Positions 1 to 64,000 of a stretch of DNA of 64,000 nt are shown in pieces (the first letter of the stretch is position 1; every line of letters begins with the position of its first letter). This DNA is from Pelomyxa schiedti (taxonomy: Eukaryota > Protista > Evosea), in the NCBI GenBank assembly GCA_020536535.1, contig JAHLWZ010000851.1, positions 11,134 through 75,133 on the forward strand, written 5' to 3'. The translations under genes and the position numbers were made by a program. The notes under the pieces are model-generated. The model had not been told where the DNA came from and ran no database searches. It saw nothing but the letters and a program-made list of their open reading frames with translations.

Positions 1-186
1 CCACCAAGTGGGCCACTGGTTCAGAACGAGTTCCACGACAAAGTCCGAGTCCTGGGGCGAGCTGCAGCTCGCCGGGATCGTTCGCCACTCTTTCATATCA
101 ATGAAACACAGTCCCACTCTCGCCATTCCGACCAAAACAACAGCAACCGCCACAAGAACACCGACCAACGTGCACCCCCTCGCCAT
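1..186 (-). CDS. 5' part of a secreted or membrane protein, truncated by the window edge
   Basis: ATG at 186 opens MARGCTLVGVLVAVAVVLVGMARVGLCFIDMKEW..., with a hydrophobic signal-like N-terminus; the frame stays open to position 1. Confidence 0.5.
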   Translation of the reverse strand, partial: MARGCTLVGVLVAVAVVLVGMARVGLCFIDMKEWRTIPASCSSPQDSDFVVELVLNQWPTWW

Positions 187-255
187 TCCTGGGTTTTTTT
201 TTTTATGTGTTTGTATTTTTTTGTAGAAACAGGTTTTGATTGGCATCTTGGCATC

Positions 256-2708
256 TTAACTATTTTTTTTTGTTTGACAACTTACAGTGGCTAGTGGTTG
301 GAGGATCTTTGTTCCATTTTTGTTTTGATTTGGAGAAGAAGCTGGTCCCTTATAATTTGTTGGTTGGTTTCTATGTTGGTTGGGCTGTTTGAGCTGTGTT
401 TGTTTGTGTTGAAAAAGTATTTCAGTTGTGAGTGGGAAAAAATAATACTGGCGAGGGAGGGATAAGATGTTAGTTACCTCTGCAGAGTCTGGATATAGTC
501 CGCCATTGTGGAAGCTACTGATTCCTGCAGGCATTCCATCAAGTCACTGCTGGTGGTTCTTAAGGGTGGTCAGTCCAAGTGTAAGACTTAGAGGTAGTTT
601 GGGTTGGGGGCTATTTCACCTGATTGCCGTGGACATAGACAGATACAGCTCCTCAAGTTTGGCCCTGGCGTCGGCGTATTGCGCGATGGACTGTTGATGC
701 GACTCCGCTTGGTCCCATGATTCTTTTGTGCCGGCTTGCGCTGCTGCAATCCGCGCCGTGAGTTCCTCATGCTGGGTATGAGTCTCGGTGTACCGTGGGA
801 TGTTCGCGTGAACGGCGTTTCGCGTGGCGTTCAGTTGAGTGCGCAAATTTGCGTTGTCTTCCGTTTTCTGCTTGTTGTCGCCTTCCACCTTGAATCCATC
901 GTGAGGTAAGGAGAAATAAGTCAGCGAAAAGGGATGAATTTTGTGATGAAGTGGAAACCTGTTGGCAATGTCTAGAGAGCTCAGCCATTTCCCCGTCCCA
1001 GCTCATCCTTTGGTTCAGGAGTCTATAAAATTTCAGCCGTAAAAAAAAAAAAAAAAACCACAAAAAGGGAAGAAGCGTGTGCCTCGTAATTTCCTGTGTA
1101 AGGGAATTGACTTTCCGATCCAATTCCGGTTCCTCCTGCTGAAGCTGCTTATATTTGATTTCTTGGTTTCTAAGCACATCTTGGGTGCTAATTAGAATCT
1201 GCTCCAAGTTCACTTGCACTTGATCCTGTGTTGGAACTCAGTTGTGAGTCTTTGGTGCAGGGAACACACATTACTTCTATTTCCTTGCTCCAGCTCTTGC
1301 ATTTCCCTTTGTATTACTCTCAAATCGGCTTGCAATTGGTTCATCACCTCTAAATGATCATTCTCCTTTGTTACTGATTTAGCAACTTGCATAACTGCTG
1401 CAACCGTGGAAGTTTGAGGAACCTCTACAGTTGGCGTTGAAGTGGGGGCATCCTTAGGATTGGACGGAGATGGAGCTACAATGGCTTTTGGCTTATTATG
1501 ACTTGGTTCTGGTGACTTGGCTACATCCAAAGGCATAGAGTTGAATGGTTGTGACTCGGATGCCTGCGGAGCTTTTGTTATAGTTTGGGGTGCAGTGTCG
1601 GGTGCCTGTGGTGCTTTTGGTATGGTTTGGGGCGCAAGGAAGGGCCGAGTAACTTCTGGGAGGATGATAGCCGGACTAGGAGGTGCAAGGCTTCTTGGGG
1701 AAATAGTTTTTGCGGGAGTTGGGATTGGTATAGGGGTGGGGTAATTAATTTGGTTATTGTATACTAAAGTTTGGGCTTGATGTGAATTGCTAGGTGGGGT
1801 TTGAGAAGGTGAAGGAGTATAATAAGTTGGGGGTAGAGTCAAGGGTTTGGTTGTTCTCCAATCAAAGGGTGGCTGAGGGAGTACATTGTAGGGGGGCTTT
1901 ATTACGTCCGGAGGGGTTGGCAGATTGAAAATATCTGTGGCACCTGACTTTTGAGGCTGAGGGGGATACTGGGGTGTTACTGGTTGGACCGTGTAATTCT
2001 GGGGGAATGCAGGGTACTGAACAGGTTTTGGAGTTTGTGTGTAAAGTGTTGTAGAAGGTGGTAGTCTTGTGTAAACTTGGCCTTGTGAATAGGGACCTGA
2101 CACAGTGGGGATAACAGGAGGTGGAGGAAGTGAGTGCATAGGAGCAGAAGGCGGCATTGTGTTTGTTCTTATAGGTTGATATCCCGGTTGAAAATAAGGG
2201 GGGTAGTGCTGGGTGGGTGATGGTGTTGCCTGATTGAGTGCCTGTGGCGGCGGCAGCGGCTGCTGCGGCTGATGATGTGGAAACTGCATGGTCATGGGTG
2301 GCCCGCGATTCGGAGAGTTGATGGTGGTGGTGACCACATTTGGCAGTACAGGCGGCAATGCTCTAAGGTTAGAATACGGCTGTGGAGCCATAATAGTGGC
2401 AGAGTTCCTGCCTGAATTTATTAGACTGGAGTTGCTGAGCCCAAGTGGGTGGGCTGATTTCTTTTTTTTTTTTTGTGGGGGGAGGTGTTAATGACAGCAG
2501 GTCAAGGTAATAAAATCAATGAGAAGGTTGGGGTGTAGGATCAATCAATAGATACCGAGATCTCCAACACGCCGGCAGTGGAACAATGCTGTGGTTGCAT
2601 TGTGGCCAACGCAGACTTCCCGTTATTCCCGTAATTTACTGACCTTGACAGAGGATTTTCGCTTGCGTTTGTGCTTGGTGGCGGAGGAAAGGGCGTTGCA
2701 CGGCTCAT
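256..2708 (-). CDS. Hypothetical Pro/Gln-rich protein with C-terminal coiled coil (spliced; both ends approximate)
   Basis: 393-aa Pro-rich ORF 1210-2391 splices to coiled-coil exons (767-1219, 616-888). A probable first exon MSRATPFPPPP starts at 2708. Confidence 0.5.
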
Positions 2709-2922
2709 TTTCTTTTTTGTTTGGGGAAAAAAAACTCAAGTTGAGACGCTGCTGCGCCGAAAAAAAAAAAAAGTGGTAATTCAGAGGGTATCTGCCACTT
2801 GCGTCACCCCAATCATCAATGTAGCGCCAAGGGCGGAGGGCTCTGACCAGTCCAGGTGTGTCGATCTCCCCTAGGAGTCCGGAAAGGTCCAAGTTGGTGG
2901 CAGCAAACAGATCTGGACGAAA

Positions 2923-5900
2923 ATGGAACCAGTCAACAAGAGGGCTCGCACCCCGCGGTGGTCCTCGTCGTCGTCGGCGAACCCGCCGGCTCCTATTGCA
3001 GTCCCGAATCTTGCGGCCCTTCAGACCGCCGCCGCCCATCGCGCTCCGTCTCAGGACCAGAATCAGCAACACACGCAGGAGGTCACGAACGCAGCCGGCT
3101 GCGCGCAGGAGGGAAGGAGAGATGGTGGGCCCGCCGCCGAGGAAATTGATTCCCCGGCGCCTGAGTTGTCAACGGCGAGTTCGCGCACGACGGAAAGTAG
3201 TAGCAGTAGTAGTAGTACAAGAATAAGTGGGAGTGGGAAGATCTCTGCTGGCCCGGCGAGTGCCGTGACCACCGGGAGCGACATTGACGTGGATCTTTAT
3301 AGTAGACAGCTGTATGCCATTGGCGTGGAGGCACAGAAGAAGATGATGTCATCTCGGGTTGTGCTTGTGGGCTTCACTGCACTTGCTGCCGAAATAGGTT
3401 TTCCGCTCACCCTTTTATTGCCGGCAACAATCTAAACGGACCACCAGCAAAGAATTTGGTTCTTATGGGGGTGCAGGGAGTTACTCTGTACGATTCCGGT
3501 TGTGTGGAATTGGGGGACTTGTGCTCTAATGTATGCGAGCGGCATACGAAAACAGCATTTCATTAAAATCATTACCAGTTTCTGCTCACTGAGTCCGATA
3601 TTGGTCGAAAGCGGGGTCAGGTTTGTGCCCAGCGACTGGCTGATCTTAACAACTATGTCTCTGTTTCCTTCGTTGATAGTTCTTCAGAGACTCTAGAGTC
3701 GCTTCTTTCCAATCATCAGGTTTCCTTTCTCGTTCTTGTCTGTGTTGAGGGAAAATTTCACGGTCGTTATTTGACAGATAGTTGTGGCCACTGGATGTTT
3801 CTTGGCTGTAGCTCTGAAAATTAACAAGGTTTGTCGAGCTCATGGGATCAAATTTGTTTGGGCAGACACTCGTGCTTGCTTTTGTTTTGCATTCAACGAT
3901 TTTGGCCCGGGATTTGCTGTATCAGATAGAACTGGTGAACAACCACATTGTTACAACGTGGCACGGATTACTCAGGACAGTTGTGCAACCGTTTCGGTCA
4001 TTGAGGACCAGGTTGTGGAATTTGAAGAAGGGAGTGGAGCAGTATTTTCTGGAGTAGAAGGAATGGAAGAAATCAATTTTGATCCCATCAGAAATTCAAA
4101 GTCGTATGTCTGTAAAGTCACAGGTCTTTCTATGTTCCAAAGGAAGCCATCCAACATTTTATAGGCCTGCACGAGATACAAATTGGGGACACTAGTTCTT
4201 ACCACCCTTACAGCTCTGGTGGTTATATCTCCGAAGTTAAAAAACCTTCCGTGATGGATTTTGTGTGTCACTCTTCTGCACTTAGTGCCTAATAACTGAC
4301 TTCGTCGAAAAAGGATTCTCTTGAAGAATCCCTAAAATCACCACGTTTGATAGAGGTAGATTCTTCCAGGGCAACCAGAAATGCCCAACTTTTTTCTGCG
4401 TTCCGGGGCTTGTGGGATTGGGCTGACAGCCATGATGGAACACTTCCTGAATACTTTGACAAGGTCCGTTGCGCATGCAACGCTCTCTAACTTCACCATA
4501 TAGAGGCATGCCTCTGAAGTAGCAGAACATGCTAGAAAGTATCAACTTGCAGGAGTGGAAGTAATTCCTGAACTCAAGCTTTTGTTTAATATTAACACTT
4601 GACAGTTCAATGACGATCTCAGCTCCACACTTTCTCACATTTGCCGCGGTGAATTACCCCCACTTGTTACTTTTCTTGGTGGGGTTGTGTGCCAGGAAGT
4701 CATGAAAGCTTGCTCTGGAAAGTACTCACCGATCAATCAAGTAGCGTACCATATGTTATCAATCTTACTCTGATATAGTGGCTGCTTTACGATTGTGATG
4801 ATGTTCTTCCTGGAGGTGGAGATAAACCTTTTGAATTAAGTCCACACTGTCGGTATGAACGTCAGACAATGGTGCTAGGAAAAGAAGTTGTGCACGCAAT
4901 TTTAAATGCCAAGATGTTCCTCGTTGGTGCTGGTGCTATTGGCTGTGAAGTTTTAAAAACGTGGGCAATGATGGGTCTTGGTTGTGGCGATAATGGTATC
5001 TTTTTCTCACCTTACAAGTTATTACTTATCACCAATAGGAATTGTTCACTTAACTGACATGGATTTGATAACTAAATCCAATCTTAGCAGACAATTCTTA
5101 TTTCGGCCTTCAGATATAGATGTATAGTATGAACTAATTTTTTGTATGCTGACTCTCGTAAATCACAGAAGCTTAAATCTGAAGTTGCCGCCTCTGCAGC
5201 AGTGAAGATGAATGCGTCAATGAAGATCAAACCTTACTCCTCCCGAGTTGGTATTGAAACAGAAAGTATGTTATCAAGTTTTATTCTACTGGCAATTCTA
5301 AGGAAATCAAGGTACCTTTGATGAAGATTTCTACTCTAGCCTAATTGGTGTCTGCACGGCATTAGATAATGTTGCAGCACGTCTTTACATGGACTCTCAG
5401 TGTGTGTTATATGGGAAAGCACTCATCGATTCTGGAACTCTTGGAACGAAAGGAAACACCCAAGTTCGTTTTCTTTCCTTTTATTATCTTTTCGATTCAA
5501 AAGTGTCTAGGTTGTGGTGCCTCTCCTCACTGAATCTTATGCATCCTCTCATGATCCCCCTGAGAAAGGAATTCCGCTTTGCACATTGCATCACTTCCCA
5601 AATGTCATCGATCACACAATACAGTGGGCTCGTGATTACTTTGATGGCCTTTTTACTAAGGACCCTCTTGTTGTGCAATCATATCTCACACAGGCCTCTT
5701 ATTTAGATGTCAGATGTCCTAATACCTACATTTTTCACCTTACCTTTTCCCAGAATGTGGGGCACCAATCTCTCGCCTTGAAAAAAGAAACACTGGAAAC
5801 ACTGAAGACATTACTAGTTACACAAAGGACAAAGAACTTTGTACACTGTGTCAAATGGGCGCGGTTGCAGTTCAACCTGATGTTCACTGAAAATATCAAG

Positions 5901-7210
5901 AATCTTTTATACAATTTTCCTCCCGATTCCCTCACGAATACTGGAGGTAATCTGTCAAACATACCAATAATGATGCCTTCCATTAGTTCCATTCTGGCTT
6001 GCTCCGAAGAAATGCCCGGCACCCCTTGAATTTGACGTCAATGATTCCACTCATAGGGACTTCATCTTAGCAGCTGCAAATCTCCGCGCCTTCAATTTTG
6101 GCATTCCCTGTAAGTCCACAGCCCCACTTTCATATGTCTTACTGAATGTGTGTAAGCACAAAGCCTCACAAAAGGGGAGCTTTCCTCCATTGTTACCGAA
6201 GTCATTTTACCTGAGTGGCAGCCTTCAGGAACCATCAAGTTAGACAATACAGAAACTGGAGAAAGCCATACTGGTCAATCAGAGCCAACAAATTCTGTCG
6301 ATCCAGATTTTGATGCTGTTTGCACAACTCTGCAATCAGAAATACCACAACCTTCTGAGTTGAAGAGCCTAGCCGTTTTACCTTGCGAATTTGAGAAAGT
6401 ACTATGATTTCCATTTTCGTGGTATTCTTACCTCCTTAGGATGACGATGCCAATTTTCACATGGCATTTGTAACTGCAGCATCCAACTTAAGAGCGGCTA
6501 ACTACAAGATTCCTCCTGCCGATTTTCAACGGACCAAATTAATTGCAGGAAAGATCATTCCAGCCATGATATCCACAACTGCCGTTGTAAGCGGGTAAAG
6601 CACGCACTTACCTGTCTTCCGATCATGCTAACTCAATTGTTGTACAGATTGCAGTGCATTGAATTGATCAAGGTAATCGCTGGAGTCAAGTCCCTCGCCA
6701 AGTATCGGAATGCTTTTGTAAACCTTGCACTGCCATTCTTTGCTTTCAGTGAACCCCTGGCGGCACCACTAACAGAAGTGCGCAAGGGTTGGTCGTGGTC
6801 TATCTGGGAACATATTGACATTAGTGGACTCTCCAATTGCACCTTACTAGAGTTCCTGAATACAATGAAGGTACCCTTTCCCTTTGTGCTACTAGACACA
6901 TACCTTCCACCCTCTCACTTTGCATTGCAGGATAAATTCCAGTTAGATGTACAAATGGTCTCCCTTGGAAATGCCATGCTGTATTCTATGTTTGCCTCTA
7001 ACCGTGAAAAACTCGGAACCAAGTGCGTGTTCTACGGCCACCTTTGTGGTTGTGTTAATGCTTCCTTTCAGGATGACAGTTTTGTTTGATAAAATACTGG
7101 GACCAGACCCGGCCCGCAAATATGTAATTTTGGGGGTGTCCTGCACCAGGTTGGAGGACGACTTGGACGTTGACATCCCCCCAGTATTCTTCTACACCCA
7201 GGAGTCCTGA
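2923..7210 (+). CDS. UBA1: Ubiquitin-activating enzyme E1 (UBA1/UBA6 family), multi-exon
   Basis: Motifs [48 protein letters not shown], catalytic [20 protein letters not shown] and [11 protein letters not shown], plus a C-terminal UFD. Confidence 0.92.
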
Positions 7211-7318
7211 CCCCCTTTTTTAATCTTTCATTCACTACGACAAAAGAAATTAAAATCAAAAAAGCTCAAAATTTTTAATTTTTCTATTGGGTTTTTTTTT
7301 CCCAGCACCAAAATTCAG

Positions 7319-10300
7319 TTACTTACTCCGAGTCACTTGAACTGCCGCTGCCACTCCCACTCCCACTACCGCTTCCACTGCCACTGCCATTAGAACCACT
7401 GCCTGACCCACTCTTGGAACTTGATTCGGATTCGGAGCCTGAACTGGAATCCACATATTCAGCTGCAGAATCCTTGAGCTTTTCCTTGGGAGAGTTTGTG
7501 AGTTGTTTTGTTTGGGTTGGTTATTTTGTGTTGGGGCAAGGGACACACTTTTTCTTTTTCTGCTTTGGCTTTGGCGAGTCTTTTGGCGGCCTGTAGCAGT
7601 GTTAAATCTAACTGACAATTCCATCAGTACTTTACAACCTCAGGGTCATCACAACAAGTGGGGCACTGCCAATCCCCGGGTGGAATCCCAGCCAGGCCAA
7701 TGCATCTAATAGGTGTTAAAATGAAAACGAGGGAGGAAAAGATTAGTTACTTGATGTGGAACACTCGCGGGCATGTATCACAGCAAAGTAAGTTGCCACC
7801 TTTGCCGCAAATCTGGCACTCGCTATCCGATTTTTTATTCAATTCTTCCTCAATTTCTTTCTGGTGAATGAATGGTGAGTTAGAGTTCACACAGCTATTG
7901 CATACTCGGCAGGGTGGGCATCTCCAAGTAGAAGGAACCGCTTCGATGGGTGGAATTAAGCAAAATACGTGGTAGGTCGCTTCGCATCTGTCACACTTGA
8001 CCATTTTATCTTCATCACTGGATCGTCTGCAAGATTGGCAACGCTAAAACGGGTCAAGGTGAAGAGGATATTCCGTCAAGCATACTGTCATCCAAAGGCA
8101 GTTTGGTTCAAATTCCCTTAATTCTACAATAAGCTGCCCGGCTGTCTTTGCCTTTGCTAAGGCCTCACGCCATTCCTCTCGCACAGATCCTGAGAGCCAA
8201 TGCTTTCCTACAGATGATTTGGATTCACCGACACATGTCTCGAAGGTTTCCAATAGTGATGCGAGTTCCTTTATCGTTTCTGCATTGGTTACATGGTCTC
8301 GCCACTGTTTTCGAGCGCGGGTCAGTTTATCACTCTGTGACGTCTTCATTCAGTTAGGACAAACTGATGGTAATAAGAAATTCACAAACTTCGTCAGCAG
8401 AATCTTGATCTGGAATCATAGATGTAAAGAGTGCATTATCTTGCATGGCGTCACTTATTCGAAGAATTTGCTGTCTGCAAAGTGGAATGCAATTGCAGGG
8501 GAAAAGTTGTATTGGATTCTGTGGTGGGGGTTGTTCTTTGTGAATTGCAGGCATCCCTGTTGGAGTGAAAAAGGGAATTTTTTTGGGTGCAGCATCACCA
8601 GTAATTGTAATTAGATGAAATCTATGAGATGTTATTGCGGGTGAGAATCAACATCGTACAGATCGTCATCTGCCATTGCAGCCTTTAAGTGATTCAACTC
8701 ACGTTTCAACATAGTAGCTAAACCAGCTTCGTCTTTTGAGTTGAGGGATTTCATTAGGTCATCCAACTGTTATTTTGTTACACCTTCTAGCATAATAGAA
8801 CCCACCCCACTAATAGAAAGAAACCATTGTTGGTGATGTGTACATGAACCACTGGTGAATATTTGCCGCCCACTTTTCAACAAAAAGATACTTGGAATCG
8901 AAAATACGATACACGTTCTTCCTATGTTTTGTTAAATGGATTGACTGTACGATATACCATCTGTCATAGCCCACAAAATTCGCTCGTAGCATGCTGCTCA
9001 ACTTCTTCTCCAGTTGGGCTATGTGTACACTCTAACATTGTGACTTTAAGAGAAATACAATACTTAGAAAGAATACTTGCTCATCGGTGTGGGCTTTTTT
9101 TGGAGCGCCAGGAGATTTCTGCAATTGGTGGGATTTGATAGAATGTTAAGGAAAAGTGATTACAGCTTTGGGGTGCCTGTCCTTTCTTGCCTGGTCAACC
9201 ATCTGTGTCACATTTTCGATGGTAGTGCGGGCCGATTGCGAACGAGATGCACTATGGCATAAGAGGGCAACCGCAGGTACTCGCACTGAGGGACCTAAGC
9301 CACATCCATCTATTTCCTCAAGTTGTGCAGCTGCAGGCAATGCGCGACCACATAAAACTTTTGGTCCAAGTTCAGCCGCTGCAAGTTCGACAAACTGTGG
9401 CACTTAATTTGTGGAAATAAAGTGGATTTCTACTTGTCTTATTGATTCCCAGAGAGTGATTTGGTCTGGCTTCTCGGGAATTTCGTTGTACTTGTCACAG
9501 TTTAAACTCTCAGATGATTTTCTCTCCTCCAGTGCTATCTGTGAAAAATGAGAAAATTTTAGAACCTGGCTAGATCATGCCTCAAACAGGGTCCTAAGAA
9601 TTTGGAAGGACGATTCCAATACCTCTGTTTGTTTTTTTTTTTAAAAGAAAACAGGTTGTAAGTTGTAACTCTCCCATTTGGTTGCTACCTTTGGAAGTAG
9701 GAGGGCTCAATAATTTCAGTACGTCTACAAGAGTAAACTCTTGTTGAAGTAAGGAGGGTCTACAGAATATTTTTAAGGTACATCACAGAAGGAAATTCTT
9801 ACCCAAAGTTTGAAAGGAAATTCCAAATGAACAACACATCTCCCACCTCTATATCAATGGTAGCACTAGCTGTGTCATAAGCTACAATTTCAGGGGTACT
9901 TGGCCATGATGATGACTGTACTTCTGTGGACACAACAGCACTATTCTGGACTGGAAAGAAGTCTTTCATCTTAAACACTTTGGGTAATCTTGTTAACTAT
10001 ACCTGAAATTTTACTTTTGCCTGAAGAGTGCTGTTTTTTTTTTTTTTTGTTTGTTTGTTTGTTTGTTCATGTTAATGGTTAACGTGCATTGATAGGGAGA
10101 TACTCTCTTATCTGTATCACTTCCTACATCCTTGCTTTTATGTGAGTGGCTGTGCTTGTTACTAGTTGAGTCGCCATGTGTGTGTTTATGCTTGTGCTTA
10201 TGTTCATCAGCGTGGGTTTTTGAGTCCTCCGATATTTTAGGTTTTTTTGGTGAGTGGGTATCATACTTCAATGGTGAAGTGGAAGTGGTTGTTGAAGTGG

Positions 10301-12021
10301 TTGCTGTAGGTGGTGGTGGGTCTATTTTACGTTTGTGAGGAACACGAGGAACACTCACGGCAACATCACACAGCTTTGTGAAAGCTGCAAGTGATTGGGC
10401 AGAGCATTTGGCACAAAAACATGCACCTACATCCCCCATTAAGGAAATGCCTCCAACAGTGGAAAACATACTCCGACAGCAAGGGCAGTGCTTATCCTCA
10501 AGTGATTCTATTGTTTCTCCAAAGAGATTCTGGAGACACCTCTTACACCAGTAACTGAAGATGTCACATTGATTTATCAAGGAAGAAAAGAAATTACCGG
10601 GAACAGGAACCACACTTAGAACAGAGACGCTTTAGTAATTTACTTTCCTTCCGATCCACTAGCAAGCTGTGCCTGGGGACCAATCTTGGTTCGCTAGTTA
10701 GAGTATGGTAATCAAGTAGTACAAGTCGACTTGCAGATGTGACATGTCCTTCGTTGCCAGCGAGCTTCCATTGCTGTAAAAAGGTTGGATTAGCGGCAAA
10801 GGCCTACTGGATACCTTTCTCGAAATCTCTAGGGATCGAGTCTGCTTTAGCTTTCTAAGCTATATTACTAATATGATGAAGATAAGAAAGCAATACAAGT
10901 TGAGCAACAAGATCAGTGGAGTCTTGTGAATGGTCGAACTTTTGGGATATATGCCACAAGATAAACCTGGAACACGTCATAACATCATCTTCTGTTAAGC
11001 CCAACTAGAAAGAAATACTCAGAGAAAACGAAGACTGAGAATTACTTTACTACCTTGTCAGTCACTGCACTAAATGAGGAACAACCGGATGAGAGGAGAT
11101 TTTCCACATCGAGGGCTACACTCACTTTTCTAGATTTTCTTACTTAGCTGTTGGCAGTAGTTTAATTACTTCAAGTATAAAGAGAACAGCTGCTTGTAGA
11201 CAGGATGTGGGGTGCACAGAACGTAGTGATTTCCTTTTGATGAGTTGACATGTATTTGAACTGGGGTCTCTACAGTCATTAATTACAAAGAAATAATTGA
11301 TTATGTGACCTGAAGTTTTTACTTCATTTCGAAAACACAAGTTAGTCAAAAAATTCAGGAAGGAAGCATGGTACCGATTTTCAAGTTCTCAACAAGAAAA
11401 GTTGTCCTCTCTTTTATTCCTTGATTAACTAAACTTAACTAATACAGTGGGCTATACTACCAGTAGACTTTGGAGTGGACTGTATGATCCCTTTGAAAGT
11501 AAGACTCAAATGATGAAGTTGGGTAGATACCAGAACCCAGAATTTTCGCCTCCCAATCGAGAGGGCAGCACACACCAGTTCTGACTGATTTCCATTAAAT
11601 AATGTAATTACATATTTGGTGTGGCTTTACCTGCAAAAGCAAAACTGTCTAACTGCAGGAGCTGTGTATTGGTAGTACTGCTGGGAGCAACTTCAATCGT
11701 TTGAACTTTTTTTTTTTTTTTTTTTTTATCAATACAAGTTGCTGCTATTAACTATAATGCGATTGATACTATGCCCACCATCAAAGAGGTTGATGGTTTC
11801 TGCTTTTTCACCAACCGTATCAGCAACAATTCGAGGTTCCCCATCATCATCGTCAACATCAATCACCTCCTCCTGTAATCTCCAATGTAAGTTCTTTCAA
11901 AAAAAAAAAAAAAAAAAAAAAAACCACCGCCCCGGCTGTATCCAAAAGGAAAAACTACAAGACCAAAAAAAAAAAAAAAAAAAAAACCCAGTACCTCGTG
12001 TGTTGATGCGGTCGAAGCCAT
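7319..12021 (-). CDS. Large chromatin protein: Cys-rich zf-4CXXC-like region, DDT and WHIM/WSD-like motifs, C-terminal PHD fingers (BAZ/ACF1-like architecture)
   Basis: CKRCLQNLFGE...CPCCR...CFCAKC; DDT-like VGDVLFIWNFLSNF; FVGYDRW; PHD motifs KCDRCEATYHVFC and CQICGKGGNLLCCDTCPRVFH; Ser-rich tail. Confidence 0.7.
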
Positions 12022-12213
12022 GAGCGGCACTGAAAGAAGAATAAATTGAAAGGGTGGCGATCTGTTGGCTTTTTTTTTTTTATCGTAAACCAGTCAGTCA
12101 TGATTTGGGAGACATCTGGGGCGGGGGGCGCCATTTCCTACCAATAGCATTCGTCTTCGTTGTCACTTGTGAAGCGTGGCCGGGAGAAGTGGGGGAAGGA
12201 TTCAGCGCCGAGA

Positions 12214-12924
12214 TTAGAGCATTCTAAAAGTGCTGCCTTGCATGAGTTCTGTGTTTGGAAGAGTCAGTTGGAAGTTTGGTGGGGTGGGTGTGGTACATCT
12301 CTGCATTTGGTGCACAGTCCTGTCATTACGTGGAACATGCATGGGGGCATACAGGACTGCTGTATACAGGTAACATCCTATAGTTGCGTGGTCAAATAGT
12401 GGAATTATAATTTGTTTGAGCTTATTTTTTTGGTTTTCGTCCTACTATCCCACTTGAAAGAGGCGGGAAAATTACCATTGAGAGGCAGGTGATACAAGTG
12501 GGTGACAGTGCATGGGTAAAGTTTCTTGTAAGTGACTCATTGATACACTCCATATTTGAGCACACATGGAGAGCCAAATTCAGCTTGATGAAGAGTGGAT
12601 GAGTGATGCTAAACAAAGGCTTTCTAAACACACTGCTGAAGTAAAACCACCAGCATCCACCTTGAGCAGATATTCTGGGTTGTTTTCAAGGATTAATAAG
12701 ATTTAATTAAGAGGTAAAAAAAAAGATATAAAATAGAAAGGTGCTTTGGCCAAAACTTCACTACCTCGGTCCACTTCTGTGCATCCAATCCCCTTTCCAT
12801 TCGTTTCTCCCATAATGTCATTCTGCACCGGCACGGGCGTAGCCCCAATTCCCTCTTCTTCACAATTACTCCACGAAACCGCCACCAAAACCACAACCAA
12901 CACAGCCGCACATTGACTCTTCAT
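12214..12924 (-). CDS. Small hypothetical secreted protein (spliced)
   Basis: Signal-like start MKSQCAAVLVVVLVAVSWS followed by short coding-like exons (12422-12690, 12214-12400). Confidence 0.35.
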
Positions 12925-13118
12925 CTGGCTGAATAAAAAAAACACCAGACCGCCGATCCTGAGCGATGATAAGGAAAAGTACAGCGTTCCGGTTTGTTGA
13001 TTATTTTATCCAGCCATCTGGTGGGTGTTGTGTAATTCGTGCGAATTACAGGAAGCAAGCGAAATCACCAGTAGCCACTTCATCAAGCCACTGGCAGATC
13101 TGTTGCTAAGATAGAGAG

Positions 13119-13572
13119 ATGGCTACGTCCGTTGTGGTTGCTGTGCAGCAACAGGCCAACCAGCCTGGAGAATGGTTGATGGTTGAGCTTCAAGGTGCGT
13201 TGGAATTTGTTGGAGGCGGCGTCTCTGGTGCCGATTTGGAAGTGGCCGTGGCAACAATGACTTACTCTGTGGACCAAGTTAATATTTGTTCTTTATACTT
13301 TTAGCTGGGTTCGCGAGCGAAACTTTTTTTTTTTTTTGTTGGTGTTGTTTGGGGGAGGACTCACGTGGTGCAAAAAAATGACTCAGACAAAAGCGAGATT
13401 GATAATTGGGACTAATGTGCTGGAGGGAACAGTGCAACAACTTGCAAAGCCATTTGCCGTGATTCAGGCCTCAAAACAGACCTCGGCCACATGGGAAGTG
13501 CAGGCATTCATTAAAAAGAAAGTGCTGTTCAATACTCGCCCAAAGCACATTTTGGCACAAACCGGATCATAG
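13119..13572 (+). CDS. CTF8: Chromosome transmission fidelity protein 8
   Basis: EWLMVELQG ... ARLIIGTNVLEGTVQQLAKPFAVI ... IKKKVLFNTRPKHI matches the Ctf8 consensus; one intron. Confidence 0.85.
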
Positions 13573-14208
13573 CCAGTTCTCACTTCCTCAAAGAAGGAAC
13601 CGAAACTTGGATATTTTCAGTATCATGCACTTGTACCCTTATCTCTGAACGCTAACAATTTGCCAGAGCATGGAGAAATTCTCTAATGTAAAGCTGTGTC
13701 ACCCAATGCCATTGCTAAGCTTGTTTGACAAAAAATGCTCGACATACCACAAAGAGGTAGGCCAAACCTCAATTCCATTCAAAAAGGGAGAAAACATTTT
13801 CTACCTTCCAACCACGTATTCCGAACACTTTTGATTTCGGTTCGTCTCCCTCCAAGAACTACTCGGCATAAGGAAATGTAATTTTTTTTTGTTAGCGAAA
13901 GTGAACTTTGGGACTTTCTATCTTGGAAGTGCAGATGATCCCAGAACGGGTCACACCATTTTGCATTTGTTGAAAAGTCGCATTTTTCATCGCCGAGCAC
14001 TTCAACATCAAAGTTGACCGTCAGAGAAAAAACAAATAAAAGCGACCAACCAAGGATCAATGCTCAAAAAACATTTCGCGCTGGAGGGCCGTACCAGGGA
14101 AAATCACTCTAAATTCAATCGTTTCCCTGGAAAACGAAACCACTATCAAAAATTAAACCACAACAACAACAATTGTCCCCCTTGTCTACCAAACAATCAA
14201 TACCGAAA

Positions 14209-15222
14209 ATGCTCTCTTTCGAAACCCACACACTACTTTCCCACCCAGCTTCCTCGAAAGACATACGTGCTCCGATAAGCAAGAACGCGCAAGCCTTTAA
14301 ACCAACAAACGCCTGCTCTTGCTCTTCCCCCTCCTCATCCTCCACCAATTATGGGAATGGCGATACCAGCTTCGCACAAGGGCTCTCTGAGCTCCTTACG
14401 CGTATCGTTGAGGCTTCTCGTAATCAGAGCAATTCCGTAAGTGGAATTCATTACCCTGGGCCTCCCAAGGGCACAATGACAGTTTTTGACGGGGCCAGGT
14501 GCAAGCCGCCATCAATTTCTCTTCAGGACTTTACTGCCAGAATTGAGCGGTACTCTGGGTGCACAAGGGCTACCGTAATTGCTGCCTTGGTATATTTGGA
14601 TAGGCTTCTGGTCAAACACCCATTCATTACCTTGACTGAAACTAATGTGCACAGGCTGCTCTGGACTTGGTATGCTCCATTCCCCGAAATTTTTTTTTTA
14701 CATTTACTTGGCTTATATTATGCTACTACTCCAATAACAAGCAAACAATTCGCCAACCAAACTCACTAAATGTACAGCCTTGTTGTGGCTATCAAGAATT
14801 TTGAGGACAACTTCTACAGCAACTTGCACTATAGTAAAGTTGGTGGAGTTAGTCTACCAGAAATGAACAACTTGGAGATAACTCTTCTCCTTGCACTTGG
14901 CTTTGACCTCTTCATTGAATCCAAACAATTTGACCAATATGATGCGGCCTTGGCTGCTTCCTGTGGTTTGTACCCTCAAAATAAAAAAAAAAACACAAAC
15001 TACTGTGTACAATAAAACAAACAAACAAACAAACAATAAAAAAAAGTCTCTGACCTGAACCCTTCAGACTTCGCAAAGAAAGCCAAGGAAGTTACCACCA
15101 CACAAGCAACTCCACATCTGGTATCTACTCATACACCCGAGTCAGGTCCCAGATATCAAGTTCGATACCAGTATACAGCTTCACCAGTCTCCAGTGGAAT
15201 TGTGGGACCCACAAGATTGTAG
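14209..15222 (+). CDS. Cyclin of the P/U (Pho80/PREG-like) family
   Basis: PPSISLQDFTARIERYSGC...ALVYLDRL...NVHRLL...KNFEDNFYSNLHYSKVGGVSLPEMNNLE; three exons. Confidence 0.88.
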
Positions 15223-15644
15223 AATCAACTCAGTTGGAGCCCAACACCATGGAATCCTCACACCAGAATCACTACACCTGTGTTTCAATTCAACACCCAC
15301 ACAACACTTGTAGGTTCCCCGCTGAAGAGTGGTGGAACGAATCATAACTTATTTGTTGGCCCATCTCATAGTCTTCTCTAATCAAAAAAAAAACAAAAAC
15401 AAAAAAAAAGAATCAGAGTGGTAGTAACGAGTTTTATCAACAGGTGTTTGTTCTGCGATTGCAAACTTTTGTCATCACATGGCACAGAGCCTTGTGCTGT
15501 GGGGAAGTTGATCTGGAATAACAGACCCGAAGTTAGACCCGTTGGCAGGTACAATTATGGTTGAGCTTCGTCGAATTTCTGGGAATCTCAAAAACAGCGA
15601 GATCGCCGAAAAAAAAAAAAAAAAAACCCAACGGTGGCACGCAA

Positions 15645-18600
15645 ATGGGCTACGTACTTCGCGACGTCTTCGTTTCTTTGTTGCTGTTCGCGCTTATGGG
15701 TTCCGCAGGTGTCTCCACTTGTTTTTTTCTTTCCTTCTCTTGTTTTTTTTTTTTTTCCCCTTTCTGCGGAATAAAACGTCATACGAACAAAAACCAAAAC
15801 TAAACTAAACTAAACAAAACCAAACAAAATAGCAAAGATAAAGTCACCAGTGTTGAAGGTCCAAGAGTTTGGGCAATTTACTGTTGATGGAATGAGCGAG
15901 CCCATTCGCCGTATCAGCGGTGTATTTATGAATGACCTCACCTCGCCCAACAACGACACTGACTTGGTGCTGCTGCACTACGTGGGCCTCGACTTGGGGC
16001 TTTTCGCCTGGTGGACAGGCAGTCTGCCTCCAGAGAACTTGTACGTCGTGAGGCTGTCGCTATCGGACCCGGCGGCTGGTTTGACAGTACTGCGGACTAT
16101 GCAGAGACCAAGTACTGATGGAGGTAATGCTAGGTTTGTGAGGATATATGGGTGGCAACAATACGACCCTGGAAACGTCGTTCTCGTTGGTGCTAATCCT
16201 ACCCTGAGGATTGTGTTCAATACATCGGACCCGACCTATACTACCCCGGCAGGTAATGCCAAATATGGCACTATTAGCAGCCTGCAGCATTCAGGGGACA
16301 GTTCTTTTTTGGGAGCAACTGTCCCCCCAAAAACAAACCCCAGTGATCCCTGGTTTTCTGTGATGGTTGCACTCCAATACATGTCTGACGATCCCAATAC
16401 CTATCCAAACAACCCCGCCCAATCTTTCCCCATGATGCTCCCTCCTGCCTTCAGTGCCTCCACTCCAAACCCCAGCACTGGGTCTAGCCCCGTTGACAAT
16501 CTGTACACAGTTTGCAATGTTTCTTCACCAGAATGCGTCTTGTTCTATCAGAGTAACGCCACTGTTTCACGGGAGACTTGGATTGTCAGTGAACAGTCAT
16601 CACCCTGGGTTGTTGTTGCCGCATGGAAAGATGCACTTTTTGTATTGCACACACCTTCCTGTGATGTAAATATGTCACTACCAACCTGTGCAGTCGCTGT
16701 CAACATTGGATCTGGGTTTGATTACTTGTGTGGTGCTCTGGATTCTAAAGCTGGTTTTCTGTTTGTAGGAACGGCTGATGGCTATGGAGTTAAGATCAAC
16801 CTCACAGATTCAAAGATGAATTCAAAAACGATTTCCTTTGAGTCTGGTGCTATTATTGGTGTGGTTGCCGATCCCAAAACACGCACAACATTCTGGCTGG
16901 TGAAGGACCAAGGTATAAGACGTGTACAATACGACAACTTTGGATACGATAGCATTATGCAAATTCCAGTGGATGGGATTTCCTCAAATGGCACATGCCC
17001 CTGGAATGAGGATTCTGGGTTTCCAGACTACCAGCCATATCCCATTCCAGCCTATGGGTATATTAACACAGAATTCAACATTGGTTATTTCGTTGGACAG
17101 AAAAATATTGGCTGTCAGTTCTCAACTTATGTTATTTCTTTTGAATTATCTCATTGCAGCCAGTACACTAGTTGCGGGGAATGCATCAGTGAGACTTCTG
17201 GTGTTGGTGATAAGTACTATTGTGCCTGGGACCGTTACAAACAGCAATGCTATCCAAAATACGTCAATACAACCTCCCCTGTGGATCAAAAAGAATCCGA
17301 TTGTATAATTGAGACTTCTGACGTTTCACCAACAGAAGTTATTGACAAGGCACCCCAACCACTACTAATAACTGCCTACTGTAACTTCTCGGATGACTGT
17401 AACATCTCAACGGCTGAGTCGGTTGAAAAGCTGTGCGTCTTCACCTTTGACGAAGGTAGTAAGTTAAATACTACCGCCAAAGGGACTGGAAATCTTGTAA
17501 CGTGTCCAACTCCTTATCTGGAAATTGGTGCTTCAAAGGCTTCTGTAACAGCAACCTTAGAGTTGTTGTTCAATAGAATCCCAGTGTTCCAGAGTATAAT
17601 ATTGATCACATTCAAAAGCTGTGAAAATAAGACGACATGCGCTTCTTGTAAGGGTGGATGCAGGTGGTGCACACTTGGAAGTTTATGTACCGTGAACTGT
17701 ACCGATGAAAAGGCCCCCCCGCCTGAATGCGTTACGCTGTACGATGCAAACCCTCGTACAAGTACTGTTGGTCTTCCAGAGACCATAACAATCTCTAGCA
17801 GTATTCTCCCCAACTTCACTGATACTGTCACGTTGGACTGTCTGTGGGAGAGTGGCGGAAATTTAACCTATACAGTAGCCACCCCCCAACAAAAAAGTTT
17901 TCAATGCGACTCGCCGTCAGCAGCCTCCAACTACACTCTATCTGTGGTGTATAGTAACACTGTAGAAACTCGTCAACCTCTTTACACACAGGACAGTGCT
18001 ACAAGTGGAATGACACACAAAAACTTCAGCTTTGTTGTTCAAAGCTGTGAAGTTCACACCAACTGCAGTAGCTGTAGACCGTTGTCTCAACAAAACCATT
18101 CTGACAGTGAATGTATTTGGTGTGTTGATAATGTGGGTGCAAGATGCCTTAGCAAATCCAAGTGTAGTAATGGTAACACCTTTACTTACACTGGAGATCT
18201 GTGCCCCTCCATTGCAAGTTCCACTCCACAATACGTAGACAAAAATACTGACGTCTCGTCTGTGGACGTGACACTGACGGATGATGGCGGTGTTATTACA
18301 ACACTCCCTACTTCTCTTCTTTACTCCTGCTCGTGGCTGGATGATCTAGGAAACAACTACCAAGCCAGTGCTACTGGTGTCAGTGGACGAGTTATCACAT
18401 GTCCAATCCCTGTATCACTCTTCGCAAAAACATATGACTTCACCGCCAGCCTTCAGCTATATTTAGAAGGCAGTCTTTTTGTTGAAGATACCACTTCTCT
18501 AGAACTATACTCCTGTACTTCGACTGGAAATGCTCCAATAAGTAACTGTACCCAATGTATGCTTTTGAATAAGGAGTACTGTGGATGGTGCTTAACAACT

Positions 18601-20883
18601 AGGACTTGCGCTTCTGCTGGAGGGTGTACTACACCAACAAGTTCCGAGTCTAAAGACGGCACCCTCTCACAACATGCATGTCCCTCAATTGATGTAACTG
18701 ATCGCCCTACATCCACTCTGTCTATGGTACCAGGACCTATTACTGTTACAGGGAACGTGTTTAGCACAGCCGTACAAAGCAATTTGACATGCGTTCTGAA
18801 TGCATCTCAAGTCCAACAAACAATGAACTCATCAGTGACTGTTCTGAGCAGTACTACTGCTAGATGCAACTTTGATAGCAGATTTGCACCGCTTGATTCA
18901 TATAATTACGCCTCTTTGGGGCTTACTTTAACCATCTTCCAATTTTTTGACAACCAGTCGATACTCTATGCGTCATATGCACCAACATTCATTCTTGTTG
19001 ATTGCAGTGATTCTGGATCTCCCAATCCAGCCTCCTGCACGGACTGCGGCAGAGCCAGGCCAACAGCTTGTAAATGGAATCTCAAATCCATGGAGTGCAC
19101 AATGAACACAGACAACTTCACACAAGCCAATTGTCCTATAATCTCGGGTGTATCTCCAAGCTCTATATGTGCGGGAGAAACAGGGTCAACAATAATAACA
19201 ATTGCAAGTGACCCCGAGACACCAGAGTTCGGGTACAACGTCTCCTTTGGAAATCTCTCGACTGTCCCTTGCAACCCCATTTCTGAAACAGAATGTGAGG
19301 CAGCAATCCCACTTTGTTCAAGTTTGACAATCGTACCACTTGTAATACTGCGAAATGATATTAAATACACCTACAACTACTACACGTTCACTTATCAGTA
19401 CTGTGCACCTAGTGAAGAATCCAGTTCATCGGAAGAGAGCGTCACAAAATGGATTATAATTGGCGCAGTTTGTGGATTTTTCGTTCTTCTCCTACTTGCT
19501 CTGGGAGGCCTCGCAGGATTTGCCTTCTATCGCAGGCGTAAAGCAGGAGGGGATGTTTTTGAGTTTGACTTGATAAAGAACAAGCCCGACTTCACAAAGT
19601 TGCAGTACGATGGTGAATTTTCTCGGGCCACTCCCACTGCTTCCTCGTCAAAGAGGCATACTATATGTGGACATCCAGAGCAACTTGCTAAAGCCCTGTT
19701 AAATCTCTCTGTGGCTAGGTCTGTGTGTGAAGTTACACAAGCCACGGAGGCTGACAAAGTTGCCAGCTCCTTGGTTTATGTCCATGCCTCAGCAGGGTCA
19801 TCTCTAAAATTAATTAGCACCTTCGTGGAAGATGAGGTTACCAGAGTGCAAAACGAGTCCCTGCTCTTCCGTGCGAACAGCTTTGCTTCGAAAATGTTCC
19901 GGTCGTATAGCAAACTTCTTGGGCTAGAATATCTGTGGTACGTGGTTGTTCTATCCTGTGCCAACCTAATTACACTCTGAATCAAAGGTTCACACTTGGA
20001 GGTTTCTTGGCTGAGATGGCTTGGCTTGCCCAGCAAGACGAACTAAAGGCACAAGCACTTGCAAAATTGCAACCCAAAGCAGCAGATGCAGATGCGGAAC
20101 CGACTGATACATCAATGGCGGCGTCAGCTCAATTTAATGATTTCGAGGTCGACCCCACTAAAATGAAAGCTGGATTTGATGAAGAAGCACAATCCTATAT
20201 GCTAGCCGAGCGTTCCAGAAAACTCCTTGTTGCTGTGTTACGCTCAAAAGATAGAATGCCACCTCAAATAAGAGCATTAGTGAAATGTATAAGAGAGCAG
20301 GTCACAAAGCGATTCCCCGACGTAGAGAATATTGCTCACATAGCTATCGGCGGAGTAATATTCCTCCGTTTTGTATGCCGTTTGTTTTTCTTGCTGCTTC
20401 TCATTTCATGCAGATCTGTCCGGCACTCACTCTTCCCCATGTTTATGGACTGCTTAAAGCACCTCCAGATACCCGGCTCCAAAGGCAAGTTATCCTGCTG
20501 AGTAAAGTGATACAGAATTTGGCAAACGGTGTTCTTTTTGGTGGTAAGGAACCCTACATGCGCAACATGAATGAGTTCATTTCCCGAAACCTTGATGGTT
20601 TGTACCCTCCTCACCCATCCCGAACTCCTGCTGACTTTCCGGCTCTTCCACAGAAATAAACGATTGGATGGACAGCCTTGCCGATGTGAGCGACGCGGAA
20701 GAAGTCCGGGTTGACCTACCTCCCGAAGTTATGGAGCATGCCTTGTCCTTCATGCAGTCACACATTGAAACCAACAGGGGGAAGCTTCTTACTACATTAC
20801 AGAAGAACGGGGTACCTCAGGAGGACATTGACCTACTCATGGGCTCTGTCACCACAACAACAACCACCAGCACAGACAATTGA
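15645..20883 (+). CDS. Type I membrane receptor with PSI/IPT-like ectodomain and cytoplasmic RasGAP domain (plexin-like architecture)
   Basis: Signal-peptide exon MGYVLRDVFVSLLLFALMGSA; repeated CxxC...CxWC PSI-like units; TM WIIIGAVCGFFVLLLLALGGLAGFAFY-RRRK; RasGAP motifs LFRANSFASK, GGVIFLRF and SKVIQNLAN...KEPYM. Confidence 0.85.
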
Positions 20884-21088
20884 CCCCAAAAACTTCTCTC
20901 TTTGTTGTCAATAGCTTTGATGTTTATCCCCTACTAAAACCTTCAGCGTTGTGTTGGGCTTTTTTTTTCTGCTTCCTCTAATCCCTTGCAATTGCAGCAC
21001 AATACAGCAATTCCCTGCGAACAAAAAAATCAAATCAGGATCGGCGATTGTATCATAAATTAAAAAAAACAAACCGGTGCAACATCAG

Positions 21089-23006
21089 ATGGCGAGCGAA
21101 GCAACACCCAAAGCGACCAGCGAGCCGACAGCGGCTCCGGTCGCGGCAACAACAACAACTCCCGCGCAGCATCAACAAGCGACAGCGGCCACTACTACTA
21201 CACCGTCGTCGTCCCAACCACAGCCTTCCACGGCGGCCTTGCGTTCGTCTCCAGCTACACCCTCCGCTTCGCCCTCGCCCTCTTTGGGCTCCACGGCTTC
21301 GTCGGCTTCCGTGAACGTGGTGGCGTCGGCGGCAGTGCCTACCAAACAACAACTGCACCCTGAGTGGTATAATTGCAGAATGTACGAGAACAAGTACCCA
21401 GAACTGGAGGAGTTTGTAATGGTTATGGTCAAGAACATCACTGACATTGGAGCCTATGTCAATTTATTGGTATTTGTTGATGTCTTCAGTTTTACGGCGT
21501 GCCCCTTTTCCTGACGAGGTGTATTCCAGGAGTACAATAACATCGAAGGACTGATTCTCCAGTCCGAATTCTCAAGGCGCCGTATCAAGTCCATAAACAA
21601 ACTGGTACGTGTTGGGAAGCAAGAAGTTGTAGTTGTTCTTAGGGTGGATAGAGATAAAGGTTTATTTTTCTCAGTACCCTTGACAAAACTAATCTCCTTA
21701 GGTTACATTGACTTGTCAAAACGACGTGTATCTTCAAAAGACTATGCTAAAGCAGAAGAGCGTTACAATAAATCCAAAGCTGTATGTAGAGGCATTGGTT
21801 TATATAGTTGTTGAGTTGCGCAGGTAATGAGTATAATGCGACAACTTGCTGAAATCCACGAAACCAGCTTGGAGGAGCTCTACCAAATGTGTGCTTGGCC
21901 ACTCTTTAAACGATTTGGGCACGCCTATGATGGATTTAAGCAAGCTCTAACGTATGCTTTTCAACTGTGCCCTTTTTTTTGTTCCTTGGTAATCAACTTC
22001 CTAGTGATCCAACAACAGTGTTTGAGGGAATGAACATTCCAGAAGCTATTTTCGTTGATTTAGATAAACTTATCAAGAGGAGGCTCACACCACAAGCTGT
22101 TAAAGTTTGTTTTTACTCTTGCTAGCTTCCGCTTTGCTTACACCAGATAGATAAGAGCCGATATTCAGGTTACGTGCTTCCATTATGCCGGAATCGATGC
22201 TATAAAATTAGCTCTTGCAGCTGGAGAAGCGTGCTCGACTCCCGCTGCCCCAGTCCAAGTACACAATTTCCATTTAGAAGAGCTGTGGGTCGAATATGAG
22301 TAACCAACACAAAAAACAAAAAGATTAGACTACTGGCTCCTCCAATGTTTGTTATGTTTACAACAAGCATAGATAAGGCACTTGGTATGGCCACACTTAA
22401 CAAGGCAATTGAAGCAATCAAAGAAGTTATTGTTAAACACAATGGAGAGCTTGTTCTTAGCGTTGCTGTATGTAGTTCGATTTCTGAATTTTCCTCTAAA
22501 ACTACCAATAGCCCAGAGCCGTAACAGAAACTGAGGAGAATGAATTTGAACGCGCCACACATAGGCACGGCTCAGATAGTGAAGATAGTAGTGATGAAAG
22601 CAGTAGTTCAGATGAGTCCAGCTCTGATGAGGGATCTGGAACTGACAGTGAAGAAGAGGAGGGCATGGCACCAGGTGTTGGACCACTTACCCCAAATGTT
22701 GCCAAAGAAGTACCGGTGGCCACAAAGAAGACAACCAAAGCTACCGGCAAAGCACCCGCTACCAAAGCGGCACCCCAGAAAACTGGAGCCAAGCTGGCTA
22801 CCAAATCCACACCCACAACAACCTCCACTTCCACCACAAAACCCTCTGGTGCTTCCAAGGCAGCATCAGGCAGCACACCCGCAACCAAACCCTCAGCAAC
22901 GGCAACAACCACCAAGGCAACCGCAACCAAGCCAGCCGCAGTCGCCAAGCCGGCTGCAGTTGCCACAAAATCCACCACAACCAAAACACCAGCAAAAAAA
23001 TCCTAA
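21089..23006 (+). CDS. EIF2S1: Translation initiation factor eIF2 alpha with N- and C-terminal low-complexity extensions
   Basis: [41 protein letters not shown] (Ser51 loop), [22 protein letters not shown]...GHAYDGFK. Confidence 0.93.
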
Positions 23007-23057
23007 TATCTACCCTATTTACTACAATCATTTTTGTTTGACAAGCCCCTTTTTCTT

Positions 23058-23606
23058 TCATTCGCGTTGGGTGCTCTGCCTTTCGTACGCGTCACTCAAT
23101 TTATGGCACATAACACACTGTGCCACAGCCACAACAGCAGAAACTTCAGAAAAAATCCAACAGAGGGACCACAGGATCCACACAGCAGGCCCGCAGTTGG
23201 ATAATGAAGGGGCGGGAAGGAGGATGCTTGACGAGAAGGTGAGTGAGGAAGATTCTGACTCAGGAAAAAGGCCGTGCTTGCACCAGTAAACTGCGTCGCC
23301 TGAGCACACAAACAGGACTTCAAGGAGCAGGAGAAGCTCAAGTACTCCGACGTGCAGGGCAGTCCTTTTTTTTTTTTTGGGTGTTGAGAAAGGCACGTGA
23401 ATCAGAATCAAGGTGTGTGGCAGTGGGAATACACGAACATCAAGTAGAAGAATCCTGTGCAAGGGGGTGCATCGAGGCAGCACTTCTTCTTCCTGGAGGA
23501 AGGGGCCTTAGTCTCCTCGTGGTCGTGGCCTTCCTCCTCGTTCACAATGCGTTGCAGGCTTTCTTGGTCGTTAATGCTTGTTGTCGGCTTGGACCGGAGC
23601 ATCATA
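23058..23606 (-). CDS. Small hypothetical membrane protein (spliced; start approximate)
   Basis: Two coding-like exons with hydrophobic segments VGVLELLLLLEVLFVC and AVWILWSLCWIF. Confidence 0.3.
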
Positions 23607-23913
23607 ACCACAACCCACAGGCAGCAAAGCACCTGCCAGCCAAACAAGGCACAGGGGGCATTGGGGGAAAAGCCACTCACAGCCCCTGCTCCGAGAGTGA
23701 ATGACAGCTGCACGAGGCAACTTCCAAACAAAACTCCCGCACACAAAAGCCCCTTTTTCCGTAGTACACCCACAGGGGAGTGGTGCCTCTTCATGAGTGA
23801 ATAAAAAGATATCAAAACAAGCAAGAGACGAGAACGAAAAGAAAGAATAGAATTGGGGAGAGTGACAGGACCTGTGGTCTTTTCTTTTTTTATTATTTCA
23901 TTGTGGTCTCGAT

Positions 23914-24655
23914 TTAAGAGGAAGATGTCTCACCACCAGCAAGGCCGTGCTTTTTGAGGTACTCGGAGAGCTCGTCCCACTTGGCGGTCTTCTCACCAAA
24001 GTCGTAGATGACGCAGCAAGAGCAGCCGACAACCTTGCGGGGAACGCCGTCCTTGTCGATTTTGCAAAGGCCTACCCACTCACCGAGCTTCATGGAGTCG
24101 GGTACCTGATCATAGCGGTGAGTGCGTGGCGTTGGGGATTCACAGTGTTGTGTTGTGTTGAGGTTGGGTGTGTGGGGTGCCGTGGGTGTCTTGTGTGTTT
24201 CCAGGTGGTTAGGGGTTGTGAAGAAAAAGTACCTTGATGAGACTGACTTTTCGTGTGGTGCAAAGAGCCTCAACCAAGCGGATGTAAGCGGGCTCCTCGC
24301 AATTTGAGGCGAGGACACACAACTGAGCTTTGCCCTTGTCGAGCATCTTGGCACATTCGCGCAGACCGCGAACAAGACCGTTGTGAATGAGCGAGATTTT
24401 AAGGACCTCCTGTGCTCTTGTCAGGGGACGCCATAAAAGCAAACAAATACTCCAACAAACGTCAAAGTACACAAAAAAAATGGCTACAACACGCGTTTTT
24501 TTTTTTTTTTTGAAACGAAAAATACGGACCTTGAGAACGTTAAGGATATCGGCACCTTCGCCCTCAGCAGGGGCTTCTTCGCCCTCAGGAGCGGTCGTTT
24601 CTGTCACCTCTTCCGTGGGTACTTCCGAAGTTTCCACATCTCCGTCCGATGCCAT
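23914..24655 (-). CDS. RPS12: 40S ribosomal protein S12 (eS12)
   Basis: [25 protein letters not shown]...[13 protein letters not shown]...[28 protein letters not shown]; two introns. Confidence 0.96.
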
Positions 24656-24845
24656 TTTTGCGGAGTTCCTCGATGTGGGCCTGTACGTGCGAGTGTCGGC
24701 ACTGAGCTTGCTAAATTTTAATGAAATTGATCGTAGAGATCCAGTCTCTCAGGCTTTTAATTTTTTACAGTTGGGATATTTTCCGAGACGTAACTGTTTT
24801 TGGCAGTTGCTCCGATAGAAATTAAGGAAAGAAACGCGAAACGCC

Positions 24846-27323
24846 TCAGGAGCCTGGGTTGTGGTGCTGCTTGATTCGTGTGACTATTTCGTTGCACAGG
24901 TCTGTTCGGTTTTTTGGTAGAACATTAGTGGATGAGTTTGAATAAGATTTCAAGTACCAGCTGATTCGGACTCGTAGTCGTAGAATTTACCCTCCTTCTC
25001 TCTAAGGGAGAACTTTTTGTTCTTGTTGTTTGTGACACCCACATCAGAGATTTTGAATTTGTGCTGTTTAATGGTTACTTTTGCTTATGGTATAATGGGC
25101 ACGTACTATGTCCGGTTCTGAACTACCTGCGCCTCCAAATACAACTGCCGCGGCGGACTTGAGTATACCCTTTTCTTCTCCTTTCTTTACATTTTGAACA
25201 TATATGTGTGTCTCATCAAACCAAAGTTTGGCTTCTTTCCGGCCTAATTTGCCAATATGTACAACAGGATATTTCTGGTTAAACGTGAGAATGTATCGGT
25301 AGTAAAACGCTGCATATTCTTTACTTTGACTTTTTCTTCCGGTGTAGTTTGGGTTTTTCCTATAGAAAAACAGAAAAGTGACTAAGGATAAGAGTGAATC
25401 TTTGAACCTACTGTTTCGAACCATTCTTACAATAGTGAATCCTGTGTCAAGAACAGACATTTTGTCGTCGCATGCTTCATCGATGTTTGCATACCAAATC
25501 TGGAATTGATCTGCCTTAAGCTTCGTCTTTGCGCAAACCTACAACAGAGTAAATTACCCATGAGTACAGGCATTCTAGAACCTGGGCTTTCAATTGTGAG
25601 ATTTTTAGGTCTCGCTTCAATAGAATCCCAATTGTTTGAGAACAGTTGTTGGGATCCAAATGGTCCATAATTTCAACCCTCACAACCAATGGTGCTGGAC
25701 CTTTATGTGGCTGGTTTGTTAGGAGGAAATTTTAACAGGGCCATACAATCAGGATCTAGAACAAGCGCAAAAGGCGTTCCATCACCAGGAATGACACGGT
25801 CATCATCGAGAGCTTTAATGATCGTCAAAGAAAGTGCTAAGTGTTCACAAACAAATACAACGCAACAAGGCACCACTCACCACACACCCCCATGGTCTTT
25901 ATCAGGCTGGCCTCCTTTTTCCATATCGGCAAGGTAGAGGAAATATGCTTTAGGATTATCTTGCAAAATTATACTGCGATCGATTTGGGAGTGTTCCCTC
26001 ATATAATTGTACTTCTTGAGGACTTCCGCAATAGTATATCCAACTGTGGCTTTGCATGGAACCTGTAAAAAATGAGTTGGGGGGCTAAAGGAGAATGCCA
26101 TACTTTAACTTTGATGGGTGTTTTGTAATCCGGAGGAAGTTGTACTGTAACGTCCACCATTGGGGGTGGTCGTTCAACAGTGACAATGGTCTGTGTCAAA
26201 AGGGATCGGCGGCTTGGGGTGCACAGAGGGAAGGCAACAAAGGGGGTAGGAGAAGGTGGCGCTAGAGCGAGATTGCTAGTTGCAGGAGCATTGCTGACGT
26301 TCAATTGTGATCTCTGCAGATGCTCCCGTGGGTTCGGACCTAGTTTTATTCTTAAACACCAGTGATTTTGGATTTCACAAACTGTTTCTCTTATTGAGAG
26401 GAGTGCCTTTCCCTTGTTCCAAGACTGTTCTTGTCTTAGCATCAAAAACAAGCTTGGCAGGTAGCGGGTCAGTGCTCAAGTCATTGCACTGAAGTGGTCG
26501 CTGATATTCAGTGAGGGGTTGGGCAAGGAGTGTATTATTGGGACTGTAAAAGGTATAACAGATTAGGGTTCTGATTCAAAAAATTTTAAAATAATTACCC
26601 TGTGGCAGTCCTCAGCTTCGAAAGTAGCTCTTGTATTGCAAAAGAATCAAGTATCGAATGTGAAGAAATGTAATTAGAACCAGAGGAAAACACCTCCTCT
26701 GTTGGCTCCAAAGCATCCAACACTGTCTCGTGCTGCCGCGTGGGTGGCAGGGAGTGGGTAGTTAAAGGTGATAAGATACCCAAGCGAGGGAGTGGCGGGG
26801 GTGGGGGATTGTGAAGTTGTGGTGAAACAGGTGTGGAGGTCACTGCTGTGGAAATTGTGGAGCTGGAGGAATTTACAGGTATAATGGTTTGTGGTTGGGA
26901 ACTTTTGGCAGCTGGGGTGGTTGTACCACTTACAGTAGTAGTAGAAGTTTGAGATGCCTGACTTCAGAAAGAGTCATCAAAGTGATTTGGCAACAAGTGA
27001 AGTTGTAATGTGAGGTTTTCTGTTTTGGGTGTGCAAGGTTTTACATTTGGTTAGTGCAGACAATTTCATTGAGCCGTTCCTTCAGCATTGCCAGTTGCCG
27101 TTCAACATCTTCAAGCATTCCCCGTTGCTGTTAAAAAAAAGGTCATTTGCCATTCATTGTTGGCCACTGCGCAGTTAAAAAAAAAAAAAGCACGGACAGC
27201 AACAGTACTTACATCAGCACCCAAATCACCAGTGACGAGAGGCAGACGATCTCGTGACAGCCTCACACGATCCAAGATTCCATCTACATCACTCACCAGC
27301 CCACCCGCCGCCCCTCGTTGCAT
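24846..27323 (-). CDS. SIN1: TORC2 subunit SIN1/Avo1/RipA-like protein (CRIM and PH domains)
   Basis: CRIM-like VKVPCKATVGYTIAEVLKKY...AYFLYLADMEKGGQPDKD...ALDDDRVI...FALV; SIN1-PH-like end YDYESESADLCNEIVTRIK. Confidence 0.68.
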
Positions 27324-27528
27324 CTAATTCTTTTTTTTTTTATCGTTCCACCGAAAGACAGAGATTGGAGGGACTAAACACTCGGCAGGGCTTTCACTCT
27401 GCCTCCCCATACAGTGCCACTCTCAGAGGCCAGTCCATCTCCCCCCCGAAAGAACACTCCCTGAGGCTTTGGAAGCCGCACCAGATGGGAGTAACTTCAA
27501 ACGCAGTTGCAGAAATTAAACGAAAATA

Positions 27529-29781
27529 ATGTCGGAGCGAGGACGCGGGAGCTGGCAGCCAAGGCCGAGAGGGTCACCCGTCGCCAGGGGAGGCAGCTGG
27601 TCCCCAAGGGGCGCAGGCTCGCATGCCAGAGGGCGCGGCGGGCGGGGCGGCGCGTCCCCGGCGCGTGGCGGGGCGTGGTCGCCCAGGGGCGCGACTCCAA
27701 GGGGGCGCGGGAGAGGGGGGTTCGGCAGCCCCCGCGGGGGAGCGTGGGGAAGCCCCAGGGGAGGAGCAGGAGGAGGAGGCGGCGGCAGTAGGTCGTTTTC
27801 CAGCAGCGGCTACGAGGAGGAGTACGTATCGAACGAAGGGGGCGGAGCGACTCGCAACACGGCGGCAACGACGACGACTACGACCGCCGCGGCCAACGCG
27901 AGGGCTGCCCACGACTGGGACGCGACCAGGCTTGCGGGGTCCAAGAGGCCGCCGTCGCGGGTGCCTGCTCAGGAGACCGAGGGCTCGGGGCTGGCGGCTG
28001 CGAAGAGGCTCAAGCCGTCGTCGTCCGCATCGTCCGGCGACTCCGCGGATTCCGCGAACCCGGCTGCGGTAGCGCGAACAAGGGGAAACGCGAAAAAGCC
28101 GAGGCCTGCGAAGCAGGAGGAGCGCATCAAGATACTTCCCGAGGAAGATACTATCGCCAAGTCGAAACCGCCCAAGCCAATAGTGACAGCTTCTGTGCTG
28201 AAGGGACTGGAAGAGGCCATGGAAGGGTTTGAGGACGACGGGCTGGAGGGCCAATCCGGCGGCCCTGATGACAAGGAAGCCGAGGAAGAGGAGGACATTG
28301 AACCTATTTCGAAGGCCCTTGGTAAACCTCCAGTTATGGTGAGCAACCTTTTGGGCATACTTGAAACTTGATATGATGTATACTGACTTTTTTTTTTTTT
28401 TTTTGAAGCTGTCCCGCATCCCTTTCATTAAACCAAATATGAGTGATGGGGATTACATTGCCATTGGGAACTGGCAGTTCATATTACCTTATACAAGGAC
28501 GTGCTGGTTCAAGGCCACCGAAGAAGCCTCTATCCCGCGACTATTTTCCAACGCCTTTGGTTTCAGTGCAGATGATTGGGTACACAACACACACTGCAGT
28601 TCTTACCATAACATATCATGAGTCAGTAGAACTAGCAAAAAACGGCTCAGTTCTTGTAAATGACAAGCCACGCGAACTAAGCGACAACGTGAGAAAGGGG
28701 GATGTTGTATCTTACAGGTTGGATTGCTTTTCCTTTTCATTTCCCAACATATTTAGTGTGCATTTCCATGAAGTACCCGTTTCTGCCGATAAACCAATTC
28801 TAGTGAAGGAAACGAACTCATTTTGGATGATAGATAAGCCAGCTTGTGTTGGTGTATGTGAAATTATCAGCCACCTTAAATGTGTCACCGGCCATTTATC
28901 TATCATTACAGGCAAACAGCACTATTTCCTTCGTTTTCAATAGTCTCGATTTCCTGTTCAAGAAAATGTTGAAGATCGAGTCCGATCCAATTTGTAGCCA
29001 TCATTTCGTCATTTCTGCGTCAGAAGTAATTTGTTTGCAGATGATGTATTCTGTGAGCCCAAATTCTCCGGAATTTCCCTGATTGCAAAAACGCTGGAGG
29101 CTCGTGATGTTATGAGAGAACACCTTTCAAGCTTCAGCTTTGTTGTCATAGCTCGTGTTGTTGGCTCATTTCCACCGTATCATACATGCTCCTCTAAAAC
29201 AAATAAGTGTCGCGGCGTAGAATACTAAATGTGTTATTCTTTCAGGAGAACTTTTGCGATGCACGGGACTCCAAAAACTGGCTTTCAGTTCTGCAAAGAA
29301 TCCGACCCAGATGCATCTGTAATCACTCTAATTGAAGAAAGTACGAAGAGTCACACCAGCCTTGTTCGGCTCCAATGTCAAGGACCGTACTTCCTTGAGC
29401 GGTTCCAATATGCCGGTATATCATCCCCTATTCAAACTACCGTTTAGCAGCGAATCAAACTCACGTAAACCCACAGGATACCCCGTTGCCAATGCTGCTG
29501 AATACGGCGGATCAAAGGATTTCACATACAAGAAGGACCCACATGACATCAAAGTGCTGGAAGAGGTTTGCGACGAGTACTTTGCACACCTTGGGGAGAT
29601 GGAAAAGCTAGAACCGGCCAGGTGCGAGTACTGCCGGACTCGCACACTCCCATCATTGCCTCCAATGCCCCTGATGATTCATGTAACCTCATGCATTCTG
29701 GAGGGAGTTTTTTCATGCAAATCGGTCATGGACCTACCATACTGGGCCAGACACAAAAGTAAAAAGCCCCACCGCCACTGA
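27529..29781 (+). CDS. RluA/RPUSD2-like pseudouridine synthase homolog with N-terminal RGG region; catalytic motif degenerate
   Basis: GSVLVN...GDVVSY, HFHEVPV, MIDKP, SGISLIAK, ARVVGSFP, GYPVANAAEY, CEYC...LPYWA; N-terminal SPRGG repeats. Confidence 0.65.
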
Positions 29782-29907
29782 GCAATGAATGCTTAGTTCC
29801 AAAAAAGAAAAAAAAAAGCGCTTGATTCAAAAAAGTTGTGGAATTGCTTTTTTTTTTGACTCTATAAGAACACCCAAGAAACAAGCGTTGGTTTGTTGGA
29901 AGTAGTA

Positions 29908-32900
29908 TTACAGTCGGTTGCCTCGTTTTTGTGAGAGGACTTGCATTGCTTGGATGATTTCCTTCACTGTAGTGGGTGGCGTACCACTGCCGGCCGTGCA
30001 GGCATTTACAGCTGTAGAGGGAGTTAATTGGGGTTGGGAGTTTCTGGGAAATATACCTGGGGGTGTGTCTGCTGATGTTTTCAAAAACACGGGTTTGAGC
30101 ATTGCTCTGCTGGCAACTTTTGGAGGCTCTGTGTCTGGTGCGGGACTGGGGGTAGTGGTTGTAGAAGTAGGGTTGGTGGGTTTCGAGCGGGAGACTGGTT
30201 TCAGTTTAACCTCTATCTTGGGAGCAACAGAGGGTTGGACTTTCGGGGCAGCGGTGGTGGAAGTTGCTGAGTGGGAAGGCTTTGAACCAGGAACCAGTTC
30301 GGTCTCCGTTTCAGTACTTTTCCCTTCCTTTTTGACAACATCTTCCCTCTTCGGTGGCGTTGGTGGTTTTTCGTCTATCTTTGTTGGTGCGTCAGTTGAT
30401 TGTTGGCCAACTCGCTGTTCAAGACTCGGTTCTTGGCACTTTCCATGGTCTCTATCTTCCTGCTCTTCGCAGTGCTTTACAGTCTCCTCTTCCTGTGAAA
30501 CTTTCTTGTGATGCCGCCCAGGTTCTTTTCTGATTGCTATATCCGGTTCAGGGGGAATGGCATCATTTTTCCCTGTTCCAGTCTTCTCACTGTGCATCTG
30601 AGTAGTATTTTCACACTGGCGATCCACACTGGATTTGCTATTGACAAAGGTATTTTCGGTGTGGTCATCGGCTTCTTTTTGGTGCTTCATACACGTTTCA
30701 CTTGCCAAGGTGGCCTCTGCTGTCACTGGCACCTCACTTTGTTTCATACAGGAGGGATCTTCAATCACACTACTATGTTTCCCCTCCCTTTGTTGGACTG
30801 ACCCTTCCCCCCATAGTCTCACAACTAACCTGCCTTGCTCTATCCATACAGCGTGGTCATCAATCGCACACTTAAAAGGCAATGGTACAGTCAAGGAGAA
30901 AGGTCCCCCACGTAAACCAGGACTGGAAGAGAACAGCTCCAATGTGTCTTTTGTGTGCACAATATCCCCAAAGGATTGCTCTGGGCGTGTTGTTCCAGAT
31001 ATTGTTAAATAGTGGGCTGCTGTAGGTGTAGAAACAGGACTTCCAGAAGGTGGAAGGGCATTGATTGATAAGACCACGCTCTTAGAATCCACACTGAAGC
31101 ACATGACAACGATGTAGGCAATGTTTTTCTCTGGATTCGCCAGAACAGCATAATTGGGTTGGCTGCAGGGTACTATTGTAGCGGAGCGAAGGGCTCTTGT
31201 GGGGGCAATCCAAGTGGTCTTATGTGATTCTGAGGAAAATTGTTAAAGAGGAAAAAGTACCTGTCTCTGAGGTAAGACACTGCTCTGTCCTTCTCGGCTT
31301 GGAGTAGTCGATGAAGCCAAACTTGAGTTTGGTAACGCAGAATTAGCCGGCGTGGGCGCGGGAGACAGTGAGGGAGAGGGTGATGGTGATGGCGACGGTG
31401 ACAGCGAGGGAGAGGGAGGGTGCGTAAGGCAGGATTTATGTTGGGAGGCTACAGTAGCAGTTTCTGGTGATGCGCTGGTCCCCTCGGAGACTGTGCCCGA
31501 ATGGGGGTCGCCTGGGGTATCAGTTGCTGGGGATGCTTGTATTATTGACGAAGAGTGCAAATTCTTTGGGGGGTCTCCCTTGGAAGGAGTTTTTGAATCA
31601 ATTACTTTTTTTTTCTCTTCTTGTTCCTAAAACGGTTAAGGATACCGGCTTGCATTATTAGAAGTACCGTTATATCAAGAAACTCCATGCAAAATTTGCA
31701 TACTCGCACTGCTTCTTCTCCAATATGAGGCAGTACTCGCTTCAAGTGGCAACACTTCCCACACATAATCTTCCCACAGTTTCTGCAGTGGTGCTAGGCA
31801 TGCTCAGTCTAAGTAAGAGTTGATAGCCATACCCTCCGTTTGATTACGTTAAAGTGATGCCCACATATCATACAAATTAGAGACTTTTTATCTTGAACCC
31901 ACACTGGGGCCTGCGTTGCATCCACTGCAGCACCTTGAGTTATAATCTGACTGGTACCTATAAGTCAGTGTCAGTCTCTTGAGAAAATGTGACATCGAGT
32001 ACCGACTCCCCTGGCACCAATGAGAATCTCATTGAAATCCAGTAGCCACCCTTTTGTCTGTGTTGGGAGATATGGCTTAAGCAGCTTTCTTACCGTCTTT
32101 TTCTGTGTGCTCTTCAGCATATACAGTGAAAGCCTTCCCTTGGGCAATAATCTGGAATGGGTACTTGGCAAACTCACAGGATGGTGAGGGTTCCTCATTT
32201 GCAATTGGAATAACTTTGAGTTTCTCCTTTGAAACAGGAAACGAACGATGAAGTAAAAACGCCATTTTCTCCGATTGTACCACTGGTGCCCCGTACATAA
32301 GGAAATCGGAAAATAGCCAGAAATACCTTGGAATATAAGAAACTGGAAGATAAAAAAAAGGAGAACCTTTTCTTATCAGTTTTACGGCATTCTTTGTACA
32401 AGTAACCTTCCCTTATAAAAAGGTGATCAGAAAGAATCTGTGCCTTCATTTCAGGAGATAGCTTTATAAAAGACTTCTCGATTTCCATCAGTTTGGCTCG
32501 GTTTTGCTCTTGTTTAATGCTCACATTCACTGACTAAAGAACGTTGATATAGTTGCTTTTGTTTTTGTGGTAATTTAAAACAAATTTAAAATAGCTAAGA
32601 CTCACTGCTGTGAGGCATTCCAAATCACGGCACACTTGAGAGAGTCCAGAGGAGTCTGGATGCCCTGCAGGAGTTGCTTTTAAGTATTCCTATGAATAAA
32701 ATGAGTTCTATATTGAAGTATTCTTTAGAATACCTTGATCAATAGTGTGTAGCGAGGGATCCTCTTTAAAGACTATCAAAGATAGAAAATGTGTTTTAAA
32801 AAAAAACCTGAATTGGAGTGATTAAGTAAGCAGCCAAATCCTTAGACTCACTTATAGGTTTAGCTTTTACACCCTAGCAAGTGTTAGCTACAACTTGGAC

Positions 32901-33937
32901 AGCAAAAAAATAAAGGCGAGCGGCTCTGAACCTCAATGAAAGTCGTGAAAGTTTTGGACTTCTCACTGAGAGTGTAAAGGGTTTGCACAGACTTGTCATA
33001 ATTTTGAATGTACGGTGTAAAGACCTCTGATATAGGAGAAACCTTATGCTTGTTACAACTACTTGCCGAATAATTCCCCGCCATCCCAAGGTAAGTATAC
33101 TCACAAAAGGGGAAAAGACTTGGGAGAGGCAAGACTCAGGAGTCCAGTTTGTATTGTACTGATTTAAGGCATCGCACAGACTGGAAGAGACCTTCTCAAT
33201 CTCGGTGATATTAAAAAAAATGACTGGTATCAGAGCCGATCTAATGATTGCAGAATTGGCTTCTTTGATGGGTGTAAGGTACTCCTGGGTGAGTTTAGTG
33301 AAAGGAGATGGGCTTTGAGGGGATACATTGACGAGGACGTTCAAGCCCCTCAAGAATGTCTTTTCTGTCAAGTACAACTCTTCTAGCACTCTCTGTCGTT
33401 GGCCATCTGGGCCCGGCAAGTATTCCCTCTTACAAATTGTGGCCGATGCTGAACGCACTGGACTGGGGCTCCCACCACCAGGTGGAATGTTCCCCGAGGA
33501 ACCGTTGCTACCGTTACTATTCATGCTCCCAGTTGACACACAGTGCGTTAAAATTCCTGTGCTGCCACTTGCAGAACTTCCATCCGCTGGACAGTCGTTT
33601 TCTGTAGTGTCCTGTGTGAGAAGAAAAAGAAATAAAAAAATAAAAAGTAACGAAAACCTTCTGTTGAAGGAGCTGCGGTGGTACCTCCATTTCTTGGTGA
33701 TGCCAAAACAATGGGTGGTGGGGATTGTGGGGGCGACGGCGGAACTTTTTGTGGCGACGGAGGCGGAGACGTCGTTGGGGGAGCTGGGGGTTTCACCGCG
33801 AGAGGCGGAGGCTGCGGATCTCCGTACGAAGGGTCTTCTCCATCCGTAAGTGCTTGTTTCGGCAATGTGCGTTGCTGGTCCGCCACTTGTGCCGCGTCGA
33901 CTGCGTCGGTGCCGTTATCCAGAGTGAGATCCTGCAT
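29908..33937 (-). CDS. FGD-like RhoGEF (DH-PH-FYVE) with C-terminal HSP20-like segment and low-complexity tail
   Basis: RVLEELYLTEKTFLRGL; LITPIQRIPRYTLL; FIREGYLYKECRK; FYVE motif WVQD...CMIC...RRHHCRNCGKIMCGKC...RVCKFC. Confidence 0.88.
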
Positions 33938-34074
33938 TACTTAACGTTTGTGGGTTTTTTTAATTTATCTCCGAACCGGGAAATTCTTTAACAATGTGTC
34001 AATCAAATATTTTTATCGATCGGTCGCGGAATTGCGATGTTACGGGGAAAATGTTGAAGTTGGTGTCTGGAGAT

Positions 34075-35509
34075 CTAGATCTGGTCAGGATCTGCTCCTC
34101 CTGTGTGGTGTTGTTGTTCTGCAATCAATGCTTTGCTAGCGGATACGAGAGCGTGGCGGTGAGATCTCTTATTCACGCCTATCGACTTGAGTGTGGATTT
34201 GTCGAGCCGGTGTTGCTTGATGTGTTGCGGCGTGATATGTTGAAGAGTGAATAGCGGAAGATACTGTAACAACGGTTGGCCGGATCTCTCACTGACACCT
34301 CGTAACCATTCTTCAAGGTCTGTTGCTGTTTTTTTGTTTTTGGTGAGTGTGAACCTGGAGAGTCTTTTTTTTTTTTTTTTTTTTTTGTTTAAACAAAAAA
34401 AAAAAAAAAAAAGAAAAAGGGAAAACTAACCAGGTATAGAACTGTAGTCGGGATCGGCTGGTGTAGCTTGCCTTCTCTATGTGCGATTTTAGCTCTCAAT
34501 GAATTTACGGTGTAACGCTAACGGTACATTTTCCTTTGAACTGGAACTGCGCGCATCGTTGGAATTTGGCATATTTGACTTCTCTGATATTGAATCTGAA
34601 TTTCTCGTGTAAAGGGAGCCACCTCTAGTTGTTGTGGTGTCTGGCTCCTGGAATAAGGGCAGCGGTTTCCGTTGTGATTTAGTCTTCATTGCTACATGAT
34701 CAGTGCAACGACAGATGGAAGGCTGCATACACATTGTTGCTGATTTTACTATTTGTTGCAATTCCAAGCTGGCGTTTGTTGAAGAGGAAATATCTGCCGC
34801 TTTCAGTTTGGCACACAGGGAGTCTCCTTTCTTCATCCTAAGAGTCGCATAGGGCTGCCCAAGAAGTGCTTTTGCATGCCTTTCTTCATCTCTTGCTTCT
34901 TTCAGTTGAAGATCTTAAGCATTTGAGATGTGAATGGTACTAGTACCGGACTAAAAGTGCCCCAAACAAACCTAGGTTTGATAGAATGTCAGATCTTCTT
35001 CTAGATACATCCTGTTCGGCTCGGGCGTGTGGCGAACTCAAATCTGCTACTTGGAAGGAAAGACTGCATCAACTAGAAAAATACCTGCACTCTGGTCATT
35101 GACGTTGTTCCTAGAGGTACTGGTGCTTTGGCTTTCAACTTAAAGCAGGTCAGAAAGGAGCGTGGACAATTTCAGAACTACGTGATGTTGTGTCTGTGAT
35201 TTTGAAGTGTCTGCTGCAATGTGGACAGCACACCACCGTCTCTGAGAAAGGCCTTTCTACATTGAGGACTGAAACGTATGGCATGTTACCAAAAGGGAAC
35301 CGGGACTACGCAAGAAAACACAAAAAAAAAAAAAAACGGTACGTACATACTATCGGCATGTCAAATAGCGAAGAATTGCTGCTAGATGTTGTTGTATTGG
35401 AGCGACCCTCGCCCGAGTTGGCGAGTATGTCAGCGACCATTGCTAGAACGTCAGAAGAAGCCTGTGTGACATGGTTTAGCCGTGTGTTACGTATGGTCCT
35501 GAACCCCAC
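34075..35509 (-). CDS. Hypothetical spliced protein (boundaries uncertain)
   Basis: Series of short minus-strand coding-like segments (35306-35509, 34489-34836, 34075-34272) with GT-AG boundaries; no recognised domain. Confidence 0.3.
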
Positions 35510-35648
35510 AGTAACAACTAACTACCTTCATCCACCACCAGACTGTTTTTGCTTATTGGTTTCTTCGAACCCGAATCGTCACGGAAGAAAAACCATTTAA
35601 AGAAGAGTGTATTTTCCCTAAACGTACATACAACTTGTTGCCATCTCA

Positions 35649-36380
35649 TCAATAATTCAGCCTGGTGTAGAGCCTCCACGTTGTGTGTACTCGGCCGCTC
35701 GGCTTATCTACAATAGCACCCCCGCTTCCGTCGACGAGACTGAGAGCCTGCTGCGGAAACGGCAGGGTGACAGTCTCCCACCCAAGGGGAACAAACCCAA
35801 ACCTTTGGTGCAAAGTGTCGCTGGCCGTGTTGTGTATGGGTTTGTGAATGACCCTTGTTATTGTTCTGCGGTAGTTGTTGCGAGCAGCCCACAGCAGGCC
35901 GGCGTCGAGCAGGGCCCGGGCGACGCCGGCGCCCCTGGCCGCAGGCGAGACGCCAAGCAGCGGGACGTAGGCGGTCTCGCACACGCAGTCCAGGCTGCTG
36001 CCCGTGACAAACGCCTGCCTGTCGCGCGCCACGCTGGCCTCGGAGAAGAACCTGCCAACGTCGAAGGCCTCGCCGCCGTCGTCGTCGAAGGCCAGGGCGG
36101 CGGCGGGGCCGCCCACGTCCCTGACGTGCTGCGAGAAGGGGTGCACGGTGAGGAACCCGACCAGCGCCGATGTGGCAGAGTCGACGGCTACGAGGACGGC
36201 GCAGCGGTCGCCAGAGTCTTGGCGTCGAATCAGTGCGGTGAGGGACTCGGCAGTGCTGAGCAGAATCAGGAACCCGGTCGCGGGAGTGACCCCCGGGGCA
36301 CCTATTTGGGTTGCCCGGTTGATCTCAATGATGCTGGGCACGTCTGACTCCCTTGCTGTTCTGACATTGCAGTGAGGCAT
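35649..36380 (-). CDS. GNAT-family N-acetyltransferase, intronless
   Basis: VRTARESDVPSIIEIN; motif A LGVSPAARGAGVARALL; NTASDTLHQRFGFVPLG. Confidence 0.85.
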   Translation of the reverse strand: MPHCNVRTARESDVPSIIEINRATQIGAPGVTPATGFLILLSTAESLTALIRRQDSGDRCAVLVAVDSATSALVGFLTVHPFSQHVRDVGGPAAALAFDDDGGEAFDVGRFFSEASVARDRQAFVTGSSLDCVCETAYVPLLGVSPAARGAGVARALLDAGLLWAARNNYRRTITRVIHKPIHNTASDTLHQRFGFVPLGWETVTLPFPQQALSLVDGSGGAIVDKPSGRVHTTWRLYTRLNY

Positions 36381-36918
36381 TCTTTTTCTTTTTTGTTTGA
36401 AACAACAGATTGTTCATTAATCAGGTGAGAGGACGAATTTAAAAGGCTAACAGGCAACTTGCGTAGGAGTGAGGTCGAGGAGATGTTTGGGTTTGGAGAA
36501 CCTGGCACGACAGCTAAAAAAATGGATTGTAACTCCCCAAGGCGGTCTGATGAAGTCACACGTGCCAAACATGTCCTCAGTACCCACCCGAAGTTGCCTG
36601 GTTTGGGGAACGGACGCCATCTTCTATCTTCTCTGTACGCGTGGTCGTCGGGGTTACTGTAATGGCGAAATATAGTTCTCGATTCCTTGGAGAATTCGCG
36701 AAGTACTTTCCAGTTAAATCTCCCCCTTGCTTATGAGGAAGTCCGGACTACTCAATCTTCCCAAAATGCCTGTTGTCGGAACCGAAGCAGGAGAATGTGG
36801 ACGAAGCAGATTACCCGCATCCGATGTGAAATTCCGAGGGTTCATAATAAGCAAGCACTTTTTAACACCCCACAACCAACAATCTCTTTTCAAAGCAGAA
36901 AAAAAAACCCGGGGGTCA

Positions 36919-39127
36919 ATGACAACAGTCAAAGAGTCAGCCGCTGAGGCAGAGAGACCGCTCTCCCCTCAGTCTTTTTGCACCCCTGGTCCGGTAATCT
37001 CGATTCTTGTGAGGGAGGACATCCACCCAAGAAAACTAGCGCAGGTCAGTCAGTCTTTCCACACGGCTTTTTTCCCTGTGCCTGGCAATCGAACAAACGA
37101 ATAGTTTCTAATCGTTTTTATAAAGGTAACGCTCAAGTTAAACCGCACATTACGTCTTCAAGCAGCAATTTCGGAGCGAGAGGTTTTCAAGCAGGCGTTG
37201 TGTGCCGAGTTTCGTACAGCAGGAAGTCTAAAAAGTGCCCGTCCCTTCATATACTTTATAATACACTTATTTCCTCTTTGCAGAGGCTCAGTGCTGGAGA
37301 TGCAACCCCGAGACAGGAATAGTGGGGAGATTGTCAATAGACGACCACGAGGCACACTACGAAGGCAGCACCGACACCGAAGTGTACTGCCTCAAACTCA
37401 AATCCATTTGCACATCATCCAGACTTCACATGAAATCAGCGGCTGTTCTCATTATCCCGGGTTTGGCAGGTCACAACAAAAGCAATCCGTTCAACTTGCG
37501 ATCCCGCCCAAAAAGTACAGACTTTCCTCTCTTCACCTTCCACTAAAACACCTTGTGTTTGTGCACAGTGCGAGGCGGTCAGATTTGTCACGACCCAGTG
37601 GAAACAACGAAGAACAGCGGAAGCAACGATAACACCCCAGCACCGGTTACAACACCTTCATCAAGTTCTGCGGACGAATTGTCTGGCCCAGCGACTCCCC
37701 AGTTCCCTCTCACAATACCACCCCCATCCACTCCAGCCGTAACTTCGACTTCGACTCCAACGCCAACTCTGGGTCAATTGCTGTCGAATTTCCCAGTGCT
37801 CTTCGGTTCATTTGGATTCCAGAACTCCACCGATTCGAACCTGTCTGCCACACCACCAACGCGAGATAATTCCCCGCTGCTTCACAACAGGTATTCCCCT
37901 TCTACACCGGGGAATACTTCCCCCTCGCGAAATACACTGAGCAACCCCTTCCCATTCCTCCCACCGCAACTTACAACAAATACTTCGCTTCCACTTCCAC
38001 CACCCCCATCTCCATCCCAATCTCTGTCGCCATCGTCACCCCCTCCACACGGAGTTCTCAATCTCTTCATAAATTCCCAGAACATTGCCAATGCTCGTCC
38101 GCCAAGTACCTCTCACCGCCATTCGCCGACCGTAACTTCTCCATCACAATGCACTTCGACCTCAGTCCAGACATCTACACCAACACGAGACTTCATACAG
38201 CTGCTTTCATCACAACTGAACGCAAGCCCCTCGAACATCACGAATTCCGGACGAACTTATTGCCTCCCAGGGACTCTTCCGGAGCGCCCGGTCCCCAAGG
38301 ACAACTCCTCGAATTATGTAACTGATCAGTCAACGCACAACCACATTCAGGATAACCCCGCCTCAAACCTAACGAGTCCACCATCAAGTTCAATCGCACA
38401 ACTTCAAAATACCCTCACATTCAATTCAGCCTCTTCACCCTTATCGGCAAGCCTTCTCAATTTTTGCAGTTGGAGTTCCGGTTTGCCGATGTTTCCCCTT
38501 GACTTCACCTCTCCCGCTTTCCCACAACAAAACACACAACCCCAAAGCACATGGGCTGTGCCAGTAAAATCATCAGAGACTTCTTCTTTTGAGAGCGAAC
38601 CAAAAAGACCCAGAATTTCCCAACCTTCGTCCCCCCAAACCACCACCGCCCCTGAAACTCCTCAGGTTCCGCATATATCGTTCCAAGCTCAGCCCTCCCT
38701 GTGCGGAGATATAAGTGCGTGCTCTACTCCTAAGCGCCTTTAAAATTGGGTGGGTATCCAAAAGCTAAACGCACACTCAGATGGCCAATTACTCATTTCC
38801 GTCAAGATAATCCAAGCCGTTGTTCCGTACGACCGAATACCCTTTGCCGATAAATGGAGAAGCAGCATGGTCCAGTACGGGCAGGCCCAGTGTGCCAAGA
38901 AAGGCGTGATAGAGAAGGCAGTCATAGTCTCCGTCAGAATGGACGACGAGAGGGCAGAGAGACTGACCACGTGGGTGAACGTGAGCAACTTTCCCTCGCT
39001 GTACCGCGCCTCCCAGTCACTTGTCACTTGGCTGGACTACATGTCCAACACAGTGCCCAACCCCCCCAGCTTTGACTTTGTCGGCTCAGGCATGGCCAGC
39101 TGCGTTGCCTTTGTGACCAATTGGTGA
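36919..39127 (+). CDS. Putative transcription factor with possible amoebozoan CudA-like N-terminal domain and long Ser/Pro/Thr-rich linker
   Basis: N-terminal CWRC...CTSSRLH...SNPFNLRSRPK is reminiscent of the CudA family (recalled pattern, not searched); 396-aa low-complexity ORF; globular C-terminal exon. Confidence 0.4.
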
Positions 39128-39353
39128 CCCCAATTGGGGACATTGTCAATGACTGGGGCGGGACTGGGTTCACTTGGCAGGCATGTGCTTTTGTCATTTG
39201 AGTGTGAATTACAATTTTTGGCAACACAAGCTTTTTATTTATTTACTAGAACAGCGTGTCGTGGGTTTTTTTCCCCTGTGGCGTCTCCTTACCGGTCGTA
39301 GATCTCACATTCTTTTAATTTAAAACTACAAAGCAAAGTTGCAACAAAGAACG

Positions 39354-41119
39354 ATGAGCGCAGCGAAGCCGTTGTCGTCCAGTGGCGGGTTAGGGACTTC
39401 CGTTGGCGGTGTTGGCGGGATCTTTCGAGTCGTGTTAACAGGTGGGCCATGTGGTGGCAAATCAACGGCGCTTCAGAAACTGTCTTCTTTTTTGCACTCT
39501 TATGGCTTTGACGGTTTTTTACACTTCTATTTCCTTTTTTCGCCTTTTCCTAACTTTTCTACTTTATTTTGGACTCTTGTGCAGTTTATTTGGTAAGTTT
39601 TGGCATAGATGTCATTCCAAGTCAAATAAACGTTTACAGGTGCCAGAAGTTGCAACACTCTTACTCTCAGGAGGTGCCACGTTTGCTGGTTTAAACTCAC
39701 AGGAGCTTATAGCTTTTCAAACTTCCATCATTTCTAGCATGATTGTATGTTTTATTGCTTCCTTCCCTTCAACTCTAACCTCTTGTAGGCTCTTGAAGAT
39801 AATTTTATGCGAATTGCTGAAAGTAGAAGACGTCCTGCTGTTATTGTGTGTGACCGTGGAACAATGGATGGTACTTTCTTTCACTTTTTTGACTCTTCAC
39901 AGCTTACACTGCTTTAGCCTCTGCATATATGGATCCTGAACTATGGCAGCTTCTCTTGGATGAAAACAATTGGACAAACGCACAGCTGAGGGACAGGTAC
40001 ATATTCTTTAATCATTCTATATTCACTCTCATTATGGAAACAGGCGATATGACGCTGTGGTAAATCTTTCTTTTGTCTTATGTGAAATAACTGAATAAAC
40101 GTGGTTTTTTTCCTCTAGATACACATGGTGACTGCTGCCTTCGGTAATTTACTCTTGATTTTTGTAATGAAGCCAATGCATTTCTTCTAGGAGCTGAAGA
40201 ATTTTATACAACCGAAAATAACACTTCCCGCAGAGAGAATGTCAATGAAGCAAGAGAAGTTGATATGAAACTACGCAATGCCTGGATGGGCCACCCTCAC
40301 TTATTTATTGTTGACAATGCGTAAGTACTCTCTTTGTTTACCTTCCTTCTCACCTTGATTTAGAAAGAAATTTGATGATAAGGTTTTCTCGCTAATATCA
40401 CGGTTTACGAAAATAACCCATTCCAGGTTCACTCTGTGCTGACTGCTCTCTGTTGTACTGTTGGCCTTCCTTCTCCTGGCAGCACATTACGGCAGTTCAC
40501 CCTCCCCAGCTCCCCTTCAATTCCAGATCCATTTGAAGAGTTTGTTGTTGAGATGTATTTCCTGGCAGGGAGCTCCGAGACAATGTACATACAGACAAGG
40601 TAGGGAAACTAAAGGAGTAAATAAAAATATTAAACATCAACAGGCACCAGCACAATGTTTCCAGTTACTCTGAGTGCAGAAAAAGAAAGTGTACCAAAGC
40701 GGATGGGACTGTGGAAGAAGTTATGCTTGAGCGCAGGCTCACAACGAAAGAGTACGCCACTCTCAGGACCCAGGTATTTGCAAACCGCAATTCTCCATGC
40801 ACTCACAATTTGTGGGAAAAAAAGATTGATCCCGATCGTCTGCCACTCAAAAAAATTGTCAAACAGTGCTTGTACAACCAACAGTACTTATCCATTGTTG
40901 AATTGGTGAAGCCGATCCCAAACAAGTCAGCTTTCCACTATTTATGTGCCAGGTTACTAACAAGTGCACAGATTCTATGTTGAAGTTCGCCTTCCCGTTC
41001 TCAGTCAAGGAACAGAAAAAGGACCCACAAATCCTGTCTTCCCTCTCTGGTTACCAGCATCCACAGAAATTACAAATGACCCCTCAATTGACCCATGTGT
41101 ACTCTCTAAAAGGCCATAG
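39354..41119 (+). CDS. TTD14-like (AAA_28/NadR-type) P-loop protein
   Basis: RVVLTGGPCGGKST, VPEVATLLLSGG, IVCDRGTMD, RYDAVIHMVTAAFGAEEFY, WMGHPHLFIVDN; many short introns. Confidence 0.82.
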
Positions 41120-41181
41120 TACACAAAAAAAAAAAAGATCCGTTTCAAAGGAATTTGGGTTCCTTACTGTACAAGTACATA

Positions 41182-42492
41182 CTAACAATACAATGAGAGA
41201 GGCTTCTCTGGCGACAGCCTCCAGGTGGGTTTTCCACCTGATTTCACCCACTTCACCTCCACATCACCAATTTTCAGGCTGGTGGTAACATCAAAGATGC
41301 CAAAACTCACTGCAAACGTGGTTCCAGCCTCAGGCACCGGCACCAACGGTTGGTACTGTGGCCTCTCTGTGTAAGGCACAGCTGGGACGGCAATGATTCC
41401 AGTTGCTCTACCCAATTGCGGGTTGGATTGCAGTGGGCCAAATGAAGGGAATGACATGCACGGATTCGCCAAGTCCGCGACGTGGTAAACGTAGAGGGCG
41501 GTGCCTTTGTGCACGCAGACGTGTTCTCTGCCGACTACCTCGAGGAAGCAGGGGCGGGTGAAGGTGGTGGTTTTTCCTGTGCCGAGATTGCAAATGATGT
41601 GCTGGGTCCGGGTGCAGCTGATTGTGTACACGTCAGTACCCACGCACATGCAGAGTCCCGGACATAGCCCAGGGCAATCGCAGCCACAGGCACCGTCGGG
41701 AACGTCGATGACCCTCACCACGGAGAAAAGCCGGTTGGTGAAAGTCTGTTCCATATCCACGAATATCACGCAGGGGCCTCCCGGTTTCCTGAGCGCCGGA
41801 AACACAAGGGTGTTGCTCCTACTGGGATCCTCCCCTTCGAACGTGGGACCGTGCTGCAGCCTGTGCTGCAAATCGCGCAGCTCCAACTCTCCCCCTAGCT
41901 GGCCGCGGACGACTCTCCAGATACGCATCCCATAACTCCAGTGCAGCGCAATCCACATCGTGTTGCACACAGCAGATTCTATGCCGTCGTGGAGGGCGGG
42001 GACGGTGAGCCCCCCGGCGCCGTCGATGATGCTGTACCTGTTGGGCACTCGGTTGACGCGCTCCACGGCCAAGAACCGGTCGTGGCCCAGCGCCCCGAGG
42101 ATCCGCGGCCCCCGCGGGTCGTGCGCCAGGCGGCAGCCGCTGCGCACGACCCCGCCGGACTGGGACAGCCCCAGGAAGACGTGCACGAGAGCCTCCCTGT
42201 TTGGGGGCCGCGGGACGGCCGCCCGCAGGGTGAGGCCCAGCTCGCGGCAGACCCGGCAGACCCCGCACGCCCAGAGGGAGTGGAGGGGGTCCCTGAGCAC
42301 GGGTCGGGGGAGGTGCCGCACGGCGCTGCTGGCCCCGCAGCGGGGGACCAGGGCCCCTACAGCGAGGGCAAGGAACTGGGAGCGATGCACCTTGCAGTCC
42401 ACGGAAAACGACGCCGCTGCTTCGTACCTCCCGCCCCAGTCCCTGAGAGACCATGCGTCGTACAACGGGCCCGTCGGCTCAGGGCCAAACAT
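41182..42492 (-). CDS. Intronless 436-aa hypothetical protein, probably from a lineage-expanded family
   Basis: Long GC-rich ORF with N-terminal motif RSQFLALAVGALVPRCGASSAVRHL and a beta-rich remainder. Confidence 0.6.
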   Translation of the reverse strand: MFGPEPTGPLYDAWSLRDWGGRYEAAASFSVDCKVHRSQFLALAVGALVPRCGASSAVRHLPRPVLRDPLHSLWACGVCRVCRELGLTLRAAVPRPPNREALVHVFLGLSQSGGVVRSGCRLAHDPRGPRILGALGHDRFLAVERVNRVPNRYSIIDGAGGLTVPALHDGIESAVCNTMWIALHWSYGMRIWRVVRGQLGGELELRDLQHRLQHGPTFEGEDPSRSNTLVFPALRKPGGPCVIFVDMEQTFTNRLFSVVRVIDVPDGACGCDCPGLCPGLCMCVGTDVYTISCTRTQHIICNLGTGKTTTFTRPCFLEVVGREHVCVHKGTALYVYHVADLANPCMSFPSFGPLQSNPQLGRATGIIAVPAVPYTERPQYQPLVPVPEAGTTFAVSFGIFDVTTSLKIGDVEVKWVKSGGKPTWRLSPEKPLSLYC

Positions 42493-42552
42493 CCCGAATA
42501 AGATAAACCTGGTGGTGAACAGGTTGCGGCAGTTGTTTTTTTGTTTTGTCTC

Positions 42553-43656
42553 TTAGAAAGAAGAAAATGGGTCTTCTGTGGTGGCTGTAGTGGTAGCAGC
42601 GGGTTTTCCAGTGGCGCCGGCATTTTTGCACTCTTGGCACACTCGTTTCCCTTGTAGCATCCATCTTTTTGTTGGGAATAAAACGGTTAGTAGATACTGT
42701 GGGTAACTGTGTCGGAGGAATTGCATACTTGCATACAGCCTCGTTCCCGCACCTGGGGCATTTGGCAATACCCTCAGCAGCACGGGTAGCCTCCGCTTTG
42801 CGGGCAGCATGGCATGCCGGGCAATATTGCTTCATGTCCACCTCAAAGAACTTGGCCGGGTCTAGAATGGACATGCATTTTGCACAGGTGAAGCAGGTTA
42901 GGTGAACACGTTCATCGTGAAGAGTGAGGAACTCATTTTCAATGTGTTCACCACATCGGGCACAGGGTCTCTACGGTTGATATTAGATAGGACCGGTTTA
43001 TGGGTAGTGTTACTTACGCGATAGCAACCAGAGCACAGAAGCCTGCGTTCACGGTTCAAATACATGTCATCAGTAGTGACAAGGGATACTCCACATTTGG
43101 AACAGTTGTAGCACTGCCAATGCCATGCCAGACCTAGTAAGGAGTCACGAAATGAATACGAATGCCAAGCAAAAGGCTTGATGTACCAGCCATTTGGGCA
43201 ACATTGTCACTCTCCCCGATGGGTTGGGCACAGGAGTGGCACTTTTGGTTTGGATCTCTTTTAAGAGCATCATTGCCACAGGGTGGGCACAGTACTGTCT
43301 GGAAAATGAGTTTAGAAAACAGGCCAACCAACAGTCAATTAAAATTTCCAAGGGCACTGTACGAAAGTACGGTGCCAAAAAAAAAAAAAAAAATAATAAA
43401 TAAATAAAAAAGAAAAATACACACATTATTGAAGAGAACAAACTGTGCAGCTCCAATCAATACGTTACACTTGCTGCACAAGAAGCACTCGTGGTGCCAC
43501 TTCTGCGGAAATGTTTTAGTCAATTACGCCAGTTAAAAAAAGGGGGAAAGGAGGGTGGAATGATCTCGTGGATAACAAACAAACCTTGCCCACAGCCTCC
43601 ACAAACTTCGATGTAGGAGCGATCGGTAGGTTGCACTTTCCACACGTGGCCGCCAT
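42553..43656 (-). CDS. LIM-domain protein (three LIM domains)
   Basis: CGKCNLPI...KWHHECFLCSKC; CHSCAQPI...WHWQCYNCSKC; CARCGEHI...VHLTCFTCAKC...YCPAC. Confidence 0.88.
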
Positions 43657-43805
43657 TACGTTCGTTCGTTACGTTTAGTTTAATTCTTGGTTTTTTTTTT
43701 TTGTTTGTTTTGTGAAATTATTGTCCACTGAAGTGTCGGTTGCAAATCTGAAAGATTTTTTTTTCTTTTCATCCTATCAAGTCAACTTGACAGAAGGGTG
43801 CTGAT

Positions 43806-46800
43806 TTAATTTCGTTTGCTGAGGGTGATGTCGGAGCGTAGGGTGGTACAGGGAACAATTTCCTTGCTAATGGGAGTTCCTATGAGGGGTGATGTGTTGT
43901 GTGTTTCAAGCCATGTTTGGATAGAGCGGTGGTCATACAAAAACCTAGGGAAGTTGTATCAGGATTTGGGTGGAAAGCGGGAGATTGATTACCAGTCACT
44001 GGCAAAAACGGGGTTCTCCATTTCTCTCCGGGACAATGGACAGATGTATTCAGGATAGTCCGGGCGTATGAGTGGAAGACCTTACGTTTGGTTGACGTGG
44101 TGAAAAAACTGTGTTTGGGGGCAAACCTGACAGTGTTTCTAAAACGGCCTTGGCCAAATCCTTGACTTTGAATAGCAAAGAGTTCGCGGCGGGCAACGGT
44201 ACTCCAAGAGTGAGGAGGTCTTTCTCTGTAAGGTGCAGTAGGGCCCAGCCAGGAAGATCAACTTGTTCGCAGATGGAATAAGGTAATTTCTGAGATTCCA
44301 GCCATTTATGAACCACAGTAGGTGACCATGTGCAAACGAGACGGGGATTAAGGTCATTTGACAATGTTTCAGTCATTGCAACAGCAAGAGGAGGAGAAAC
44401 TCGGATATAGCCTGTGTGGCGCAACAGCCAACTTGTGTGCATTAGAAGCTTGCGGTCCAGCAACTTGGTAACGCCAAGACCATCAAGTATTTGGTCGGTA
44501 ATTTTATTAAATTGAAGGCCATCGATTCCCTGTGCTTCAAAAGACTGCACATAAGCACTGAGGCCAATGTCACGTAAAATCATGGATATTTGTTGAGTGC
44601 TAAGTGCTGGTAGCTCCCCAACTTCTTCAAAGTTGCGTACTATCTTGGTTTTGTGTACTTGTGTAGCACGCATCAGATCTGCATTGGTCTTTAATGCTAT
44701 ATCTGCCTCTATCCTCATGGCCTGGCCAGCTTCGGTAATTTGAGTGCATAGATTCTCTGCAACAGACAAAGATTTCTGACAATCAGAAAGTTTCTCCTGG
44801 TCTGAAATTAATGCTTCCTGCAGCATACTTAATATTTCCTCTTTCTCGGCTAGCTGTTTCCGAAGATCTATTATCTGACCTCTTACTCGGTTAATACTTT
44901 CTCGTCTTTCTTCAATGTCACCAATCTGCTCATCAACCTCAGTAGCTCTCTTTTCTAGAGTAGACTGTGCGCGGTTTGAGGCTGCAGTGAGATGGTCGAG
45001 AGTTAGTAGGGCTGCCGTAGCTTTGGCTGTAGGACCAGTGCTGGTTGCATTAAGGAAAGAGTTCACAACTGGAGGCATTGTGAGCGTTGGTTGTAATATT
45101 GTTGTATCTGTGTTCAGTGTTTCAGTGAAGAAGTTCAGTGTAGTGGAGACGGCCTCAACAATTTCTTCCATTTTGGGTAGTACAGGGAGATTGGTTGCTT
45201 GTACTGCCACCCATGGAATGTGTTGTGGTGGAGGGGAGGGAGCACTCCGGAAGAGGCTATGTATTTCTGTGTTGGTTGAGTTGCTTAAACAATCAAGTGG
45301 TGTTTTTCCGCCGATATTCTGGTTGAAATGTAAGAGCATTGAAAGCATCCTTTGAATGATACTTTGATTCTGTAGTCACTGACACGCAGTAAAATCTGGA
45401 CCATTTTCGGTAGTTCCAACTTGCATGCAATATGTAGAGGAGTCTGATAATGGTAAAAACTATGTGTCACTTATTTGATACTTACGTCTCCCTACATGGA
45501 ATTAGAGGATAAAAAAAAGAATTATTCACTTACAAGCTGTGCATGTCCAGGGAAAAAAAGAGGTACAACAATTAATAAAGAAAAAATCAAATAGGTCACT
45601 TACTCCCTAAAGAGTGGTGTGAAATTGCTTGGCAACTAATGATGAACTTACGTTCTTCAAGCCAGAAAGGGAAAGGAAGAGTCCAAAAATTAAATTTGTT
45701 TTTTTAAAAAAAACAGTAAGTCCTCATTGAAGTGAGAATTACATACAATCTGGTGGAAAGTTAGAAGTTTTTATTATGTGTGGGAGTGTACCCCCTAAAA
45801 ATCAATAAAGAAGGTATTATCAGATCGTACAGAAACGAGAAAAATGTCAATAAATAAAAATAATGAAGATGCTGACAGACCCTCTGAAAGATTGTGAATG
45901 AAACTTAAAGAAAACGGGACATACAATCTGAACACAATCATTGATCAAGTTGACCAATGTCAAATGAGAACAAAAAAATAGATACAAGAAGAATTACCCG
46001 CTAGGAGAGGAAAAAAGGCATATGTTAGCATTAAAGAAATAAGAAGATGGCCTTACCATCTAAGTTGCCCAATAGAACCGAAGCAAGGGGGAAAAAAAAA
46101 AAAAACCTATCAGTAAGAAAACACCTTAGATCATACATACAATCTTTTAAGGAAGCCACCAGAATGAAGAAACGAATTAGTAGAAATAATAGAAATTGAT
46201 ATCATACTTCCTGAGGAAAAGTTAATTTAAAAAAAAAAGGAATATTTAACTTACTCCCTAATTGGTGTAGTAGAACCAATTCCTTTAATCAGAAAACATA
46301 CTATAAATCATGACATTACATACATACTTGAAAAGTGAGAAAAGAAGAAAAGGAGTTGAAAGCACACAGTCTGTTTGTTACAAATGGCAGCAAGTAGGCA
46401 AGAAGTGAGAAATTTAGGTCAAAAATCGAAGAAGGTACTTACTCCCTTAAAAAAAACCTGTTAAAAGGAGATAGATAGTGATGGCACATACAGGCTATGT
46501 GTTGGGCAGAGCAAAGAGAATAAGTTGTTTTGATAAGTTACAACAGAAAAAATTTAGTTGAGCATACTTTCTGCAGGAAAGAGAGTCAGAATACTGAAAA
46601 GACTAAAGAAGAGAATGAAATTGGCATACTATCTGAAGCAAACAGTTAAAAAACTAAAGTAAATGGGTATGGAAAGTACCTGCAGATTTGGATTTGCCCT
46701 AAACTTGAGGAGTAGTTCCACCATTTCTGGGAGATTTCGTGCTACAGCCACATGCAAATGGGTCTACTAAAATTAAAAAACCAAAAGAGTGGTTGTTGCA

Positions 46801-47043
46801 CAGTACCGATCCGCCCTGTAATCGCCAAAGGGAGGAGAAAGAAAAAGGTGTTATTGTGGCAAAAATAAAATCAACCAAAAAAAAAAAAAAAGAAAAGCTA
46901 AAGCAGAAACGCACTCTCATGTAGTCATCAGGGTCGACGTTACGCAGCAACCACCCGGTGACCTCCGAAAGATCGTTGTTCGCCACCGCATTGCACAACA
47001 AAAATCTGTTCTTTTGAAACACCGACTCTGAGATCCCGCTCAT
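43806..47043 (-). CDS. Ankyrin-repeat / coiled-coil / 2xSAM / U-box protein (putative E3 ubiquitin ligase) containing a microexon array
   Basis: Exons in order: 47043-46915 (43 aa); 46815-46807 (GGS); 46763-46680 (THLHVAVARNLPEMVELLLKFRANPNLQ); the microexon array; 45443-45363 (TPLHIACKLELPKMVQILLRVSDYRIK); 45318-~44127 (NIGGKTPL, coiled coil, SAM-like LRDIGLSAYVQSFEAQGIDG and WSPTVVHKWL...LLHLTEKDLLTLGV); then U-box PEYICPLSRREMENPVFASDWFLYDHRSIQTWLETHNTSPLIG. Confidence 0.87.
45486..46632 (-). other. Tandem array of 18 predicted 3-nt (single-codon) microexons plus one 6-nt microexon
   Basis: AG|NNN|GT units in transcript order: ATA 46630-32, AAA 46568-70, CCT 46492-94, GGA 46443-45, ACT 46368-70, TAT 46324-26, GGA 46255-57, GAA 46208-10, ATT 46141-43, ATG 46057-59, CGG 45998-46000, ATT 45925-27, AGG 45881-83, GGG 45792-94, ATT 45747-49, AAC 45652-54, GGA 45604-06, CTT 45534-36, then GGAGAC 45486-91. 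Introns are 41-92 nt and all phase 0. Confidence 0.85.
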
Positions 47044-47213
47044 TTTCCCCCTTCTTGTATTTTCGTTTCACTTCTCGCTCCCTACTACTCTCGTGCACAC
47101 GCAGCGGTATCAGGGCCTCACCACCTCGTTGATGGTTTTTTTTGTTGTTCTTTTTTCCTCCGGGAAACACAACAAAACAATGTTTTGCTAGGAGATTAGA
47201 TTAGATTAGGGCT

Positions 47214-49115
47214 TTAGTCCTTGGAGGCTGAGGCGTGTTCAAATGTAGTCGAGCTGTTGGATTCTGCAATAATTCTGGAGAGAGGTGATGTGGGTTTTGC
47301 CATCGTCCCCCCTGTTCCTGAGGTTGTTATGTCACTGATGAGGGCTGGGTGTTGTTGGTGTAGTGGTAGTTGGTGGTGTTCTTGCTTAGTAGAGCCAGCA
47401 GCGGCGGTGGGGCTAGACGGCAGGGGCAACTCCAGGGGCTCGCACCTGAGCAGGCTGCCGGCCGCGGCCCCCGTGGGCGCGTTGGGCGGCAGCGTCGGGC
47501 TCGCGGGCAGGTTGATGAGCGGCGGCAGGGTCACCCCGCTGTTGAAGATGAGGGACTGCGTGGTGGTGCGGGGCACCAGCGCAATCACCCCTGGGCTGTG
47601 GGCCCGCTGCGGCGGCGGGGGCGGCGGCGCCGCCGGGGTCGAAGCGGGGGGGGCCTGCTTGGTGCCGCAGCCGCCGCCCCCGCCGCCGCTGCTTTCCTCT
47701 TTGAGGGGACTGGAGTCGGGCAAGGACTTGGCGGTGGGCACGTGGATGCCGCCGGACGAAGGAGGGGGAGGCTCCATGGTCAGGCTTCCTCCCCTAATGC
47801 TCATGTTCATGGTCATGGTCATGGGGGGGAGGGCGGCGCTGTCCGGGAGCGGCAGGATTGGGGGGAATGGAGGGGAGGCTGTTGAGTTCTGCAACGGCAT
47901 GAGTATCTGGGGCAAAACCGGGGAGTTGGATTGTGGGTGTATGAGCTTGGATATGGAGTTCGAAGAGACCTGCGGCGGGTTCGGCAACGGCATCGTCGGC
48001 GCCGGCGCCGGCGCTTCACTTGCAGGAGGAGCTGTGACGGCAGTAGTTTCGGGCGGGGATGCTTGCTGGCGTTTCTTGCCCCTGGGCTTCGCATCCGCCT
48101 TTTTTCTCTTCGCAGTATTTGGTTGCTGAGGGGCTGCTGCGGAACTAGCTGTCGTGTGTGATGCGGCTTGGTCGTCAACGGCCTGTGTGACATCACCCTG
48201 TGCTGCATGCTCTTCTTTGGATTCACTGCTGGTGGGCTTTCTTTTACGTGATGTAGTACTTGCAGATTTGTGAGCCCTTTCTTTCTTTTCTGGTTTTTCA
48301 GAGGGGGGAGGCTCCGCAGGTGGGTCTGGAATTTTGTCTGCAATCTCGGAAAGGAAATCAAATAAAACGTTCGTTTTCAAGCACTCTTTCCTAAAGGCAT
48401 CCACAAACAAGCATTAATGATGTGTACAACATCAAATTAGCACATACAAGTGGGATGGTGCAATTGTATAGCTCTGATGACGTTGGGCTACAGCACACGC
48501 CTGCAGTACCAAATCACGTAAAAACAGTTCTACACATTTGGCTGTTGGATTTCTAGTTAGTTTGATGATAATATAAGTTGATATTTTAATCAGAAAAAGA
48601 TAATCTGAAAAATGAAAAAGCACTTACACACGAGAATCGGAGTTGCTGTGGCAAGTTTCCCAACATCTTCATCAGATTGCATAATTCTCTTAATTCTCGT
48701 CTGCCCAAGAAAGATCAGAAAGAGAACGAAAATGAACATAAAAGTTCAATCCACTCGAGATATCTCGCTATTATTATCGCATATCACCACGTAAAACAAC
48801 ATAAACAGAGCCAAAAATACACACCGACGGAAACGCCGTCACTCGCGACTTGCGGTGGTGGACCTCGTGCTCCTGGCTCGGCGTTTGTCCCATAATTGCC
48901 GGTGCCCCAGCCCCAGTAGGAGGCGGTGGCGGCTGCGTCGTTGTAGTAGTGGTGCTAGTCGTCGTGGTGGTGCTGCTCGCGACGGCAGCCGCCGTCGCCG
49001 TAGCCTCGCCCGCCGCGTCGGCTTTCGCCCCTCGCGTCCTGCGTCCCCTCGTAGCCGTAGCACCCGAGGCCGCAGCGTCGCTTTTTGCTCCACGTCCACC
49101 TCGTCCTCTTCTCAT
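47214..49115 (-). CDS. DRAP1: NC2 alpha / Dr1-associated corepressor (histone fold) with long Pro-rich tail
   Basis: FP..RIKRIMQSDEDVGKLATATPILV.KCVELFLRDLV...PSHLKECL...FDFLSEI. Confidence 0.85.
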
Positions 49116-49270
49116 TTTGTTTTCTGTTCGCCCGTTTTGATGTTCCTCTTAGCTTTTAAAAAAAAACAGAAAAAAAGGAAAGTTCTTTCGTTCCTTTTTG
49201 GAATTGGTTTTTGGTGGCACAAAGCTTGGAAGATGTTAGGTATCACACACTGCCGAGGAGCGGGGTCGTC

Positions 49271-52200
49271 TCAGTTGAGCTTTTGTTTTCTGGTCCTGTT
49301 GTTACCCTTTTTTGTGTTGTCTTTGGGGGGTTGTGGTTGGAGACCTGTGGTGGCGGGCGCGGCAACGAATTCAATCTCGTGATTGGCTGTGGTAGTATCC
49401 AGTGCGGCCAGTATGCCATTGACAGAAGTTGTTATCTCAAAGAGAACGCCGAGGGGCTCGAACCGCCATCCCACTTCGCCGTGCTCAACCCGCAGTGTGA
49501 TGTTGGGGTCTCCCTGCATTTGAATTGCTGTTAGTCAAGCAACGAAAGTACCACAAACACACGGCGGCTGCAATTCTTCGGAGGTTACTTAGCAATGTGG
49601 CATGGCATATACGCATGCTTTGTACGTCACCTTTTAGCGTATGTGTGGGAGGAGGGAGTTTGTTGGCATGATGTGAGTGCCAAAGAGATACAAACCAAAG
49701 TGAATTTCGGTACGGAAGTGAGAATCGGTATTCTTAAAGTCATGCGGGTTCATATAAGTGGGGCAAAGTTGCATTGGCAGCACAGCAACCCGAGCAAATC
49801 GCACAATGTTTGCACCAATGGTTGCTTAAATACAGTTGAGTCTCATACAACAAAAGACCCCACTTAGGGGAAATGGGTTACCTGACAAAACATCCCAGAG
49901 CTCATTACCAACCAAAGTCAGTTGGGCATGTTTTACCGTTAAATCTGTTGTAATTGACCTTGGAAAAAAGGACCAAGAAAGCATTACCTGCTTGTTTCCT
50001 GCCCTCTACATGGAAACTGAGACCATGGCCAGCAATGCGATGAGATAGTTGTGCAGTAACTTTTGTTACATGACAAACTGGTGTTGGATCGAGGACGGGA
50101 GCTGCCTTCCAGCTGGTCATTGAAGGTTAGAGGCTATTAAAGATGGAACTTATACCTTGACCGCACTATTTGGAGAGCCTGTATATACAAGAAACAGGAT
50201 ACAGGGATAACAATGAAGAATAGCCAGCGAATTCCAACTTTGTAAACAACAAAAAGAGGCCACGCACCCCAGATGGCAAGAATTGGGAACATAAGCAACT
50301 CCCCTTTTCAGTGAATTGGTTCCGCAATACAATTATCTTTGTGATACCCAAGAACAGAACTCTTCTAAAGCTGAAACACTTCATAGTAAGTTTCGCCAGA
50401 ATCATCCTATACATTCCCCACATCTTTCCGGAAAAGATTCTGCTCACCAGCCATACATAGCAACCAATTGGCTGGAATAGAGGGGCATGCTTTTCACTTA
50501 CTGGGTTGAAATTAGTTGGTATAAATTTGGTGAACTCTTCCTCACTTGTAAAAAACGACCAAAGGGCGGATATAACAATAGGCATCCAAGCGCATTGTAT
50601 GATTACAGTTTCCGGTGTAATCTGGTACATAAAACTTTGGATAGAAGAGACCGTTGGTATTTCACTGGGCAGTACAGTGCCAACACTATGAACGGTGTTA
50701 AATAGAAGAAGAATGAAAGGAAAAACCATATCGACAGTGTCTCACAATCGTGGTGGATTCTCCTGAAAGGTATGAAATTGAGAAGTTTCCATGTTGCCGG
50801 TGAATGTTACCCAATTAGATCCCAAATAGTTGTTCTAAATGGAGAGGACAGAAGAGTAGGAGCAAGCATCCATGTACAGCACAGCAGTAGGAAAATAGGT
50901 GTTGAAAAAATTTGTACAACCATACACACAGTCTCTATAATTCCGTAGAACATGGGAGGAGTAACTTGTTTTGGTGAAAAACAATGAAATAGAAAACTGG
51001 GATGTACAAAGCTTGATTTTTTCCCACAGAGGAGCACCGAAGGAAAGGAAAAACATTGGGATAAATACTAGAAGAGGTAAAGTCATAGATTATTTGAAGG
51101 GAGTGCTCACATAATGAAGCCACAATGAGTATAAAGATAAAACCACAGATAAGAATAAATGTCGCCACTGTAAGAGGTATCAAAGAATCCACAACTTCCC
51201 ATGTGGAATTGAGTAAACTTTGATCTTGTTTGTTTAGAAAAAGAGTAAGGCAATATGGTGAAAACCAGTTATGGCTCTTAGACCTATTGGGATAGAGTTT
51301 AAAAAGTAACCTAACAGTGTGTTAATTACCATGTGAGCAGAAATTATTGAAACTCTTTTCAGGTCCAGGTATTACTTCATACAAAATCTTGTGGAAGGGC
51401 ACACACATCCAACCCAGCAACTGCGTTGACAAAGGGTGAGAAGAGATTATTTTACTTGACAACTTACTTTAAGTGGCAGTAAAAGGAAATGAACAATGTG
51501 ATAAATAGTTGCTTCTACAGTCCTAGAAATCTCGAAACGAAACAGGGACATTGAGAATGGGAAAGAATCTAAACCGAATTCGGTTGAAGAAAGTGTGTAG
51601 GCCTACAGTCCCACAAAAACACAAAAGGTGAACAAGAAGAGCCGAGTTTGGGGTTTGACACTACCTTGCGATACATCAGGGAGAGTGATGTTGACTTTCT
51701 GTCTATTGCAGAAAAATGGATGTGGCAAATAGAAACCATGTGAACAAGCATTTTAAGCCCGTCGAAGATAGTGAGGAATGCAAATGGCAACAAAAGAAGT
51801 GAAAGTAGGTCCAGGAGTAAAAGAAGGATTGTCCTCGTGGATGCAAGATAATACGCTCTAGTCTACACACCAAACTTCAGTTCAGAGTTGAGGGACACAA
51901 AGATACCTTGCGGTATTCAGACCAGAAATCACCAATAATTGGGAATGATGAATAATAATGGTGCACAAGAAATACAAATGTATGGGCACGAATCAAAGTG
52001 CAAATATGGATGGTGGCTAGAATCATTAACAGTGAGTATAAAACGAAGAAAAGTGCCTGCTGTTGTTGCCACGATATCAAAAATCACAAGTCCACACATT
52101 CGCGCCATGCTCCACCTAATGGCCCACAGGTTTTTATCCTTTACAGAGTCAAAGGTTAAAACGGAATCGCCGCTGGTACCTTCTTTATTTCATATACAAG

Positions 52201-55200
52201 GCAAGGTATTCGCCACATAGTCACCAAAACTACTAAGCCTGTTAATACAAAAGGCAAATCAATCAGCCACTGTAAGAATTCTATGCAAATAGCCTTGTGC
52301 CAGTTATCCCCACGCTCCAACTTGGAGGGTTGTTAAAAAAACAGTTGGAAAATAGGGAATTACCTTCTTGTACATCTCCCACAAGAACGGAATTCTCCAC
52401 AAAGTGAGGACCATCACTAGCAACAACACAAAAACAGGAGCATCAATCAATCCAAGTGCAAAACTTTTTAGGCATGCATATCTTCTCTCTGTGGCATTTT
52501 CGTACTATTGTTTATTAAGCAGTCGAGAATTAGAGCGGGAATTGGGAATACTTCTGTCCATGAGCGATAAAGTAGAATGGGTATCCTCCAGAAACAAATC
52601 ATGCCGCAAATGCAGAATGGGATGTCCACAATAAGCTGCCATAGTTGGTTGAATATCATATTTTGTTTGTTGTCTTCCAATGATGCCTTAGCACACAAGC
52701 TCAGAACAAGCGAACAGACGTAACAATCAGAACCTCTTTCAATTCCCGGTACAATGTCAAGCATCTCCAAGACATGAATACAAGTGCACAAGCTATCACT
52801 GCAGGGAAGTCCAAACAAATTTGCAAAGCTTGATACGCAATGAGTTTCTTGCGATCCCACTCGCCCATGGGCTATTTTTTCCCCTATCAGAGAATAAAAG
52901 AGAGAAAGTGGCAATACAGCTCTTAGAATGTGCTTGAGCATATAGTAACGCCATGGAGCAAGTAGAATGAATATAGTCAGCAAGAAAAATGGAAGATCAA
53001 CAATGAACAGTGCAAACTGAACAAATGTGACCCAATGCCTGAGGGCCAAGTAAGGAAAGTAGGAAAAGGGAAACAAGGTAACATACCACAGAGAGAGGAA
53101 TTTTGTTGACACATAAGCCTGTTGGGGCGCAGGATTTTCGTCATTATCTGGAGACTTCGGTTGTGCTTTACCAAGGTCAGGATTCAGATAAATCTTTACG
53201 TTTGTTAGAGGACAAGAAAATCAAAAATGGGAGAAGTGTGGTAGGGGAACTAACAGCTTTTAATTGCTGGTAGAGTGTTCTTGCACGCCAAATAGTGACA
53301 AACACAACAAGAGCACACAAAGCTGCTGGTACATCCACCAAGAGTAAGAAGAATTGCCTTACTATTGCACGGCGGATGTCTCCGCGGGTGTGTGCCTAAA
53401 GTGTGTTCAACATGGGTTGGGTTTCAATAGAATTACCTTGCGTAGAGCTCGAACTAAAACCATAGACCTCCACAAGGTTATCCACACAAACAACGACATA
53501 ATCCAGAACGGTAAATCAAGAATGTCAACAAAGAGCATTAAAAAGTGGTGGTATATAGATTGCTTGACGGGGTTCCGTTTCTTTATTTGTGTTAGAACAC
53601 AGAAAGTGCAGAAAAACTACCTTAAATATATCGTACAGAAGTAATGGAAGCCGCCAAACAGTCAAGACAATAATGACTAGACAGAAAATAGCAGGAAGAT
53701 CACACAAAAAATCTAGGAAGAGAGAGATGATGTATCCTTGGTAGGAAATTGATCTCCACTGTAGATGCTGCACTGCATGTAAGAAACAGGTTAAATGCAC
53801 AAGTCACTGTACATGGGGATTGCGGTTCAAAAGCCTCGCTTTGTACACAGTAAGTATCAATACCACAGTACACAATATAGTGAAGATATCGACAAGAATG
53901 AACCAACATTGCTCCAAAACCAATATTCTCCTTTCTACAGCTCTTGTTTGCTTCGTAATGTTAATGAGGAAATGGAAGAAACGTCATACATTATAGAAAT
54001 ATCGGATTGTATAAGTGCGGTACAAAGAGCAAAAGGCAATTATTCCAAATGGGATGCAAAGCCAATCTAAAAGAGACCGACCAAACTGGAACCAACACGT
54101 TTTGCGTTTTACTGAAAGAGTTCCAGCCTTAAAACCGTCATAAGGGGGGGCTGGGGGTAATAGTAATACCCGTGCAAATTTATGAATGATAATTCGCCAT
54201 CTCCATGGGGTTGTGCAAAGAACAAATACACCCATGACCCAGAAGACGCAATCAAGTAAAACAGAAAAAGCAGAATGCATCTAGGATTGTTTACTGGGAA
54301 AAAAGATAGATATGGGCAGAGAAGATACAATGAAGCCACGTATTCCAAAATCATATGAAAAGTCATAAAATATTTTATTTGGCGGATTAAACTTGACGCC
54401 CGCTAGAGCCTTTACAGAATCAGTAATGAAGAGGACAAAAAAAGGTCTTGTACTCGGCACAGTCTTTGATAGATTCTCTGATATCTCCACACTGTAAGAG
54501 TAACAAACATGAAACAACCAAAGGTAGCCAAATCCACAAAACTCATCAACAACTCAACTGTTGTGCATTAGGTCATAGTGACAACAGCATAAGAGGTTTG
54601 ACAACCAAAGATGTGGTTTCGCACAGAAATAGTATGAAGGTGAGCTTTGCGGAAAGGGATCAAGGATAAGACAAATGGGATCCTTTTAATTGTTGGGGTC
54701 ATAGAACAGAGGTTGGTGTTGAACCTCACGATGAGCAACATCTCTGCTATCACACACACAAAAGCAAGAAGGTCAAGCTGGGAATCCAACACTGCAAAAA
54801 AGTATTTGTCCGCATTATCCCTTGAGGTAATTTAAGAAGAAACTGATTGGATAGTGACATACCAGCGCAACTTCCTCTTTTTCATCCAATAAAGGCCATA
54901 GAGCATGGCACCTGGTGTTAAAGTCACTAAGCAGCAAGAAAGCAAGGCACGTTACCTGCAGTTGCGAAAAAACACAACACAGCAGCAATAATAGATGACA
55001 TTGCGTAATTGACAGCGTAGCATACACTCAATACCTGGCATGCCAGGAGCGGAATTGCGAGTGTGGCCAGTAACCATCGCAATGGGAACATCAAGGCGTG
55101 TTTGATGTACTCGCCTGAATCCTCCTCGAATACGCGATGACATACGAGACCCTACGTTATGAGCTCATTTTAAGAAAAAAAAAAAGTTACGGTCCACCGC

Positions 55201-55337
55201 GTCTTGGACTGAGAAAAACAAACCTTTGTGAGGCGATAGTAGCAATAAAAGGGTAGATCTAACAGGAAACAAACAGCACCGACACACCACCCCAACGCCA
55301 CCAAGGCGTGCACGACAAGGGGCGTTTCACCCGGCAT
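49271..55337 (-). CDS. Very large multi-exon polytopic membrane protein with repeated D-P...WR transmembrane units
   Basis: Dozens of short hydrophobic exons with recurring D[LIVA]P-hydrophobic-WR motifs; start MPGETPLVVHALVALGWC at 55337; exact exon chain not resolved. Confidence 0.6.
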
Positions 55338-55542
55338 TCGGTTAAAATAATTTTCTTCTCATTTGTGGCATTTCGTCCTCCCAGGAGTGTCTGGTAATGG
55401 GACACGCTGACTCACTCACGGAGCTCACACAGCGTTACGCGGTACATGACACTTTTTGCCTGACATACCTGACAAGTGTACCCCTTCAGGAGCAGTAGAT
55501 AAAAACCGAACAACAAAAAAAAAAAAACACTGAGCTCGAGAC

Positions 55543-56224
55543 ATGGCAACGGACGTTTTTTCCGGTGTGAGGAACGAGTGCGCTAAGAGCAAGAAGAGTT
55601 GTATGATTGACTACGAAAATCAGTCCAACAGGAAAATCGTGCGGAGGTGAAGGCGGATTTTTTTTTCTTTTTTCCCAAATATGCATTTCTCAATGGTTAT
55701 CAGGTACATCGATCTTCCTGGTGGAATGTGGGTGTCCGAGCCTGCCGCTGCTATTCCCCCTTCAAATGTTGCTTCTTCTTTTTTTTTTTTTTTCCCCCTT
55801 TTAGTTGCTCATACATATTTACAGAGTGTTGTTGTTGCTGCACGTGCACGCAGTATTGGTGGTGTAAAGGGCTCGTTCTCCTATGCGCAGGATGGAGACA
55901 ACATGCGAACGTATGCTCTTAATTTTATCTTCCCAACAACAAAACTCCTTTTCATAAATACTCTGTTTTTTCCCCTTCATAGGTCACCCCTGATTCAAAA
56001 CTACTCTCACAACCTTTATTACATCTAACTCTAACTCTCCCCCTTGTCCTCCCCACAGATATGTTGTAACCTTTGACTGTGCGGCCCCAACACCCGAGGG
56101 CAAAGTCACCGTTGCTAGTGCTGCCTCTGCGCCTGGTGCAAAAGACCCCCTCAAGATAACCTTGGCGTCCACCGAATTCACTGACACACAAATCATTGCC
56201 AAAGTGGTGATCACAAACAATTAA
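55543..56224 (+). CDS. Small beta-rich protein, possibly aegerolysin/ET79-like
   Basis: Four exons: MATDVF...IDYENQS...; LPGGMWVSEPAAAIPP; VVAARARSIGGVKGSFSY; YVVTFDC...KVVITNN*. Confidence 0.45.
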
Positions 56225-56585
56225 ACCTGGACAAATTCTCAATGCACAACATTAACAACAAGTTACAAAAGCCACTCTTCTTTTCTTAGCGTTACCATAA
56301 AGCCAGGGTTTCAAAAAAGAAAAAGACACAAAGTGAAACGGGTTGGGGTAGCAAGCGAATTTGATTTGTATTTGCCACTGAACGCGCCAAAAACACGGCC
56401 TGACCCTTTGCAATGCCACCCACAATTGCGCATTTTGTGCGAGGGTGGAGCTTTTAAGTGGCCTGGAAGGGAGAAAAAACGACTAGAAAATGTGCATTCT
56501 GAGGCTTGGCTGGATTACTGTATTGGCTGTGTGTATTACATGCACTTTGTTTACAACAAAGCCAATAATGTTGTATGCCAGGTCA

Positions 56586-57794
56586 TGGTGTTTCATTATC
56601 ATCAGACCCTTGCTGAATGCCCTTATTTTGTTCAGACTTATAATCAATCGTTCTCTGCCTTAAAACTACAAACCATAACAGCAAGTGTTGACAAGGTAAA
56701 TGCTCTTTTACTCTCTTTTTTTCTTTTCGCTCTTCCTGCTGAACACTTGTTTTCTTTAAGGGAGTTGTGGCTATTAGTTTGAATGAAAATGGCAATGCAA
56801 GTTTCGTCACCGTTGCAACTACAGTGGCTGCTTCTACATCACAACTACTTGAGGCTCGTTTGTATCAGGCTACATTGAGTAGTGATGAGACCACTCTGTC
56901 AATATCATCTGTGTGCAATTTTCCCTACTGCGCCTATATTCACGATAGTAAGTGTGCAACCGAAGCAAATTCTACCCAGTGCGTTCTGGAAAGGAAACAA
57001 GTTTGCTTTTCTGAGGCTGGGAGACTGAGCCCTGGATTTCTTGCATTTGCACTGAGTGCACTTGTTATTCTCGCTGTAAATCTTTTCTTGTCACTAAACG
57101 GTTCGAGTAATCTCCATAGGCAACCAGACAAAGTACAACAACTTGTGCTGTTTCTCTCATGGTACTTTTGGCTGGCAGGTAAGTGCTACTTCTGTACTTT
57201 TTCCTTAGCGAGTTGTAGACCCTTCTTTTCGTTTGCGCAAGAGCAGGCCTGTGAAGAGTCCACCGTTTGGATTATATTGCCTCAGATGTGGAGCGGTAAC
57301 CTTCGTATTGATACAGGTACGAATGAAATACAACAAAAATATCTCGCTCAGAGCATTTATCAGGCGATGCCGCTATTGCCTTGAACAGCCCTCTTTCAGT
57401 TAACGAGCTCCATGTATCTTCTGACAAGGGTGCAATAGCTGGCTCATGGGAATCTACTGTGCAGGCTAGCCAACTTGAACTGTGGTGCGGCTCAGGGACT
57501 GCTTACATATCAAGTTCGCCTTCACTCCCGGTGCAGTTTGTACCAACCCCAATACCAGGAACGACACTTATAGGGGACGAACCAAAGTTTTCGGCAAGTA
57601 CAGTAGATGGCTATGTGACTTTCAGTGAAATTACTGTCCCTGGGAATGTCCCCACCGAAATCACAATTGATGCTTGTGAAGGAAGAGTGGAAGGTTGTCC
57701 AGTTGGCTTCGACGCAAATGTTGCCTTGCTAATTATTTGCAGTTGCTCACTTGCGCGGATTCAATGGAGTATTCAACACTTCCGCACTGAATGA
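56586..57794 (+). CDS. Hypothetical protein with a hydrophobic segment (boundaries uncertain)
   Basis: Overlapping plus-strand ORFs 56333-56782, 56767-57384 and 57381-57794 linked by short introns; TM-like FLAFALSALVILAVNLFL. Confidence 0.35.
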
Positions 57795-58084
57795 AACAGG
57801 AATAGCCATTACCGGTAACCCAGTGAAGGTCGAGAAGAGGTCATGGGAATCACCATGGACACTGGTTTTACTTTCAACACCAACAAGCAAAAGACTCACA
57901 CAATACAGGGTGGAACAATAGGAAAGGGAACAGGGGGAGACACTTTGTCTGTGTACACACAAATGGGTAATGTGGTAATCTTCAATGATGCATAAGAAAC
58001 ACTTTGTGCTATTTCTATTTACTTTGTTTCTTTTCACGTCCTATCTCCCGAAGTTTTTGTACATGGGGCAACCATCCAGAGGCT

Positions 58085-59654
58085 TTAGTCGTAGTCCCAA
58101 TCATAGAAGATAAGGAAAGGTACTCCCTCATAGACTGAAGCCAATACTTCCAGAACGGATACAACCAGAGCAAAAACAGTGATGAAAGTGCGGTTTGGGG
58201 GATACCTCCTCCTCACAGCCTCAGAAAGTAGCCCCATTGCCACAATGCTGAGTGGCATTTCCAATCCCCAGATAAGTATGGCTACCAGTAGGCGGGAGCC
58301 TGAGCTGCATGCTCCCCAGATAGTAAATGCGATAAGCATTACACCAGTAGCGATGTCAAATACCATGCCTACTACAAATATGGCAAGGGAGTTTCCTCCT
58401 TGGTTGGGGTTTTGTATGTATTTCTCTATCTGTTTGTAGAAGGTTGGGTAATGGAAAAAAAAGAATGCGAAAAAGCTAAAAAGTACCTCTGGGAGTTGGA
58501 TCATCTCTGTGCCACTTAGCCTGTTCAATGCCCGTAGAACTCGTATAATGTAAATCACACTCAAAACGAGGTAGACTATTTGAAATAGGGCAATGAAGCC
58601 ATAGATGAATGCCCAAATTCGGACATAGTCATCTTCAGTATTGCCATTAATGTTGCGGTCACCCAAAAAGGCCATCATAATGAAACCAGCCATTAAAAAA
58701 AATGGACCCAGAATGGCAAAAGCCAAAATGCTGTCTGCAACAGAGGGAAAAACCGGTTACAAAACAGGAGGAAGGAGGGGTAGGGTACTTGCAAATTCAG
58801 TATTATTCTTTGTCAAGAAAGGATACTGAAAATGAAAGTAAAATAGATAACATCCAACGACAAGGGTGATAAACGATGCGGGAGCCACGACCCAGTACAG
58901 AAGGGATACCAACTGTTCTTTCGCCCCAGAAGACATATTTAGAAGTTTTCACACATTAAATAGCATTACTTACTCCAAAGAACACGTTTACAGCTAGTAA
59001 AACAGCCAGAAGTCGGTAATAAAAGGAGTGCTTTATAGAGCTCAAAGTTTGCACTTTTCTTGACGCAGTATACCCACTGTTTTTGTTGTTAAAGTTTTTG
59101 CGTAAAAACTTGGCCTGGCAATGGGTACAAAAAATGCAGCAACAGCGATAAATTACAGAATAAAGAATAACGAAAACAAACCTCTCAATAAACTGCTGAA
59201 CAGTGCAGTACTTTGGAGCAGCAAAAGCCACTCCGGGCTTCCGCGAAGCCAGCAAATAACACCCCAACGAGAACCCGGCCCTGGTCACGCCCACGCCCCC
59301 GTATCCGCCCCTCTCCACCATTCCCATAAGTGCGTGCGTGACCGCCTCCCCCTCGCCGTACCTCAGCCACGCCCCCTCGGCCGCCGCCGCGTCGGCCACC
59401 TCCTCGGGGCCCCCTCCGCCCCCGACTTTGCCGAGGGTGTCGAACACCACGTCGCACGTGCCGCGGAACTCGGCGGGCACGATCGACCCAGGGCCTGACG
59501 TCACGTTTGCAGTTGCAGCAGGTGACGTAGCCGCCGCGGGGTCAACAGACCCCACGACGTCAACTGCAGTTGCATTCACAGTGTAGGTGCCTGTTTCCTC
59601 TTTTGCGCTCTCCATCTCGACTACGTTCGACGGGTTGGTTGCGTCGTAAGCCAT
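58085..59654 (-). CDS. Hypothetical multi-pass membrane protein
   Basis: 232-aa N-terminal ORF followed by a 213-aa ORF with several hydrophobic helices. Confidence 0.55.
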
Positions 59655-59815
59655 TTCGTTTTCGGTTGCCGTTAAACGTGTGTTTGCTCCCTCTTCTTAT
59701 TCTTATTCTTTTTGGTTCGTTTTATTGCTCTTTTGGTTGAAGGACGCGTTCATAAGGTTTGATTGGAGAGTGATTTCGAGGAAGAGAGCAATCATTCTAT
59801 TGTTTTGGGGTCTCT

Positions 59816-62219
59816 TTAGCGCGAATTGAGAATGCCGTCGATTTTGAGTATCATGACCACGGTTTCAGTTGCTAGCTGTGTTGCACTTGAGAATACAAGG
59901 AGAGGCCCAACAACTTTCTTCTCCAGCATGTCACTGATTTTTCCTTGTGTGTGGGTGGCCTGGGTTTGGTTTTAGTTAGGGCAAGTTTGGTTTTCTTTGT
60001 TTTGGTGAAAGTACAGGAAGAGTGGAGTTTACATACTTTTCTCATGTTAATGCCGGCGTTTTTGTTTCCTGAAATGTGTGCATTTCTGAGTTCGGTTACC
60101 ACTTGAACAGGATTCAACCCAGCGTTCTCTGCCAGTGTGTAAGGTATTACTTCAAATGCCTCACCAAAGGCACGGACACAATAGCTCTGTCAATTGTTAG
60201 TGCGGGGAAAGTGACATGCTCAGGAAAAACCTCAACGCCAGTCAGTGTCTTGGCGTATTCGCGGAGTTGCAAACTTACTTCCATCTCAGGTGCACCACCT
60301 CCAGGGCACAAAAACCTGTGGTGATGAGAAAACGTTTATGCGTGCATAAACATACTTCACCCTAACAAGAGACCTCACAACGCACAAAGCATCGTGTAGT
60401 GATCGTTCGGCCTCATCAACAATAAGGCGATTAGCACCACGAACCAGAATGCTGACCGTCTTAACTGTTGGAGCAACACCTGTTACTTTCACAATCTTGC
60501 TGTCCTCGCTAATTGCAACTTCCTCAACTAGCTCTGCTCGGCCAAGTTTTTCAGGTGAGAACCCTTCAATACTGGCTATTGGTTGACACCCAACGGTCTA
60601 TTGGATCATAAATTAGAACTTAAAACAAAGAGGAAATGAACGACCTTGCAGATAAACTCGATATCATCCCGCTCAATGTCGTGCACAACCAGAATATGGT
60701 ATTTGGCAAGGTAATGGAGGGCCAAATCGCTGAGGGCATCACGCAAAATGGATTTCTGCACCAGTAATACGTTGCAGCCTGTCTTGGCAATTCTTTTGCA
60801 GAGATTCAGAATGTATACTCTCTCCTGTGCAATTATGGCATCCATTTGGGTGTAGTCTGCAACGGACACTTTATTGTCCATCTACTCCAGTTATTGCCGA
60901 GAAAATAATTTCTTCTAGACATACGTTCGTTTTTGGGGCAGACAGGCAAAATTGCATGAGGCCAATTTTTGCATTTGCGACTCTAGTTGGCCCACCCGCA
61001 TTGTGTGCAATCTTTTGCGAAAAAACAAGGCCATCAACAAGTTCGGTGTCGTCAATTGTCCCTCCAACTTTCTTAGTTATCCTTTAGAAGAATTAAAACA
61101 GTTACACAGAACGGAATTGGGAAGGGAAACCTTATGTCATGCATGTTAACGTTGGTTGCAGTCTTATCAACTACTTTGAGAATTGCGTTTACTGCAATTG
61201 GAGCAAGTAAGGAAGAGTACTGCGATACAAGCTAAATATTTTGAACTCGTTAGGGAATCCGTTTATTGACGTTTATTCTGTCCTTTAAACATGAGGAAAA
61301 GAGTAAGGCACCTTTGAATTGAGTGATGTCACGGCACTCTTTAGCAAGGTATCCCTGTCTGCTAACTCAATTGGTATTGCCATCCCTCTTAACACCTCTT
61401 GGGCCTTGGCGCAGCCCTTTAGAAACCCCCTAGCAATAACACTGGGATGAATATTTTTCCCCATTAGAGTCGAGACATGGCCCAACATCGAGCCAGCCAG
61501 GACAACAACAGACGTGGTACCATCTCCAGCCTCAATGTCTTGTGCCTTACCGAGTTCCGCCATCTGAAAAGATCATGAGTTCTTCCACTATTGAGTAATT
61601 TCTGGAGTTGTAACCCACCATTCTTGCTGTGGGGTGCAGCAAGTGAAGTTGTTGCAAAATTGTAGCGCCATCATTCGTGATTACAGTGTCCCCATTCGGT
61701 GCAGAAATCTTCAAGTGTGAGGATATAACAGAAGTGCCTCCAAAAAGAACAAGTACTAGCAACACCCAAAAGGGGAAACTTACCATTTTGTCCATCCCCT
61801 TGGGCCCCAAACTGGTCCGAATTGTGTCAGCAACACCTTCCATTGCATTAATTTTGTTGTTTTTTTTGCTTTGGCTGTGATTTGGTTTTGTTTGGGAGTG
61901 GTGGCACCACACAACTTGGTCCCTTTTGGTGTTTGGCAGATTGATGATTGCGTTTTTGAATTGTGGGTGGGCGGGTGGTTGGGTTGGTTGGTTCGGTGCT
62001 TCGTTACGTACCCTTCGCAGCTACGATGTTGGCCTCCCTCACGTTCCTCTCAGTGTCCCTCTCCTCCTTACGATCGGGCGCCCCGCCGCCGGGCGTCACC
62101 ATCATCGGCACGAAACCGCCGCCTCGTGGTCCGGACTGGGGCGCCGCAGTTGCCGCGGCTGACGATGATGACGTGGTCGCAGTTGCTGCGGCTGACGATG
62201 ACCCTGTAGATGTTGCCAT
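59816..62219 (-). CDS. CCT4: Chaperonin CCT/TRiC subunit delta
   Basis: [96 protein letters not shown]. Confidence 0.95.
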
Positions 62220-62306
62220 TACCACCTCGCTGGTCGCGATTTGTTCCTTCTTTCGTCCGGTTATTTTTTTCCCCTTGGCTGTTCTGAAATGCAGTTGCTA
62301 TTCCTA

Positions 62307-63470
62307 TCAGATTGATTGGTGCCTCAGTCTGCCATGGGAAGGCGGAACGGTTCCGGTACGTGGAAGTGTCACACAGACCGAACATAATAAAAGAGAATTC
62401 TCCACACGCCTCTTCACGACCTCCGCACAAGTGGTTTGTTTTGGATTTGGCTTTAGGATGGGAGTATCTGGTCTGGCTGTTGAATGTCTATAAAACGGAA
62501 AGCAATTTGACAAAACCAGGGTGGAGAAGAGCTGGATTGCCGAGATATTCTCCCTAAATTGCTGTGGTCCGGTCACAATTTCAAGCTTGCTCACTCCCAT
62601 GTACACATATTCCTTGACACCCAAAAAAACCATATATGTTGCCACTGGTATACAGTTTTAATTCGAGAATTCTTGGGTAGTATTGATACCTTAGACATAT
62701 CCTCATCATCCACCAAAACTTTGATCATTTTTTTGGAACTTATTTCTTGCAAGATCAGACCAATTCACACTGCTGTTAATCAAGGCATACTTGATGTAAT
62801 GAGCCAGGAATGATTTTAAGTGTCCATAAACAAACCTTCCAGGTTGAATTGGAGCGTCCCGCATGGTACCTAAGAAAAATTAAGTGATTGCAGCTGGACT
62901 TTGAGATAGCATTGATAAAGAAATTTCTTCCACGGTTGGGTACAAATCCAAATATCCTGCAGTTATTCAGGGCTTGTGAAAAAAGAAATGAAATACCAAC
63001 AATATGAAAAAAGTGGGGGCCGTTAAATTTACGCCATGCAGTTTTACAGGGGAGTAATCCGCCACGCTTGGCCATTGTTTCCGCTAACTCCTTTTGATTT
63101 ATAATTACATCAAGAATCATAGGAGTGGTTTCTGTTGATTCTTCATGTTCCCAGAGGCACTTGACATTTGGATCCGCTCCCCCCACTTCGTATCTGTCAG
63201 CACCTTGACAAATTTCCAGTCACCAGTTCTGATCCACGCAGAGTTTGGAGCAAGTTAGCAATTCCAGCCACGTACGTGGCTCATCACACGAAGACAGAAT
63301 CATGTCAGCTGAAGTACGGTGTAGTTCTTCCCCGAAACCCGGCATACACACAGTGGGTCAGCGCAACAGGCACTGAGCCACCCCAGTGGGCCTCTCACGC
63401 CTCTCATACACGGAATTCGCCAATGGCTAAGTAAAAGCACAAGCCAGGCCAAGCTGATTCCCATGGTTCC
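62307..63470 (-). CDS. Hypothetical, possibly ankyrin-like gene or gene remnant
   Basis: GADPNVKC...TTPMILDVIINQKELAETMAKRGG looks ankyrin-like; upstream exon joins could not be resolved cleanly. Confidence 0.3.
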
Positions 63471-63714
63471 AAAACGGCGTTCGTTTCCAGAGCCGCGCAA
63501 GCGAAAACCACGTTGAATCGCACTGACACCGAGAACCCGCCGGGGGCGTGTAGCTCTGTCTCGCTCCCCGCCTACGGGTACCGACGCGACCAGCTTCGCT
63601 GTGCTTGGCCCTTGACGTCAGCAGGATACTGGTTTTTGGTATTGCTCACCGATGCGACGTCGTCTGCGTGGAGCCGCAGAGGGGGTTGTGGTGGTGCTAC
63701 ATATCTGGATCAGT

Positions 63715-63875
63715 GGGCAGTGATTTTTTTCCCTATCAAAAAGTGTATCATCACCGCCCAAAATCACTGCCCGGGCGGTGATTTTGGGCGGTGATGATAC
63801 ACTTTTTGCAGTCAAATCGGATCACCGCCCCGGGCGGTGGTCAAGCACATAAGCCAGTCAGTAAAATCACCGCCC
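63715..63875. repeat. 72-bp near-perfect palindrome (63737-63808) within a cluster of ATCACCGCCC / GGGCGGTGAT motifs
   Basis: CAAAAAGTGTATCATCACCGCCCAAAATCACTGCCC|GGGCGGTGATTTTGGGCGGTGATGATACACTTTTTG, one mismatch and no loop; further motif copies at about 63715, 63821, 63832 and 63866. Confidence 0.85.
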
Positions 63876-64000
63876 TGGGTTTAACCAAAAGAAAAAACTT
63901 TTTTTTAGGTTGTTCTTAATCTAACTCAATATTTAACAGTGCTGAGGGGTTAAGCTTTGGGCTAAACAAGGAGTACAAAGCAAACATGTTGTTCCTTGTG

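Follow-up and report, generated by a model that had tools for sequence, protein, structure and literature searches.

Eighteen predicted single-codon exons in one ankyrin hairpin of a putative ubiquitin-ligase gene of the free-living amoeba Pelomyxa schiedti

The window analysed here, a stretch of 64,000 nucleotides from the free-living amoeba Pelomyxa schiedti, carries on its minus strand the gene Pelo_12621, which encodes an ankyrin-coiled coil-SAM-SAM-U-box protein (public model P0001). Neighbouring genes on the same strand are, judging by their motifs, taken to encode a LIM-domain protein (42500-43700), a histone-fold co-repressor (47214-48745) and a chaperonin subunit (59816-61848), and a presumed ubiquitin-activating enzyme gene, also assigned by motifs, occupies 2800-4500 of the plus strand. 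Elsewhere in the window, positions 63700-63945 reached approximately 124-fold depth with many variants in the DNA-like X4, compared to approximately 5-fold nearby, and are likely to represent a repeat, and a 65-nt piece at 59226-59291 is shared by RNA contigs in X1 and X2 that are otherwise unrelated, with loose ends on both sides.

The 3' part of Pelo_12621 is expressed and spliced, and the product of its downstream exons is identical to P0001. From the 3' end, these comprise the last exon with the rest of the U-box and the stop codon (43806..43944, minus strand as for all exons of the gene), which reproduces P0001 with a 48-nt intron; the exon holding the U-box start (43993..44080), preceded by an intron (44081-44126) that RNA contigs X1 and X2 bridge (joint 44078/44125); a long exon identical to P0001 that encodes the last ankyrin cap, a linker, the coiled coil and two SAM domains (44127..45318), with X1 covering 44125-45281; and a 27-codon ankyrin exon (45363..45443) that holds the P0001 start and matches the model. 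Pfam scores were 22.6 bits for the U-box (cut-off 21.4), 46.2 bits for SAM_1 in the long exon (above cut-off) and 19.2 bits for Ank in the 27-codon exon (E = 0.0015, below cut-off), and neither P0001 nor three exon or ORF pieces from further upstream gave a NACHT match at E up to 0.1. Within the SAM region, the letters of X1, X3 and X4 differ from the window at 44301 and 44365, likely reflecting a second allele.

Upstream of a long gap, a further ankyrin exon of 28 codons (46680..46763) matched Pfam Ank PF00023 at 26.1 bits (cut-off 21.1). It is preceded by a predicted 9-nt microexon (46807..46815) encoding G-G-S in the first ankyrin hairpin, and by a predicted first coding exon of 43 codons (46915..47043) encoding the ankyrin N-cap repeat. 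The 9-nt microexon has AG/GT flanks, is in phase 0 on both sides, lies between introns of 99 and 43 nt and would give the motif G-x-T-H-L-H, as in the Mastigella proteins described below. The first exon, predicted from its open reading frame and GT donor, ends in phase 0 and aligns with the Mastigella N-cap; Pfam returned no hits for the 122-aa ORF holding it, and RNA contigs gave no cover. With these two exons and every unit in the gap included, the head is complete at 107 residues and the whole protein comprises 593 residues. The initial annotation had proposed that gene finders miss the array of microexons in the gap, and indeed P0001 starts downstream of the array and loses the whole 107-residue head, an annotation blind spot.

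The gap itself (46679-45444, 1,236 nt, minus strand) contains 18 single-codon exons (45534..46632), called as AG-NNN-GT units from their chain and splice-site statistics, with first bases at 46632, 46570, 46494, 46445, 46370, 46326, 46257, 46210, 46143, 46059, 46000, 45927, 45883, 45794, 45749, 45654, 45606 and 45536. They are followed by a 6-nt microexon (G-D, 45486..45491) with AG/GTAAGT flanks and introns of 42 and 42 nt, located at an ankyrin consensus position where it supplies the G-x that precedes T-P-L-H. Together with the triplets, this exon splits the gap into 20 introns, each 41-92 nt long. All units were present where the initial annotation had placed them, and its description of the introns as normal-sized for the window also held, with the minimum matching that of RNA-verified introns. 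By contrast, its remark that none of the triplets is a stop codon is correct but uninformative as evidence (P = 0.46). The DNA-like contig X4 covers 45150-47100 unbroken and with no differences, although X4 may be the window's own source. At the fourth codon exon, an alternative acceptor 12 nt upstream would create an in-frame 15-nt exon (46443-46457); the intron preceding it would measure 34 nt, shorter than the 40-nt minimum of RNA-verified introns.

The AG-NNN-GT pattern occurs 22 times in the gap, compared to a chance level of 2.7 (SD 1.5, maximum 10 in 2,000 dinucleotide shuffles). These matches comprise the 18 listed units, three TAA inside GTAAGT donors and one TAT at 46300, the last rejected as an array member on account of its weak donor and an upstream intron of 23 nt. 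Spacers of 1, 2, 4, 5, 6, 8 and 9 nt were all at chance level (0-3 matches), and the 11 matches at a 7-nt spacer would be an echo of the GTAAGT/GTATGT donors. When units were chained at 40-110 nt spacing, the longest AG-NNN-GT chain was the 18 of the array; no other chain in the window exceeded nine, whichever spacer length or strand was considered, and the maximum fell to seven once the array was masked. In a scan of 67 unrelated metagenome loci, matched by U-box only, the longest chain was seven or fewer in all 67 and an array was detected in none; chains of seven and six in loci L007 and L017 were rejected as lacking splice-site features.

Splice-site features were assessed against a local standard of 15 RNA-bridged introns among those listed for the window, with 32 further joints outside this sample. 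These 15 introns span 40-148 nt, and all 20 array introns are at least 41 nt long against this shortest length of 40 nt (P = 1.4e-10 under uniform placement); overall, array and standard intron lengths did not differ (Mann-Whitney p = 0.27). A G at +5 was found in 15/15 array donors without G at -1 and in 2/5 of those with it (p = 0.009), as in the standard, where the corresponding fractions were 4/4 and 2/11 (p = 0.011). Scored with a matrix built from 14 verified GT introns, array donors reached 6.0; the 48 remaining GT dinucleotides of the gap scored 3.1 (p = 5e-7) and the verified training set 5.1. Purines made up 63% of the triplets and 31% of the introns (p = 2e-6). Small exons are spliced in P. 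schiedti, since an 18-nt exon in a neighbouring gene (51266-51283, minus strand) is bridged by RNA contig X3. A 40-nt GC-AG intron at 52017-52056 (minus strand) is likewise RNA-bridged. For the genome as a whole, the genome paper gives 7.43 introns per gene (PMC8887013), and neither 'exon' nor 'ankyrin' occurs at a word start in the main text of that article.

Taken with the ankyrin period discussed below, these statistics agree with the initial annotation's claim that the units are real microexons within an ankyrin beta-hairpin, which is backed also by a homologous transcript with a long insert in the same loop. We are highly confident that all 19 units represent real exons. The opposing explanation, in which the units are non-coding, having arisen by chance within a single long intron or serving as intermediate points for its piecewise removal, is highly improbable. 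It would accommodate the finding that RNA contigs X1-X3 do not cover the array region, and a 1.2-kb intron would be long for P. schiedti, such that removal in pieces could be useful. Yet chance is opposed by the 22 matches, the triplets are purine-rich and coding-like, and removal of the full gap deletes five residues of the ankyrin hairpin. Recursive splicing depends on ratchet points, at which an acceptor directly precedes sequence that recreates a donor after ligation; as 0/19 units start with GT or GC, ligation recreates no donor, and recursive splicing was rejected.

A recent tandem duplication was also rejected as the origin of the array, given that the best of 190 intron pairs reached only z = 3.6 and that the similar flanks shared by the three GGA exons and by the three ATT exons are short. 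Although the array introns have diverged, none of the splice sites has been lost; with so little sequence shared between introns, the array appears to be old.

The position of the array relates directly to the ankyrin fold, in which the face bearing the hairpin loop usually binds partners. The spacing between the two helix-1 motifs flanking the gap is 28 residues with all units skipped, 30 with the 6-nt exon only, 33 when three codons are added to the 6-nt exon and 48 with all units included, and among control ankyrins 11 of the 15 spacings under 60 residues equal 33. The hairpin D/N-x-x-G-x-T-P-L-H and its 33-residue period are therefore obtained with three codon exons plus the 6-nt exon, and some codon exons are needed for a canonical repeat, since spacing reaches only 28 or 30 without them. 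Judged from sequence, the last three codons (N, G, L) fit the ankyrin consensus best: N-G-L is the sole D/N-starting combination of 341 distinct three-residue subsets, and D or N occupies that hairpin position in 34 of 53 ankyrin motifs.

This fit underlies the explanation in which splicing normally retains the last three codons plus the 6-nt exon, yielding a canonical 33-residue repeat, and the 15 upstream codons form a rarely used reserve. We consider this improbable, as it needs an intron of approximately 1 kb spanning 15 good acceptor-donor pairs, far from the 40-148 nt of the listed RNA-bridged introns, and the splice signals of the upstream units are equally good. Moreover, a loop with all units included would retain the same last three residues.

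To place the gene among its relatives, a profile-free HMMER search with P0001 as the query returned 1,085 proteins under an E-value limit of 0.001. Most of 40 scanned relatives combine SAM and U-box domains behind variable heads, including ankyrin, WD40, LRR, SH3 and PBD, and the named relatives derive from Pelomyxa, Mastigamoeba, Mastigella and Muranothrix. With its SAM and U-box domains, the array gene fits an Archamoeba-type head-coiled coil-SAM-SAM-U-box family (our own label) and its product is a predicted ligase; the SAM-SAM-U-box family is expanded. A tree of 35 SAM-SAM-U-box tails (last 300 residues, picked by us from 150 hits and cluster members) gave no orthology call between the Pelomyxa gene and the Mastigella proteins. 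Among 7,999 candidates of 242-772 aa, P0001 alone was recovered in the search for a transcript-derived copy of the head, and a search for head fragments gave 22 hits from 394 candidates (14-235 aa), all generic ankyrins.

Several relatives showed features of their own. The genome-derived Mastigamoeba protein P0020 (m51a1_g7775), whose gene spans 4.2 kb for 601 residues, has an ankyrin spacing of 28 at residues 89-117 with hairpin residues missing; since 28 is the spacing expected had annotation skipped microexons, such exons may be hidden in this gene. The models of P0013 (Pelo_6819), P0023 and P0029 start inside an ankyrin repeat, like P0001, and upstream small exons may have been missed. P0040 and P0043 (Pelo_12572 and Pelo_12570) carry neighbouring locus numbers, lie on contigs of identical length and are likely tandem paralogues. 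In the near-identical P0036 and P0159, 6 of 17 substitutions fall within the ankyrin head (residues 29-56), as in the Mastigella pair, which hints at fast change of the head.

Two Trinity-assembled proteins of Mastigella eilhardi, P0010 and P0156, share the architecture and the T-H-L-H motif of the array gene but differ in the same loop, which reads LGNR in one and LGRLDDLLYGDLRLYGRYGLRLDL in the other (4 compared to 24 residues). The 24-residue insert uses five residue types, a diversity of five or fewer found in only 5 of 9,889 24-residue windows from 32 other ankyrin proteins and one that would be expected of repeated codon units. The two proteins also differ at 22 positions outside the loop, which all fall between residues 4 and 155, and LGNR cannot be drawn in order from the residues of the long loop; for these reasons they look like gene copies or alleles, and loop variation in Mastigella may therefore be genomic. 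The very assembly of a 24-residue insert suggests that a single long form predominates for that gene copy, and no further Mastigella form was found in nine hits from 1,814 candidates (336-1071 aa). The all-in Pelomyxa peptide bears a weak likeness to this insert (score 25, shuffle p = 0.03 under gap costs that we chose), which would fit selection on one full-length loop. Fold predictions kept the ankyrin helices in both Mastigella forms, with pLDDT of 84-92 for the short form and 87-94 for the helices of the long form, whose insert loop was of low confidence (48-55).

These observations bear on whether the Pelomyxa loop is variable. Array inclusion or skipping could not be read from RNA, with none of the contigs X1-X3 matching 45282-47100 at 90% likeness or the bins at 45335-47335 at 80%, although such contigs cannot prove absence; because of this missing cover, skipping is inferred. 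On balance, we consider it probable that splicing of real codon exons yields a mixture of mRNAs differing in the residues of one ankyrin hairpin loop, given that each unit adds a complete codon flanked by phase-0 introns. As factors could not occupy both ends of a 3-nt exon simultaneously, each 41-92 nt intron would be recognised across the intron and removed singly. Where a donor is paired with a later acceptor, the codons between would be dropped with no frameshift and no stop. The strong donors suggest that high-inclusion long loops would probably dominate, with a tail of shorter forms. By simple arithmetic, 90% inclusion per exon would leave all 18 in only approximately 15% of mRNAs, so even modest skipping per exon gives a mixed pool. 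The 2^18 patterns proposed in the initial annotation, with fewer peptides because codons repeat, correspond to 170,428 distinct peptides by our calculation.

Against this stands the explanation that all 19 microexons are almost always included, such that the gene makes a single protein of 593 residues whose loop is invariant and exceeds the canonical length by 15 residues. On this view, the array arose from an old duplication of codon-plus-intron units, and loops vary among gene copies or alleles instead of among splice forms. We judge this rather unlikely, although array donors score above the verified set, which favours inclusion and counts against skipping, and intron sizes are normal. In Mastigella, the long form was assembled with a single insert and the differences between the two forms resemble those between gene copies; the weak likeness of the all-in peptide to that insert points the same way. 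Duplication alone would account for both phase 0 and the 3-nt size, and the similar flanks at the GGA and ATT exons hint at such an event. By analogy, plant microexons, which are usually included, also count against skipping. Conversely, the introns have diverged to the extent described above yet every splice site persists, slight skipping at each of 18 exons would already mix the pool, and truffle arrays of codon exons are reported to be alternatively spliced, a possible precedent for skipping in the Pelomyxa array.

Should the mRNA mixture exist, it would likely vary the predicted target-binding surface of a predicted ubiquitin ligase. From domain knowledge, the head would bind a target, the SAM pair would oligomerise and the U-box would ubiquitinate the bound target. 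More tentatively, we propose as a possibility that Pelomyxa and its relatives possess ankyrin-SAM-U-box sensor ligases whose hairpin is built codon by codon through combinatorial splicing, giving up to approximately 170,000 loop peptides per gene that possibly differ between cells or nuclei. This would constitute a somatic diversification of receptors that evolved convergently with that of truffle NLRs and extends to genes of Mastigella and Mastigamoeba, whose arrays would be hidden from annotation. If the exons are spliced, the run of 18 one-codon exons between minimal introns, at 1.2 kb short enough for a single amplicon, offers a compact natural setting in which to probe how small an exon can be. 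Combinatorial skipping, should it occur, would mean that an amoeba varies the binding loop of a predicted ubiquitin ligase at single-residue resolution. Within the literature examined, this design is otherwise reported only for truffle NLRs, and its presence in an amoeba would suggest that microbial eukaryotes have invented splice-based receptor repertoires more than once.

The closest known system among the sources consulted overturns the initial annotation's statement that no such run of one-codon exons was known: the NACHT-ankyrin (nank) genes of the truffle Tuber melanosporum are reported to contain tens of alternatively spliced codon-sized (3-bp) exons (PMC4986451, PMC13449251, PMC9815663, PMC3689799). 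As described in these sources, nank genes resemble the Pelomyxa gene, with its 18 such exons at the DNA level, in having runs of 3-bp exons within an ankyrin-repeat gene of an expanded family, and in the proposal that alternative splicing diversifies a recognition domain. The Pelomyxa gene differs in its amoebozoan host, its N-terminal ankyrins, its SAM-SAM-U-box partners in place of a NACHT match and the placement of all codon exons in one hairpin loop; variation in splicing has been reported for the truffle, whereas for the Pelomyxa array it is predicted. Lacking NACHT, the Pelomyxa gene is not a member of the nank family, but would work like one if skipping holds.

Other systems share fewer features. 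The micro-exon genes (MEGs) of Schistosoma, as far as they are described in bioRxiv 10.1101/2023.06.21.545858, encode secreted proteins from runs of 10-20 very short exons, mostly 15 bp and mostly of 3n length, with introns of 0.1-5 kb and isoforms produced by skipping of central exons. The codon exons of the Pelomyxa array are 3 bp and its introns, at 41-92 nt, are shorter than those of MEGs. The Pelomyxa array instead forms one loop of a folded multi-domain protein with a predicted ankyrin cap at its N-terminus and a U-box at its C-terminus. In brown algae, ROCO-LRR and NB-ARC-TPR candidate receptors are similarly described as having an exon layout that allows splicing or shuffling to vary a repeat-type recognition domain, with the exon unit corresponding to a whole repeat rather than one residue (PMC13449251). 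Plant microexons of 1-15 nt are likewise very small, have strong donors and are missed by annotation, but those reported are single or paired, about half are 3n and inclusion is usual, with no long run of codon exons described for them in that source (PMC8831610). A literature search, which most subscription journals lay beyond, returned no report of microexons for Archamoebae. The structure is not categorically new in light of these systems; what is new is its amoebozoan host, its ubiquitin-ligase architecture and its position within an ankyrin hairpin.

Follow-up and report, generated by a model that had tools for sequence, protein, structure and literature searches.

Two exons encoding ankyrin repeats in the gene Pelo_12621 of Pelomyxa schiedti are separated by an interval in which single codons stand, one after another, between an AG and a GT. 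The locus raises the question of whether these codons are exons and, if so, how many of them enter the protein. A sequence-only reading of the window (the whole 64-kb stretch of DNA analysed) had proposed that three codons are picked per transcript, so that splicing would supply a library of binding loops.

Gene Pelo_12621 and its array of 3-nt exons

Pelo_12621, on the minus strand of the window, is the gene of a ligase in which three ankyrin repeats are followed by a coiled coil, two SAM domains (PF00536/PF07647; 45 bits against a cut-off of 23) and a C-terminal U-box (PF04564). The U-box scored 22.6 bits in protein P0001, against a cut-off of 21.4, and reached E-values down to 2.5e-21 in relatives. 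The NCBI model starts at an internal methionine codon at 45404, inside exon 5; the array and the exons located 5' of it are absent from the annotation. The unannotated exon 1 ends in the donor AGA/gtgcgt. All exons are listed in Table 1.

Table 1. Exons of Pelo_12621 in the window, in order of transcription.
Feature	Position	Strand	Basis or remark
Exon 1, 43 aa, ends ..DDYMR	46915..47043	-	First ankyrin-like repeat; ATG 47043-47041; not in NCBI model
9-nt exon GGCGGATCG (GGS)	46807..46815	-	Hairpin of repeat 1-2; 9-nt counterpart at equivalent place in homologue L005
Exon 3, 28 aa, THLH..ANPNLQ	46680..46763	-	Ankyrin repeat 2; Pfam Ank E 9.2e-06, residues 3-28 on model 6-31
Single-codon exon 1, ATA (I), donor gtatgc	46630..46632	-	Strict pattern
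Single-codon exon 2, AAA (K), donor gtatgc	46568..46570	-	Strict pattern
Single-codon exon 3, CCT (P), donor gtatgt	46492..46494	-	Strict pattern
Single-codon exon 4, GGA (G), donor gtaagt	46443..46445	-	Strict pattern
Single-codon exon 5, ACT (T), donor gtgtgc, weaker	46368..46370	-	Strict pattern; fits short/long intron alternation
Single-codon exon 6, TAT (Y), donor gtatgt	46324..46326	-	Strict pattern
Single-codon exon 7, GGA (G), donor gtaagt	46255..46257	-	Strict pattern
Single-codon exon 8, GAA (E), donor gtatga	46208..46210	-	Strict pattern
Single-codon exon 9, ATT (I), donor gtatgt	46141..46143	-	Strict pattern
Single-codon exon 10, ATG (M), donor gtaagg	46057..46059	-	Strict pattern
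Single-codon exon 11, CGG (R), donor gtaatt, weaker	45998..46000	-	Spacing scan
Single-codon exon 12, ATT (I), donor gtatgt	45925..45927	-	Strict pattern
Single-codon exon 13, AGG (R), donor gtctgt, weakest candidate	45881..45883	-	Only pyrimidine tract and 41-nt/86-nt alternation
Single-codon exon 14, GGG (G), donor gtacac, weaker	45792..45794	-	Spacing scan
Single-codon exon 15, ATT (I), donor gtatgt	45747..45749	-	Strict pattern
Single-codon exon 16, AAC (N), donor gtaagt	45652..45654	-	Strict pattern
Single-codon exon 17, GGA (G), donor gtaagt	45604..45606	-	Strict pattern
Single-codon exon 18, CTT (L), donor gtaagt	45534..45536	-	Strict pattern
6-nt exon GGAGAC (GD)	45486..45491	-	G on conserved Gly, Ank model position 2
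Exon 5, 27 aa, TPLH..SDYRIK	45363..45443	-	Ankyrin repeat 3; Pfam Ank residues 1-19 on model 4-22
Exon 6: NIGGK hairpin, coiled coil, two SAM domains	44127..45318	-	Domain scan and gene model
Exon 7, U-box start	43993..44080	-	Gene model; U-box found in P0001
Exon 8, remaining U-box and stop codon	43806..43944	-	Gene model

A spacing scan of the minus strand identified 18 AG-NNN-GT sites between the ANPNLQ exon and the GD exon: all units are exactly 3 nt long and none of the 18 codons is a stop. The strict pattern AG-NNN-GT[AG][ACT]G was matched by 15 of the 18, the weaker donors CGG/gtaatt, AGG/gtctgt and GGG/gtacac falling outside it; the same pattern occurred 18 times on the rest of the minus strand (~63 kb) and 20 times on the opposite strand. 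For a similar pattern, the density inside arrays was ~11 per kb against a background of 0.36 per strand-kb over all loci fetched, an enrichment of about 30-fold.

Each 3-nt exon is preceded by a pyrimidine tract and AG and followed by a GT donor. The 20 intervening pieces (41-92 nt, GC 0.20-0.38) are T-rich ahead of the AG, contain branch-like motifs and are comparable in size to the annotated introns of this gene family (44-76 nt). Array intron lengths are bimodal, short and long introns alternating. No zero-length AG/GT sites of the recursive-splicing type were found in the array region (spacing scan, k=0). The micro-exons (18 of 3 nt, one of 6 nt and one of 9 nt) account for ~69 of roughly 1900 coding bases and are symmetric, every length being a multiple of three.

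Tandem Repeats Finder detected no repeat in the window array, and an all-against-all alignment of 21 window-array introns was no better than that of shuffled sequences. The window array is thus not a recent tandem repeat, unlike the paralogous arrays described below. The intron interiors show no similarity beyond that of shuffles, yet AG, 3 nt and GT are kept in 18/18 units.

The place of the array in the ankyrin fold was determined by scanning each flanking exon singly, unjoined, with the 33-position Pfam Ank model (PF00023, cut-off 21.1). Exon 3 scored 26.1 bits and exon 5 scored 21.2 bits. The gap between their alignments, which end at position 31 and resume at position 4, covers five positions (32-33 and 1-3), i.e. 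the inter-repeat hairpin loop, where the sequence-only reading had put the junction. That reading had also counted 28 upstream residues ending in ANPNLQ, a downstream join GD-TPLH and, since 28+2 = 30, three missing residues; all of this is borne out, GD filling two of the five loop positions and leaving the repeat three short of canonical. Its figure of 816 ways to choose three codons, C(18,3), is correct, and the neighbouring hairpins (MR-GGS before THLH and NIGGK before TPL) are indeed of canonical length, five residues each.

Arrays in paralogs and in other organisms

Three further arrays were found in P. schiedti at locus L002, adjoining ANK-type paralogs and lying on the gene strand. Their units are ~100 nt long, with conserved flanks and differing codons, and a 6-nt GD exon, GGTGAT, occupies the equivalent place (L002, 9989-9994). 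One of them, array B, resembles a partly deleted copy. The unit spacings of the young array L002-A showed no alternation of short and long introns. The loci of six other family members, with WD40, SH3 or no recognised N-terminal domain (L003, L004, L006, L009, L010 and L011), contained no arrays. Pelomyxa gene models are split in two or truncated at the arrays.

A homologue, 32% identical to the Pelomyxa gene, was present in a eukaryotic contig of a long-read metagenome assembly (L005, 4564-5823). It has the same succession of a 9-nt exon, a 28-aa exon ending in Q, 17 three-nt exons and a TPLH exon, and its array introns likewise alternate in length. Two strains of this homologue differ at 14 positions, all of them in intron interiors; ~1.3 would be expected in the cores of splice sites and codons, a difference that is not significant and involves too few changes for a test of selection. 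Altogether, exactly 3 nt are retained in ~60 units from four arrays and two organisms.

An RNA contig of the L005 gene (L007), partly spliced and spanning just the last five array codons, showed how these exons are joined. The introns removed were exactly TAT>AAC, GAT>TPLH-exon and three later ones, while AGA>TAT and AAC>GAT, which contain stop codons, were retained; at the 5' end TGG was joined to AGA, a junction that rests on four bases. The 3-nt exons are therefore spliced to their neighbours, the last five codons are all kept and alternate introns are gone first. Adjacent array exons were joined together, which is not the pattern of mutually exclusive use. Searches for RNA-derived proteins with the Pelomyxa gene and with the upstream part of the homologue returned genomic models only.

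At the exact array site one Mastigella transcript has 4 residues and a second has 24, the second transcript having an open frame. The two differ at 22 further positions in the first ~160 residues and, since the differences lie outside the insert too, they are probably separate gene copies rather than splice isoforms. A query with the Mastigella N-terminus returned no additional isoforms. An AlphaFold2 model of this N-terminus (P0156:1-175, six-row alignment) had a mean pLDDT of 49 and placed the insert between two helix pairs; the pLDDT of the insert itself, below 50, is too poor to seat it. In the Mastigamoeba balamuthi model m51a1_g7775 (P0020) the ankyrin exons are joined directly, with zero hairpin residues.

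Splicing of the array and the fate of its codons

The explanation that we favour, and consider probable, is that the 18 single-codon exons, followed by the 6-nt GD exon, are genuine and are spliced stepwise, most or all of them being included, and that they give the substrate-binding domain of a U-box ligase an extended finger. It builds on the splice signals, on where the array falls within the repeat, on the finding of like arrays in paralogs and in a second organism, and on the splicing of 3-nt exons in the homologue RNA. That all 18 codons are included in Pelomyxa is extrapolated from a homologue of 32% identity; the order in which the Pelomyxa introns would be removed and a part for the finger in recognising substrates are likewise inferred.

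Under this explanation every tiny intron would be recognised individually, by intron definition. Neighbouring introns would have to be removed in turn, because a 3-nt exon cannot hold the 3' splice-site complex and the U1 complex together. A first wave would take out every second intron, so that codons become joined two by two or to a flanking exon; a second wave would remove the remaining introns. The lack of alternation in L002-A means that this two-wave order may not be general. With most or all codons retained, the loop that links ankyrin repeats 2 and 3, on the face by which ankyrin domains bind partners, would become a finger of ~20 residues in place of the canonical five-residue turn, and could take part in substrate recognition. 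Such an array may evolve as units of one intron and one codon are duplicated in tandem and as codons are substituted; since its growth never shifts the frame, the finger would come to differ in length and sequence among paralogs and species.

The loop is indeed hypervariable in both respects between paralogs and species. The sequence-only reading had claimed variation in sequence and length and had further ascribed it to a choice made per transcript, as in a DARPin- or CDR3-like library; the variation is supported, a choice of three codons per transcript or a library made by one cell is not. Use of the cassettes in varying subsets, ideally of three, to yield many ligase isoforms, is in our view unlikely. 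It would agree with the preservation of frame by any subset, the lack of stop codons in the array, the restoration of canonical repeat length by three codons, the shared flanks and differing codons of the paralogous units, and the near-canonical (4 residues) and long (24 residues) Mastigella forms; the homologue RNA, moreover, ends where several upstream contexts may have existed. Retention of five adjacent codons in that RNA, however, would be very unlikely under sparse random choice, and short introns with intron definition favour the inclusion of every exon. No mechanism counting to three is known or visible, and the 4 and 24 residues of Mastigella do not correspond to three. The Mastigella pair, given its 22 other differences, probably reflects two copies. 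Docking/selector pairing was not found in the paralogous arrays either: in L002, matches to the complement of the conserved unit element were on the opposite strand in 16/16 cases and on the transcript strand in none. We regard as equally doubtful the corollary that varying codon combinations give each amoeba a population of ligases, a splicing-generated intracellular recognition repertoire, assembled by single residues and directed, e.g., at endosymbionts, prey or viruses.

Less likely still is that the array lies outside the mature protein, either as decoy or slow splice sites within one 1.2-kb intron, regulating expression through retention and decay, with a productive mRNA that reads ANPNLQ-GD, or as a neutral relic. 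This would fit the sole RNA seen, which is partly spliced with stops in its retained introns, the gene predictors of Pelomyxa and Mastigamoeba, which skip the array regions, and the partly deleted appearance of array B. It does not account for the productive exon-exon joins of 3-nt exons in RNA, the strict conservation of unit length across arrays and organisms, the open-frame Mastigella transcript with its 24-residue insert, or the 6-nt GD exon, source of the conserved Gly, which is conserved between paralogs.

That AG-NNN-GT sites cluster here by chance, or that whole-genome amplification led to an artefact of assembly, has a negligible probability: amplified DNA of single cells did serve for the genome assembly (PMC8887013), but the ~30-fold enrichment is strand-specific and accompanied by pyrimidine tracts, and arrays were met independently in further contigs, in RNA and in a long-read metagenome assembly unrelated to this one.

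Through such arrays, the binding loop of an amoebal ubiquitin ligase could evolve in length and sequence, and might also be varied, residue by residue and free of frameshifts. The arrays also pose a splicing puzzle, namely how both sides of a 3-nt exon are recognised, for which the one partly spliced RNA hints at removal of alternate introns first. Standard gene finders and spliced aligners miss 3-nt exons of this kind.

Comparison with known systems

DARPins are synthetic libraries in which fixed positions are varied in every repeat and the length is unchanged. As in DARPins, variation here is concentrated at the ankyrin beta-turn and loop, on the binding face; in contrast, a single loop is lengthened, about fourfold, and the variation is that between genes and species.

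Clusters of the Dscam1 type consist of tandem cassette exons of more than 100 nt, spliced in a mutually exclusive manner. Both systems have tandemly duplicated exon-plus-intron units with similar flanks and a differing coding part, aimed at a binding surface. The array exons, however, are of 3 nt and are joined to each other in RNA, and the search for a docking/selector complement found none.

In recursive splicing, ratchet points consist of an AG directly followed by GT and leave nothing behind. The likeness lies in the stepwise removal of a long interval through internal juxtaposed 3' and 5' splice sites; the difference, in that each step of the array leaves one codon and the interval is just 1.2 kb.

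The MEGs of Schistosoma, whose exons of 3-81 bp have been described as a source of protein variation (PMC10526429), share runs of very short symmetric exons, multiples of three, any subset of which is in frame. The array, found in an amoebozoan, is likened to them on exon structure. Its exons are all of 3 nt and its introns of 41-92 nt, whereas MEG introns extend up to kilobases; it accounts for ~3% of the coding bases, all in a single loop of an intracellular ligase with several folded domains, whereas micro-exons encode most of the secreted MEG protein.

Single conserved 3-nt exons are recognised and spliced in animals and add one residue, as in Drosophila homothorax (micro-Ex8), MAP4K5 and RPS24 (PMC7392893, PMC8632122, PMC11162997). 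No report of tandem arrays of 3-nt exons was found in the searchable literature. The animal exons occur singly or as a few at most, whereas arrays of the Pelomyxa type contain 17-20 in succession with minimal introns between them, which, as far as the searched literature shows, would be the densest exon-intron structure described.

The array and its host gene

The genome of P. schiedti, a free-living anaerobic amoeba of the Archamoebae, has 7.43 introns per gene, GT-AG nearly throughout, and a Smart-seq2 transcriptome was reported in the genome paper (PMC8887013). Between ankyrin exon 3 and the 6-nt exon encoding GD, 18 AG-NNN-GT units were identified, 15 of which match a strict donor pattern; sites of the strict pattern number 18 on the rest (~63 kb) of the same strand and 20 on the opposite strand. 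Over all loci examined, the density of AG-NNN-GT-type sites was ~11 per kb in arrays against a background of 0.36 per strand-kb. Neither a spacing other than 3 nt nor a stop codon was found among the array units.

The intervening pieces, 20 in number and 41-92 nt long, are AT-rich (GC 0.20-0.38) and pyrimidine-rich upstream from the AG, with branch-like motifs; annotated introns of the gene family measure 44-76 nt and have weaker, more diverse donors. Similarity among the intron interiors of the window array did not exceed that of shuffled controls and TRF found no repeat in this array. It follows that divergence has spared the splice signals and the spacing of 3 nt, and nothing else.

Since the NCBI model Pelo_12621 (P0001, 486 aa) takes an internal Met of exon 5 as its start, the annotation treats the array and all three ankyrin exons as intergenic. 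The neighbouring gene upstream (annotated product of 544 aa) closes with an exon at 47214-48410, minus strand, which stops 170 bp ahead of the ankyrin gene start codon and has a single weak match, to DUF755. Elsewhere in the window, a 1376-aa open frame (15850-19980, plus strand) combines PSI (plexin repeat) domains with the beginning of a RasGAP domain, an architecture like that of plexins but here in an amoebozoan.

Table. Exons and arrays in the window, at the locus of the paralog Pelo_6819 (L002) and on a metagenomic contig (L005)
Sequence	Feature	Position	Strand	Remarks
Window	Exon 1	46915-47043	-	43 aa
Window	9-nt exon	46807-46815	-	encodes GGS
Window	Exon 3	46680-46763	-	28 aa, C-terminal ANPNLQ; array comes next
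Window	6-nt exon	45486-45491	-	encodes GD; after array
Window	Exon 5	45363-45443	-	begins TPLH
Window	Exon 6	44127-45318	-	coiled coil, two SAM domains
Window	Two U-box exons	down to 43806	-
L002	Array A	8274-9918	gene strand
L002	6-nt GD exon	9989-9994		GGTGAT
L002	Second array	about 16726-17577	gene strand
L002	Third array	19058-19865	gene strand
L005	Array	4687-5697		17 three-nt exons

Arrays in related genes

A profile-free search against 1.84 billion representative proteins identified a family whose members combine a coiled coil with two SAM domains and a U-box; it is present in Pelomyxa, Mastigamoeba, Mastigella and environmental eukaryotes, its N-termini being ankyrin, WD40, LRR, SH3 or PBD domains. 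Because other members have WD40, LRR or SH3 instead, the ankyrin domain is likely the substrate-binding module of the ligase. No arrays were found at the loci of family members lacking ankyrin repeats.

Array A of L002 follows the plan of the window: a 28-aa ankyrin exon with a final Q, the array, a GD exon and an exon beginning TALH. The gene is annotated in two pieces, a 91-aa ankyrin "gene" and Pelo_6819, and the model of the latter opens with a 6-nt exon that lies within the last intron of the array. Two paralogs of the locus are each annotated as two genes (7826-8297 with 10001-11828; 18679-19114 with 19334-21346), and in both an array of single-codon exons separates a small ankyrin "gene" from a SAM/U-box gene. 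Several tandem ankyrin-kinase genes around the arrays (413-7568 and 13286-16213) contain none.

The L002 units are recent tandem repeats of ~100 nt in which the flanks are conserved and the codons differ (GAT, CAT, TAT, TCT, ATT, ATC, AAT, GGA), codon positions 1 and 2 ranking with the most variable columns close to the exon. GGA units are flanked differently (..aaactcag in front, gtgtgt behind) from the ..gtgtttag units. Gly, mostly from GGA units, recurs every 2-7 residues in all arrays (window 45534-46632, L002 8470-9920, L005 4687-5697), and likewise in the insert of a Mastigella eilhardi transcript (P0156:69-102).

A relative, P0152 (32% identity to P0001), is encoded on L005, a 232-kb contig of the metagenome assembly ERZ21831265 (GC 37%), with the same succession of exon 1, 9-nt exon, 28-aa ankyrin exon with final Q, array, TPLH exon and remainder. 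An ORF-style gene call at 6001-7350 reads through a 36-nt in-frame U-box intron, adding 12 spurious residues. In the Mastigamoeba balamuthi model m51a1_g7775 (P0020, residues about 85-125) the ankyrin exons are joined directly, with no hairpin residues (..DPNFP-TPLH.. and ..NINAR-TALH..); the coding sequence of this gene, 1.8 kb, is spread over 4.2 kb, and its micro-exons were probably skipped by the gene predictor.

Splicing of the array

RNA of the L005 gene is represented by a 1685-nt Logan contig (L007, run ERR13493907), which was compared with two genomic copies, L005 and L008. Two GT..AG intervals are exactly missing from the RNA, between TAT and AAC (37 nt) and between GAT and the TPLH exon (41 nt), as are three later introns, including the 36-nt U-box intron. 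At its 5' start TGG is joined to AGA, a junction supported by four bases only. The introns between AGA and TAT (92 nt) and between AAC and GAT (35 nt) are still present. Within this part of the array every second intron has been removed, and the last five codons are all kept, with no skipping. These joins identify the 3-nt exons as real spliceosome substrates.

In each of the two old arrays the intron lengths have a bimodal distribution, short and long ones alternating: 41-47 nt and 56-92 nt in the window (lag-1 autocorrelation -0.58, permutation p = 0.004), 35-41 nt and 63-136 nt in L005 (-0.37, p = 0.045). The three weak-donor units of the window sit where the alternation predicts, supporting their status as exons. 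The young array A showed no length alternation, as judged from unit spacings.

We suggest that each intron is defined individually. An exon of 3 nt would be too short to hold the factors of the upstream 3' splice site and U1 on its own donor simultaneously, so that adjacent introns would have to be removed in succession: a first set would leave, joining codons two by two or to a flanking exon, and the remaining introns would follow. By default, intron definition would include every exon, producing a finger of ~20 residues with Gly every few residues. Duplication or loss of units and codon changes could reshape the finger without frameshift, which would explain why it differs between paralogs and between species.

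The insert in the ankyrin domain

The sequence-only reading had placed the array in an inter-repeat hairpin loop, three residues short of a canonical repeat, and both points were borne out by an exon-by-exon Pfam Ank scan. Residues 3-28 of exon 3 align to model positions 6-31 and residues 1-19 of exon 5 to positions 4-22; five positions (32, 33, 1, 2, 3) lie between them and GD occupies 2 and 3, so the count of three missing residues is correct. A junction placed by an Ank HMM outside the hairpin was among the outcomes named beforehand as contradicting the reading, and the scan did not give it.

The M. eilhardi Trinity transcripts P0010 and P0156 share the 28-aa exon frame and differ exactly at the array site: the G-A-TPL motif is preceded by four residues in one and by 24, of few residue types, in the other. 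Their last ~430 residues are identical and 22 positions differ in the first ~160 (ankyrin domain and linker), for which reason they probably stem from two gene copies or alleles and are not isoforms from a single pre-mRNA. To account for this pattern, the recognition domain could have diverged fast, the remainder could have undergone gene conversion, or the assembly could be chimeric. The pair does not demonstrate alternative splicing; it shows that mature RNA contains a long insert within an open reading frame, and that the loop is quick to change in length. Structure prediction on the natural Mastigella N-terminus reached a mean pLDDT of 49, and less than 50 in the insert.

The further proposal that each transcript draws three codons from the array, as a library of binding loops, is weakened: the homologue RNA keeps five codons in a row, Mastigella has 4 and 24 residues at the site, not 3, and there is no sign of a mechanism for counting or docking. 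The productive joins in that RNA, together with a 3-nt spacing strictly kept in about 60 units, make a role as decoy or regulatory element less likely.

In the literature searched, there was no tandem array of 3-nt exons and no account of microexons in Archamoebae. The searches did bring up the single 3-nt exons of animals and the micro-exon genes of Schistosoma; we rate the array as a new, extreme form of micro-exon organisation.
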